35,967 nucleotides of DNA from Pseudonocardiaceae bacterium (GTDB lineage Bacteria; Actinomycetota; Actinomycetes; Mycobacteriales; Pseudonocardiaceae), in NCBI GenBank assembly GCA_035546415.1, contig DASZXM010000445.1, forward strand, positions 1 through 35,967, read 5' to 3'. This document shows positions 1 to 35,967 of the stretch, piece by piece. The notes below the pieces were generated by a model. That model worked only from the letters and a program-made list of their open reading frames with translations, did not search any database and was not told the origin of the DNA. A program made the position numbers and the translations under genes. Each line of letters opens with the position of its first letter. Position 1 is the first letter of the stretch.

Positions 1-1
1 C

Positions 2-664
2 GTGAAGTATCCCGGTGTGGTGGACTTCTTCCGGATTCCCAAGCTGGGCGCGGCTTTCTACCAGTCCCAAGTGGACCCCGCGACACGGGTGGTGATCGCG
101 CCCGCGTTCTACTGGGACTTCACCCGGCAGGCGCCGGGCAGGGCGGAGATGATCTGGTCGAACTGCGACCGACTGGAGGTGTTCGTCGGCGGCCGGCACC
201 GCGCCACGCTGCACCCACAGCGGCAGCGGTTCCCGCACCTGGCCTACCCGCCGTTCGTCGCCGACCTCGCCGTCCGCAGGGGCACCAGTCCGGAGTTGCG
301 GATCGACGGCTATGTCGCCGGGAAGCGGGCCGCCAGCAGGCGGTTCAGCGCGGACACCGCGATGGACCGGCTGTCCTGTGCGGCCGACGACGCCGTCCTG
401 ATCGCGGATGGCGCGGACATGACGCGGGTCGCGGTGCGCGCGGTGGACCGCTACGGCGCACCGCGCCCCTACGTGACCGGCCCGGTGTCGTTCGAGATCG
501 GCGGGCCAGGGATGCTGGTCGGCGACAACCCGTTCGACTTCACAGCGGCCGGCGGTGCCGGGGCGGTGTGGCTACGCACCCTGAAGGGCCAGGCCGGCAC
601 CGTCACCGTGTACGCGACGCACCCGACCCTGGGCACCGACGAGGCCGTGGTGACCGTTCGGTGA
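2..664 (+). CDS. Glycoside hydrolase (GH2 beta-galactosidase-like) C-terminal fragment, 5' truncated by window edge
   Basis: Frame is open from base 2 and stops with TGA at 662-664. The 220-aa tail (VVDFFRIPKLGAAFYQSQ..., beta-sandwich-like end) resembles C-terminal domains of GH2-type glycosidases. Family call is by eye only. Confidence 0.5.
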   Translation: MKYPGVVDFFRIPKLGAAFYQSQVDPATRVVIAPAFYWDFTRQAPGRAEMIWSNCDRLEVFVGGRHRATLHPQRQRFPHLAYPPFVADLAVRRGTSPELRIDGYVAGKRAASRRFSADTAMDRLSCAADDAVLIADGADMTRVAVRAVDRYGAPRPYVTGPVSFEIGGPGMLVGDNPFDFTAAGGAGAVWLRTLKGQAGTVTVYATHPTLGTDEAVVTVR

Positions 665-1645
665 TCAGCGCTGACCGCGCGGCACGTGCGGCATGATCGC
701 GTCCGGCGGCACGACGCCCAGCCGGCCGGACTGGTAGTCCTCCAGCGCCTGCACGAGTTCCTCGCGGGAGTTCATCACGAACGGGCCGTAGTGCGCCATC
801 GGCTCCCGGATCGGCCGCCCGCCCAGGAGGATGACCTCCAGCGAGCTGGTCCGGCTGTCCTGCTTGGCGTCCGCCGTGATGGTCAGCCGGTCGCCGTTGC
901 CGAACACGGCCAGCTGGCCGGCGTGGATCGGCTCGGCCTTCGGGCCGACGGTGCCGCTGCCCGCCATGACGTAGGCCAGCGCGTTGTACTCCGGCTGCCA
1001 GGGCAGGGACAACTGGGCGCCTGCGGCGACGGACGCGTGCAGCAGGGTGATCGGGGTGAACGTCGAACCGGGGCCGACGTGGCCGTCGACGTCGCCCGCG
1101 ATGACCCGCAGCAGCGTGCCGGCGTCCGCGCTGGCCAGCAGCAGGACCTGGCTGGCCTCCAGCGGCTGGTACTTGGGTGCCAGGAACTTGTCCTTGGCCG
1201 GCAGGTTCACCCACAGTTGGAAGCCGTGGAACAGGCCGCCCTTCTCGACCAGGTCCTCCGGCGGCGTCTCGATGTGCAGCAGGCCGCTGCCGGCCGTCAT
1301 CCACTGCGTGGCGCCCTCGGTGATGACGCCGCCGCCACCGTGGCTGTCCTGGTGGACGAACTGGCCCTCGACCAGGTAGGTGACCGTTTCGAAGCCGCGG
1401 TGCGGGTGCCAGTTGGTGCCCTTGGGCTCGCCGGCCTCGTAGTCCACCTCCCCCATGTGGTCCATCATGATGAACGGGTCGAGGTACTCGTACCGGATGC
1501 CGGCCATCGTCCGCCGGACCGGGAAGCCTTCGCCCTCGAACCCGGACGGCGCCGTGGAGATCGCCAGGACGGGGCGTTCGGTGTCGCCCAGGCCGGCGGC
1601 GCTCACCCGGGGCAGGGTCAACGTGTCCGCGCTGACTGCGGCCAT
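665..1645 (-). CDS. Pirin family (bicupin) protein
   Basis: Cupin metal motif HPHRGFETVTYLVEG, then GATQWMTAGSGLLHIE and FHGFQLWVNLP. ATG at 1645 lies about 10 nt downstream of GAGGAGG. The ORF-track GTG at 1654 sits too close to that RBS. Confidence 0.85.
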   Translation of the reverse strand: MAAVSADTLTLPRVSAAGLGDTERPVLAISTAPSGFEGEGFPVRRTMAGIRYEYLDPFIMMDHMGEVDYEAGEPKGTNWHPHRGFETVTYLVEGQFVHQDSHGGGGVITEGATQWMTAGSGLLHIETPPEDLVEKGGLFHGFQLWVNLPAKDKFLAPKYQPLEASQVLLLASADAGTLLRVIAGDVDGHVGPGSTFTPITLLHASVAAGAQLSLPWQPEYNALAYVMAGSGTVGPKAEPIHAGQLAVFGNGDRLTITADAKQDSRTSSLEVILLGGRPIREPMAHYGPFVMNSREELVQALEDYQSGRLGVVPPDAIMPHVPRGQR

Positions 1646-1728
1646 GGCCCTCACACCTCCTCGTAGGTGGTTGCGTGTTCAACTACCTCTGGTGAACGAG
1701 GATACCCGCGCGGCTATTCCGGCGACAG

Positions 1729-2469
1729 TCAGGCGGTCGCCAGGTGGTCCCGGAAGAACGCCAACACCGTGTCCACGCCCTCCCGCTGCCGGTGCTCGGT
1801 CAACGTGGAGTGCTGCTTGCCGGGGAACTCGACGGCGATGAACTTGTCCCCCAGTTCCCTGCGCAGCGTGTCGAACCGCGTGCCCACGGCCGGGTCGTCA
1901 CGGAACCGCAGGCCCAGCACCTCGCAGCCGCCCTCGGCCTTCGCCTTGACCGACGCCAGGTCGGCCGGTGACAGGTTCAGGTCGGCGCGGTGCGCGGCGG
2001 ACACCGTGAACGGCGTGGACGGCTGGGCGAGCACGGGTGCGACCACCGGCGCGTCGGCCATCATCGCCAGTGCGAAGCCGCCGGTGAAGCACATGCCCAG
2101 CGCACCGACGCCCGGTCCGCCCAGTTCCTCGTGCAGCGACCGGGCCAGCGCCCGCAGCCAGTCCGCGATCGGCGCCGTGCGGCGCAGGCCCAGCTTGGTG
2201 AACTCGCTGCGCACGCACAACCGACCCAGCGTGGCGAACATGTAACGGCCCGACGTCGGCCGGCCGGGCGTGCCGAACAGGCTGGGGAGCACGACGGTGA
2301 ACCCGGCATCGACCACCTCCTGCGCGAACGCGAGCACCTTCGGCGTGATGCCCGGGATCTCGTGCACGACGATCACACCCGGGCCGTTACCCTTGCGGTA
2401 CACCGGAAATGTCCGTGTTCCATCGCTGAAGTCCGACAGTGCCCACGAGTCCAGCTCAGCCATCGGCAT
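1729..2469 (-). CDS. Dienelactone hydrolase family protein
   Basis: GVIVVHEIPGITP..., nucleophile region GALGMCFTGGFA, overall DLH-like layout. The second ATG at 2463 has better spacing to AGGAG and may be the true start. Confidence 0.85.
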   Translation of the reverse strand: MPMAELDSWALSDFSDGTRTFPVYRKGNGPGVIVVHEIPGITPKVLAFAQEVVDAGFTVVLPSLFGTPGRPTSGRYMFATLGRLCVRSEFTKLGLRRTAPIADWLRALARSLHEELGGPGVGALGMCFTGGFALAMMADAPVVAPVLAQPSTPFTVSAAHRADLNLSPADLASVKAKAEGGCEVLGLRFRDDPAVGTRFDTLRRELGDKFIAVEFPGKQHSTLTEHRQREGVDTVLAFFRDHLATA

Positions 2470-2784
2470 GCTCCTGTTCGCTCGATCGGTCCCCAGATCC
2501 TCGCAGGCTCGCGTGCCGCGATCGGCTACCGGTGGGCGTGGCCGGGTTCCTGCTCACGGCGGTCCTGCTGTGGCTGTCACCCTTCCGTCGGCGAGCACAA
2601 TCGGCAGGCAGGCGAACGGCGGCAGCAGCTGTGCGGTGACGACGGCCGGACAGCCGCCAGCCTGCGCTCGGCCAGGTCCGACAGCGCCCACAACTGCCGG
2701 AATCCGTGCTGATCCCGCAGTCTCGTCACGCGTTCAGCATTCCGTAACGCGAAAGGGCGCTGACCGGCAGGTACAAAGGAAAGG

Positions 2785-3882
2785 ATGGTCGCGCGCGGCA
2801 GGGCGATGAGCAGATGGGCGCTGGTGGCAGCAGCTGCCGCGGTGGCCTGCGCCGTGCCGGCGGTCGTCGCCGGTCTGCCGGCCGGGGGCGCGCACGTCAC
2901 CGTCGGGCGGATCCTCGCGTCCACGTCACAGCCCTACAGCGGGTACGTGCGGACGCAGGCCGAACTGGGGCTGCCCAGCCTGCCCGAACTCAGCGACGTG
3001 ACGTCCCTGCTCAGCGGCATCACGGACATCCGCGCGTGGTACCGATCGCCGACGTCCAACCGGGTCGACGTGATCGACACCGTCGGTGAGCGGGACGTCT
3101 ACCAGACCCCGTCGGGCACCTACACCTGGGACTACGGCCGTGACCAGCTCACCGAGATCACCGGCACCGAACCGGTGCGTCTGCCGCGCGCCGGTGACCT
3201 GCTGCCGCCGGACCTGGCGCGCCGGATCCTGGACATGGACTCGGTCGACGGTGTCGTGACACTGCCGGCGCGGCGAGTGGCCGGGATCGACGCGGCCGGG
3301 CTGCGGCTGCGCCCGAGGGATCCAGCCACGACGGTCGGGCAGGTGGACATCTGGGCCGACCCGGCGACCGGCCTGCCGTTGCAGGTGGAGATCACGGCAC
3401 GCGGCAGCACGCGGCCGATCCTGGTGAGCCAGTTCGTCGACGTCTCACTCGGCTCACCGGCCGCCGCGGACGTCGACCCGCCCGCGCAGCCCGTCGGCCG
3501 GGCCGCGGCACCGGACGTCCTCGGGGCGATCGGCACGTTCGGGCGGTTCCGGCTGCCGGCCAGCTTGGCCGGGTACGCGTTGCAGCCCCAGTTGTCCGGA
3601 TTGCCTGACGTCGGCCGGTACGGGGCGGGACTGGCGACGTTCGTGGTGCTGCCGCTGCCCAGGAACGTCGGCCTCTCGGCCATCGACACGGCGACGAAGG
3701 CAGGCGGCACGGCGTTGACCGAGCCGCGCGGACGGGCGGTGGTGATCGGGATTCCGCTGTTGACGGTCATGATCGAACAGGTCGGCTACCGGCGGATGTA
3801 CCTGCTGGCCGGCTTCGTGGACGACTCGGTGCTGGCGAGAGCGGCGACGGCACTGTCGACGCGGCACAGGCCGCTGCGATGA
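2785..3882 (+). CDS. Secreted or membrane-anchored LolA/RseB-like fold protein (uncertain), first gene of an ABC operon
   Basis: N-terminal signal/anchor (WALVAAAAAVACAVPAVVAG). Its stop overlaps the ABC ATPase start (ATGA at 3879-3882). This gene order is common in actinobacteria; the fold assignment is by recollection only. Confidence 0.55.
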   Translation: MVARGRAMSRWALVAAAAAVACAVPAVVAGLPAGGAHVTVGRILASTSQPYSGYVRTQAELGLPSLPELSDVTSLLSGITDIRAWYRSPTSNRVDVIDTVGERDVYQTPSGTYTWDYGRDQLTEITGTEPVRLPRAGDLLPPDLARRILDMDSVDGVVTLPARRVAGIDAAGLRLRPRDPATTVGQVDIWADPATGLPLQVEITARGSTRPILVSQFVDVSLGSPAAADVDPPAQPVGRAAAPDVLGAIGTFGRFRLPASLAGYALQPQLSGLPDVGRYGAGLATFVVLPLPRNVGLSAIDTATKAGGTALTEPRGRAVVIGIPLLTVMIEQVGYRRMYLLAGFVDDSVLARAATALSTRHRPLR

Positions 3883-5030
3883 TCACGACACGGGCGTTGA
3901 CGAAACGGTTCGGCCCGACGGTCGCCGTGAACGAGGTCGACCTGGTGGTGCGCGAGGGTGACCGGTACGGCTTCCTCGGCCCGAACGGCTCGGGCAAGAC
4001 GACGCTGGTCCGGATGCTGCTGGGTCTGGTGTACCCGACGAGCGGCGAGATCGAGCTGATGGGCCGGCCGGTGCCCAAGCGGGTGCGCGACGTGCTGCCG
4101 GAGATCGGCGCGATGGTCGAAGGCCCGGCGGCGGTGCCGTACCTGTCCGGCCGGATGAACCTGTCGATCATCGACGCGGCGGGCCCGCGCGTCGGACGGC
4201 GGCGCGCCCGGATCGAGGAGGCACTGGAACGGGTCGGCCTGGCCGGCATCGACCGCAGGCCGGTGCGCACGTACTCGCTGGGCATGCGGCAACGGCTGGG
4301 CCTGGCGGCCGCACTGCTGCGCCACCCCAGGCTGCTGGTCCTCGACGAGCCGACGAACGGCCTGGACCCGCGTGGCATCAAGGAGGTCCGCGACCTGCTG
4401 CTGGACCTGAACCGCAATGGGACGACGGTATTCATGTCCAGCCACCTGCTGTCCGAAGTGGACTCGCTGTGCGACCGGGTGGGTGTGGTGGACCGCGGCC
4501 GGCTGGTGCTGCAGGAGGACCTGGCGGTGGTGCGCGAACCGACCGGCCGCGTGCTGGTGGACACACTCGACCCGGCGGACGCGGTGCGGCTGCTGGACGG
4601 CCAGGTCGAGTTTCGCGAGGGCAACCGGTTGGTCGTGCGATCAGGCGACCCGGCGGCGCTGAACAGCCACCTGGTCGCGGGCGGAGTGCGGGTCCGCGAG
4701 ATCGCGCCGCAACGCCGCACGCTGGAACAGGTCGTCTTCGAGGTGACCGGCGAGGGCAGCGACAGAGTGCCAGCCAGCACCCGACACACGCCGAACGCGC
4801 CGGCCGTCATCGCTGAACACGCCCCGCCGGGCCGCGACCGCGAGGCTGCGCCGCCCGCCAACCCCACAGACAGGAGCGGCGCATGGCGCGGGGCCGGCGC
4901 CGGAACCAGCGCCGGAACCAGCGAAGACCGGGGGGCCAGCGACGGCGCGGGAGCTGACAGCGCGGGAGCCGGCGACGACGCTGGGGGCAGCGAAGGCCCG
5001 GGGGCCGGCGAGGGTGGCGGTGTCGGGTGA
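3879..5030 (+). CDS. ABC transporter ATP-binding protein with a low-complexity Ala/Gly/Asp C-terminal tail
   Basis: Walker A GPNGSGKTT, signature YSLGMRQRL, Walker B LLVLDEPTNGLD, H-loop SSHLL. The typical C-terminus LEQVVFEVTGEG is followed by about 85 disordered residues. Confidence 0.9.
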   Translation: MITTRALTKRFGPTVAVNEVDLVVREGDRYGFLGPNGSGKTTLVRMLLGLVYPTSGEIELMGRPVPKRVRDVLPEIGAMVEGPAAVPYLSGRMNLSIIDAAGPRVGRRRARIEEALERVGLAGIDRRPVRTYSLGMRQRLGLAAALLRHPRLLVLDEPTNGLDPRGIKEVRDLLLDLNRNGTTVFMSSHLLSEVDSLCDRVGVVDRGRLVLQEDLAVVREPTGRVLVDTLDPADAVRLLDGQVEFREGNRLVVRSGDPAALNSHLVAGGVRVREIAPQRRTLEQVVFEVTGEGSDRVPASTRHTPNAPAVIAEHAPPGRDREAAPPANPTDRSGAWRGAGAGTSAGTSEDRGASDGAGADSAGAGDDAGGSEGPGAGEGGGVG

Positions 5031-5863
5031 TCCGGGTCGAGTTGCGGACGTTGTTCCTGCGGCCCCGGATGTGGGTCAGTGTGTTGTTGCTGTGTGGGTT
5101 GCCCGCCGTCGTGGGCATCTTTCTGGCGACCACGCACCTCACGCCCCCGCCGGGACAGGGCGCCGCGTTCCTGTCCGCCGTCGAGCGCAACGGCTCGCTC
5201 TTCCCCGCTGCCGCGCTCGCCCTCGACCTGCCGATCTTCCTGCCGGTCGCCGTTGCCATGTTCGCCGGTGACGCCGTTGCCGGCGAGGCCGCTCACGGCA
5301 CGTTGCGCTACCTGTTGATCCGGCCGGTCGGGCGGAGCCGGCTGCTGGTGGCGAAGCTGCTCGGGGTGGCCGTGTTCGTGTCGGTCGCGATCCTGCTCGT
5401 CGTGCTGACGTCCTTCTTCGTCGGGACCGGGTTGTTCGGCACGGGCGCCGGGCAGGCCGCCGCCGTCGGGCAGCCCGGGGGCGTCACGTCGCTGTCCGGG
5501 TCGCCGTTGAGCCCGTTCGACCTCGGGCTGCGGCTGTTCGCCGCGATCGGCTACATCGTCGTGTCGATGCTCGGGGTCGGTGTGATCGCGCTGTTCCTGT
5601 CGACCGTCACCGACTCCGCGCTCGGTGCCGCCCTGGGCACGCTCGCCGTCCTGATCACCAGCGAGGTCCTCACCACGCTGGACGCGGCTGCCGTCGTCAA
5701 GCCGTACCTGCCGACGAACTACTGGCTGGCGTGGATCGACTTCTTCCGGGAACCGATCTTCTGGCACAACATCGACAAGGGCCTGATCGTGCAGGCCGTG
5801 TACCTTGTCGTGTTCCTCGGCGCCTCGTGGGCGAACCTGACCAGCAAGGACATCACCAGCTAG
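5027..5863 (+). CDS. ABC-2 type transporter permease
   Basis: GTGA start/stop overlap with the ATPase. About six hydrophobic segments and a typical MIRVELRTLFLRPRMW N-terminus. Confidence 0.8.
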   Translation: MIRVELRTLFLRPRMWVSVLLLCGLPAVVGIFLATTHLTPPPGQGAAFLSAVERNGSLFPAAALALDLPIFLPVAVAMFAGDAVAGEAAHGTLRYLLIRPVGRSRLLVAKLLGVAVFVSVAILLVVLTSFFVGTGLFGTGAGQAAAVGQPGGVTSLSGSPLSPFDLGLRLFAAIGYIVVSMLGVGVIALFLSTVTDSALGAALGTLAVLITSEVLTTLDAAAVVKPYLPTNYWLAWIDFFREPIFWHNIDKGLIVQAVYLVVFLGASWANLTSKDITS

Positions 5864-6648
5864 CAGGCCGACGGCGCCCGCAGCGCCGGGCCGTCCAGGG
5901 CGGCGAGCACGATGCCGATGACCCGCGGGTCCGCGGGCAACTGCGTGTGCGACACCTGGGCCGACGGGCAGATCTGTTGCAACGGCACGTTGACCGCGCC
6001 GGGCAGCCGTGCCGAGTCGGGTGGTACGACCGTCTGGTCGTCCTCGGTCCACAGCGACAGCCACGGCAGGCCCGCCGGCAGCCGCTGCGCGTCCACGTCG
6101 CGCAGCACGTCGCTGCCGGGCACCAACTGCTGGCACGCCAGCGGACACGCGCCGGGGACGAGCGAACTGCCCGCGGCCGCGATCTGGGTGCCGTGCAGCG
6201 GGGCACCGAGCGTGACCACCCGCCGGGCCCGGTGCTGGCCACCGTCGCGCGCCACCCACAGCCGCGCCACCACGCCACCGGCCGAGTAGCCGACGACATC
6301 CACCGACGGCGCGCCACCGGACAGCGCGTCGTTCACCGCCGAGTCCAGCGCGGCCACCTGGGCCAGCAGGTCACCGGTGCCGTCGCCGGGCAGGGCCACC
6401 ACGTCCGCGGTGCGACCGGCAGTTCGCAAACGACTGGCCAACGCGGCCAGCGACGCCGCACTGCCGCCGTAGCCGGGCACCAGCAGCACCGGCCCCTGCC
6501 GTGACTGCTCCGGCGTCCCGGACGCCTCCTGCGAACCGGAACCGGCCAGCCGCAGCCCGACCAGGCCGGTGATCACCAGGACCACGACGGCGACCAGCGC
6601 GAAGAACACCCGCCGCCGCCGACTGTGACCCGCCCACCACGCGCGCAC
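5860..6648 (-). CDS. Membrane-anchored alpha/beta hydrolase (lipase/esterase-like)
   Basis: N-terminal TM helix (VFFALVAVVVLVITGLVGL), then PGYGGS and the nucleophile elbow GYSAGG (GxSxG). GTG start. Confidence 0.7.
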   Translation of the reverse strand: MRAWWAGHSRRRRVFFALVAVVVLVITGLVGLRLAGSGSQEASGTPEQSRQGPVLLVPGYGGSAASLAALASRLRTAGRTADVVALPGDGTGDLLAQVAALDSAVNDALSGGAPSVDVVGYSAGGVVARLWVARDGGQHRARRVVTLGAPLHGTQIAAAGSSLVPGACPLACQQLVPGSDVLRDVDAQRLPAGLPWLSLWTEDDQTVVPPDSARLPGAVNVPLQQICPSAQVSHTQLPADPRVIGIVLAALDGPALRAPSAC

Positions 6649-6685
6649 ACCCCATCATGACCTGAACCCGGGCCGCCGGTCGGAG

Positions 6686-7666
6686 TTACAGCCAGCCGCT
6701 GCGCACCGCGCGCACCCCGGCCTCGAACCGGCTGCGTGCCTCCAGCCTGGTCATCAGCTCCGACGCCATCCGCCGGACCGTGCGCAACGACACGCCGAGC
6801 TTCCGGCTGGCGACCTCGTCGGTATGGCCGCTGGCCAGCAACCGCAGCAGTTCACGTTCCTGGGGTGTGAGGCCCTGGTTGTCCTTGGGCAGCGTCTCAC
6901 CCCACGGCACGCCGACCGACCACACCTGCTCGAACAGTGCGCACATCACCGCCACCGCGCCCGGGCTGCGGATCTCCAGCGCGCCGCGCCTGCCGTCCTC
7001 CGGGTCCAGCGGCACGAGCGCCACCTTGCGGTCGAACACCACCATCAGCATGGGCAGCGACGGCACCGTGCGGGCCTCGACGCCCAGCGACGTCAGCCAC
7101 TGCACGTGCCGCAGCGTCGCCGGGTCGTTGCGGAAGCTGTCCTGGTAGATGTCGCGGACCACGACGCCGTTCTCGATCATGCGCTGGTTGAGCGGTGCGC
7201 CCGCCTCCATCGCGTCCGGCTTGCGCGCACCGCCGGGCAGGAAGGACAGGCACTCACGTTGTGCCGTGGCCGCCAGTTCGTCCAGCCGCGACCGGACCTC
7301 GTCGACGCCTTCGAGGCGTTCGATCACCTCCGGCGCGTACCCGTGGCCGCTGCCGTACTCCGTGGTCAGTGCGGCGACCGCGGCACGCGTCGCCTCGATC
7401 TGCTGCTGCCGTCTGCCCAGTTCCGCCTCCCTGCGCGCCAGCAGGGACGCGAGCCCGACCTCCGGACTGACCGGTTGCAGCCGGTCGGGGTCGTCGTCCC
7501 TGGGACGCAACAGGTGTAGGTCGGCCAGCGCGTCCAGCGCCGTGCGTACCTCGGACTCTGGCCAGCCGAGGTACTCGGTGATCTCCCCGACCCCCCAGTC
7601 GGGTTGTCCCAGCACGAGCCGGTACACGGCCTCCGCCGACGGATCGAGGCCCAGTAATTCCAGCAT
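6686..7666 (-). CDS. LuxR-family transcriptional regulator with an N-terminal TrmB-like wHTH
   Basis: C-terminal LuxR HTH: LTPQERELLRLLASGHTDEVASRKLGVSLRTVRRMASELMTRL. The N-terminal part is wHTH-like (AEAVYRLVL...GEITEYLGWPESEVRTALDAL). Confidence 0.85.
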   Translation of the reverse strand: MLELLGLDPSAEAVYRLVLGQPDWGVGEITEYLGWPESEVRTALDALADLHLLRPRDDDPDRLQPVSPEVGLASLLARREAELGRRQQQIEATRAAVAALTTEYGSGHGYAPEVIERLEGVDEVRSRLDELAATAQRECLSFLPGGARKPDAMEAGAPLNQRMIENGVVVRDIYQDSFRNDPATLRHVQWLTSLGVEARTVPSLPMLMVVFDRKVALVPLDPEDGRRGALEIRSPGAVAVMCALFEQVWSVGVPWGETLPKDNQGLTPQERELLRLLASGHTDEVASRKLGVSLRTVRRMASELMTRLEARSRFEAGVRAVRSGWL

Positions 7667-8064
7667 TCATGCCCCCTGCGCATCGTTGCCGGAAGGACAT
7701 TCTCGCGCCTCACAATAGAAGGTCGCAAGGATGAATCAGGGCAACTCCCGGACCGAGGGGATATTACCCTGTGGTACCAACGCTTTTCACCATGCCTTCC
7801 GTCATGCGGTTCCATACCATTCGCGTTTCCCGACATCGGCCGATCGGACCAATGAGTATTGCGAGTGAACAATCGGGCACTTTCGGTCACCACCGCCGAT
7901 CATGCCCTGACCTGGCTGTCGGCTGACCCCATGGCGCCCATGACCACGGTAGGTGATCGATTCGCCACGGTACGGGTCGCCGTGTCGGACACGTAAGTGA
8001 TAGCGCCAGCTTAATGGCAAACGTGAAACACACTCGGATAGCGATCGATGCCATACCGGGCCAG

Positions 8065-8100
8065 TTCGGTAACCAAATTCGGTAACCCACTCGGGGTAAC
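8065..8100. repeat. Three direct repeats TTCGGTAACC / TTCGGTAACC / TCGGGGTAAC at 13-bp spacing
   Basis: Read directly at 8065-8074, 8078-8087 and 8091-8100, inside a visibly less GC-rich 680-bp intergenic gap. Confidence 0.6.
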
Positions 8101-8351
8101 GCGCCAAATACATTGAATTTGCGGCACGGACCACTAATGGTCGGTTTCGGTACACCTGGCCGGGACTATCCGGACACCTGCCCCGATCAGGATCAGCGCA
8201 ACATAACGCCCTGCTGGCAAGGATGCCCAGCAGGGCGCTCGTGGGGTCGACCGTGACGCGGCGAGAATGTCAATTCGGGTGCGCGCGGGAGTGCACGCCG
8301 TACGTGCGCACAATCGCGCATTCGGCGGCGAACACCGATCGCCGAAACCCC

Positions 8352-9677
8352 TTATCGACGCACGATATCGCGTGGCTCCAGCTGCCAGGCGGGCTTGCCC
8401 AGCGCCGGCAGCTCCGGCACCACGGCGAACTCGTCCGCGTCCCGGTCGCCCGTTGTCACCTCGAAACGCACTGACGCGGCCAGTTCCCATGCCAGGGCAC
8501 GGGCGGCCGCGGGCGTGCGCCCGCCGACGACGACGGCGCCGACGCGGTCGGTGGCGTCCTCGATCGACACGATCGTGTCGCCCGGCGCCACGGTCAGCTC
8601 GGCGTGCAGCACGGCGGGATCGTCCAGCACCCGCTGCCACCCGTGGACGGCCACCAGCCGGCCCGGCGACGGGTCGAAGAACCGTACGGCCGCCGCACGC
8701 ACCGGCGCCGGCTTCTGCCCGGTGGGCCGTTTGCCGATCGCGTCGGCACACGCCACGCCGAAGAGGTCGACGCCGGGCAGCGCGTGCCCCAGCATCAGGT
8801 GCGTCCAGGAGTCGCCGATCCGCACGTGCACCTCGCCGACGACCACGCCACCCGGGTTGAGCCACAGCTCGACGTGGAAGAAGCCGTACGTCAGCTCCAG
8901 CGTGGCCAGCGCCGCCACCACCTCGTGCTCGATCTCCCGCTGCGTGTCGGCGGGCAGCTCCGCCGGTGCGACGTGGCCCAGTTCGACGAAGTACGGCGAG
9001 GGCAGCTTCTCCTTCACCGTCAACGCCAGCACGTGCGCGACGCCACCGACGAACAGCCCTTCGGCGCTGAACTCCCGTCCGGTGACGAACTCCTCGACCA
9101 GGAACGGCCCCGGCACGGGCAGCGCGGCGACGGCTGACGGCAGGTCGATCGGCCCGCGCACCTTGCTCACGCCCATGCCACCGCCGCCGGTGACGGGCTT
9201 GACCACCCACGGCCCGGACGACTCGGCCAGGAACGCGGCGGCCTCGGCGGCGTCGACGCACACCCGGAAAGCCGGTTGCAGGTGACCGGCGTCGCGCAAC
9301 AGGCCACGGCACGCCGCCTTGTCCCGCACGGCACGCACGGCGTGCGGCGCGTTGCCGGGCACACCCAGTTCGGTGGCCAGTTCGGCGACGGTGACGTCGA
9401 CGCTCTCCCGGACGCCGAGCACGGCGTCCACCCGGGCACCGCGGCGGCGCTGCGCCCTGGCCCAGGCGACTGCGTCGCCCGGAGACTCGACATCCACAAG
9501 GGACAGCTGGTCGGCGGCTGTGGTGACATCCGTCGCGAGACCGACGGACGTGTCGATCAGGTGGGTGCGAAATCCTCGCGCCCGCGCCTGGTTCAGCGTC
9601 GTCACGGCGACGTCGGCGGCCGACGGGTCGGGACCGACGGCGCCGACGAGCAGTAGTACGGGCTGGTCTGTGTTCAT
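8352..9677 (-). CDS. ATP-grasp domain protein, L-amino-acid-ligase-like
   Basis: WVVKPVTGGGGMGVSKV, FLVEEFVTGREFSAEG, YFVELGHVAPA, FFHVELWL. ATG at 9677 is preceded by AGGAG. The longer ORF-track start at 9875 adds a non-coding-looking Pro/Ser/Ala leader. Confidence 0.85.
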   Translation of the reverse strand: MNTDQPVLLLVGAVGPDPSAADVAVTTLNQARARGFRTHLIDTSVGLATDVTTAADQLSLVDVESPGDAVAWARAQRRRGARVDAVLGVRESVDVTVAELATELGVPGNAPHAVRAVRDKAACRGLLRDAGHLQPAFRVCVDAAEAAAFLAESSGPWVVKPVTGGGGMGVSKVRGPIDLPSAVAALPVPGPFLVEEFVTGREFSAEGLFVGGVAHVLALTVKEKLPSPYFVELGHVAPAELPADTQREIEHEVVAALATLELTYGFFHVELWLNPGGVVVGEVHVRIGDSWTHLMLGHALPGVDLFGVACADAIGKRPTGQKPAPVRAAAVRFFDPSPGRLVAVHGWQRVLDDPAVLHAELTVAPGDTIVSIEDATDRVGAVVVGGRTPAAARALAWELAASVRFEVTTGDRDADEFAVVPELPALGKPAWQLEPRDIVRR

Positions 9678-9919
9678 GGTGGGGCTCCTGGAAGATCGAG
9701 GCGAAGGAGCGGGGCCGGATGCGCACAGTGTCGGCGCGCGCGGCGCGGATGTCAGCGCGGCGGGACTGGCCGGAACAGACACGTCAGCATGATGCACGGG
9801 CGACACCGAAGTGACCCCGGAATGAACTGCCGCTATTGACCATTGGCAGCAACGTGCCAGGCGCCATGCTGCCAACGGCGGCCGGGACGGCGATCAATTC
9901 CGGCCCATTCCCCAATGCC

Positions 9920-9948
9920 GGCACCAAGGTGCCTGGCCCCTTGGTGCC
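9920..9948. promoter_or_regulatory. Inverted repeat GGCACCAAGG-N9-CCTTGGTGCC, with a third GGCACCAAGG copy at 10081-10090
   Basis: Read directly in the divergent intergenic region between the ATP-grasp gene and the small-peptide gene. Candidate operator or hairpin. Confidence 0.4.
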
Positions 9949-10154
9949 GCGACACAGACCCGCTGGTCACGGCCCTGCGGCCGCCGCAATACAGTTTCAC
10001 TATGGTGCCACGGCATTTCCTGTCACCCGATGACCGGTGGCAACCACTGCCGTCCGTTCAATAATCGTCTCCGACACCACGGCACCAAGGGGTCACCGGA
10101 GAAGTCCCGGTGCGGGAAGCCGTTGGGAATTCGACACATTCGGAGGCTGTCATC

Positions 10155-10322
10155 ATGACCTACAGGGCGCTGAAGTCGATTCTGGTCATCGCCGCCACCG
10201 GCATCACCGCACTCGGCGTCGGAGCCGTGACCGCTGTTGCCGCACCGGTCGCCGCGCACGTCCAGGTCGTCGCCGACTCGTCCGCACCGACCCCGGCGCC
10301 GAACGGGGCCGAATGGGGCTGA
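10155..10322 (+). CDS. Small secreted peptide (55 aa) of unknown function
   Basis: GGAGG lies 8 nt upstream of the ATG. Signal-peptide-like N-terminus (KSILVIAATGITALGVGAVTAVAAP), leaving a mature part of about 26 aa (APVAAHVQVVADSSAPTPAPNGAEWG). No family recognised. Confidence 0.4.
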   Translation: MTYRALKSILVIAATGITALGVGAVTAVAAPVAAHVQVVADSSAPTPAPNGAEWG

Positions 10323-10383
10323 TCTCCCCCGCTTTCCAGGCATCACAACGACATCACCGTTCATCGACCTCCAGGAGGGCGCC

Positions 10384-10677
10384 GTGTACGCCATAGCCGT
10401 CTCGTTGGCGTTCGAGGCGGGTGAGCCGGAGGTCCGCTTCACCGACACCACGCTCGTCGAAGTCTTCCGTTCCCTGTCCGTCCCCGCCGACGGCCTGGAA
10501 CACCTGCGGTCCCGGGTCGGCACCGACACCATGGATGTCGTGCTGTTCCTGCGGGCCGGTGGTGTGGCCGAGGCGACCGCCGCCGCTGTCCGGCTCTGCG
10601 ACCGCGTGCTCGACGTGGAGCCGGTGCTGCGCGGCTGGACGGTCAAACAGTGCGCGCAGGTGGAGATCCCCCGCTAG
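10384..10677 (+). CDS. Hypothetical protein (~97 aa)
   Basis: GC3-rich frame. GTG at 10384 follows GGAGGG. The upstream part of the ORF-track frame overlaps the peptide gene. No family recognised. Confidence 0.35.
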   Translation: MYAIAVSLAFEAGEPEVRFTDTTLVEVFRSLSVPADGLEHLRSRVGTDTMDVVLFLRAGGVAEATAAAVRLCDRVLDVEPVLRGWTVKQCAQVEIPR

Positions 10678-10734
10678 CGGCGGCTCCCGGTTCGGCGCGC
10701 ACCCGTGTTCCCCTGTCGTGATCGGAGATCACCC

Positions 10735-10920
10735 ATGCGCACCCAACAGCACCACGTGTCCGGACCGGACCACGGCCTGACCGCACCGGACATCGCCCAG
10801 ATCTGGCAACTCCCACTGGGCACCGTGTACCAGCTGGCCAACCAGCACGGTTGGCAGCGGTTCCGCCGCTCGGGCCGGATGCACTATTCGACCAGAGACG
10901 TCCTGCAGGTGCTGGACTAG
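10735..10920 (+). CDS. Helix-turn-helix (excisionase/MerR-like) DNA-binding protein
   Basis: LTAPDIAQIWQLPLGTVYQLANQHGW...HYSTRDVLQVL fits a short HTH_17-type protein. GGAG lies 7 nt before the ATG at 10735. Confidence 0.6.
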   Translation: MRTQQHHVSGPDHGLTAPDIAQIWQLPLGTVYQLANQHGWQRFRRSGRMHYSTRDVLQVLD

Positions 10921-11375
10921 CTGTCCCGCACGACGAGTGTCCCGGCGAGCATGTCGCCCACCCGCTGCTGCCGCCGGCTGTTGGCCATCACGACGAGGCC
11001 CACGAGGCCGAACGGAAACCCGTCCACCACCGTGGCGAGGCACCGCAGCACGTGGGCGGCGAGCGCAGGCCGCTCGCCGCCCAGGGTGACCACCCGCAGC
11101 CCGAACCACCGCATCGCAGGCGTCTGCCCGGCGTGCAGGTAGGGCCACAGGACGGTCACGCCCAGCCAGCCGAACAGGCTCAGCCACAGCCACACCAGCA
11201 CGGCCACCAGCACCGGCACGAACAAGCCGCCGAACAGCGCGTGCAGGCCCAGCGCCAGCGCGGCGGCCAACCCGACGGCCACGACCTGCACCAGCAGCAC
11301 GTCGACGGCGAACTGCGCGGCCCGCCGCGCGACCACACGGGTGTCGTCGACCAGGGGCAGTGCCGGTTCGTCCAT
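10917..11375 (-). CDS. RDD family membrane protein
   Basis: Three hydrophobic helices plus the C-terminal RVGDMLAGTLVVR motif typical of RDD proteins. ATG at 11375. Confidence 0.75.
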   Translation of the reverse strand: MDEPALPLVDDTRVVARRAAQFAVDVLLVQVVAVGLAAALALGLHALFGGLFVPVLVAVLVWLWLSLFGWLGVTVLWPYLHAGQTPAMRWFGLRVVTLGGERPALAAHVLRCLATVVDGFPFGLVGLVVMANSRRQQRVGDMLAGTLVVRDS

Positions 11376-11436
11376 CACACCGGCATCATGCCCGCCGGGC
11401 GACACGGTGGTCCACTCGATCCACTGTGGACACCGG

Positions 11437-11994
11437 TCACCGGCGGGCGGTGCCGTGGCGCAGCACGTCCAGCATCCGGTCGTGCCGGCGGGGGTCCTCG
11501 CCGGCCAGCGCGATGCCACCGGCCAGCAGCAGCACGTCGGCGGCGTCGATGTCGGCGCGCACCGTGCCGGCCCGCTGCGCCCGGCCCAGCAGCGCCGCCG
11601 TCGTGCCGAGCATCGCCTGGTGCCAGCGGTCGAACAGCGGGCCGCCGTGCCCGCCGACCAGCACCAGCGCCAGGTCGCGCTTGCCGGCCAGGTGCTCGAC
11701 GAACGCGTGCAGCCAGCCGAACAGCGCCTCCTCCGGTGTCAGCTCCCCGGTCCGCGCGCCTGCCCGCGCGCACAGCGCCGTGACCTCGTCGGCGTAGACG
11801 GCGATGATCAGCTCGTGCCGGGCGGCGAAGTGCCGGTACAGCGTGGCGTTGCCGACCCCGGCCCGCCGTGCCACGTCCTCCAGCGGTGCCCCGGCGCCCT
11901 GCTCGGCGAAGACCTCACGCGCGGCCAGCACCAGCAGTTCGTAGTTGCGGCGCGCGTCCGCCCGACGCGGCCGGCCCGAACCGGAGGACGACAT
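11437..11994 (-). CDS. TetR/AcrR family transcriptional regulator
   Basis: N-terminal HTH: RRNYELLVLAAREVFAEQGAGAPLEDVARRAGVGNATLYRHF. Confidence 0.9.
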   Translation of the reverse strand: MSSSGSGRPRRADARRNYELLVLAAREVFAEQGAGAPLEDVARRAGVGNATLYRHFAARHELIIAVYADEVTALCARAGARTGELTPEEALFGWLHAFVEHLAGKRDLALVLVGGHGGPLFDRWHQAMLGTTAALLGRAQRAGTVRADIDAADVLLLAGGIALAGEDPRRHDRMLDVLRHGTARR

Positions 11995-12030
11995 CGGTCT
12001 CCCGCCAACGTGGACATCGACCGGGCCAGA

Positions 12031-12939
12031 CTAGGTGCGGTAGGCGGTGGCCAGCCAACCCTCCCTGGCGCTGGGATAGTGCGGCGTCCAGTCGGCGGCC
12101 TCGGTGAACCGCTTGTTGCTGACCCGCACCGACCGGGTGAGCGACGTGAGCCGGTCGCCGAACAGCAGCGCCAGCCGGCCCGGCCCGCGCACCCACGTCG
12201 GCGCCCCGACGGCCCTGGCCAGCGCGTCGGCGAACTCGCGTTTGGTCAGCGGCTGGTCGTCGACGACGTTGTACGTCCCGGCCGGCACGGTCAAGGCGGC
12301 GACCACGGCGGACGCGGCGTCCACCATGTGGATCGACGACACATAGCCGTCCGGCGGGCCCAGCACGAAACCGACATGGTGGCGGGCCTGGTCCAGGATC
12401 TGTTCGCTGTGCGCGGCGCCCGGCCCGTAGAACAAGCCGAACCGCAGCACGACACCGGCGCCGCCGTTGCGGGTGAACCGGTTGGCGTTCGTCTCGGCGG
12501 CCAGGTTCCCCCTGGCCATCGGGTAGTGGTCGATCGGCGAGTCCTCGTCGATCCAACGGTCGCCCTGGTCTCGGTACAGCATGCTGACCGACTCCTGCAC
12601 CACTCGCCCGACGCCGGCGTCCAGGGCCGCGTCGACGACGGCGGCGGAACCCTCGATGCGCACGCGATCGTTGGCGCTCCAGGCTTTCGTACTCAGGAAC
12701 CGGGCCGTCGGCGGGATCGCGGTGGCCAGGTTGGCGACGGCGTCGTGCCCGGCGAGCGCGGCGGCGAGGCCGGACCGGTCGAACAGCGAGACGGACACGG
12801 CGGTCGCGCCCTGCCGGGTCAACCGGGCGGCCTTGTCCGCTGTCCTGGCCAGCGCGGTGACGGTGTGCCCCGCCTCGATCAGGGCCGGGACGACGTGGCC
12901 ACCGATCGCACCCGTCCCTCCTGTCACGAACACCCTCAT
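12031..12939 (-). CDS. NAD(P)-dependent epimerase/dehydratase-type SDR (atypical SDR)
   Basis: Rossmann motif MRVFVTGGTGAIGGHVV. ATG at 12939; the ORF track extends to a GTG at 12948. Confidence 0.85.
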   Translation of the reverse strand: MRVFVTGGTGAIGGHVVPALIEAGHTVTALARTADKAARLTRQGATAVSVSLFDRSGLAAALAGHDAVANLATAIPPTARFLSTKAWSANDRVRIEGSAAVVDAALDAGVGRVVQESVSMLYRDQGDRWIDEDSPIDHYPMARGNLAAETNANRFTRNGGAGVVLRFGLFYGPGAAHSEQILDQARHHVGFVLGPPDGYVSSIHMVDAASAVVAALTVPAGTYNVVDDQPLTKREFADALARAVGAPTWVRGPGRLALLFGDRLTSLTRSVRVSNKRFTEAADWTPHYPSAREGWLATAYRT

Positions 12940-12985
12940 GTCGCCCACGTTAGAGATTCATACCGGCTCACGGGAGGATCACGCC

Positions 12986-13549
12986 ATGCGAAAACTGACC
13001 TTCGGCATGAACGTGAGCCTGGACGGCTACATCGCCGCACCCGGCGACGACCTCGGCTGGAGCGCGCCGAGCGACGAACTGTTCCAGTGGTGGTCCGACC
13101 GGGTGGGGGCGACAGGACTGGCGCTGTACGGGCGCAGACTGTGGGAGACGATGAGCTCCCACTGGCCGACCGCCGACCAGCAGCCCGGCGCCACACCGGC
13201 GGAGATCGAGTTCGCCCGCCGCTGGCGGGACATGCCCAAGGTGGTGTTCTCCTCGACGACCAGCACGGTCGACTGGAACACCCGCCTGGTCACCGGGGAC
13301 GTGCTCGCCGAGATCGCCCGGCTCAAGGCCGAGGACGGCGGCCCCATGGACATCGGCGGCGCCACTCTCGCCGCGGTGGCCATGCGGGCCGGCCTGATCG
13401 ACGAGTACGTGCTGGCCACCGCACCGGTCCTGGTGGGCGGTGGCACGCCGTTCTTCACGGCCCTGGACAACTGGGTGAACCTGACGCTGGTGGAGACCCG
13501 GACGTTTCCCGGCGGCGTGGTGCTGACCAGGTACGAGACCCGGCACTGA
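12986..13549 (+). CDS. Dihydrofolate reductase family protein (RibD C-terminal domain type)
   Basis: MRKLTFGMNVSLDGYIA...GRRLWE...DIGGATLA...DEYVL...PVLVGGGTPFF. GGGAGG lies upstream of the ATG at 12986. Confidence 0.85.
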   Translation: MRKLTFGMNVSLDGYIAAPGDDLGWSAPSDELFQWWSDRVGATGLALYGRRLWETMSSHWPTADQQPGATPAEIEFARRWRDMPKVVFSSTTSTVDWNTRLVTGDVLAEIARLKAEDGGPMDIGGATLAAVAMRAGLIDEYVLATAPVLVGGGTPFFTALDNWVNLTLVETRTFPGGVVLTRYETRH

Positions 13550-13590
13550 GGTGATCGAACGTATGTTCGATCACCGTGTATGGTGGGGGT

Positions 13591-14214
13591 ATGGCAGGAC
13601 TCCAGGCTTCCCTGCTCGACGCGTTCGCGGAGGTGGGCGTCGGGCCGCTGGACGCCGCCCGCCGGACGGTGCTGGGCGACGGGGCGTGGATCGACGTGTT
13701 ACCGGGCTGGCTCACGGGTGCGGACACGCTGTTCGAGGCGTTGGCCGGGTCGGTGCCGTGGCAGGCGGAGCGCAGGCGCATGTACGACCGTGTGGTCGAC
13801 GTCCCGAGGCTGCTGTGCTTCTACGGCGAGGACGACCCGTTGCCGCACCCGGTGCTGACGGTGGCGCGGGACGCGCTGACCGACCACTACCGACCGGAAC
13901 TGGGCGAGCCGTTCCGGACAGCCGGCCTGTGCCTGTACCGGGACGGCCGCGACAGCGTGGCCTGGCACGGCGACCGCATCGGCAGGGGGAACAAGGAGGA
14001 CACGATGGTCGCGATCGTGTCGGTGGGCGCCCCGCGAGCCTTGACGCTGCGCCCCCGCACGGGCGGCCCCAGCCAGCGATACGCCCTGGGCCACGGCGAC
14101 CTGATCGTGATGGGCGGCTCCTGCCAGCGCACATGGGAACACGCCATCCCGAAGACGTCGAAGTCGGTGGGCCCGAGAATCAGCATCCAGTTCCGCCCGA
14201 GAGGCGTGCGCTGA
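13591..14214 (+). CDS. alkB: Alpha-ketoglutarate/Fe(II)-dependent dioxygenase, AlkB-like
   Basis: LYRDGRDSVAWHGD (HxD), MVAIVSVGAPR, GDLIVMGG, WEHAIPK, RISIQFR. Confidence 0.8.
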   Translation: MAGLQASLLDAFAEVGVGPLDAARRTVLGDGAWIDVLPGWLTGADTLFEALAGSVPWQAERRRMYDRVVDVPRLLCFYGEDDPLPHPVLTVARDALTDHYRPELGEPFRTAGLCLYRDGRDSVAWHGDRIGRGNKEDTMVAIVSVGAPRALTLRPRTGGPSQRYALGHGDLIVMGGSCQRTWEHAIPKTSKSVGPRISIQFRPRGVR

Positions 14215-14265
14215 CGCCCGGCTGAACAGCGGCAGGTGGCCGAGCCGGGCCTGCGCGGTGCCGTG

Positions 14266-14770
14266 CCGCCAGCACGAGCGACACACCGGCCGGGCCCGAA
14301 CAGGCGCGAGAAGCGGCAGCCCGTGCCAGCGACCAGGCGACTGCCGAACGCCGCGTGCGGCGGACTGGGCAGCGTGCGCTCATGCCCGGCGACGCGATGC
14401 GGCAAGCCCCCGATATCGGCGACGCCAGCAGCCCACCCACCAACGACCAGCCACCCACCAAGCCCCGCAACCCGCGAACTGGGCGGTATTAGGTCACCTC
14501 CAGCCGGCCAGATGATGCGGCAAACCCCCCGATATCCGCGACGCCAGCAGCCCACACCACCAACGACCAGGCTCCCACCGGACTCGCGACCCGCGGACTG
14601 GGCGGCCGCCAGCACGAGCGGCACGACCAGCCGGGCGCGAACACGCGCGCGAAGCCGGCAACCCACGCCACCACCGGCCAGCCGCCTACCGAGCGCAGCG
14701 TGCGGCGAACTGGGCAGCGTGGGGTCGTGTCCGGCCGCCCGGGCGATACGGCAAGCCCCCGGACAGGCGC
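14266..14770. repeat. Degenerate interspersed/tandem repeat array (units X1-Y1-Y2-X2-partial Y3), non-coding
   Basis: X units start with CCGCCAGCACGAGCG at 14266 and 14606. Y units start with GATGCGGCAA(G/A)CCCCCGATATC at 14396 and 14514, with a partial GATACGGCAAGCCCCC at 14745. GCG(G/A)ACTGGGC recurs four times. Confidence 0.75.
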
Positions 14771-14798
14771 GAAGCCGGCAGCTTGTGCTGCCGGCTTC
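14771..14798 (-). terminator. Hairpin terminator downstream of the L36 gene
   Basis: GAAGCCGGCAGC-TTGT-GCTGCCGGCTTC: a perfect 12-bp stem with a 4-nt loop, 12 nt after the L36 stop. No U-tract, as is common in high-GC actinobacteria. Confidence 0.7.
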
Positions 14799-14810
14799 GG
14801 GAATCTCGGG

Positions 14811-14933
14811 TCAGCCCTGGCGGGCGTTGAACCTCGGGTTCTTCCTGTTGATCACGAGAACCTTGCCTGCCCGCCTGACCACCTGCGAGCCGGCCTTGTT
14901 CTTCAGCGACCGCAACGAGGAACGCACCTTCAT
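14811..14933 (-). CDS. ykgO: Type B (Cys-less, zinc-independent) 50S ribosomal protein L36
   Basis: Not in the ORF track. My own translation is [40 protein letters not shown] (40 aa), which fits the YkgO/L36-B pattern (SLRxxK...VxRxGxxxVIxxxNPRFxAxQG). AAGGAGG RBS upstream, hairpin terminator downstream. Confidence 0.85.
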
Positions 14934-15031
14934 CGTTCCGAACCTCCTTCACCGAACCCGAACGTCCTTCCGGGCTCCAACCTCGCCCGCTCCGGCCGTT
15001 CCGACACCTATAACAACGGCCCGTCGCGTTT

Positions 15032-17953
15032 TCATCCCACCGCCTGCCAGTCCAGAACCCGGTCGGCCAGGTCGCGGATCGTCGCGAGCAGACCCAGTCG
15101 GGCGGCGCGGACCGCCGGGTCCTCCGCCATCACCAACACCTCGTCGAAGAAGGCGTTGATCGGGCCGACCAGCGCGGCGCCGGATTCGGCGAACGACGCG
15201 AGGTCCGCGACCGGGCCGGCCTTCGCCACCGCCTCGACCAGGGCCAGTTCCGCCGGGCCGGTCAGCAGGCCCGCGTCGAACCCGGCGGGGACATCCGCCG
15301 GGACGATCCGGCGGACCCGCTGTACCGCCGCGACCAGCGCGTCGAACTCCTGCGTGCCGGCTCGCCGTTCCAGTTCGGCCAGTGTCTCGTCCGCGGCTGC
15401 CGGTGAGTCGGCCAGTGGGAGGACCGCCGCGACGAAGCGGTGGTCGTGGCCGGCATCCACGAGTTGCTGCTCGTAGCGGCGCACCACGAACTCCTGCGCG
15501 ACGGACAGATCGGGCGTCGGCACGTCGGGCAGCTGCTCCGCCGCCACCGCCAGGCCGCGACTGATCGTGACGTCCCGCACCGCCGGCACCGACCGCAGCA
15601 CCGTCACCACACCCGCCGCCGCGCGCCGCAGCCCGAACGGGTCCGAACTGCCCGACGCGTTCGCCTCCACCGCGAACAGACCGGCCAGCAGGTCGAACCG
15701 GTCCGCCAGCGACAGCAGCGCCCCGGGCACGGTCGCCGGCAGCGCGTCACCCGCCGACCTGGGCAGTTCCATCTCGTACAGCGCGTCGGCGACCGCTGCC
15801 GGTTCGCCGGCCCGCACCGCGTACTCCCGGGCCATCGTGCCGGCCAGGCTGGTCAGTTCGATCACCATCTGCGACGCCAGGTCGAACTTCGCCAGCTCGG
15901 CGGCTCGTTCCAGCACCGCCCGGTCGGCCACACCCGCGCCCAGTCGCAACGCGACCGCGCCGATCCGCCGGGCCCGGTCGGCCATCGAACCCAGGCCCGC
16001 CGCGAACGCCAGCTTGTCCAACCCGGCCCGCATGGTCGCCAGCGGCGTCCGCAGGTCGGCCCGCCAGAAGAACGCCGCGTCGTCGTACCGGGCGCGCAGC
16101 ACCGCCTCGTTGCCGGCGCGCACGACGTCGGCGTCGACTGCGCCGTTCGCCACTGTCACGAAGTACGGCAGCAGCGCGCCCGACGAGTCCCGCACCGGCA
16201 GGTACCGCTGGTGCTTGCGCATCACGGTGGTCAGGATCTCCGGCGGCAACTCCAGATAGCGCGCGTCGAACGTGCCCAGGATCGGTGTCGGCGACTCGAC
16301 CAGGTTGGCGATCTCGTCCAGCAGCGCCGGCTCGTCACCGATGACACCGCCCACGCCGGCCGCCAGTTCGGCCGCCGCCGTCACGATCCGCGACCGGCGT
16401 TCGCCACCGTCCGCGACGATGCCGTGCCCGGCCAGGAATTCGACGTAACCCCGGGCCGACGGCACCTCGACCACCGGTTCCGGCGCCGTCCGGTGCACCC
16501 GGGTCGTCCGGCCACCGGCCAGCGACGACACCGCGATCGGCACCTCGACGTCGTCCAGCAACGCGACCAGCCACCGCACCGGTCGGGAGAACGACAGCGT
16601 CGGGTCGTTCCACCTCATGTTCTTCTCGGCGCGCAGTTCGGCCACCACCGAGCCGAGCAGTTCCGACAGCACCTCGACCGCGCCCCGGCCCGCGTCCGTC
16701 CGCACCGCCGCCACCTGGTCGTCCACCCGCACCAGGTCGGCGACGTCCACGCCCTGGCCGCGCGCGAACCCGATCGCCGCCTTCGTCGGCTCGCCGTCCG
16801 CGTCGTAGGCCACGCCGATCCGTGGGCCGCGCACGGTGCGCGAGGCGTCCGGTTCCCGCGGTGACACCGCGTCGACCAACGTGATGATCCGCCGTGGCGT
16901 CGCGTGGCAGCGGATTTCGCCGTGCGCCAGGCGGGTCGCGGCGAGTTTCGTGGTCACGGCCGACCGCACCGCCTCCGCCGTGCGCGTCACCTCGGCGGCC
17001 GGCAGTTCCTCCGTGCCGATCTCGAACAGCAGCGTCGCGGGCGCGTCGACCACCGGCAGCGCGGCGGGCAGCGCCGCCGGCGTGGGCGGGCGCGTCACGC
17101 CGAGCGGGTGGTCCAGCTCGGCGCGGCGTTCCTGCCACAGCTGCGCGACCTCGCGGGACAGCGCCCGCATCCGGGCGAACGCCCTGGCGCGTTCCGTGGT
17201 CGACACGGAGCCGCGGGCGTCCAGCACGTTGAACGCGTGGGAGCACTTGAGGACGTAGTAGTGCGCCGGCACCGGCAGCCGCGCGTCCAGCATGCGCCGC
17301 GCCTCCGACGCGTAGTCCTCGAACAACCGCCGGTTCGTGTCGACGTCGGCGTCGTCCAGGTAGTACCGGCTCATCTCGTACTCGGCCTGGCCGAACGCCT
17401 CGCCGTAGGAAATGCCCGGCGCGTAGGCGATCTTGGCGAAGTGGTCGACGCCCTGCAGGGCCATCATGATCCGCTCGACGCCGTAGGTGATCTCCACCGA
17501 CACCGGGTTCAGCGTGGAGCCGCCGGCCTGCTGGAAGTACGTGAACTGGGTGATCTCCAGGCCGTCCAGCCACACCTCCCAGCCCAGGCCCCACGCGCCC
17601 AGTGCCGGTGACGCCCAGTTGTCCTCGACGAACCGCACGTCGTGCGCGTCGACGTCGATACCGAGTGCGGCGAGGCTGCCCAGGTACAGCTCCTGCGGGT
17701 CGCCGGGGTCGGGCTTGAGGACGACCTGGAACTGGGTGTGGGTTTGCAGCCGGTTCGGGTTCTCGCCGTAGCGGGCGTCGTCCGGCCGGACGCTGGGTTC
17801 CACGTAGGACACGTGCCACGGCTCGGGCCCCAGCACGCGCAGCACGGTCGCGGGGTTCAGCGTCCCTGCACCGACCTCGGTGTTGAACGGCTGCACGACC
17901 ATGCAGCCCCGGTCGGTCCAGTACGTGGTGAGCGCGAGCAACGCGTCCTGCAT
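15032..17953 (-). CDS. Glycine--tRNA ligase, fused alpha (GlyQ) and beta (GlyS) subunits
   Basis: The N-terminal ~300 aa match GlyQ (YWTDRGCMVVQP, EVGAGTLNPAT, RYGENPNRLQTHTQFQVVLKP, FVEDNWASPALGAWGLGWEVWLDGLEITQFTYFQQAGG). After a Pro-rich linker, LLFEIGTEELP starts the GlyS-like beta part. ATG at 17953. Confidence 0.9.
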   Translation of the reverse strand: MQDALLALTTYWTDRGCMVVQPFNTEVGAGTLNPATVLRVLGPEPWHVSYVEPSVRPDDARYGENPNRLQTHTQFQVVLKPDPGDPQELYLGSLAALGIDVDAHDVRFVEDNWASPALGAWGLGWEVWLDGLEITQFTYFQQAGGSTLNPVSVEITYGVERIMMALQGVDHFAKIAYAPGISYGEAFGQAEYEMSRYYLDDADVDTNRRLFEDYASEARRMLDARLPVPAHYYVLKCSHAFNVLDARGSVSTTERARAFARMRALSREVAQLWQERRAELDHPLGVTRPPTPAALPAALPVVDAPATLLFEIGTEELPAAEVTRTAEAVRSAVTTKLAATRLAHGEIRCHATPRRIITLVDAVSPREPDASRTVRGPRIGVAYDADGEPTKAAIGFARGQGVDVADLVRVDDQVAAVRTDAGRGAVEVLSELLGSVVAELRAEKNMRWNDPTLSFSRPVRWLVALLDDVEVPIAVSSLAGGRTTRVHRTAPEPVVEVPSARGYVEFLAGHGIVADGGERRSRIVTAAAELAAGVGGVIGDEPALLDEIANLVESPTPILGTFDARYLELPPEILTTVMRKHQRYLPVRDSSGALLPYFVTVANGAVDADVVRAGNEAVLRARYDDAAFFWRADLRTPLATMRAGLDKLAFAAGLGSMADRARRIGAVALRLGAGVADRAVLERAAELAKFDLASQMVIELTSLAGTMAREYAVRAGEPAAVADALYEMELPRSAGDALPATVPGALLSLADRFDLLAGLFAVEANASGSSDPFGLRRAAAGVVTVLRSVPAVRDVTISRGLAVAAEQLPDVPTPDLSVAQEFVVRRYEQQLVDAGHDHRFVAAVLPLADSPAAADETLAELERRAGTQEFDALVAAVQRVRRIVPADVPAGFDAGLLTGPAELALVEAVAKAGPVADLASFAESGAALVGPINAFFDEVLVMAEDPAVRAARLGLLATIRDLADRVLDWQAVG

Positions 17954-18035
17954 GGTCAGCACGCATGCCAACCTACCGGCACCAGCCAGGGGTTTTCCGT
18001 CCGGCGGTGGTCGGCACAGGGGTCCGGACAACGCG

Positions 18036-18066
18036 GAACCGGCCCTGGCGGGGGCAGGGCCGGTTC
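18036..18066 (-). terminator. Hairpin downstream of the DinB-family gene
   Basis: GAACCGGCCCTG-N7-CAGGGCCGGTTC: a 12-bp perfect stem, 29 nt after the stop at 18095. Confidence 0.55.
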
Positions 18067-18094
18067 GGTGGGAGGACCTCGATGTCGGTCGAGG

Positions 18095-18604
18095 TCACCG
18101 ACGGGACAGGTAGCCCCTGAGGAACATGGCCGCGCCCGCGTGCTGGAGGTCGTCGGACACGACGCTGACCAGCCGCACGCCCAGCGTCACCGGCGGGTCC
18201 CAGCGGGTGTCCACGACCGTGGGCAGGTCGTCGTCGGTGACGGTGCGCAGGTAGTCGACGGTCTGCTGGTACACCTCGTCGTGGTAGCCGACGAGAAGTT
18301 CGGCCGTGGTGCCGCCCAGCGCGGCCACGTCGGCCGGACCGTCGCCGTAGCCGGTGGCATCCGGCGTGAACGGCAGGTCGAACTTCTCGTCCCAGCCCTT
18401 GGCCGTCCACACCTGCCGCAGCTTGGCGACGTCGGCGATGTGGTCGTCCTGCACCCGGGTGAGGTGCCAGACCAGCCAGGCGATCGAGTTGGTGCCCTCC
18501 TCCAGTTGGAACGCCAGATCGTCCGGGTGCAGCCCGTCCACGGCCTCGTGGACGACCTCGCGAATCCGCCCAAAAGCGTCAATCAGTACATCCGCGCTGC
18601 TCAC
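18095..18604 (-). CDS. DinB/DUF664 family protein (mycothiol-transferase-like)
   Basis: NSIAWLVWHLTRVQDDH and DDLQHAGAAMFLRG are DinB-fold His motifs. GTG at 18604 follows GAGAGGAG; the ORF track gives GTG at 18622. Confidence 0.8.
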   Translation of the reverse strand: MSSADVLIDAFGRIREVVHEAVDGLHPDDLAFQLEEGTNSIAWLVWHLTRVQDDHIADVAKLRQVWTAKGWDEKFDLPFTPDATGYGDGPADVAALGGTTAELLVGYHDEVYQQTVDYLRTVTDDDLPTVVDTRWDPPVTLGVRLVSVVSDDLQHAGAAMFLRGYLSRR

Positions 18605-18832
18605 TCGCAGTTCTCCTCTCACCAGGTTGGCCGTTCGAGATTCCCACCAATGTCCGACAGCCGTCGACCGAGCGGTCCAACGGTGAAGGTTCGGCTACCG
18701 CACGATGGTCACGAAGACGCCACGATGCGGATATAGTCGCGTTCTCATATCGACCGACTGTAGCCGCACGACCGGCCAGAATGCCGGCTCCGCGAGCGTC
18801 CGCCGGCCGGCGAAAACGTATGCGTAGGGGGT

Positions 18833-18861
18833 TTGACACGCTGTCGACAGCGTGACATTCT
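18833..18861 (+). promoter_or_regulatory. Candidate promoter TTGACA-N17-CATTCT with the 18-bp perfect palindrome CACGCTGTCGACAGCGTG (18837-18854) in the spacer
   Basis: Read directly. The palindrome is exactly self-complementary and overlaps the -35/-10 spacer, a classic repressor-operator geometry. Confidence 0.4.
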
Positions 18862-19129
18862 GGCGCGCGTGATCACGAATCGACACCGCTTGCTGGGCAT
18901 GCGTCCGGTGTCGAACCGACCCCTCTCTTCCGTCGGTACACATACGGTGACGACCGGGGCCACATCGTGAAAGGCCCGGGCAGATTTCCTGGCCACACAT
19001 TCAATGACGCGGCATGGACCGTGCATGCCGCGGCGGAACGGCGCCGTGCTACCCACGGTGGTCGTTCCGCGGGGCACATTCGTCGTTCGGCTTCCGGTGC
19101 CTGGGGGTCCCGGAAGAGTGATCGGCACA

Positions 19130-19171
19130 AAGTGTCGACACTTCTCGCTTCAGGTAAAGTGTCGACACTTT
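19130..19171. promoter_or_regulatory. Two copies of the palindrome AAGTGTCGACACTT (19130-19143 and, within the 16-bp palindrome 19156-19171, at 19157-19170), centres 27 bp apart
   Basis: Read directly. Both share the TGTCGACA core with the palindrome at 18837-18854. They lie about 500 bp upstream of the ABC substrate-binding protein gene. Confidence 0.45.
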
Positions 19172-19670
19172 TTCCGTACGGCGACGTGACATCGCGCCGA
19201 ATAGAGTGCCCGGCCGTGGTTTCCGCGGCAGTCGCAGGGTATCGTCCCGTGCCCGCGAGGTTGTCCGGTTGGCGACGGTGCCCCCGGGCGCATACGTAAC
19301 CTGCGGCCGGACGGACACCGACCGACAGACGACCACATAATCACTGGTAGTAAAGGTGCACCGCGTCCCGTGACCCACCCGACCCCCACCCGCAGCCCCG
19401 GCAGGCCGGCCGGGACTGGCGCCCGCCGTCCGGTCGACACACCGACCGCGACGTCTGTCGCGCGCCGCCGCTCCGGCCGCCGCGGTCGCGGCATCGGCGT
19501 CGAATACACGTCACCGGCCCGCACCCCCATGACCGGTCCGCCGCCGCTCGGGCGCACGACGACGGCACCGGAAAACAGTTCGACCCCGCCCGAGGTTCCA
19601 CCTTTTTTCGCACGGCCCTTCCCACGTGATTCCAGATCACGCATCCTTCACGACAAAGGAACTAGATAAC

Positions 19671-20705
19671 ATGGTGTGGCGTGTTCGCGATGCGCACTTC
19701 GGCCGCTTAAGCGGCCGGGTGGCATTGACTGCTACCGCGGTACTCGCACTTGGTTTGGCGACGTCCTGCAGTGCGCTTTCCGGAAACAGCTCGGACTCGT
19801 CGGGCGGTTCGAATTCGGGGAACCTGGAAAAGCCGACCATCAAGGTCGGCGCCATCGCAGGTGCCAGCTCCGCGTCGCTGTACATCGCGGCCGACAAGGG
19901 CTACTTCAAGCAGGAGGGCCTGAACGTCCAGATCGTCACGACCAAGAACGGTTCGACGGCCCTGAACCAGATGAAGGGCGGGCAGCTGGACATCACCCTG
20001 GCCAACGACGTCAGCGGCATCCAGTTCAAGATGAAGGGCAACCCGATCGACCTGGTGTTCGACGGCCCGAGCAACGCCCCGCACACCATCGTGATCTCGG
20101 CCCTGCCCAACTCGCCCATCAAGACGCTGAAGGATCTCCAGGGCAAGAACCTGGGCATCAGCTCGCAGAAGGACGCCGTGTTCGCGACGCTGCAGCAGAG
20201 CCTGGAAGCCGTGAACGTGGACCCGAAGTCGGTCAACTACAAGACGGTTCCGTACGGGGAAAGCGAGCAGTTCCTCCAGTCGCATGCGGTGGACGCTACG
20301 GTGACCATCGAGCCGTACACCACCGAGGCCGCCGAGCAGTTGGGTGCCCGCCCCGTGGTCGACGTGTTCCCGGCCGGTAGTGCCGAGGCGAACATCCCGA
20401 ACGCCGGTTACTTCGCCAGCGAGAAGTTCGTCAAGGGCAACCCGAAGACGCTCGCCGCGTTCCAGCGCGCCATGGTCAAGGGTGCCAACGACGCGGCCAA
20501 CCGGCAGAACGTCGAGAACGCGATCGCCAAGCACATCCCGAAGCTGTCCAAGCAGGTGTTGGACGTCATGGCGCTGCCGGGCTTCCCGTCCGACCTCGAC
20601 CCGAACCGGATCCAGCGGGTCGCCGACCTGATGCAGAAGTCGGGCATCATCAAGAGCCACTTCGACATCCGGCAGATGCTCGCACCGTTCCCGACGTCGT
20701 CCTGA
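19671..20705 (+). CDS. ABC transporter substrate-binding lipoprotein, NitT/TauT (NMT1/sulfonate-nitrate-taurine) family
   Basis: Lipobox-like LGLATSC after a signal peptide, followed by an NMT1-like periplasmic binding fold (KPTIKVGAI...ALNQMKGGQLDI...). ATG at 19671 with AAAGGA upstream. Confidence 0.85.
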   Translation: MVWRVRDAHFGRLSGRVALTATAVLALGLATSCSALSGNSSDSSGGSNSGNLEKPTIKVGAIAGASSASLYIAADKGYFKQEGLNVQIVTTKNGSTALNQMKGGQLDITLANDVSGIQFKMKGNPIDLVFDGPSNAPHTIVISALPNSPIKTLKDLQGKNLGISSQKDAVFATLQQSLEAVNVDPKSVNYKTVPYGESEQFLQSHAVDATVTIEPYTTEAAEQLGARPVVDVFPAGSAEANIPNAGYFASEKFVKGNPKTLAAFQRAMVKGANDAANRQNVENAIAKHIPKLSKQVLDVMALPGFPSDLDPNRIQRVADLMQKSGIIKSHFDIRQMLAPFPTSS

Positions 20706-20707
20706 CG

Positions 20708-22252
20708 GTGAACGGTCGCCTGCTTCGCGGCGTGGCCGGTCTGGTCGGCGTCTTCCTCGTCTGGGAGATCGTCAGCCGGACCGGCCTCGTGGACGCTTTC
20801 CTGCTACCACCCCCGACGGGGGTGGTAGCCCGCGTGTTCAGCCTGCTCGGCGAGGCCGACTTCCAGGTCGCGCTGATCGCCACGCTGCTGACGTGGCTGC
20901 TGTCGCTGGGCATCACGATCGCGATCGCGGTGCCGCTGGGCATCGTGCTGGGCAGCGTGCCCGGCGTGCGGACGGCGACCAGCGCGGTGATCGAGTTCGT
21001 CCGGCCGATCCCGGCGGTGTCGCTGATCCCGGTGGCCCTGGTGCTGCTGGGCGGCGGGCCGGCCACCAACATCACCCTCGCGGCGTTCGCCGGTACGTGG
21101 CCGCTGCTGTTCAACGTCATGGGCGCGGTCCGCGAGACCGACCCGATGCTGCTGGACACGGCCAAGTCGTTCGGCCTGGGCACGGTCGCGACCGCGGTTC
21201 GAGTGCGGCTGCCCGCCGTGGCCAGGGCCGCGGTCACCGGTCTCCGGGTCACCGCCGGTCTGGAACTGATCGTGATCGTGTCGGTCGGGCTGCTCACCAT
21301 CATCGACGGCGGCGTCGGCGGCTACCTGTGGACCGCGGGTGAGTCGCTGGGCGACACCATCACGGTGTTGGCCGGCACGGTGATCATCGGCGTCCTCGGC
21401 TACGCGGTCAACCAGGGCCTGCTGGCGCTGCTGCACATCAAGTGGCTGCACCCCACGGCGAGCGGTGCGCCGGAGCGGGGCCAGCGCGGGTCGTCCCGCT
21501 GGTGGGTGCGGTTCCTCCAGCGGTGGGGCACGTTCGTGGTGGCGATCGGGCTGTGGCAGCTGGTCGCCGTGCGGGCCGACGACCCGAACGTGCCGCCCCC
21601 GGTGACCATCGCCCAGACGATCTGGCACAACGCGTCGCTCGTGGTGAACAGCACGCCGCTGTCGCTGGCCCGGTTGGGCACCGGCTGGATCATCGCGGCC
21701 GTCGTCGGCGTCGGTATGGGTCTGCTGTTCGGCCAACTCCCCCGTGCCGCCGACGTGGTCGAGCCGGTGGGCGCGTTCCTGCGGGCCATCCCACCGGTGC
21801 TGCTCATGCCGATCCTGGTGATCTGGTTCCAGCTGGGCGACACGCTGGAGATCGTGACGATCGCGCTGGGCTGTGGCTGGCCGATCTTCGTGCAGACCAT
21901 CGAAGGTGTCCGGTCGATCGAACCGGTGCTGCTGGACACGTCCCACTCGTACGGCACGGGACGGCTGCGGCACATGTTCGGCGTGGTGGCTCCGGCCGCC
22001 GCACCGAAGATCGTCACCGGCCTGCGGGTCAGCCTCAGCCTCGCCCTGATCCTCATGGTCATCACCGAACTGCTCGGCCAGTCCAGCGGGTTGGGCTACG
22101 AGCTCGACCAGGCCGGCAGCACGTTCGACTACCCGACGATGTGGGCATGCATCGTGCTGCTCGGCGTGCTCGGGTACCTGCTCAACACCATCCTGCTCGC
22201 CGCCGATCGCCGTCTCGTCTCGTGGCGGCACGAAGGGGCCACCGAAGAGTGA
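20708..22252 (+). CDS. ABC transporter permease with two fused BPD-type permease domains
   Basis: Two tandem halves each carry the EAA-like loop (first: DPMLLDTAKSFGLGTVATAVRVRLPAVARA; second: EPVLLDTSHSYGTGRLRHMFGVVAPAAAPK) and about six TM segments. Confidence 0.85.
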   Translation: MNGRLLRGVAGLVGVFLVWEIVSRTGLVDAFLLPPPTGVVARVFSLLGEADFQVALIATLLTWLLSLGITIAIAVPLGIVLGSVPGVRTATSAVIEFVRPIPAVSLIPVALVLLGGGPATNITLAAFAGTWPLLFNVMGAVRETDPMLLDTAKSFGLGTVATAVRVRLPAVARAAVTGLRVTAGLELIVIVSVGLLTIIDGGVGGYLWTAGESLGDTITVLAGTVIIGVLGYAVNQGLLALLHIKWLHPTASGAPERGQRGSSRWWVRFLQRWGTFVVAIGLWQLVAVRADDPNVPPPVTIAQTIWHNASLVVNSTPLSLARLGTGWIIAAVVGVGMGLLFGQLPRAADVVEPVGAFLRAIPPVLLMPILVIWFQLGDTLEIVTIALGCGWPIFVQTIEGVRSIEPVLLDTSHSYGTGRLRHMFGVVAPAAAPKIVTGLRVSLSLALILMVITELLGQSSGLGYELDQAGSTFDYPTMWACIVLLGVLGYLLNTILLAADRRLVSWRHEGATEE

Positions 22253-23013
22253 TGACGGACTACTTCAGACCGGCCGGCACGCAAGCGGCGCCCGGGACCC
22301 GGTTCGGCACCGAGGCGGACGCGTTCCACCGGCTTCGGCCCACCCCGCCGGAGCCGGCCGTCGAGTGGCTGGTGCGGGAGGGCATCCCGTCGGCGGTGGA
22401 CGTCGGCGCGGGCACCGGGCTGTTCACCCAACTGCTGGCCCGGCGGGTGCCCACGGTGTACGCGGTCGAGCCGGACCCGCGGATGCGGGCCCGGCTCGTC
22501 ACGCACTGTCCGGACGTGACGGTGCTGGACGGCACGGCCGAGAACATCCCGCTGCCCGACGCCAGTGTGGCAGCGGTGTTCGCGAGCTCGGCGTGGCACT
22601 GGGCCGATCCACTGCTGGCACTGCCGGAAATTGCACGTGTCCTGATGCCGGGCGGGATTCTCGGCGTCTCGTGGAACATGCCCGACCGCCGGATCGGCTG
22701 GCGGGCCAAACTGGACGAGATCACCTGGAAGACCGGGGAGGCCGGGCGCGGGCCCGGTCGCTTCGAACTGCCCGACGACGCGCCGTTCGACGAACCGGAA
22801 CATCTCGTGCACGACTGGCGGATGCGGATGACCGTGGACGAACTGGTCGCCTCACTGGCCACCTACGACCACGTCCTCGCTCTGTCCGATGTGGACCGGA
22901 CAGCGGTCCTGGAGGACGCGCGCATCTTTCTCAACGGGAATCCCGCGACATCCCGAGGCATCATCGAGGTTCCGTTCCGCACGGCCTGTTTCCGCACCAC
23001 CTATCGCGGCTGA
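22252..23013 (+). CDS. Class I SAM-dependent methyltransferase
   Basis: Motif I VDVGAGTGLFTQLL, then PDASVAAVFASSAWHW and LMPGGILGVSW. The start overlaps the permease stop (TGATG). Confidence 0.85.
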   Translation: MTDYFRPAGTQAAPGTRFGTEADAFHRLRPTPPEPAVEWLVREGIPSAVDVGAGTGLFTQLLARRVPTVYAVEPDPRMRARLVTHCPDVTVLDGTAENIPLPDASVAAVFASSAWHWADPLLALPEIARVLMPGGILGVSWNMPDRRIGWRAKLDEITWKTGEAGRGPGRFELPDDAPFDEPEHLVHDWRMRMTVDELVASLATYDHVLALSDVDRTAVLEDARIFLNGNPATSRGIIEVPFRTACFRTTYRG

Positions 23014-23052
23014 CCACCCACCGTGACCCGTCGGGGACGCAGCGACACGGCA

Positions 23053-23085
23053 GGCAACGGGTGGAGATCGATTCCGCCCGTTGCC
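23053..23085 (+). terminator. Hairpin after the methyltransferase gene
   Basis: GGCAACGGG-N15-CCCGTTGCC: a 9-bp stem, 40 nt after the stop. Confidence 0.35.
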
Positions 23086-23179
23086 ACACGCTGCGCCCCA
23101 CCAACGCCTCGCGGCGGGTTAGTCTGATGACAATCATCAAGGCAATCACCGGGCCAGGGCGAGACGAGGGACGTGCGGC

Positions 23180-23983
23180 GTGGAGCTACCGGACTGGGTG
23201 CCCGACGGCGTGGAAGTGACCGTGCCCAACGCGGCCCGGATGTACGACTACGCGCTGGGCGGTTACCACAACTTCGCGGTGGACCGGGAGTTCGTCGAGC
23301 GGGCGGAGAAGCTGATGCCCGGCGCGATCGCCGTCGGCCACGCCAACCGGGCCTTCGTCGGCCGTTCGGTGCGCTGGCTGGTCGACGCGGGCGTACGACA
23401 GTTCCTGGACATCGGCTCCGGAATCCCCACCCTGGGCAACGTGCACGAGGTCGCTCAGCTGGCGGCTCCGGAGTCCCGGGTGATGTACGTGGACATCGAC
23501 CCGGTGGCGGTCGCGCACAGCCAGGCGATCCTGTCCGGCAACGACCTGGCCGGCGTCATCCAGGCCGATCTGCGGCATCCGGCCGATATTCTCTATCACC
23601 CTGATGTGCTGGCGCTGCTTGACTTCTCGCAGCCGGTCGCGGTGTTGTTGAACGCGGTGGTGCATTTCGTACCCGACGCGGACGACCCGAAGGCCATCCT
23701 GGCGCAGATCAGGGACGCGCTGGTCAAGGGCAGCTACGTGACGATGACGCACGGCACGAAGTTCGAGGAGCGTGCCGAGGAACAGGACGACTTGGCGCAG
23801 TTGTACAAGAGCACGCCCACATCGGTGCACTACCGCACGCCGGACGAGGTGGCCGGTCTGTTTGCCGGGTTCGAGTTGGTGGAACCCGGTGTCGTCACGG
23901 TGACGGCGTGGCATCCCGACCCAGACGAGCAGGACGATCCGGCGCAACCCGGAGTCCTGGCGGCCGTCGGCCGCAAACCCTGA
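23180..23983 (+). CDS. SAM-dependent methyltransferase, DUF574 (Methyltransf_19) type
   Basis: ARMYDYALGGYHNFAVDRE, FLDIGSGIPT and VMYVDIDPVAVAHS are hallmarks of the actinobacterial DUF574 family. GTG start. Confidence 0.8.
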   Translation: MELPDWVPDGVEVTVPNAARMYDYALGGYHNFAVDREFVERAEKLMPGAIAVGHANRAFVGRSVRWLVDAGVRQFLDIGSGIPTLGNVHEVAQLAAPESRVMYVDIDPVAVAHSQAILSGNDLAGVIQADLRHPADILYHPDVLALLDFSQPVAVLLNAVVHFVPDADDPKAILAQIRDALVKGSYVTMTHGTKFEERAEEQDDLAQLYKSTPTSVHYRTPDEVAGLFAGFELVEPGVVTVTAWHPDPDEQDDPAQPGVLAAVGRKP

Positions 23984-24101
23984 TCCGTCCGCGTCCGATC
24001 GTTCGGACACTCTGGCTTTTCGGATGCCGCCGGGTGACAATCGGCCGGCACGCCGGGATTACGCCGTTCGCACAGGAGCCGCACGCCACCGAGAGCAGCC
24101 C

Positions 24102-25961
24102 ATGACGCAGACACCGAAAGCTCTCACCGCCGCCGAGCTGCTCGACCAGCGGATCAGCGCGTTCGCCAGGTCGTGGGCCAGGGTGCTGGCCAGCACCAGC
24201 TTCGTTCCCGGAGGCAGGGCGAAGGCCCGCGCCGTGCTGGAGGACGCGCTGCGACGGTTGGTCGACGTGCTCGGCGCGCAGGCGTTCGACCCGCAGGTCG
24301 GCCGGGACATCGGCAGGGACCTGGTGGCCAACCACATCTCGACGCCACGCACGCTCGGCGACTCGATCAGTCTGCTGGGCGGCCGGTTGCTGGACGAGTT
24401 GGACATCCGTTCGGCCGCTACCCAGCCGCGGCTGGCGGCGTTGCTGGGCCAGTTGGCGACCGGGTTCACGGAGGCGCTGCGGGACGGCGCGCTCACGGCG
24501 GCGGAGGACATCAACAAGGCCGAGCGGGCCGCGTGGCGGGACCAGCAGCGGCGGATGTACCGGCGGTTGCAGCACGCCCTGCTGCACGACCAGTTGACGG
24601 ACCTGCCCAACCGGGCCCAGTTCACCGGCTGGCTGGAGGAGATCATCGCCAGGGCGGCGGTGGACGACCGGGTCGGGTTGTGCGTCATCAACCTGGACCG
24701 CTTCAAGACGATCACCGACAGCATCGGCATGGACAAGGCCGACCAGTTGTTGTTGGCGGTGGCGAACCGGTTGCGGCCGCTGGCCAACCGCTACGGCCAC
24801 TTCCTCGCGCACCTGGGTGGCGACACGTTCGCCATCGGTGTCGAAAGGACGTTGAGCAGCGACGACGTGGCGAAGGTCGCCGATCGTGCGCTGCGCACGT
24901 TGAGCGACCCGATCCGGTTGGACGGCATGCAGATCCCGGTCACGGCCAGCGCCGGAATCGTGGAACGGACCGTTGTCGGTGCCCAGGCCGTCGAGTTGAT
25001 CCGGGCGGCGGACATCTCGGTCGGCTGGGCGAAGGTGGACCAGGGTGCGCACCGGCGGGGCCGGTGGGCGGTGTTCGACTCGCTGCGCAACGCCGAGGAC
25101 GTGCGGAAGCACACGCTGACGGCGGCGATGCCGGCGGCGTTGGCGCGCAACGAGTTCGGTTTGGCCTACCAGCCGTTGACGCGGTTGGGCGACGGGGAGT
25201 TGATCGGTGTCGAGGCGTTGGCCCGGTGGCACCACCCGTCGCTGGGGCTCATCGGGCCCGGGCAGTTCATCCCGGCGGCGGAGGACACCGGCCTGATCGT
25301 GCCGTTGGGGATCGCGCTGCTGGAACAGGCGTGCCGGCAGGCGGTTCGGTGGCGGGACGGCTGCGGTGTGACGGTCCTGATGAGTGCGAACCTCGCCGTG
25401 GCGCAGATCCGGGAGCCCGGGCTGGTGCCGGCGATCGCGTCGGTGCTGCGGCGGACCGGTTGGGACCCCACGGATCTCCAGTTGGAGATCGTCGAGAGCG
25501 CGTTCATCGGGACCGACGACGAGGCCATGGAGACGTTGGACGGGCTGACCCGGTTGGGGATCCGGTTGGCCATCGACGATTTCGGGACCGGGTACTCGTC
25601 GTTGGCCTACCTGGCTGAGCTTCCCGTGCACAACGTGAAGTTGGCCGCCCGGTTCCTACGGGGGTTGGACGGTGGGAGCGCCAATCGGACGATTCTGCCC
25701 GCCCTGGTGGCCTTGAGTCACGACCTCGAGTTGAGCGTGACGGCTGAGGGGATCGAGAACCGGGAGCAGGCGGAGTACCTGCGGGAGATCGGGTGTGACC
25801 TGGGGCAGGGGTACTTCCTGGGGCGGCCGGTGCGGGCCGAGATGATCACCGAGCTGATGACTCGCCGTGGGTCGTCGGGGTCGGGCTCGGAGCCCGGGAT
25901 GCGGCCAGAGGTGGGGATGCGGCCCGCCGCCCCCGACGCGACGGGCCGCAAGATCTCCTGA
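24102..25961 (+). CDS. GGDEF (degenerate, GGDTF) - EAL domain protein with an unassigned ~170-aa N-terminal domain
   Basis: GGDTF at 24816-24830. EAL-domain residues look intact (GVEALARW, MSANL, LQLEIVES, DDFGTGYSSL, KLA, AEGIE, GQGY). Confidence 0.9.
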   Translation: MTQTPKALTAAELLDQRISAFARSWARVLASTSFVPGGRAKARAVLEDALRRLVDVLGAQAFDPQVGRDIGRDLVANHISTPRTLGDSISLLGGRLLDELDIRSAATQPRLAALLGQLATGFTEALRDGALTAAEDINKAERAAWRDQQRRMYRRLQHALLHDQLTDLPNRAQFTGWLEEIIARAAVDDRVGLCVINLDRFKTITDSIGMDKADQLLLAVANRLRPLANRYGHFLAHLGGDTFAIGVERTLSSDDVAKVADRALRTLSDPIRLDGMQIPVTASAGIVERTVVGAQAVELIRAADISVGWAKVDQGAHRRGRWAVFDSLRNAEDVRKHTLTAAMPAALARNEFGLAYQPLTRLGDGELIGVEALARWHHPSLGLIGPGQFIPAAEDTGLIVPLGIALLEQACRQAVRWRDGCGVTVLMSANLAVAQIREPGLVPAIASVLRRTGWDPTDLQLEIVESAFIGTDDEAMETLDGLTRLGIRLAIDDFGTGYSSLAYLAELPVHNVKLAARFLRGLDGGSANRTILPALVALSHDLELSVTAEGIENREQAEYLREIGCDLGQGYFLGRPVRAEMITELMTRRGSSGSGSEPGMRPEVGMRPAAPDATGRKIS

Positions 25962-26095
25962 CCTGGTCGTTTGCCGCAGGTACCACGGTTGAGCGTGCGG
26001 TAAACGTGGTGTCGTTGTCAGTTGACGGTTGTGGTGGCGGGTTGGTTCTGCCCCGGGCGGATGTGTCACCTGTTCGGCGGCTTCCCCCATGCGGG

Positions 26096-26131
26096 AGCCC
26101 GGGCGCCCTGGTGTGGGTGGGCGCCCGGGCT
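26096..26131. terminator. Bidirectional hairpin between convergent genes
   Basis: AGCCCGGGCGCCC-N10-GGGCGCCCGGGCT: a 13-bp perfect stem between the GGDEF-EAL stop and the chitinase stop. Confidence 0.6.
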
Positions 26132-26148
26132 GGTCCGCGCGGACCGGG

Positions 26149-27585
26149 TCAGCCGGTGTAACCGGCGAAGGCCTTGGCGAAGGCGTTGGGCGACTGGGTG
26201 ATGCTGCTGCACGTCGGGGACGCCCACGTCTGCGCGCCTCCGGGGCACTGGGTGTCCCTGGCCGCCGACCAGAACGACAGCCACGCCAGGTGCTTCTGTT
26301 GGGCGAACGTGACCAGCTTCGCGGCGTTCGCCGTGGTGAACGTTTCCGAGCTGACGTCGTTCACGCCGATCATCGGGGTCACCGCGATCCTGGACCACGC
26401 GTCCGCGTCGGACAGGCCCCACACGTTCTTCACCGTCGCCTGGACCGCCGTTGCCGCGTCGATCGCGTTCTGGCCCATGTCCGCCGGGAACGAACTGCCG
26501 TAGTCCATCGCCATGATGTTCACCGCCGCGATCGTCGCTCCGTTGTTCTTGGCGCTCTGCAGGAGGTTCACGCCGTCCTGCGTCAGGCCCGACGGGAGGA
26601 CCGGCAGCGTGTACGACACGCTCAGCGACTTGTCGTTCTGTTCCAGGATCTTGATGGCCTGGTTGCGGCGGTCGTTGGCGGTCGTGTTGCTCAGTGCCGC
26701 ACCCTCGATGTCGAAGTCGATCTGTTTCGCGTTCGTCGCCGTGATCACGCTCTGGTACGCCGACGCCAACGCCTGCGCACTGGAGCAGTTCAGCGCCAGT
26801 TCGCTGCCGCTGGCCCCGCCGAACGACACCCGCACGTCACCGCCCGCCGCGCGCAGTCCGCTGATGTCGGACATGATCGTCGGGTCGTTCACCGCCGTCA
26901 CACCGCCCCACTTGGGGGTGCAGTTGTTGCCGCTGTCGACGATGAACGCCAGGTTGAAGAACTTGTTGCCGGTGGCCTTCGCCGCTCCCGCCAGGTCGTA
27001 CAGCGGGTACAGCGACAGGTCCGCGTACGGTGCGAAACGGCCGAACGAGCCGGATGCCGGTGGCGGTGCCGACGTCGACGAACCCGTGGACGCCGGCGGC
27101 GTCTTCGTTGTCGTCGTCGTGGGCGGTGGCGCCGTCGCCGTGGACGTCGGTGCGCCCACCGGGGTCGACGGGGCCGTGCCGCTGCCGCAGTCCACGTTGT
27201 TGATCGTGCAGGTGCTCGGCTTGTCGCCGCCCGTGCCCGAGACCTGGAAGCCGAAGTCCGTGCTGGACCCCGGTGTCAGCGTGCCGTTCCAGTCGTCGTT
27301 GCGGACCGTGACCTGGTTGCCCTGCTTCGTCATGACGCCGTTCCACAGGCCCGTGACCGTGTCGCCGGCCGGCAGGCTGAACGACACCGTCCAACTGTGG
27401 GTCGTCTCGCCGCCGGTGTTGCGTACCACGTACGTCGCGACGTACCCGTCGTCCCACTGGCTCGACTTGGCGAAGGTGGCGGTCATCTCGTCGGCTGAAG
27501 CAGTGCCGCCGAGCGCCACGCCGACGCCCGCGGCCAGCACGGCGGTCAGTCCCCCCATCACGACCCACCGCATGCGCTTGCCCAT
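26149..27585 (-). CDS. Secreted GH18 chitinase with an N-terminal CBM2 carbohydrate-binding module
   Basis: Signal peptide, then a CBM2-like domain (QWDDGYVATYVVRNTG...WNGTL...FGFQVSG...C), a Thr/Pro linker, and a GH18 catalytic motif QIDFDIEG (DxDxE). ATG at 27585 after GGAGG. Confidence 0.9.
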   Translation of the reverse strand: MGKRMRWVVMGGLTAVLAAGVGVALGGTASADEMTATFAKSSQWDDGYVATYVVRNTGGETTHSWTVSFSLPAGDTVTGLWNGVMTKQGNQVTVRNDDWNGTLTPGSSTDFGFQVSGTGGDKPSTCTINNVDCGSGTAPSTPVGAPTSTATAPPPTTTTTKTPPASTGSSTSAPPPASGSFGRFAPYADLSLYPLYDLAGAAKATGNKFFNLAFIVDSGNNCTPKWGGVTAVNDPTIMSDISGLRAAGGDVRVSFGGASGSELALNCSSAQALASAYQSVITATNAKQIDFDIEGAALSNTTANDRRNQAIKILEQNDKSLSVSYTLPVLPSGLTQDGVNLLQSAKNNGATIAAVNIMAMDYGSSFPADMGQNAIDAATAVQATVKNVWGLSDADAWSRIAVTPMIGVNDVSSETFTTANAAKLVTFAQQKHLAWLSFWSAARDTQCPGGAQTWASPTCSSITQSPNAFAKAFAGYTG

Positions 27586-27721
27586 CAATCCTCCGAACCT
27601 CAGGGATACGAAAAGCCGAAGTCGAATCGGCTGGGCGCCAACATAACGGCGGGGCAACAGCAAGCGAAACTCGTTCACATTAAGGGCGGCCTAAGGAATG
27701 GTTATCGCTGGCCAGGGCCCT

Positions 27722-28240
27722 TCACTGCTCGTACGTCTGGACCGACGGCGGGTGGCCGTTCCAGGTGGCGAACACCGACGACGTCGCGTTTCCGGACGTG
27801 AAATCCACCCGCAGCCAACCCGTTTCCTGCCACACCTGAACGGAATAGCCGGCCGCCGGCGTCGCCGACACCAGCGTCGCCCGGGTCTGCGTCATCGACA
27901 GCACCACTTCCCCACCTTTGACGGTGTACCGGTGCACATCGGCGTCGGTCGTCGTGGTCGTCGTCGTGGTCCGGTGCGTCGTGGTGGGTGTCGCCGTCGT
28001 CGTGGACGGCGTAGTCGTCGTGGACCGAACGGACGTGGACGGCGTGGGCGAAACGGCCGTCAGCCGCTCCGTCGGCGGCGGCGAACCCGTCGGCAACGAG
28101 GTGGCCGGCACCTGTAGCTGCACCGGTTTCATCACCGCGTCGTGCACCACCGTGCGCACGCCCAGCCAGGACACGCCCACCGCTGCGGCGGTGGCGCACA
28201 TCCACGCGACGGCGATCATCGGGGCCCGCACGGCGCCCAT
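27722..28240 (-). CDS. Membrane-anchored protein with a poly-Thr linker, function unknown
   Basis: N-terminal TM segment (MIAVAWMCATAAAVGVSWLGV), a Thr/Pro-rich run (STTTTPSTTTATPTTTHRTTTTTTTT), and a C-terminal beta-rich ~70-aa domain. The start is uncertain (28240 or 28219). Confidence 0.55.
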   Translation of the reverse strand: MGAVRAPMIAVAWMCATAAAVGVSWLGVRTVVHDAVMKPVQLQVPATSLPTGSPPPTERLTAVSPTPSTSVRSTTTTPSTTTATPTTTHRTTTTTTTTDADVHRYTVKGGEVVLSMTQTRATLVSATPAAGYSVQVWQETGWLRVDFTSGNATSSVFATWNGHPPSVQTYEQ

Positions 28241-28272
28241 CTTGCCCGATCGATGTCGTACCGTGCACCACT

Positions 28273-28959
28273 GTGGCGAACGTGCTCGTGGTCGAAGATG
28301 AGCCTGCTGTCCGTACCGCGGTGATCCGGTACCTGACCGACGCATCGCATGCCGTGCGCAGCGTCGGCACCGCCCTGGAGGCACTCCGGGAGGTCGCCCA
28401 GAGGTGCCCTGACGTGGTCGTACTCGACCTCGGGCTGCCCGACCTGTCCGGCGCCGAGGCGCTGAAGATGATGCGCAGCGTGTGCGACGTCCCGGTGATC
28501 GTGGCGACCGCGCAGGACGAGGAGTCGACCATCGTGTCGCTGCTCAACAGCGGCGCGGACGACTACCTGATCAAACCGTTCTCCGGCGAGCACCTCAACG
28601 CACGTCTTACGGCTCTCTTACGGCGCACCCAGCGCGGCACCGAGCAGCACGTGCTGTCGGTCGGCGGGCTGCGGATGGACCTGCGCCGCAGGGAGGCCAC
28701 GCTGGACGGCCGGCCGCTGGACCTGGTGCGCCGCGAGTTCGACCTGCTCGCGTTCCTGGCCGCCAGGCCCGGGGAGGTCGTCAGCAGACGGGAACTGCTC
28801 GCCCAGGTGTGGCAGCAGCCCTACGGTGAGGACCAGACCATTGACGTGCACCTGTCCTGGTTGCGCCGCAAGCTCGGCGAGCGCGCCGCCGCACCGCGCT
28901 ACCTGCACACCGTCCGCGGTGTCGGGGTGAAACTGGTCGAACCACCGCGGTCGTCATGA
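28273..28959 (+). CDS. OmpR/PhoB-family response regulator
   Basis: Receiver domain (VLVVEDE, VVVLDLGLPDLSG, KPF) and a winged-helix output domain (REFDLLAFLA...VHLSWLRRKL...TVRGVGVKL). Confidence 0.9.
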   Translation: MANVLVVEDEPAVRTAVIRYLTDASHAVRSVGTALEALREVAQRCPDVVVLDLGLPDLSGAEALKMMRSVCDVPVIVATAQDEESTIVSLLNSGADDYLIKPFSGEHLNARLTALLRRTQRGTEQHVLSVGGLRMDLRRREATLDGRPLDLVRREFDLLAFLAARPGEVVSRRELLAQVWQQPYGEDQTIDVHLSWLRRKLGERAAAPRYLHTVRGVGVKLVEPPRSS

Positions 28960-28974
28960 GGCGGTCGTCATGAG
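28947..28974. repeat. Perfect 14-bp tandem duplication GCGGTCGTCATGAG x2 at the RR-stop/HK-start junction
   Basis: Read directly: 28947-28960 equals 28961-28974. Confidence 0.9.
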
Positions 28975-30361
28975 GTGGGCGCTGGTCCGCGTCGCCGTCG
29001 CGGTGACCGCGATGATCTCCCTGGCGTTCCTCATCCCGCTCGCCGTGACCGTGCGGGAGATCGCCCGCGACAAGGCGTTCTCCGACGCCGAACAGCAGGC
29101 CGCAGCCATGGCGCCGGTGCTGGCCGTGACCACCGACGCCGACGCCCTGCGACGCGCCCTGGCCAGCACCCAGGACGGCGCGGCCGGCGACATCGCCGTC
29201 CACCTGCCCTCCGGTGCCGTGATCGGGGCCAGCCACGCGTCCACCTCCGCGCTCGGCGAGGCCACCCGGGAGGCCAAGGCGGACACCGTGGACGCTCCCG
29301 GCGGCTACACCGTGCTGCAACCGGTGGTGCTCAGCCAGGGCGTCGCGCTCATCGAGGTGTACGTGCCCGACTCCGAACTCGACCAGGGCGTCGGGACGGC
29401 GTGGCTGGTGCTGTCCGGTGTCGCGCTGGTGCTGGTGCTCGGATCGACGCTGGTCGCCGACCGACTGGCCGCCAGGTTGGTGCGCGCCGCCAAACACCTG
29501 GCCGAGGTGGCGCGGTCGCTCGGGTCCGGTGACACGAGCGTCCGGGTCACCGCGCAGGGCCCGTGGGAGCTGCGCGAAGCCGGACTGGCGTTCAACATCA
29601 TGGCCGGCCGGATGGACCACATGCTCGCCGCGGAACGCGAACTCGCCGCCGACCTGTCACACCGCCTGCGTACCCCGCTGACGGCCCTGCGGCTCAACGC
29701 CGCCGCGCTGGGCAACGGCCACGAGGCCGAACAGACCCGGCAGGCCGTGCAGCGGCTGGAGCAGGAGGTCGACCAGGTCATCCGGGCCGCCCGCGGCCAG
29801 GGCCGGGCACCCGGGCCGGTGCGCTGCGACGCGACCCAGGTGCTCCAGGAACGGCTGGGATTCTGGTCGGCGCTGGCCGAGGACCAGGGCCGGGCGTGGC
29901 GGTTCGTCGGCGGCATGGCCGCAGCACCCGTGCCGGTCGCCGCGACCGACCTGGCCAACGTGATGGACGTGCTGCTGGGCAACGTGTTCCGGCACACCGA
30001 CGAGCGGATCGCGTTCTCCGTCTCGCTGACCGTCGAACAGCGCACGGTGTTCGTCCTCGTCGAGGACGCCGGGCCGGGCATCGCCGACCCGGAGGCCGCG
30101 CTGCGCCGCGGACACGGCGCGGGCGGCAGCGGGTCGACCGGGCTCGGCCTGGACATCGTCCGCCGCATCGCCGAGGGCGCCGGCGGCGGCGTCCACATCG
30201 GACGGTCCGCACTGGGCGGTGCCGCCGTGCACGTCTGGTTCCCGACCGACCGGATCGACGACCAGGGCTCCGGCCAGGCGGGTAGCATGGTCAGACGCCG
30301 GTCCGGCAGGCACCGGCAGTCGGTGGAGGCCATCACGGAGCGCATCCGCGCCGTCCGGTGA
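28970..30361 (+). CDS. Sensor histidine kinase (TM-HAMP-HisKA-HATPase)
   Basis: H-box ELAADLSHRLRTPLTAL, N-box LLGNVFRHT, G-boxes EDAGPGI and GSTGLGLDIV, plus two TM segments. Confidence 0.9.
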   Translation: MRWALVRVAVAVTAMISLAFLIPLAVTVREIARDKAFSDAEQQAAAMAPVLAVTTDADALRRALASTQDGAAGDIAVHLPSGAVIGASHASTSALGEATREAKADTVDAPGGYTVLQPVVLSQGVALIEVYVPDSELDQGVGTAWLVLSGVALVLVLGSTLVADRLAARLVRAAKHLAEVARSLGSGDTSVRVTAQGPWELREAGLAFNIMAGRMDHMLAAERELAADLSHRLRTPLTALRLNAAALGNGHEAEQTRQAVQRLEQEVDQVIRAARGQGRAPGPVRCDATQVLQERLGFWSALAEDQGRAWRFVGGMAAAPVPVAATDLANVMDVLLGNVFRHTDERIAFSVSLTVEQRTVFVLVEDAGPGIADPEAALRRGHGAGGSGSTGLGLDIVRRIAEGAGGGVHIGRSALGGAAVHVWFPTDRIDDQGSGQAGSMVRRRSGRHRQSVEAITERIRAVR

Positions 30362-30507
30362 GCGGGCCCACCGCCGTCCGGCGGCCGTCACCGTGATCAG
30401 CGCAACTCGTCGGCACGTCCCACCGCCGGGTTGTCAGGTGCTACGGATAATGTCAAGTACCGTGGTCGCCGGTGTCCCGCGCACCGAGCGCCTCCTGTAC
30501 ACGCGCC

Positions 30508-33500
30508 ATGACCTGGGAGAACGACCCTGTGACTGCTGAGACCCTGTACGGGGCCGACGACCTGACCCACCTGGAAGGTCTGGAAGCGGTCCGCAAGCGA
30601 CCCGGCATGTACATCGGGTCCACCGACAGCCGCGGGATCAACCACCTGCTCACCGAGATCGTCGACAACTCGACGGACGAGGGAATCGCAGGTCACGCGA
30701 CCCGGGTCGTCGTCACGATGCACGCCGACGGCTCCATCCAGGTCGACGACGACGGCCGCGGCATTCCGACCGGTGTGCACGCCAAGTCCGGTCTGTCCGG
30801 TGTCGAGCTGGTGCTGACCAAGCTGCACGCGGGCGGCAAGTTCGGCGGCTCCGGCTACAAGACCTCCGGTGGCCTGCACGGCGTCGGCGCGTCCGCCGTC
30901 AACGCCCTTGCCCTGCGCTTCGACATCACCGTGAAGCAGAACGGCAAGGTCCACCAGATGTCCTTCGCGCACGGCGTGCCCGGAGAGTTCGACGGTCCGG
31001 GCCCCAAGGCGAAGTTCACCCAGCGCTCCGGCCTGCGCGTCGTCGGCAAGATGAAGCGCGGCGAATCCAGCGGCACGTCGATCCGCTACTGGTACGACGC
31101 GCGCTACTTCGACCCGGGCGCCAAGCTCGACACCGACGCGGTGCTGGCCAAACTGCGGCACACGGCCTTCCTGGTCCCCGGCGTCACCTACGTGCTGCGC
31201 GACGCCACGGCCGGCAACATCGAGGAACAGACGTTCCACTACCCCAACGGCATCTCCGACATGGTGGACTTCCTCACCCCCGCTGGCGACCGCCCGGTGT
31301 CGGGAACGCTGCTGGTCAACGGAACCGGCACCTACCTGGAGAACGCGGCCGACGAGAACGGCGTCATGCGGTCCAAAGTGGAGCGCCACGCCGAGGTCGA
31401 GGTCGCGCTGCGCTGGAGCACCGGCTACGACCGCACCATCGAATGCTTCACCAACACCATCCGCAACGTGCACGGCGGCACCCACCGCAAGGGATTCGAA
31501 CGCGCCGCGCTGCGCGCGATCCAGGACGCGGTGTCCCGCAGCAGGGGCCTGCTCAAGCCGAAGGAGGACCCACCGGTCCTGGACGACGTCCTGGAAGGCA
31601 TGACGGCCGTCATCCACGTGCGCATCCCCGAACCGCAGTTCACGTCGCAGACCAAGGACGAGCTGTCCACGGCCGGCATCACCAAGGTCATCCAGGCTGT
31701 CGTCGAACGCCACATCAAGGCGTGGACCGAGGACCGCAAGACCAAGACCGAGGCCAAGACCGTGCTGCAGAAGGTGGTCGACGCGTCCCGCGTACGGCTC
31801 ACCCAGAAGCAGCAGAAGGACGCGGCCAGGCGGAAAACGGCGCTGGAAGGCGCCGCGATGCCGGCCAAACTCGTCGACTGCCGCACCACCGGCGTCTCCC
31901 GCAGTGAACTGTTCCTCGTGGAAGGCGACTCCGCATTGGGCTGCTTCACCGGTGACACGATGGTCGCGTTGGCATCCGGCACGGCCATGTCGTTCAAGGA
32001 TCTCGCCGACGACTGGCAGCGGGGCGTCACTCACTTCGGGTACACGACGAACAAGGCCGGCCGCGTGGTGTTGGCACCGCTGGTCGCGCCGCGGCTCACG
32101 AAAACCGGCGCCCCGCTGGTCCGGGTGACGCTGGACAACGGCCAATCCGTCCGCTGCACGCCGGACCACCTGTTCCGGCTGCGCGACGGCTCGTACCGCC
32201 GTGCCGATGCCCTCGAAGCAGGCGACTCGTTGATGCCGCTCTACCGGTCGGTATCCGCGAAGTCCCCGGGTGACAACTTGGATGGCTACGAGCGCGTCTG
32301 GATGAACGACCGGGACGAGTGGGTCTACACCCACTACCTGGCCGACGCCCACAACCTGCGACACGGCACGGACAGTGCCGCGAACGGCAACGTCCGACAC
32401 CACGTCGACGTGAACAAGCGCAACAACGACCCCCGCAACATCCGCCGGATGACGTGGGAGGACCACGCCGCCCTGCACGCGTCGATGATGGGCGACCAGG
32501 TACGCCAGGGTTACCGGGCCTGGATGGCCAACGGTGGCCTGGAGTTCAAGTCGGCCATGCTGTCCGGCCAGTGGCGCGACCCGGCGTTCCGTGAGGCCTG
32601 CCTGGCACGCCTGGCAGCACTCAACAGCGATCCGGCGTTCCGGGAGCGGATCGAACTGGGTTTCCAGGACTGGTACAACGGGTTCAGCGACAGCGAACGG
32701 CAGGCGTACGCCGAGCGGATGCGCGAGCGCCAGGCCACCTACTGGGCCCACCCGGAACATCGAGCCGCGGCGGCGGAACGCGTCAGGGCGTTTTTCACCG
32801 ACCCGAAGCGCCGAGCCGAGTGGCGTGCGCGGTCCTGCGAGCAGTGGCAGGACGCCGAGCTTCGAGCCTGGCGCTCCCAGCGCACCACCGAGCAGTTCGC
32901 CGACCCCGCCGAGCGCGAACGGCAACGCCGGGCAGTACTGGCCTGGCACGCGGAACATCCCGAGTTCGGGGAGCAGCACTCGGCACGGATGAAGCAGCGG
33001 ATGGCCGACCCGGCCACCGAACATCTCGCGCGCGTCCAAGCAGGTCGTGCGCACTACGTGGCGTCGGTCCCGCGCGCCGAGCGGGTCGCACAGCAGGCCG
33101 ACGGCCGCCGGATCGCTGCGCTGCGCCGCCTCGCCCCGTTCGCTTCGTTGCCGGACGCGGAGATGGCCAGCGCGTACGAGGCCGAGCGGCTCCGGGCGGC
33201 GCGCACCGGCCTGCGATTCGATCGGCTGCTGGCCTGCTACGACGGTGACCACGCACGGCTGCGCGAAGCGACCGCCCTCGTCAACCACCGCGTGGTCGCG
33301 GTCACGCCGCTGGCCGAGACGGCGGACGTCTACGACCTGACCGTCGACGGCTACCACAACTTCGCGCTGGAAGCCGGCGTCTTCGTCCACAACAGTGCGC
33401 GCATGGCGCGTGTCTCGGAATACCAGGCGTTGCTTCCGTTGCGCGGCAAGATTCTCAACGTGCAGAAGGCGTCCCTGGCCGACACGCTGCGCAACGTGGA

Positions 33501-34032
33501 GATCGCGTCCATCGTGCAGGTGCTGGGCGCCGGCACCGGGCGGACGTTCGAACTGTCCCAGATGCGCTACGGCCGGGTCATCCTGATGGCCGACGCGGAC
33601 GTCGACGGCTCGCACATCCGGACGCTGCTGATCACACTGTTCGCCAAGTACATGCGACCCGTCATCGAGGACGGTCGGCTGTACGCGGCCATGCCCCCGC
33701 TACACAAGATCGTCACCAAGGGCCGCAACTCGGAGACGATCTTCACCTTCACGCAGCGCGAGATGGAAACCACGGTCGCGCGCCTGGAGAAGGCCGGCAA
33801 ACAGGTCGTCACGCCCGTCCCCCGGTTCAAGGGCCTCGGCGAGATGGACGCGGACGAACTGTGGGAGACCACGATGAACCCGGCGACCAGGTCGGTGCGC
33901 CGCATCACCATGGACGACGTCGACGCCGCCGAGACGGCACTCGAACTGCTGATGGGTGAAAAGGTCGAACCGAGGCGGAACTGGCTCATCGAGTCGTCCG
34001 GCCGGGTCGACCAGGAAGCCATCGACATCTGA
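30508..34032 (+). CDS. Type IIA DNA topoisomerase subunit B (GyrB/ParE family, ParE-like motifs), interrupted by an intein
   Basis: GHKL ATPase (LEGLEAVRKRPGMYIGSTDSRG, EIVDNSTDE, DDGRGIP, KLHAGGKFGGSGYKTSGGLHGVGAS). Toprim ELFLVEGDSALG is followed by the intein, then SARMARVSEYQALLPLRGKILNV, MADADVDGSHI and PLHKI. An alternative GTG start lies at 30472. Confidence 0.9.
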   Translation: MTWENDPVTAETLYGADDLTHLEGLEAVRKRPGMYIGSTDSRGINHLLTEIVDNSTDEGIAGHATRVVVTMHADGSIQVDDDGRGIPTGVHAKSGLSGVELVLTKLHAGGKFGGSGYKTSGGLHGVGASAVNALALRFDITVKQNGKVHQMSFAHGVPGEFDGPGPKAKFTQRSGLRVVGKMKRGESSGTSIRYWYDARYFDPGAKLDTDAVLAKLRHTAFLVPGVTYVLRDATAGNIEEQTFHYPNGISDMVDFLTPAGDRPVSGTLLVNGTGTYLENAADENGVMRSKVERHAEVEVALRWSTGYDRTIECFTNTIRNVHGGTHRKGFERAALRAIQDAVSRSRGLLKPKEDPPVLDDVLEGMTAVIHVRIPEPQFTSQTKDELSTAGITKVIQAVVERHIKAWTEDRKTKTEAKTVLQKVVDASRVRLTQKQQKDAARRKTALEGAAMPAKLVDCRTTGVSRSELFLVEGDSALGCFTGDTMVALASGTAMSFKDLADDWQRGVTHFGYTTNKAGRVVLAPLVAPRLTKTGAPLVRVTLDNGQSVRCTPDHLFRLRDGSYRRADALEAGDSLMPLYRSVSAKSPGDNLDGYERVWMNDRDEWVYTHYLADAHNLRHGTDSAANGNVRHHVDVNKRNNDPRNIRRMTWEDHAALHASMMGDQVRQGYRAWMANGGLEFKSAMLSGQWRDPAFREACLARLAALNSDPAFRERIELGFQDWYNGFSDSERQAYAERMRERQATYWAHPEHRAAAAERVRAFFTDPKRRAEWRARSCEQWQDAELRAWRSQRTTEQFADPAERERQRRAVLAWHAEHPEFGEQHSARMKQRMADPATEHLARVQAGRAHYVASVPRAERVAQQADGRRIAALRRLAPFASLPDAEMASAYEAERLRAARTGLRFDRLLACYDGDHARLREATALVNHRVVAVTPLAETADVYDLTVDGYHNFALEAGVFVHNSARMARVSEYQALLPLRGKILNVQKASLADTLRNVEIASIVQVLGAGTGRTFELSQMRYGRVILMADADVDGSHIRTLLITLFAKYMRPVIEDGRLYAAMPPLHKIVTKGRNSETIFTFTQREMETTVARLEKAGKQVVTPVPRFKGLGEMDADELWETTMNPATRSVRRITMDDVDAAETALELLMGEKVEPRRNWLIESSGRVDQEAIDI
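31942..33393 (+). mobile_element. Intein (484 aa) with an HNH homing-endonuclease domain and a DP-x-x-R repeat module
   Basis: Block A CFTGDTMVAL, block B VRCTPDHLF (TxxH), blocks F/G VYDLTVDGYHNFALEAGVFVHN followed by +1 Ser. HNH motif VRHHVDVNKRNNDPRNIRRMTWEDHAALH at about 32392-32478. Confidence 0.85.
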
Positions 34033-34051
34033 GCTGGGAGAGTAAGTAGAC

Positions 34052-35967
34052 ATGGCACGCCGCAAGGGCCCGACGACCAAGGTCGACCCGTCCGCGTTCG
34101 ACAGCGCGGGCGCCACGGTGTTGGAGAACCCGGTCCGCACGGAGATCGAGGACTCGTACCTGGAGTACGCGTACTCGGTCATCCATTCCCGCGCCCTGCC
34201 CGATGCCCGGGACGGCCTCAAGCCGGTGCACCGTCGGATTCTCTTTTCCATGCACGAGAACGGTTATCGCCCGAACAGCGCCTACGTGAAATCGTCGCGC
34301 GTGGTCGGTGACTGTTTCGTACGTGGCGCGTTGGTGTCGACTCAGGACGGGCTGCGGCCGATCGAGGATGTCGAGGTCGGCGACCTCGTGCTGGACGGTC
34401 ACGGCAACACCGTCCCGGTGACCGCCGTCTACGAGAATCCGGTCTCGGAACTGGTCCGGGTGACCTGGTCCAACGGGCACACCATGACGGTGACGCCGGG
34501 TCAGCGCTTCCGGACGGTGAACGACGACCTGACGATCGGCTGGACCGCCGCACGCGAACTCGCCGGCCGGCGCACGATCGGCAACGGCGAGAGCCACCAG
34601 CCGCGGCTGGACGCGCACCGCGACGACGTCTACCCGTATGTGCTCGGCCTGATCGTCGCCGAGGGCTTCCCGGTGGATCGCGCTCGCGCCGTCGACGGCC
34701 GTGTCCGGATCCACATGTGCGATGTCGACCCACTGGATGTCGCCCATGGCTGGGCGATCGCCAACGGTCTCAACGTCTCGCGGGGCAAGCGGGTTGCGAC
34801 GAACCCGGCGCACCGCGATCAGCACATCCTGACCTTCGCGCGCCACGACGGCCTGCTCGAAGCAGCGATGCCACTGAGTGCGGCCAAGAGCGTTCCGGCA
34901 AGTGTGCTCGGCGACCGATCGGCATGGCTGCCCTTCCTGGCCGGCTTCTTCGACGGCGACGGGTACGTCCGCAAGAAGAACCGAGAGATCGTCCTCGTCA
35001 GCACGAGTTCGACGCTGATCCGCCAGATCTACTCGATGCTGGCGGACATGGGCATCCACGGTCATCACTGGGTGCGCGGTGCCTTCGACCGGACCGCTGA
35101 GCTCTTCGGCCTGTCGTTGGCCGGCCGGGACGCCGCGACGCTGGGCACAGCACTGCTGCGCTGGTCGAAGATCGACTACAAGCGCGACGGCCTGGCCAGG
35201 CTGACCGGGATCGATTATCAGTACGGCGGCAAGCAGGGCAACGACCGTCTGCCGTGTGCTCCGGTGATGGCGGAGTTCTCGGATGCCCACATCGGTGGCG
35301 GCTGGTTCCGGGACACCGACGGCAACGCGTTCCGCGCTTCCCTGTCCGCGGTGACGGGTGCCAAGGTCCGGTACGGCAAGGACCGCAACGGCATCGCGTT
35401 GGCCGACCGGGTGTTCCCGCTGTCGCGGGCGCACGTCGACGGCTGGGTGGACAAGCTCCGTCGGATCGGATCGCCGCTGGCCGACCGCCTCGACGCGCTG
35501 ACCGGTCTGTCGTTCCTGCGGGTGACGTCGGTCGAGCCGGTCGAGTCGGACACGACGTACGACATCCAGGTCGGCAGCGACGAGCACGCCTTCGTGGTCG
35601 AGGGCTTCGTCGTGCACAACTGCATGGGCAAGTACCACCCGCATGGCGACACCGCGATCTACGACGCCATGGTGCGTCTGGCGCAGGACTTTTCCATGAA
35701 TGCGCCGCTCGTCGACGGGCACGGGAATTTCGGGTCACCCGACGACGGGCCCGCGGCCAGCCGCTACACCGAGGCCCGGATGTCCGATGCGGCGATGCTG
35801 CTGGTGGGTGAACTGAACGAGGACACCGTCGACTTCCGGGCCAACTATGACGGTTCGCTGCAGGAGCCGTCCGTGTTGCCCGCCGCGTTTCCGAATCTGT
35901 TGGTGAACGGGACGTCCGGCATTGCCGTCGGTATGGCCACCAACATGATTCCGCACAACATGGGTGA
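34052..35967 (+). CDS. Type IIA DNA topoisomerase subunit A (GyrA/ParC family), interrupted by an intein; 3' truncated by window edge
   Basis: Not in the ORF track. My own translation from the ATG at 34052 (GGGAG upstream) reads [30 protein letters not shown]...SSRVVGD, then the intein, then [26 protein letters not shown]...VDGHGNFGS...[10 protein letters not shown]...[23 protein letters not shown]. No stop occurs before the window end. Confidence 0.9.
34313..35620 (+). mobile_element. Intein (436 aa) with a LAGLIDADG homing-endonuclease domain
   Basis: Block [23 protein letters not shown] motifs [11 protein letters not shown] (about 34637-34669) and [14 protein letters not shown] (about 34930-34971). 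Blocks [24 protein letters not shown] followed by +1 Cys. Confidence 0.85.

Follow-up and report, generated by a model that had tools for sequence, protein, structure and literature searches.

The window analysed here is a complete contig (P0121) of 35,967 nt, at the end of which two adjacent genes encode the two subunits of a type IIA topoisomerase, each interrupted by an intein (Table 1). Translation gave a GyrB/ParE-type protein for the B gene and 638 codons of a GyrA/ParC-type protein for the A gene, the latter being cut since the window is itself the whole contig. The limits of both genes, the 19-nt gap between them and the lack of an in-window stop in the A gene, as given by the original prediction, were thereby confirmed. 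A Shine-Dalgarno-like GGGAGAG lies about 10 nt upstream of the A start codon, and the two inteins are 920 nt apart. Pfam domains identified were HATPase_c, DNA_gyraseB, Toprim, DNA_gyraseB_C and Intein_splicing in the B gene, and DNA_topoisoIV, LAGLIDADG_3 and Hom_end in the A gene. Genes for a response regulator and a histidine kinase lie upstream of the B gene, a neighbourhood that is not oriC-like, in agreement with the proposed location away from the origin.

Table 1. Features of the topoisomerase locus (positions in nt of the window; slashes mark junctions)
Feature	Position	Strand	Remarks
B-subunit (ParE/GyrB-type) precursor gene	30508..34032	+	1174 aa including intein; spliced extein 690 aa
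Toprim motif EGDSALG	31921..31941	+	Ends at the B-intein N-terminal junction; -1 residue is Gly478
B intein, 484 aa (precursor aa 479-962)	31942..33393	+	Cys1, HN end, Ser +1
B-intein block B, TPDH	32158..32169	+	Intein aa 73-76
HNH-type endonuclease motif VRHHVDVNKRNNDPRNIRRMTWEDHAALH, inside B intein	32392..32478	+	phrog_7545 'HNH endonuclease', E 2.6e-8
Arg/Glu/Trp-rich all-helical region of B intein (about aa 185-445)	32494..33276	+	AlphaFold: 14 consecutive helices, pLDDT 65-75
B-intein blocks F/G, VYDLTVDGYHNFALEAGVFVHN	33328..33393	+	Terminal HN is aa 483-484
B-A spacer, 19 nt, with Shine-Dalgarno-like GGGAGAG	34033..34051	+	Operon arrangement
A-subunit (ParC/GyrA-type) precursor gene, 5' 638 codons	34052..35967	+	Cut by contig end
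Co-conversion tract, upstream arm	34258..34312	+	14 mismatches/55 nt versus L001, preceded by 206 identical nt
A intein, 436 aa (precursor aa 88-523)	34313..35620	+	Cys1, HN end, Cys +1
A-intein block B, TPGQ	34493..34504	+	Gln replaces canonical His; sequence and alignment
A-intein LAGLIDADG motifs LGLIVAEG, LAGFFDGDG	34637-34669, 34934-34966	+	Sequence
A-intein C-terminal blocks	35555..35620	+	Sequence
Co-conversion tract, downstream arm	35621..35812	+	32 mismatches/192 nt versus L001; includes Cys+1 codon (Ala in L001)
Predicted catalytic Tyr codon (AASRY/TEARM)	35765..35767	+	49 residues downstream of the A-intein site

The B intein comes between SARMARVSEYQALLPLRGKILNV and the conserved acidic motif of Toprim, with junctions reading GDSALG/CFTGD...VFVHN/SARMAR. 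It displays the class 1 residue set (i.e. Cys1, a TxxH block B, a C-terminal His-Asn pair and Ser at +1) and exceeds the cut-offs of three profiles: Intein_splicing (61.1 bits, cut-off 35.8), TIGR01445 (37.5, cut-off 24.5) and TIGR01443 (25.1, cut-off 15.6). Its Hint part was matched by Foldseek to the Mtu RecA, Ssp DnaB and NrdJ-1 inteins (E about 2e-5). The HNH motif, which reads VRHHVDVNKRNNDPRN...DHAALH, matched two further PHROG families besides the one listed in Table 1 (phrog_21964, 1.3e-4; phrog_15471, 2e-4), whereas the Pfam HNH_3 match was weak (13.1 bits, cut-off 24.8). Residues of this motif are near-invariant among 32 homologues, and it falls within the stretch over which the AlphaFold model of the intein is unreliable (aa 103-191, pLDDT <50). 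The helical region found no match in Pfam or PDB and is presumed, from the model, to form the DNA-binding part of the endonuclease.

The A intein has the junctions RVVGD/CFVRG...FVVHN/ and the splice residues C1, D417 and H425 (both in block F), H435-N436 and Cys at +1. Among splicing profiles, TIGR01443 was passed (20.4, cut-off 15.6), and two Pfam scores fell below their curated cut-offs (Intein_splicing, 24.5 versus 35.8; Hint_2, 28.1 versus 28.4). Its endonuclease was recognised by LAGLIDADG_3 (39 bits, cut-off 22.5) and Hom_end (23.4, cut-off 21.1), and shows two motifs with terminal acidic residues as well as the alpha-beta-beta-alpha-beta-beta-alpha pair fold. The AlphaFold model (pLDDT 86, pTM 0.87) was matched by Foldseek to PI-PfuI (3e-19) and TliVMA (1e-16), and also to PI-SceI, I-DmoI and I-SceI.

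Junction residues and translation placed the limits of both inteins exactly to the base where they had been predicted. Once the inteins were removed, the exteins were colinear with intein-free orthologues across both junctions. For the B subunit, this holds across residues 478/479 in about 70 loci, among which the L017 protein is 94 % identical over extein residues 2-690 in a single piece and the L089 protein is an intein-free 683 aa. For the A subunit, the reference was the 825-aa intein-free protein of L001, colinear across its VVGD/ site, and many other intein-free alleles of 827-828 aa were found. The splice-junction residues, the intein domains and the precise in-frame absence in orthologues all speak for inteins. 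The two inteins had been described as unrelated, with distinct endonucleases. The latter part is supported, the LAGLIDADG assignment in A being firm and the HNH assignment in B probable from the three PHROG families and the motif, with a weak Pfam score; 'unrelated' is too strong, because block B and blocks F/G can each be aligned between the Hint domains of the two.

The original prediction had further attributed the locus to a topoisomerase IV-like paralogue rather than canonical gyrase, and the curated families support this assignment. The B extein scored below the cut-offs of gyrB (TIGR01059, 662 versus 882; NF004189, 701 versus 740) and of parE (parE_Gpos, 583 versus 900; parE_Gneg, 509 versus 723). 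Likewise, the intein-free A orthologue missed those of gyrA (NF004043, 752 versus 902; TIGR01063, 720 versus 877) and parC (parC_Gpos, 541 versus 813; parC_Gneg, 539 versus 629), and passed only NF004044, 'DNA topoisomerase (ATP-hydrolyzing)' (848 versus 654). A QRRGGKG-like GyrA box is absent from the 825-aa L001 orthologue, the window's own C-terminal domain being beyond the contig end, and matches to Pfam DNA_gyraseA_C were faint. Canonical gyrase was rejected on the missed gyrB/gyrA cut-offs and the absence of this box from L001. NCBI gives homologues of the A subunit the name topoisomerase IV subunit A. An experimental precedent among actinomycetes is the Streptomyces topoisomerase IV (ParE/ParC), a second type IIA topoisomerase that acts as a decatenase and of which the window's proteins are possible counterparts; the abstract of that paper mentions no inteins in the enzyme (PMC3905888).

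The survey of relatives revealed that each intein is present in some and precisely absent from others. The best 120 matches to the B intein, in Pseudonocardiaceae and Micromonosporaceae, all carry it (at least 120 carriers), and 260 relatives of the A intein were found in species-representative genomes. Both inteins occur together in at least nine other loci (L003, L013, L025, L034, L039, L048, L049, L081 and L083), the B intein alone in L001 and L090, the A intein alone in most of L005-L084, and neither in L089. Three of these loci (L005, L034 and L042) bear an additional intein at the classical mycobacterial GyrA site, and in one species the topoisomerase contains as many as three. The rarity implied by the original prediction was therefore wrong, both families being widespread, and the finding as first stated is ordinary, since inteins of the GyrA/GyrB family of Actinobacteria are already catalogued. 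Members of the A-site family comprise forms of 430-437 aa, partly deleted forms and mini-inteins of 129-200 aa. The endonuclease-less mini-inteins keep every splice residue, and the two LAGLIDADG acidic residues, intact in the window, are lost in degenerate relatives; the family thus displays a complete intein life cycle at this site. Similarity among A inteins is hardly correlated with host relatedness (rho 0.28). In public collections, B precursors are labelled 'ATP-binding protein' or 'hypothetical protein', and the annotated start of some A genes falls within the intein; intein-bearing genes of this kind are often mis-called.

The sister contig L001 is 99.54 % identical to the window over 13,807 nt and carries the same B intein (98 % at the amino acid level), and its A gene has an empty site reading ...GTGGTCGGCGAT/GCAATGGGAAAG..., with Ala at the +1 position. 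Since a strain so close has the B intein and lacks the A intein, the two independent invasions that had been proposed are strongly supported, and the retention of an empty site in this near-identical sister points to a recent invasion by the A intein. Mismatches between the two A genes are confined to the 55 nt upstream and the 192 nt downstream of the intein, which delimits a co-conversion tract, probably left by recent homing. Identity to L001 is complete over the last 155 nt of the contig. The contig ends only 347 nt past the intein, as might be expected if the arrangement were a metagenome assembly chimera with the intein-bearing allele of another organism. Because identity to L001 resumes, such a chimera would need two switch points symmetric about the homing site. 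The frame is also unbroken and no junction residue is lost, and we consider a chimera highly improbable.

Gain and loss would leave the same pattern in two sequences taken alone, and L001 could instead have lost the A intein through precise replacement by a foreign intein-free allele, with no gain in the window's strain. Its tract is indeed peculiar, with a GC3 of 0.68 versus 0.91 for the remaining gene, an unusual Ala at +1 and AAQRY residues. However, GC3 falls locally in the same way in the intein-free alleles L089 and L090, which also have ATTTATGACGC in common with the L001 tract, Ala occupies the +1 position in five other intein-free alleles, and the window's tract is nearer than that of L001 to intein-bearing alleles in 79 of the 81 loci compared. 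Loss in L001 is thus unlikely, and the two strains together with the outgroups point to a gain in the window's lineage. No donor of the tract above 75.6 % nucleotide identity was found.

In our preferred reading, which we consider very probable, a two-gene topoisomerase IV-like operon has received two separate mobile inteins, that of A recently, both being selfish rather than regulatory. The operon would belong to a soil actinomycete of Pseudonocardiaceae type and encode its second type IIA topoisomerase. Its B intein, composed of Hint, an HNH-type endonuclease and the long helical region within Toprim EGDSALG/S, would be an old and widely shared resident. The A intein, composed of Hint and a two-motif LAGLIDADG endonuclease at VVGD/C, in the DNA-gate region just 5' of the KYHPHGD helix, would have entered the lineage recently through homing, in which the endonuclease triggers double-strand-break repair, with a diverged allele as the donor. 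Along with the intein, donor extein would have been copied into the gene, about 55 nt of it on the upstream side and 192 nt on the downstream side; with the latter came the Cys+1 codon on which splicing depends, so that an allele that formerly had Ala gained this nucleophile. Both inteins presumably splice, as the splice residues kept by the endonuclease-less mini-inteins indirectly suggest. Both endonucleases are presumably active; for that of A, the empty site and the flanking tract in so close a strain are indirect signs of cleavage. Unspliced precursors are likely inactive, and both would have to self-splice before an active A2B2 enzyme could form. The window and L001 would then represent a natural before/after pair for bacterial intein homing with both tract ends mapped, and the L001 site and the window's A intein a ready substrate/enzyme pair for an actinobacterial LAGLIDADG intein endonuclease.

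The original prediction had also raised conditional splicing as a regulatory layer, i.e. that the inteins are domesticated switches gating the topoisomerase post-translationally, for instance by redox control through Cys1 and Cys+1 of the A intein. Conditional splicing is documented for other actinobacterial inteins of replication and repair proteins, those of M. smegmatis DnaB (PMC6195587) and Mtu RecA (PMC11377839), the A intein does have Cys at both positions, and conservation of the B intein across two families (71-76 %) is about on a par with that of its extein (77-91 %). Yet near-identical strains differ in carriage of the A intein, all four combinations of presence and absence occur among relatives, endonucleases are retained and decay as expected of selfish elements, and no regulation-specific sequence feature was found. 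This patchy distribution and the strain-level presence/absence argue for selfish mobile elements and leave the proposal unsupported; we regard a regulatory role as quite improbable.

At block B, the A intein departs from the class 1 set, with TPGQ where Thr-x-x-His is usual. In an alignment with the B intein, its Gln64 falls opposite His76, and the AlphaFold model places this Gln in the turn that links strands 57-60 and 65-69. The block B His is essential in many inteins (PMC6333167), and because it is absent here, efficient splicing of the A intein is not guaranteed from sequence. Only two His-less inteins are given in reviews, one of them a pseudogene. The Gln was nonetheless found in 81 of 81 A-intein relatives and also in 32 clusters sharing that insertion site, where the lineage consensus is KSARxVG[DE]/C...HN/C[MLI]GxYHPHGD. 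We propose, tentatively and with slightly more doubt than confidence, that the A intein may be part of a large, old lineage at one GyrA/ParC site that splices with Gln at B:10. This lineage appears so far uncharacterised; either the Asp/Glu at -1 or a conserved Lys/Arg three residues past the Gln might make up for the missing His. If true, it would constitute a natural and abundant His-less variant of class 1 splicing chemistry and, mini-inteins of 129-142 aa included, offer many natural sequences in which to study activation of the N-S acyl shift without the usual His. The Tko CDC21-1 intein is likewise of class 1 with Cys1 and no B:10 His, but it is archaeal, resides in another host protein and relies on a Lys outside the motifs for compensation (PMC4031507, PMC6333167); the A-site family, in contrast, has Gln at B:10 and is tied to a single GyrA/ParC insertion site.

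Among known inteins, those of mycobacterial GyrA (Mxe and Mle GyrA; NF038098, 'intein-containing DNA gyrase subunit A') likewise interrupt the A subunit of a type IIA topoisomerase in Actinobacteria and have the class 1 Cys1...HN architecture. They comprise LAGLIDADG or mini forms, as does the A-site family, and the structure 1am2 aligns to aa 399-436 of the A intein (blocks F/G). Their host is a true gyrase rather than a topoisomerase IV-like paralogue, and their site immediately follows the catalytic Tyr (profile position 116/117), whereas that of the window lies 49 residues upstream of this Tyr. They have Thr at +1 and TANH as block B, versus Cys and TPGQ in the window. The Ssp GyrB intein of Synechocystis is inserted after the Toprim GDSAGG with Ser at +1, and starts with CFSGDTLVAL, much like the CFTGDTMVAL of the B intein. 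Its host is a cyanobacterial gyrase B, and the B intein differs in carrying the HNH motif and a helical region of about 260 aa. Both inteins of the window belong to a category catalogued by Novikova et al. (2016), who listed 50 GyrA-COG and 33 GyrB-COG inteins, including those of Actinobacteria, in a replisome-centred intein network (PMC4760082); the text of that survey makes no distinction between gyrase and the topoisomerase IV-like paralogue. Several independent inteins in one replication-related machine are also found in haloarchaeal MCM, with up to four intein sites (PMC10643990), and in DnaB of M. smegmatis, which harbours two (PMC6195587), and in these hosts as in the window the distribution is shaped by homing and co-conversion. 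Unlike them, the window has its inteins split over two subunits encoded by adjacent genes, and the conversion tract of the A intein stops short of the B gene.

Six-frame translation of the window recovered both genes of the original prediction, i.e. an intact ORF for the B (GyrB/ParE-type) subunit and, after a gap of 19 nt and a GGGAGAG ahead of its start, a stopless frame for the A (GyrA/ParC-type) subunit, and translation and junction residues placed both inteins at exactly the predicted coordinates. Since the window is the whole 35,967-nt contig (database row P0121), the A gene is cut by the assembly and not by the window. In the B gene, Pfam topoisomerase domains flanked an Intein_splicing match; in the A gene, DNA_topoisoIV was interrupted by LAGLIDADG_3 and Hom_end. 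Overall, the observation was confirmed and its interpretation essentially supported. An Rfam scan of the entire window gave no matches. Elsewhere in the window, one ORF encodes a fused glycyl-tRNA synthetase (tRNA-synt_2e, aa 27-303; tRNA_synt_2f, aa 334-871), a form unexpected in an actinomycete.

Features of the window and of the sister contig L001 (slashes mark splice junctions; mismatches are counted between window and L001)
Feature	Position	Strand	Description
Fused glycyl-tRNA synthetase	15032-18031	-	999-aa ORF, alpha+beta
B gene	30508-34032	+	1174-aa GyrB/ParE-type ORF
B intein	31942-33393 (aa 479-962)	+	GDSALG/CFTGD...VFVHN/SARMAR
B-intein HNH motif	32404-32423; L001:11897-11917		HHVDVNKRNNDPR in window; HHHVDVNKRNDPR in L001
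A gene	34052-35967 (last base)	+	open GyrA/ParC-type frame, no stop
A intein	34313-35620 (aa 88-523)	+	RVVGD/CFVRG...FVVHN/
A-intein block B	34493-34504 (intein aa 61-64)	+	TPGQ, Gln instead of the TxxH His
Empty A site of L001			GTGGTCGGCGAT/GCAATGGGAAAG, intein-free allele
A-gene start to 34257			206 nt, 0 mismatches
Last stretch before A insertion site			55 nt, 14 mismatches
First stretch after A insertion site			192 nt, 32 mismatches
Remainder to contig end			155 nt, 0 mismatches

The spliced B extein scored below the NCBI curated gyrB cut-off (662 vs 882) and below those of both parE models. The intein-free A orthologue of L001 exceeded the cut-off of one model alone, NF004044 'DNA topoisomerase (ATP-hydrolyzing)' (848 vs 654), failed the gyrA and parC equivalogs and contained no GyrA box, and close homologues are publicly named 'DNA topoisomerase IV subunit A' or 'DNA gyrase/topoisomerase IV subunit A'. 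The neighbouring genes, i.e. a response regulator and histidine kinase pair, a GGDEF-EAL protein and transporters, confirmed that the locus lies away from dnaA/dnaN/recF. Taken together, these profile scores, names and neighbours support the predicted assignment of the host enzyme to a topo IV-like paralogue rather than to canonical gyrase. Experimentally, a topo IV in an actinomycete has its precedent in Streptomyces (PMC3905888); a literature search on the Ssp GyrB site and sequence and on topo IV inteins in these genera returned nothing specific.

On inspection, the B insert carried all class-1 intein signatures (Cys1, block B TPDH, HN and Ser+1); it also matched intein profiles above threshold, and the Hint part of its model, the only part matched, resembled solved inteins in Foldseek searches. 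The two Hint halves enclose the motif VRHHVDVNKRNNDPRN...DHAALH, which is matched by three PHROG 'HNH endonuclease' families (best E 2.6e-8) and followed by a helical region of ~260 aa without known relatives. As Pfam HNH_3 reached 13 bits (sub-threshold) and the AlphaFold model was of low confidence across the motif region, the PHROG profiles are the sole solid support for an HNH endonuclease, which is likely. At this motif, a +3/-3 pair of in-frame indels separates window and L001: the window has the family consensus, and L001 possibly a decaying endonuclease.

For the A intein, the predicted LAGLIDADG family stood: its AlphaFold model was confident (pLDDT 86, pTM 0.87) and matched the intein endonucleases PI-PfuI (3e-19), TliVMA and PI-SceI as well as the free-standing I-DmoI, and the acidic residue was intact in both LAGLIDADG motifs. 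PDB sequence searches with either intein gave marginal intein matches only. The two had been described as unrelated, which went too far: they show similarity to each other, limited to block B and blocks F/G, but are separate alleles whose endonucleases differ.

No exact copy of the window's B protein is on record; the closest (P0001, 99%) is encoded on L001, a 65.9-kb JGI contig, which was 99.54% identical to window 20506-34308 and carried the same B intein, together with an A gene of 825 aa whose VVGD site was free of intein. Divergence between the two A genes was confined to the exteins flanking the insertion site (see table), a tract such as gene conversion set off by an endonuclease would leave when flanking exteins are co-converted. 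An assembly chimera was rejected, since window and sister contig are again 100% identical on either side of the tract. We also considered whether L001 had instead lost the A intein. This is less likely than a gain in the lineage of the window, because 79 of 81 comparisons placed the window tract nearer to alleles with an intein, and because the L001 tract shared a local drop in third-position GC (GC3) and sequence features with the intein-free alleles of the related loci L089 and L090. In this view, endonuclease-initiated conversion would have brought the A intein into the window's lineage, and would also have turned Ala into Cys at the +1 codon and so provided the nucleophile that the intein requires. 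At the equivalent position (window 35621-35623), intein-free alleles among the A homologues P0145-P0240 had Val (41), Cys (18), Thr (8) or Ala (5). Where Cys is present, it could be a scar of former occupancy or mark a splicing-ready target. More generally, GC3 dipped near the insertion site in intein-free alleles (0.65-0.76 vs about 0.8-0.9 in the flanks) and showed no dip in intein-bearing ones (mean 0.85), the comparison spanning window 34255-34312 and 35621-35812, L001:13748-14000, L089 and L090.

No donor of the A intein was found among 185,579 species genomes, where the best match reached just 75.6% nt and 76% aa identity, or in a metagenome scan, which gave only four loci, all at <=74% aa. 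Similarity among A inteins was barely correlated with host relatedness (rho 0.28), which is consistent with horizontal spread.

The A intein has an unusual block B. Its Gln64, located in a predicted turn between two strands of the AlphaFold model, aligned with the His that the B intein has in block B, and Gln was found there in 81/81 A-intein relatives examined, including L002-L084. The first 100 A-intein residues were then compared with 1.84 billion cluster representatives, 150 of which were examined (including P0241-P0365). Gln occupied this position in 32 Hint N-domains, all preceded by the GyrA/ParC motif KSARxVG[DE], and just 1/101 related domains with His was at this GyrA/ParC site; a Lys or Arg three residues after the Gln was mostly conserved. 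Reviews rank the block B His above every other intein residue in conservation and have counted just two inteins lacking it, of which one is a pseudogene (PMC4031507; PMC6333167). Our literature search, incomplete in coverage, found no Gln variant. Partly deleted forms and mini forms (129-200 aa), with all splice residues retained, occur at the same A site, and since the mini-inteins of this lineage keep TPGQ alongside those residues, they appear to splice.

With one genome scanned per species, 260 loci with A-intein relatives were identified, the best 80 of which had intact ORFs, mostly of 430-437 aa, at 56-76% identity. Intein_splicing was present in all of the best 120 matches to the B precursor (mostly ~1167 aa, 75-88% identity, some with shortened inteins), from Kutzneria, Amycolatopsis, Saccharothrix, Lentzea, Actinophytocola, Prauserella, Micromonospora, Actinoplanes and others. 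Intein state was scored for both genes per locus, and all four combinations were found: B alone (L001, L090), A alone (most of L005-L084, as well as L002 from Phytohabitans and L004 from Actinoplanes), both (L003, L013, L025, L034, L039, L048, L049, L081, L083) and neither (L089). The B intein was present in 8/79 evaluable loci with the A intein. Public annotation of these intein-bearing loci is unreliable: B precursors are often named just 'ATP-binding protein' or 'hypothetical protein', A-gene calls begin within the intein in P0126, P0138 and P0143 (Plantactinospora, Micromonospora), and both genes of L002 are broken into pieces.

Conditional splicing had been raised as a possible regulatory layer, for which neither sequence nor distribution gave support; by analogy with other actinobacterial inteins, splicing may nevertheless be conditional. 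Presence or absence at the level of strains, the series of decaying endonucleases and the patchy co-occurrence are in keeping with a reading of these inteins as selfish elements.

In the B subunit, the intein cuts the Toprim motif EGDSALG off from the sequence that continues it. The A intein lies just ahead of the DNA-gate helix KYHPHGD and 49 residues upstream of the Tyr predicted to be catalytic (AASRY); in E. coli GyrA, this site corresponds to the position between Asp72 and Val73, within the quinolone-resistance region. With insertions in these two elements, activity of the unspliced precursors is very unlikely, so that each of the two subunit kinds would have to splice. The A site differs from that of the classical mycobacterial GyrA intein (NF038098 profile), directly after the Tyr. 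A second intact A-subunit intein of 429 aa (AASRY/C...HN/TEARM) occupies this post-Tyr site in L005, L034 and L042 (about 9450-10740 in each) and is also seen in P0131, so that the topo IV-like enzyme of Amycolatopsis silviterrae (L034) contains three inteins. In Novikova et al. (PMC4760082), 50 GyrA-COG and 33 GyrB-COG inteins are already listed, Actinobacteria included. Given this listing, the triple state of L034 and the recurrence of loci with both inteins, the double-intein state is neither unique nor of a new kind, being common among relatives; the mapped homing event and the block B lineage without His each add modest interest beyond it.

Follow-up and report, generated by a model that had tools for sequence, protein, structure and literature searches.

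A class 1-type intein with glutamine in place of the block-B histidine in a ParC-like topoisomerase subunit, and its allelic family across several phyla

A topoisomerase A-subunit gene at the end of a 35,967-nucleotide contig stretch of a Pseudonocardiaceae bacterium (hereafter the window, meaning the whole stretch of DNA analyzed) is interrupted by an intein that has glutamine where nearly all inteins have histidine. The source is a high-GC actinomycete whose nearest relatives by genome are Pseudonocardiaceae. The block B histidine (B:10) is called the most conserved residue of inteins and is the textbook catalytic residue of the first splicing step. Comparison with its relatives suggests, with good confidence, that the element is a functional class 1-type intein carrying a LAGLIDADG endonuclease, that its host is ParC-like, and that it is one of a widespread family of alleles with glutamine standing for the B:10 histidine.

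The interrupted gene and its intein

The A-subunit ORF opens with an ATG at 34052 and remains open to the end of the window, the insert being in frame (Table 1; slashes mark splice junctions or insertion points). The insert breaks the host family profile PF00521 into two stretches and is matched by LAGLIDADG_3 (PF14528, 37.4 bits for a cut-off of 22.5), Hom_end (PF05204, 21.6 bits for a cut-off of 21.1), and TIGR01443 intein_Cterm (24.8 bits for a cut-off of 15.6). TIGR01445 (intein_Nterm) matches the intein of the partner B subunit and gives no match to the N-terminal domain of the A-subunit intein. The AlphaFold2 model of the intein (pLDDT 88.5, pTM 0.90) has its best PDB matches by Foldseek among endonuclease-containing inteins, namely PI-PfuI (1dq3), TliVMA (7qss), and PI-SceI (1ef0), with E-values from 5e-19 to 1e-14; the mini-intein gp41-1 is also matched. 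The three larger ones share with it a HINT domain and a nested LAGLIDADG endonuclease, although their sequence identity to it is only 13–16%. A phmmer search of PDB sequences found no solved structure for any member of the glutamine family. The insert is an intein, with HINT fold and bifunctional architecture in the predicted structure, and its two LAGLIDADG motifs with acidic residues, together with the family HMM match, predict a homing endonuclease.

Apart from B:10, all the catalytic residues are present: Cys1, Thr B:7 (Thr61), Asp F:4, the block F His, the penultimate His, the terminal Asn, and Cys+1. Thr B:7 is kept in at least 80% of family representatives, as are the block A residues C1, F2, G5, L7, V8, T10, G13, and L14, and the block F pattern Y-D-x-Q-V...H.F is conserved throughout the family.

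Table 1. Positions of the interrupted A-subunit gene, its intein, and the partner gene in the window
Feature	Position	Strand	Basis
Partner B-subunit gene, immediately upstream of the A subunit	30472..34032	+	ORF and HMM search
Intein of the B subunit, 484 aa, GDSALG/C...VFVHN/S, canonical block B TPDH	31942-33393	+	internal control for block-B register
N-extein of the A subunit, MARRKGPTT...KSSRVVGD, 87 aa, -1 residue Asp	34052..34312	+	translation; first of two PF00521 stretches
A-subunit intein, 436 aa, class 1-type HINT splicing domain with nested LAGLIDADG homing endonuclease (predicted)	34313..35620	+	translation, HMMs, AF2, Foldseek
Block A; nucleophile Cys1, codon 34313-34315 (TGT)	34313..34351	+	translation; family conservation
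Block B; Thr B:7, codon 34493-34495; Gln B:10, CAG 34502-34504, His expected	34475..34516	+	alignments; turn in model
LAGLIDADG motif 1, acidic Glu present	34637..34669	+	motif search
LAGLIDADG motif 2, acidic Asp present	34934..34969	+	PF14528 at precursor residues 295-338; motif search
Block F; Asp F:4, codon 35561-35563; block F His, codon 35585-35587	35552..35599	+	family conservation
Block G, EGFVVHN; penultimate His and terminal Asn (His-Asn 35615-35620)	35600..35620	+	TIGR01443
C-extein, continuing past the window end; +1 Cys, codon 35621-35623; active-site Tyr, codon 35765-35767, in unbroken RYTEAR	35621..35967	+	translation

[quoted passage not shown] The first-pass annotation had said so, and the unbroken RYTEAR, with its Tyr codon exactly where that annotation placed it, and the Cys at +1 bear it out; the distance from the +1 Cys to the Tyr is 48 extein residues and not about 40, as it had estimated. 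More than 100 intein-free alleles are contiguous across this site (...VVG(D/E)VMGK(Y)HPHGD), mostly with Val at the position equivalent to +1. One of them, 90% identical to the window extein, has exactly the sequence of the predicted spliced product, which indicates that the A-subunit sequence expected after splicing is a viable one.

By sequence, the host is not a canonical GyrA. The spliced ortholog L004 stays below the GyrA equivalog cut-offs (747 for a cut-off of 902 with NF004043, 720 for 877 with TIGR01063) and reaches 851 bits, for a cut-off of 654, with NF004044 (the ParC-like or 'DNA topoisomerase (ATP-hydrolyzing)' subfamily), which is also the best match of the A-subunit fragment in the window. 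The GyrA-box (QRRGGKG) is absent from the 8 orthologs examined, the window fragment being without the C-terminal domain. The upstream genes in the window encode a two-component system together with a GGDEF-EAL protein; dnaA, dnaN, and recF are not among them, and the topoisomerase pair is not at oriC. A canonical GyrA is rejected on the failed cut-offs, the missing GyrA-box, and the gene context. The host is, by sequence, the ParC-like (topoisomerase IV-type) second type IIA topoisomerase A subunit of actinomycetes, with a predicted role in decatenation. Such proteins are routinely annotated as 'DNA gyrase subunit A'.

The residue at position B:10

Block B reads T-P-G-Q (GTG ACG CCG GGT CAG), as first described; its codons lie at 34490-34504, so that the coordinates of about 34489-34503 given initially were off by one base. 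Three independent sequence alignments place Gln64 at B:10. BLASTP sets TPGQRFR over TPDHLFR of the window's own B-subunit intein without a gap, phmmer pairs SEEH of the solved gp41-1 intein with TPGQ, and 119 inteins inserted at other sites have histidine in the Gln64 column. In the AF2 model, TPGQ forms a four-residue turn between two strands, like the TxxH of canonical inteins. By these alignments and the predicted turn, B:10 is occupied by glutamine: the canonical histidine aligns onto Gln64, in agreement with the original reading, and the window intein lacks the B:10 histidine expected of class 1.

It is scarcely credible that this register is wrong and that another histidine, that of SNGH or one elsewhere, sits at the catalytic position in three dimensions. 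The SNGH histidine (His56, eight residues before the glutamine) occurs in every one of the 69 genome copies examined, which belong to the Micromonospora/Amycolatopsis clade. Yet close relatives have Gln (Umezawaea), Arg (P0005), or Asp (P0013) in its place, it varies freely in the wider family, and the N-terminal domain has no histidine at all that reaches 80% conservation among the family representatives. Alignment of this very residue with block B had been named beforehand as a test of the glutamine reading; the residue falls out of register, every alignment gives Gln at B:10, and SNGH is rejected as the source of a B:10 histidine.

Distribution and selection of the glutamine allele

Inteins at the same site were collected from 69 species-representative actinomycete genomes, including Micromonospora, Amycolatopsis, Kutzneria, Actinokineospora, and Allokutzneria. 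All 69 have an open frame, Cys1, TPGQRF, HN/C, and intact junctions, with Cys1 and Cys+1 invariant. The glutamine is encoded by CAG in 53 copies and by CAA in 15; CAC or CAT occurs in none, though histidine is a single transversion away. The ratio dN/dS is 0.17 in the N-splicing region, 0.18 in the endonuclease region, and 0.15 in the C-splicing region, compared with 0.13–0.22 in the exteins. Five copies (L066, L067, and L061-L063) are natural mini-inteins of 200–314 aa, in which the LAGLIDADG motifs are lost or degraded and the glutamine, both junctions, and blocks F and G are kept. A regular expression for LAGLIDADG motif 1 matches 35 of 68 copies, the remaining 33 being unmatched by that expression. 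Across dozens of species, purifying selection thus acts on the glutamine and on the two junctions, which means that the sequence matters and says nothing about the speed or conditions of splicing.

The pattern extends beyond actinomycetes. Among inteins at this insertion site, clustered into representatives at 50% identity, 37 of 38 have glutamine, including one in a GyrA of Acidobacteriota, while histidine is found in at least 119 of 123 neighboring inteins at other sites. The single member with histidine, P0036, is also without the penultimate His. The hosts in this family include both GyrA and ParC-like proteins, from several phyla. Hits with TLSNGETITIEAGE-type repeats in the wider-family search were discarded, as they are spurious matches of the strand region to repeat proteins and not inteins. 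The glutamine was first regarded as the rarity of a single element; in these alignments it appears as the hallmark of the whole allele and not as a private defect. Since every relative at the site but one shares it, it points to a working variant, not to a broken copy. The first-pass annotation had also asked whether site and variant might already be common, characterized alleles: they are common in genomes, because glutamine marks the whole site family across phyla, and evidence of their characterization was not found.

That annotation left the choice between a mechanistic variant and a splicing-impaired element. The presence of glutamine in 69 of 69 genomes, the purely synonymous change of its codon, an omega near 0.17, and the mini-inteins that keep it together strongly favor the former and speak against the latter. 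A decaying intein that leaves the A-subunit gene nonfunctional, as in Arth_1007 of Arthrobacter sp. FB24, is accordingly hard to reconcile with the frames being open in the window and in all the genome copies, with an omega of 0.15–0.18 in the intein and 0.13–0.22 in the exteins, with the high conservation of the exteins, and with endonuclease-less copies that retain the splicing blocks; we consider it very unlikely and reject a pseudogene on these grounds. Three observations would fit it. The only other bacterial intein reported without His B:10 is a pseudogene (PMC3196547), TIGR01445 detects the B-subunit intein and misses the present one, and the database relatives P0004, P0005, and P0008 look frame-shifted; these last are single metagenome or long-read contigs, consistent with assembly errors.

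The likeness to Arth_1007, the intein of an Arthrobacter DnaB, is limited to both being actinobacterial and lacking the B:10 histidine. Arth_1007 has Asn instead of Gln and is a relic of class 3 type in which Cys F:4 is missing too; it has been found inactive by experiment and is a pseudogene of a single genome (PMC3196547), whereas the window family occurs widely and evolves under purifying selection.

Splicing mechanism and comparison with other inteins

The most likely reading of these sequences is an active class 1 intein in which the N-terminal junction is activated in a different way. Such an intein would follow the standard class 1 route, with an N-S acyl shift at Cys1, trans-thioesterification to Cys+1, Asn cyclization, and a final S-N shift. 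At the N-terminal scissile bond, the side-chain amide of the glutamine may provide the hydrogen bonding otherwise supplied by His B:10, either by destabilizing the ground state or by stabilizing the oxyanion or leaving group in a way comparable to the glutamine of the papain oxyanion hole, and proton transfers would be handed to Asp F:4, Thr B:7, or solvent. The homing endonuclease would account for the spread into empty alleles of the Val73 type.

The other splicing classes do not fit. With Phe at B:12, Asp at F:4, Val at G:5, and Cys1 present, the WCT signature of class 3 inteins (Trp B:12, Cys F:4, Thr G:5) is missing, and Cys1 also rejects class 2, whose members have no nucleophile at position 1 (e.g., Ala1).

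Some evidence counts against activity with glutamine. His B:10 is reported to have been essential in all inteins tested (PMC3196547), and the sole active group without it is reported to depend on a dedicated compensating lysine (PMC4031507). The apparent absence of a conserved compensating residue in the window family also weighs against the active reading. Across 68 copies, no conserved residue of this kind is found 22–23 residues past B:10, where R, H, Q, C, S, M, N, or Y occurs; the window intein has Arg86 and Arg87 at this place, where one subclade of the wider family has an ordinary xGD. A lysine of the Tko type some 23 residues past B:10 is rejected, as the position is not conserved. B:11 is variable and is rejected as a compensating residue, and B:13, mostly though not always basic, is uninformative, since it is also basic in the one member of the family that has histidine. 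Compensation through a bulky -1 residue (Friedel et al.) is not applicable because this residue is small or polar in the family (D, E, N, Q, S, T, or H).

A close parallel is provided by the Tko CDC21-1-type inteins, which are likewise an orthologous set at one site without the block-B histidine, with Cys1 and standard C-terminal residues. Maintenance as a functional intein has been shown for Tko CDC21-1 and is apparent from sequence for the window family. The hosts differ, being an archaeal CDC21/MCM in one case and a bacterial type IIA topoisomerase in the other. Tko CDC21-1 compensates through the conserved Lys58, which lies outside the motifs (PMC4031507), whereas here the equivalent position is variable and the residue replacing histidine is Gln. 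Its -1 residue is a bulky Leu (PMC6333167), in contrast with the Asp or other small polar residue of the window family.

The glutamine might also be a tuning residue rather than a full replacement, slowing or conditioning the first step of an active intein. Splicing would then throttle topoisomerase IV after translation or serve it as a sensor, for example, through a redox switch by a Cys1–Cys+1 disulfide or by responding to DNA or to substrate. There are precedents, in that some inteins, Pab PolII among them, splice more slowly but still splice when His B:10 is lost (PMC6333167), and phage inteins have splicing tuned by noncanonical catalytic residues (PMC5050341). The invariance of Cys1 and Cys+1, the intein that the partner B subunit also carries, and the location of the site in the functional core, adjoining the DNA-binding helix of the QRDR, are consistent with such a role. 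We nevertheless regard it as unlikely: the sequence data give no specific sign of regulation, and the same glutamine in very different hosts and phyla, GyrA as well as ParC-like, is better explained as a trait of the intein lineage than as a regulatory adaptation to a particular host.

Only two groups of inteins without this histidine, one of them active, are named in reviews published between 2011 and 2020. A literature search, with the supplementary tables of Novikova et al. 2016 (50 GyrA inteins) and Tori et al. 2012 outside its scope, returned no publication dealing with inteins at this site, with ParC inteins, or with Gln at B:10. On balance, we lean toward a class 1 lineage spanning several phyla at GyrA/ParC Asp72/Val73 that uses Gln in place of His B:10, with neither the Tko-type Lys nor a bulky -1 residue. 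If this is true, it is the third, and by far the largest, natural group of His-less inteins, with its own activation of the N-terminal scissile bond, and an unusual pH or redox dependence might accompany it. The family would also offer a natural experiment on the role of B:10, opposing hydrogen bonding and strain to acid/base chemistry. For annotation, the consequence is that TIGR01445 misses the glutamine family. The intein of L066 is a natural mini-intein of 200 aa, which could serve as an engineering scaffold if Gln alters pH dependence or reduces premature N-terminal cleavage.

The mycobacterial GyrA inteins (Mxe, Mle, and others; allele GyrA-a) resemble the window intein in being of class 1 and in interrupting the A subunit of a type IIA topoisomerase within its N-terminal catalytic domain. 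There is similarity in the C-terminal blocks as well, phmmer pairing the C-terminal segment of the window intein with Mxe ...YSLRVDTADHAFITNGFVSHN. In contrast, they are inserted at RY/T, at the active-site Tyr 48 residues downstream, with Thr at +1 instead of Cys, a canonical TANH in block B, and a true GyrA as host. Hence the window intein, which leaves RYTEAR unbroken, is not the GyrA-a allele. The two sites can be occupied together: L001, an ortholog of the window gene, has a second intein at RY/T, with histidine in block B (GSENH), and from protein length we infer that the orthologs L009, L023, and L032 carry a second intein too.

The insert and its host gene

The A subunit of the type IIA topoisomerase pair in this ~70% G+C window is interrupted in frame by an intein, between an N-extein ending in KSSRVVGD and a C-extein that starts with Cys (see the table). 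Pfam recovers the host family PF00521 as two stretches and, inside the insert, LAGLIDADG_3 (37.4 bits vs. a cut-off of 22.5) and Hom_end; the NCBIfam intein C-terminal model also matches (24.8 bits vs. 15.6). The NCBIfam model of the intein N-terminal region, TIGR01445, detects the B-subunit intein (36.3 bits) and misses the N-terminal region (34313–34630) of the Gln-type intein in the A subunit. Automated annotation may therefore overlook or mis-delimit this family.

Coordinates of the topoisomerase pair, its inteins, and the upstream genes
Feature	Position	Strand	Remarks
SAM methyltransferase and ABC transporter components			further upstream, beyond the GGDEF-EAL and two-component genes (region 24024–30361)
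GGDEF-EAL protein	24024–25961		upstream of the pair
OmpR-type response regulator	28273–28959		upstream of the pair
HAMP/HisKA histidine kinase	28970–30361		upstream of the pair
Type IIA topoisomerase B-subunit ORF	30472–34032	+	adjoins A-subunit ORF, 19-base gap
B-subunit intein	31942–33393	+	inside B-subunit ORF; 484 aa; GDSALG|CFTGDTMV...VFVHN|SARMA
A-subunit ORF	ATG at 34052, past window end	+	interrupted in frame
A-subunit intein	34313–35620	+	436 codons in frame; C-terminal EGFVVHN, then Cys

The active-site motif, the classical site of mycobacterial GyrA inteins, is unbroken, with its Tyr codon at 35765–35767 as the first-pass annotation had it; the insertion lies 48 extein residues before this Tyr, not about 40. 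In E. coli GyrA numbering, the insertion falls between Asp72 and position 73, inside the QRDR and ten residues before Ser83. Of ~110 intein-free alleles, 97 have Val at position 73 and a few have Thr or Ala. P0163, a 309-aa JGI metagenome protein, is intein-free and 90% identical to the window's extein. At the position that is Val in other empty alleles it has Cys, and across the site it reads like the predicted spliced product; an intein may once have been lost precisely here and left this footprint.

The sources call the host "DNA gyrase subunit A", and it had been taken as GyrA at first. The upstream genes (response regulator, histidine kinase, GGDEF-EAL protein, transporter components), among which dnaA, dnaN, and recF are absent, argue against this. 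So does the gene order: the B subunit directly precedes the A subunit at every one of the 67 loci in which the two genes could be parsed. A full-length Kutzneria ortholog (L004), with its intein removed in silico, passes only NF004044, "DNA topoisomerase (ATP-hydrolyzing)" (851 bits vs. 654), and falls below both GyrA equivalogs (747 vs. 902 and 720 vs. 877). No GyrA-box was found in the eight orthologs examined. Context, model scores, and the missing box together indicate that the host is the second, ParC-like type IIA topoisomerase of actinomycetes.

Gln at the block-B position

The near-universal catalytic His of block B (position B:10) is replaced by Gln64, as initially proposed, and four independent lines support this register. 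First, a stretch of the window's B-subunit intein, APLVRVTLDNGQSVRCTPDHLFR, aligns gaplessly in BLASTP with the block-B stretch of the A-subunit intein. Second, phmmer aligns the SEEH of the solved gp41-1 intein with TPGQ. Third, when the 106-aa N-terminal domain was searched against 1.84 billion representative proteins and the best 150 matches were re-aligned, the Gln64 column held His in at least 119 of the 123 inteins from other insertion sites; of the others, two are shifted by one position and have a His next to the column, one has its His after an insertion, and one has Glu. Fourth, in the AlphaFold2 model (pLDDT 88.5, pTM 0.90), matched best in the PDB by PI-PfuI, the TliVMA intein, and PI-SceI, T-P-G-Q forms a four-residue turn joining two strands, like the TxxH of canonical inteins. 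The block-B coordinates were essentially right but one base off: the codons are 34490–34504, with Gln at 34502–34504.

The His of the upstream SNGH stretch, once suggested as the possible block-B His, is not conserved in the wider family; in its place Umezawaea has Gln, P0005 has Arg, and P0013 has Asp. The family alignment has no His conserved at ≥80% in the N-terminal splicing domain. Another His-less intein may be that of P0148 (1170 aa), which is inserted at a different site and apparently has Glu at B:10 (ATPNERLW).

Conservation across actinomycetes and beyond

When one genome was scanned for each bacterial species, 69 had the intein at the identical site, including about 40 Micromonospora and 19 Amycolatopsis, with others in Kutzneria, Actinokineospora, Allokutzneria, Planosporangium, Plantactinospora, Catenuloplanes, and Actinocrispum. 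In all 69, the frame is open, the −1 residue is Asp, and Cys1, TPGQRF, and ...HN|CMGKYHPH(G/S)D are present. The Gln codon drifts synonymously (CAG in 53 copies, CAA in 15), and the single transversion to His was never fixed. Among 58 full-length copies, dN/dS (Nei-Gojobori) is 0.17, 0.18, and 0.15 in the N-splicing, endonuclease, and C-splicing regions, and 0.22 and 0.13 in the flanking exteins. Copies are between 200 and 440 aa long. In the shortest (L066, 200 aa; L067, 255 aa; L061–L063, ~310 aa) the LAGLIDADG motifs are lost or degraded, but both junctions and all four splicing blocks (A, B with its Gln, F, and G) are retained. Such a pattern is expected under selection for splicing and argues against a dead element. 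Topoisomerase IV is reported to be needed for partitioning circular chromosomes in Streptomyces (PMC3905888), which would supply a reason for such selection.

In the 58 aligned copies, the window's included, dS is ~1.0–1.15 inside the intein vs. 0.5–0.7 in the flanking 80–110 extein codons. Constrained codon usage in the host gene, or co-conversion of the flanks during homing, may account for this ~2-fold difference.

Among 50%-identity cluster representatives beyond actinomycetes, 38 are A-subunit-like proteins with an intein inserted at KSxxxxGx|CF, around residues 70–145, and 37 of them have Gln at B:10 (TPGQ, TDGQ, TPDQ, TKGQ, and similar). One Gln-bearing representative, from an Acidobacteriota MAG, is annotated GyrA. 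In the sole His member, P0036 (TEDH; a 1167-aa low-GC GyrA with GyrA-box QKKGGKG), the penultimate His is replaced by Ser (IVTSN|C), perhaps as a reciprocal change. P0016, P0022, P0048, P0054, P0074, and P0083 are huge proteins with ~100-aa repeats containing TLSNGETITIEAGE and many matches to the N-domain strand region; the matches seem to arise by chance or from composition, and the proteins do not look like inteins.

Probable splicing pathway and neighboring inteins

His B:10 is reported to be essential in every intein tested (PMC3196547). Inteins that lack it were described there as limited to Arth_1007, an inactive Arthrobacter relic, and Tko CDC21-1 with its orthologs, a statement repeated in a 2014 JBC review (PMC4031507), a 2018 Chem Sci paper (PMC6333167), and a 2020 review. 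Arth_1007 is a pseudogene with Asn at B:10, whereas the window's intein has Gln. Tko CDC21-1 compensates with Lys58, but the equivalent position is variable in the present family, which speaks against Lys58-type compensation; compensation by a bulky −1 residue is disfavored by the small, polar residue found there. A full-text literature search found no papers on an intein at the Asp72|73 site, ParC inteins, or Gln at B:10, and PDB sequence and structure searches gave no solved Gln-type member. In the count by Novikova et al., GyrA inteins number 50 across four phyla, and "GyrA-a" labels the M. xenopi site (PMC5050341), so the Asp72|73 site may already be catalogued somewhere.

The intein has the class 1 residues Cys1, Thr B:7, Asp F:4, block F His, penultimate His, terminal Asn, and Cys+1; His B:10 is the only catalytic residue of the standard pathway missing. 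Cys1 rules out class 2, and the class 3 signature is absent (Asp at F:4, Phe at B:12). Splicing would thus follow the ordinary four class 1 steps, the Gln amide giving the hydrogen bond normally provided by His to the N-terminal scissile peptide or the tetrahedral intermediate, and Asp F:4, Thr B:7, or water taking over acid/base duties. Less probably, Gln deliberately slows step 1 and makes splicing conditional. The element had been considered either a mechanistic variant or splicing-impaired; open frames, purifying selection, and kept junctions argue against impairment, and it is most likely an active mechanistic variant, common to the whole family, in a ParC-like host. The significance of the family hinges on experimental proof of splicing.

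In the B-subunit intein, which resembles the Ssp GyrB intein allele, block B is canonical (TPDH) and the +1 residue is Ser. Pfam finds no endonuclease domain in it; by eye, an HNH-like stretch, VRHHVDVNKRNNDPRNIRRMTWEDHAALH, precedes a long Arg/Glu/Ala-rich helical region. Four loci (L001, from Kutzneria viridogrisea, L009, L023, and L032) have A subunits of ~1690 aa, which leaves room for a second intein. The sequence was read for L001 only; there the second intein lies at the classical RY|TEAR (CVVGDTRI...FVNHN|T) with a canonical block-B His (GSENH). In L001 both sites are occupied in one ParC-like gene, with Gln in the upstream intein only. In the A subunits P0033, P0088, and P0104, a further intein starts right after HPHGD (HPHGD|CLDGDTL...); this third insertion site follows the Gln-type intein at a distance of just nine residues.
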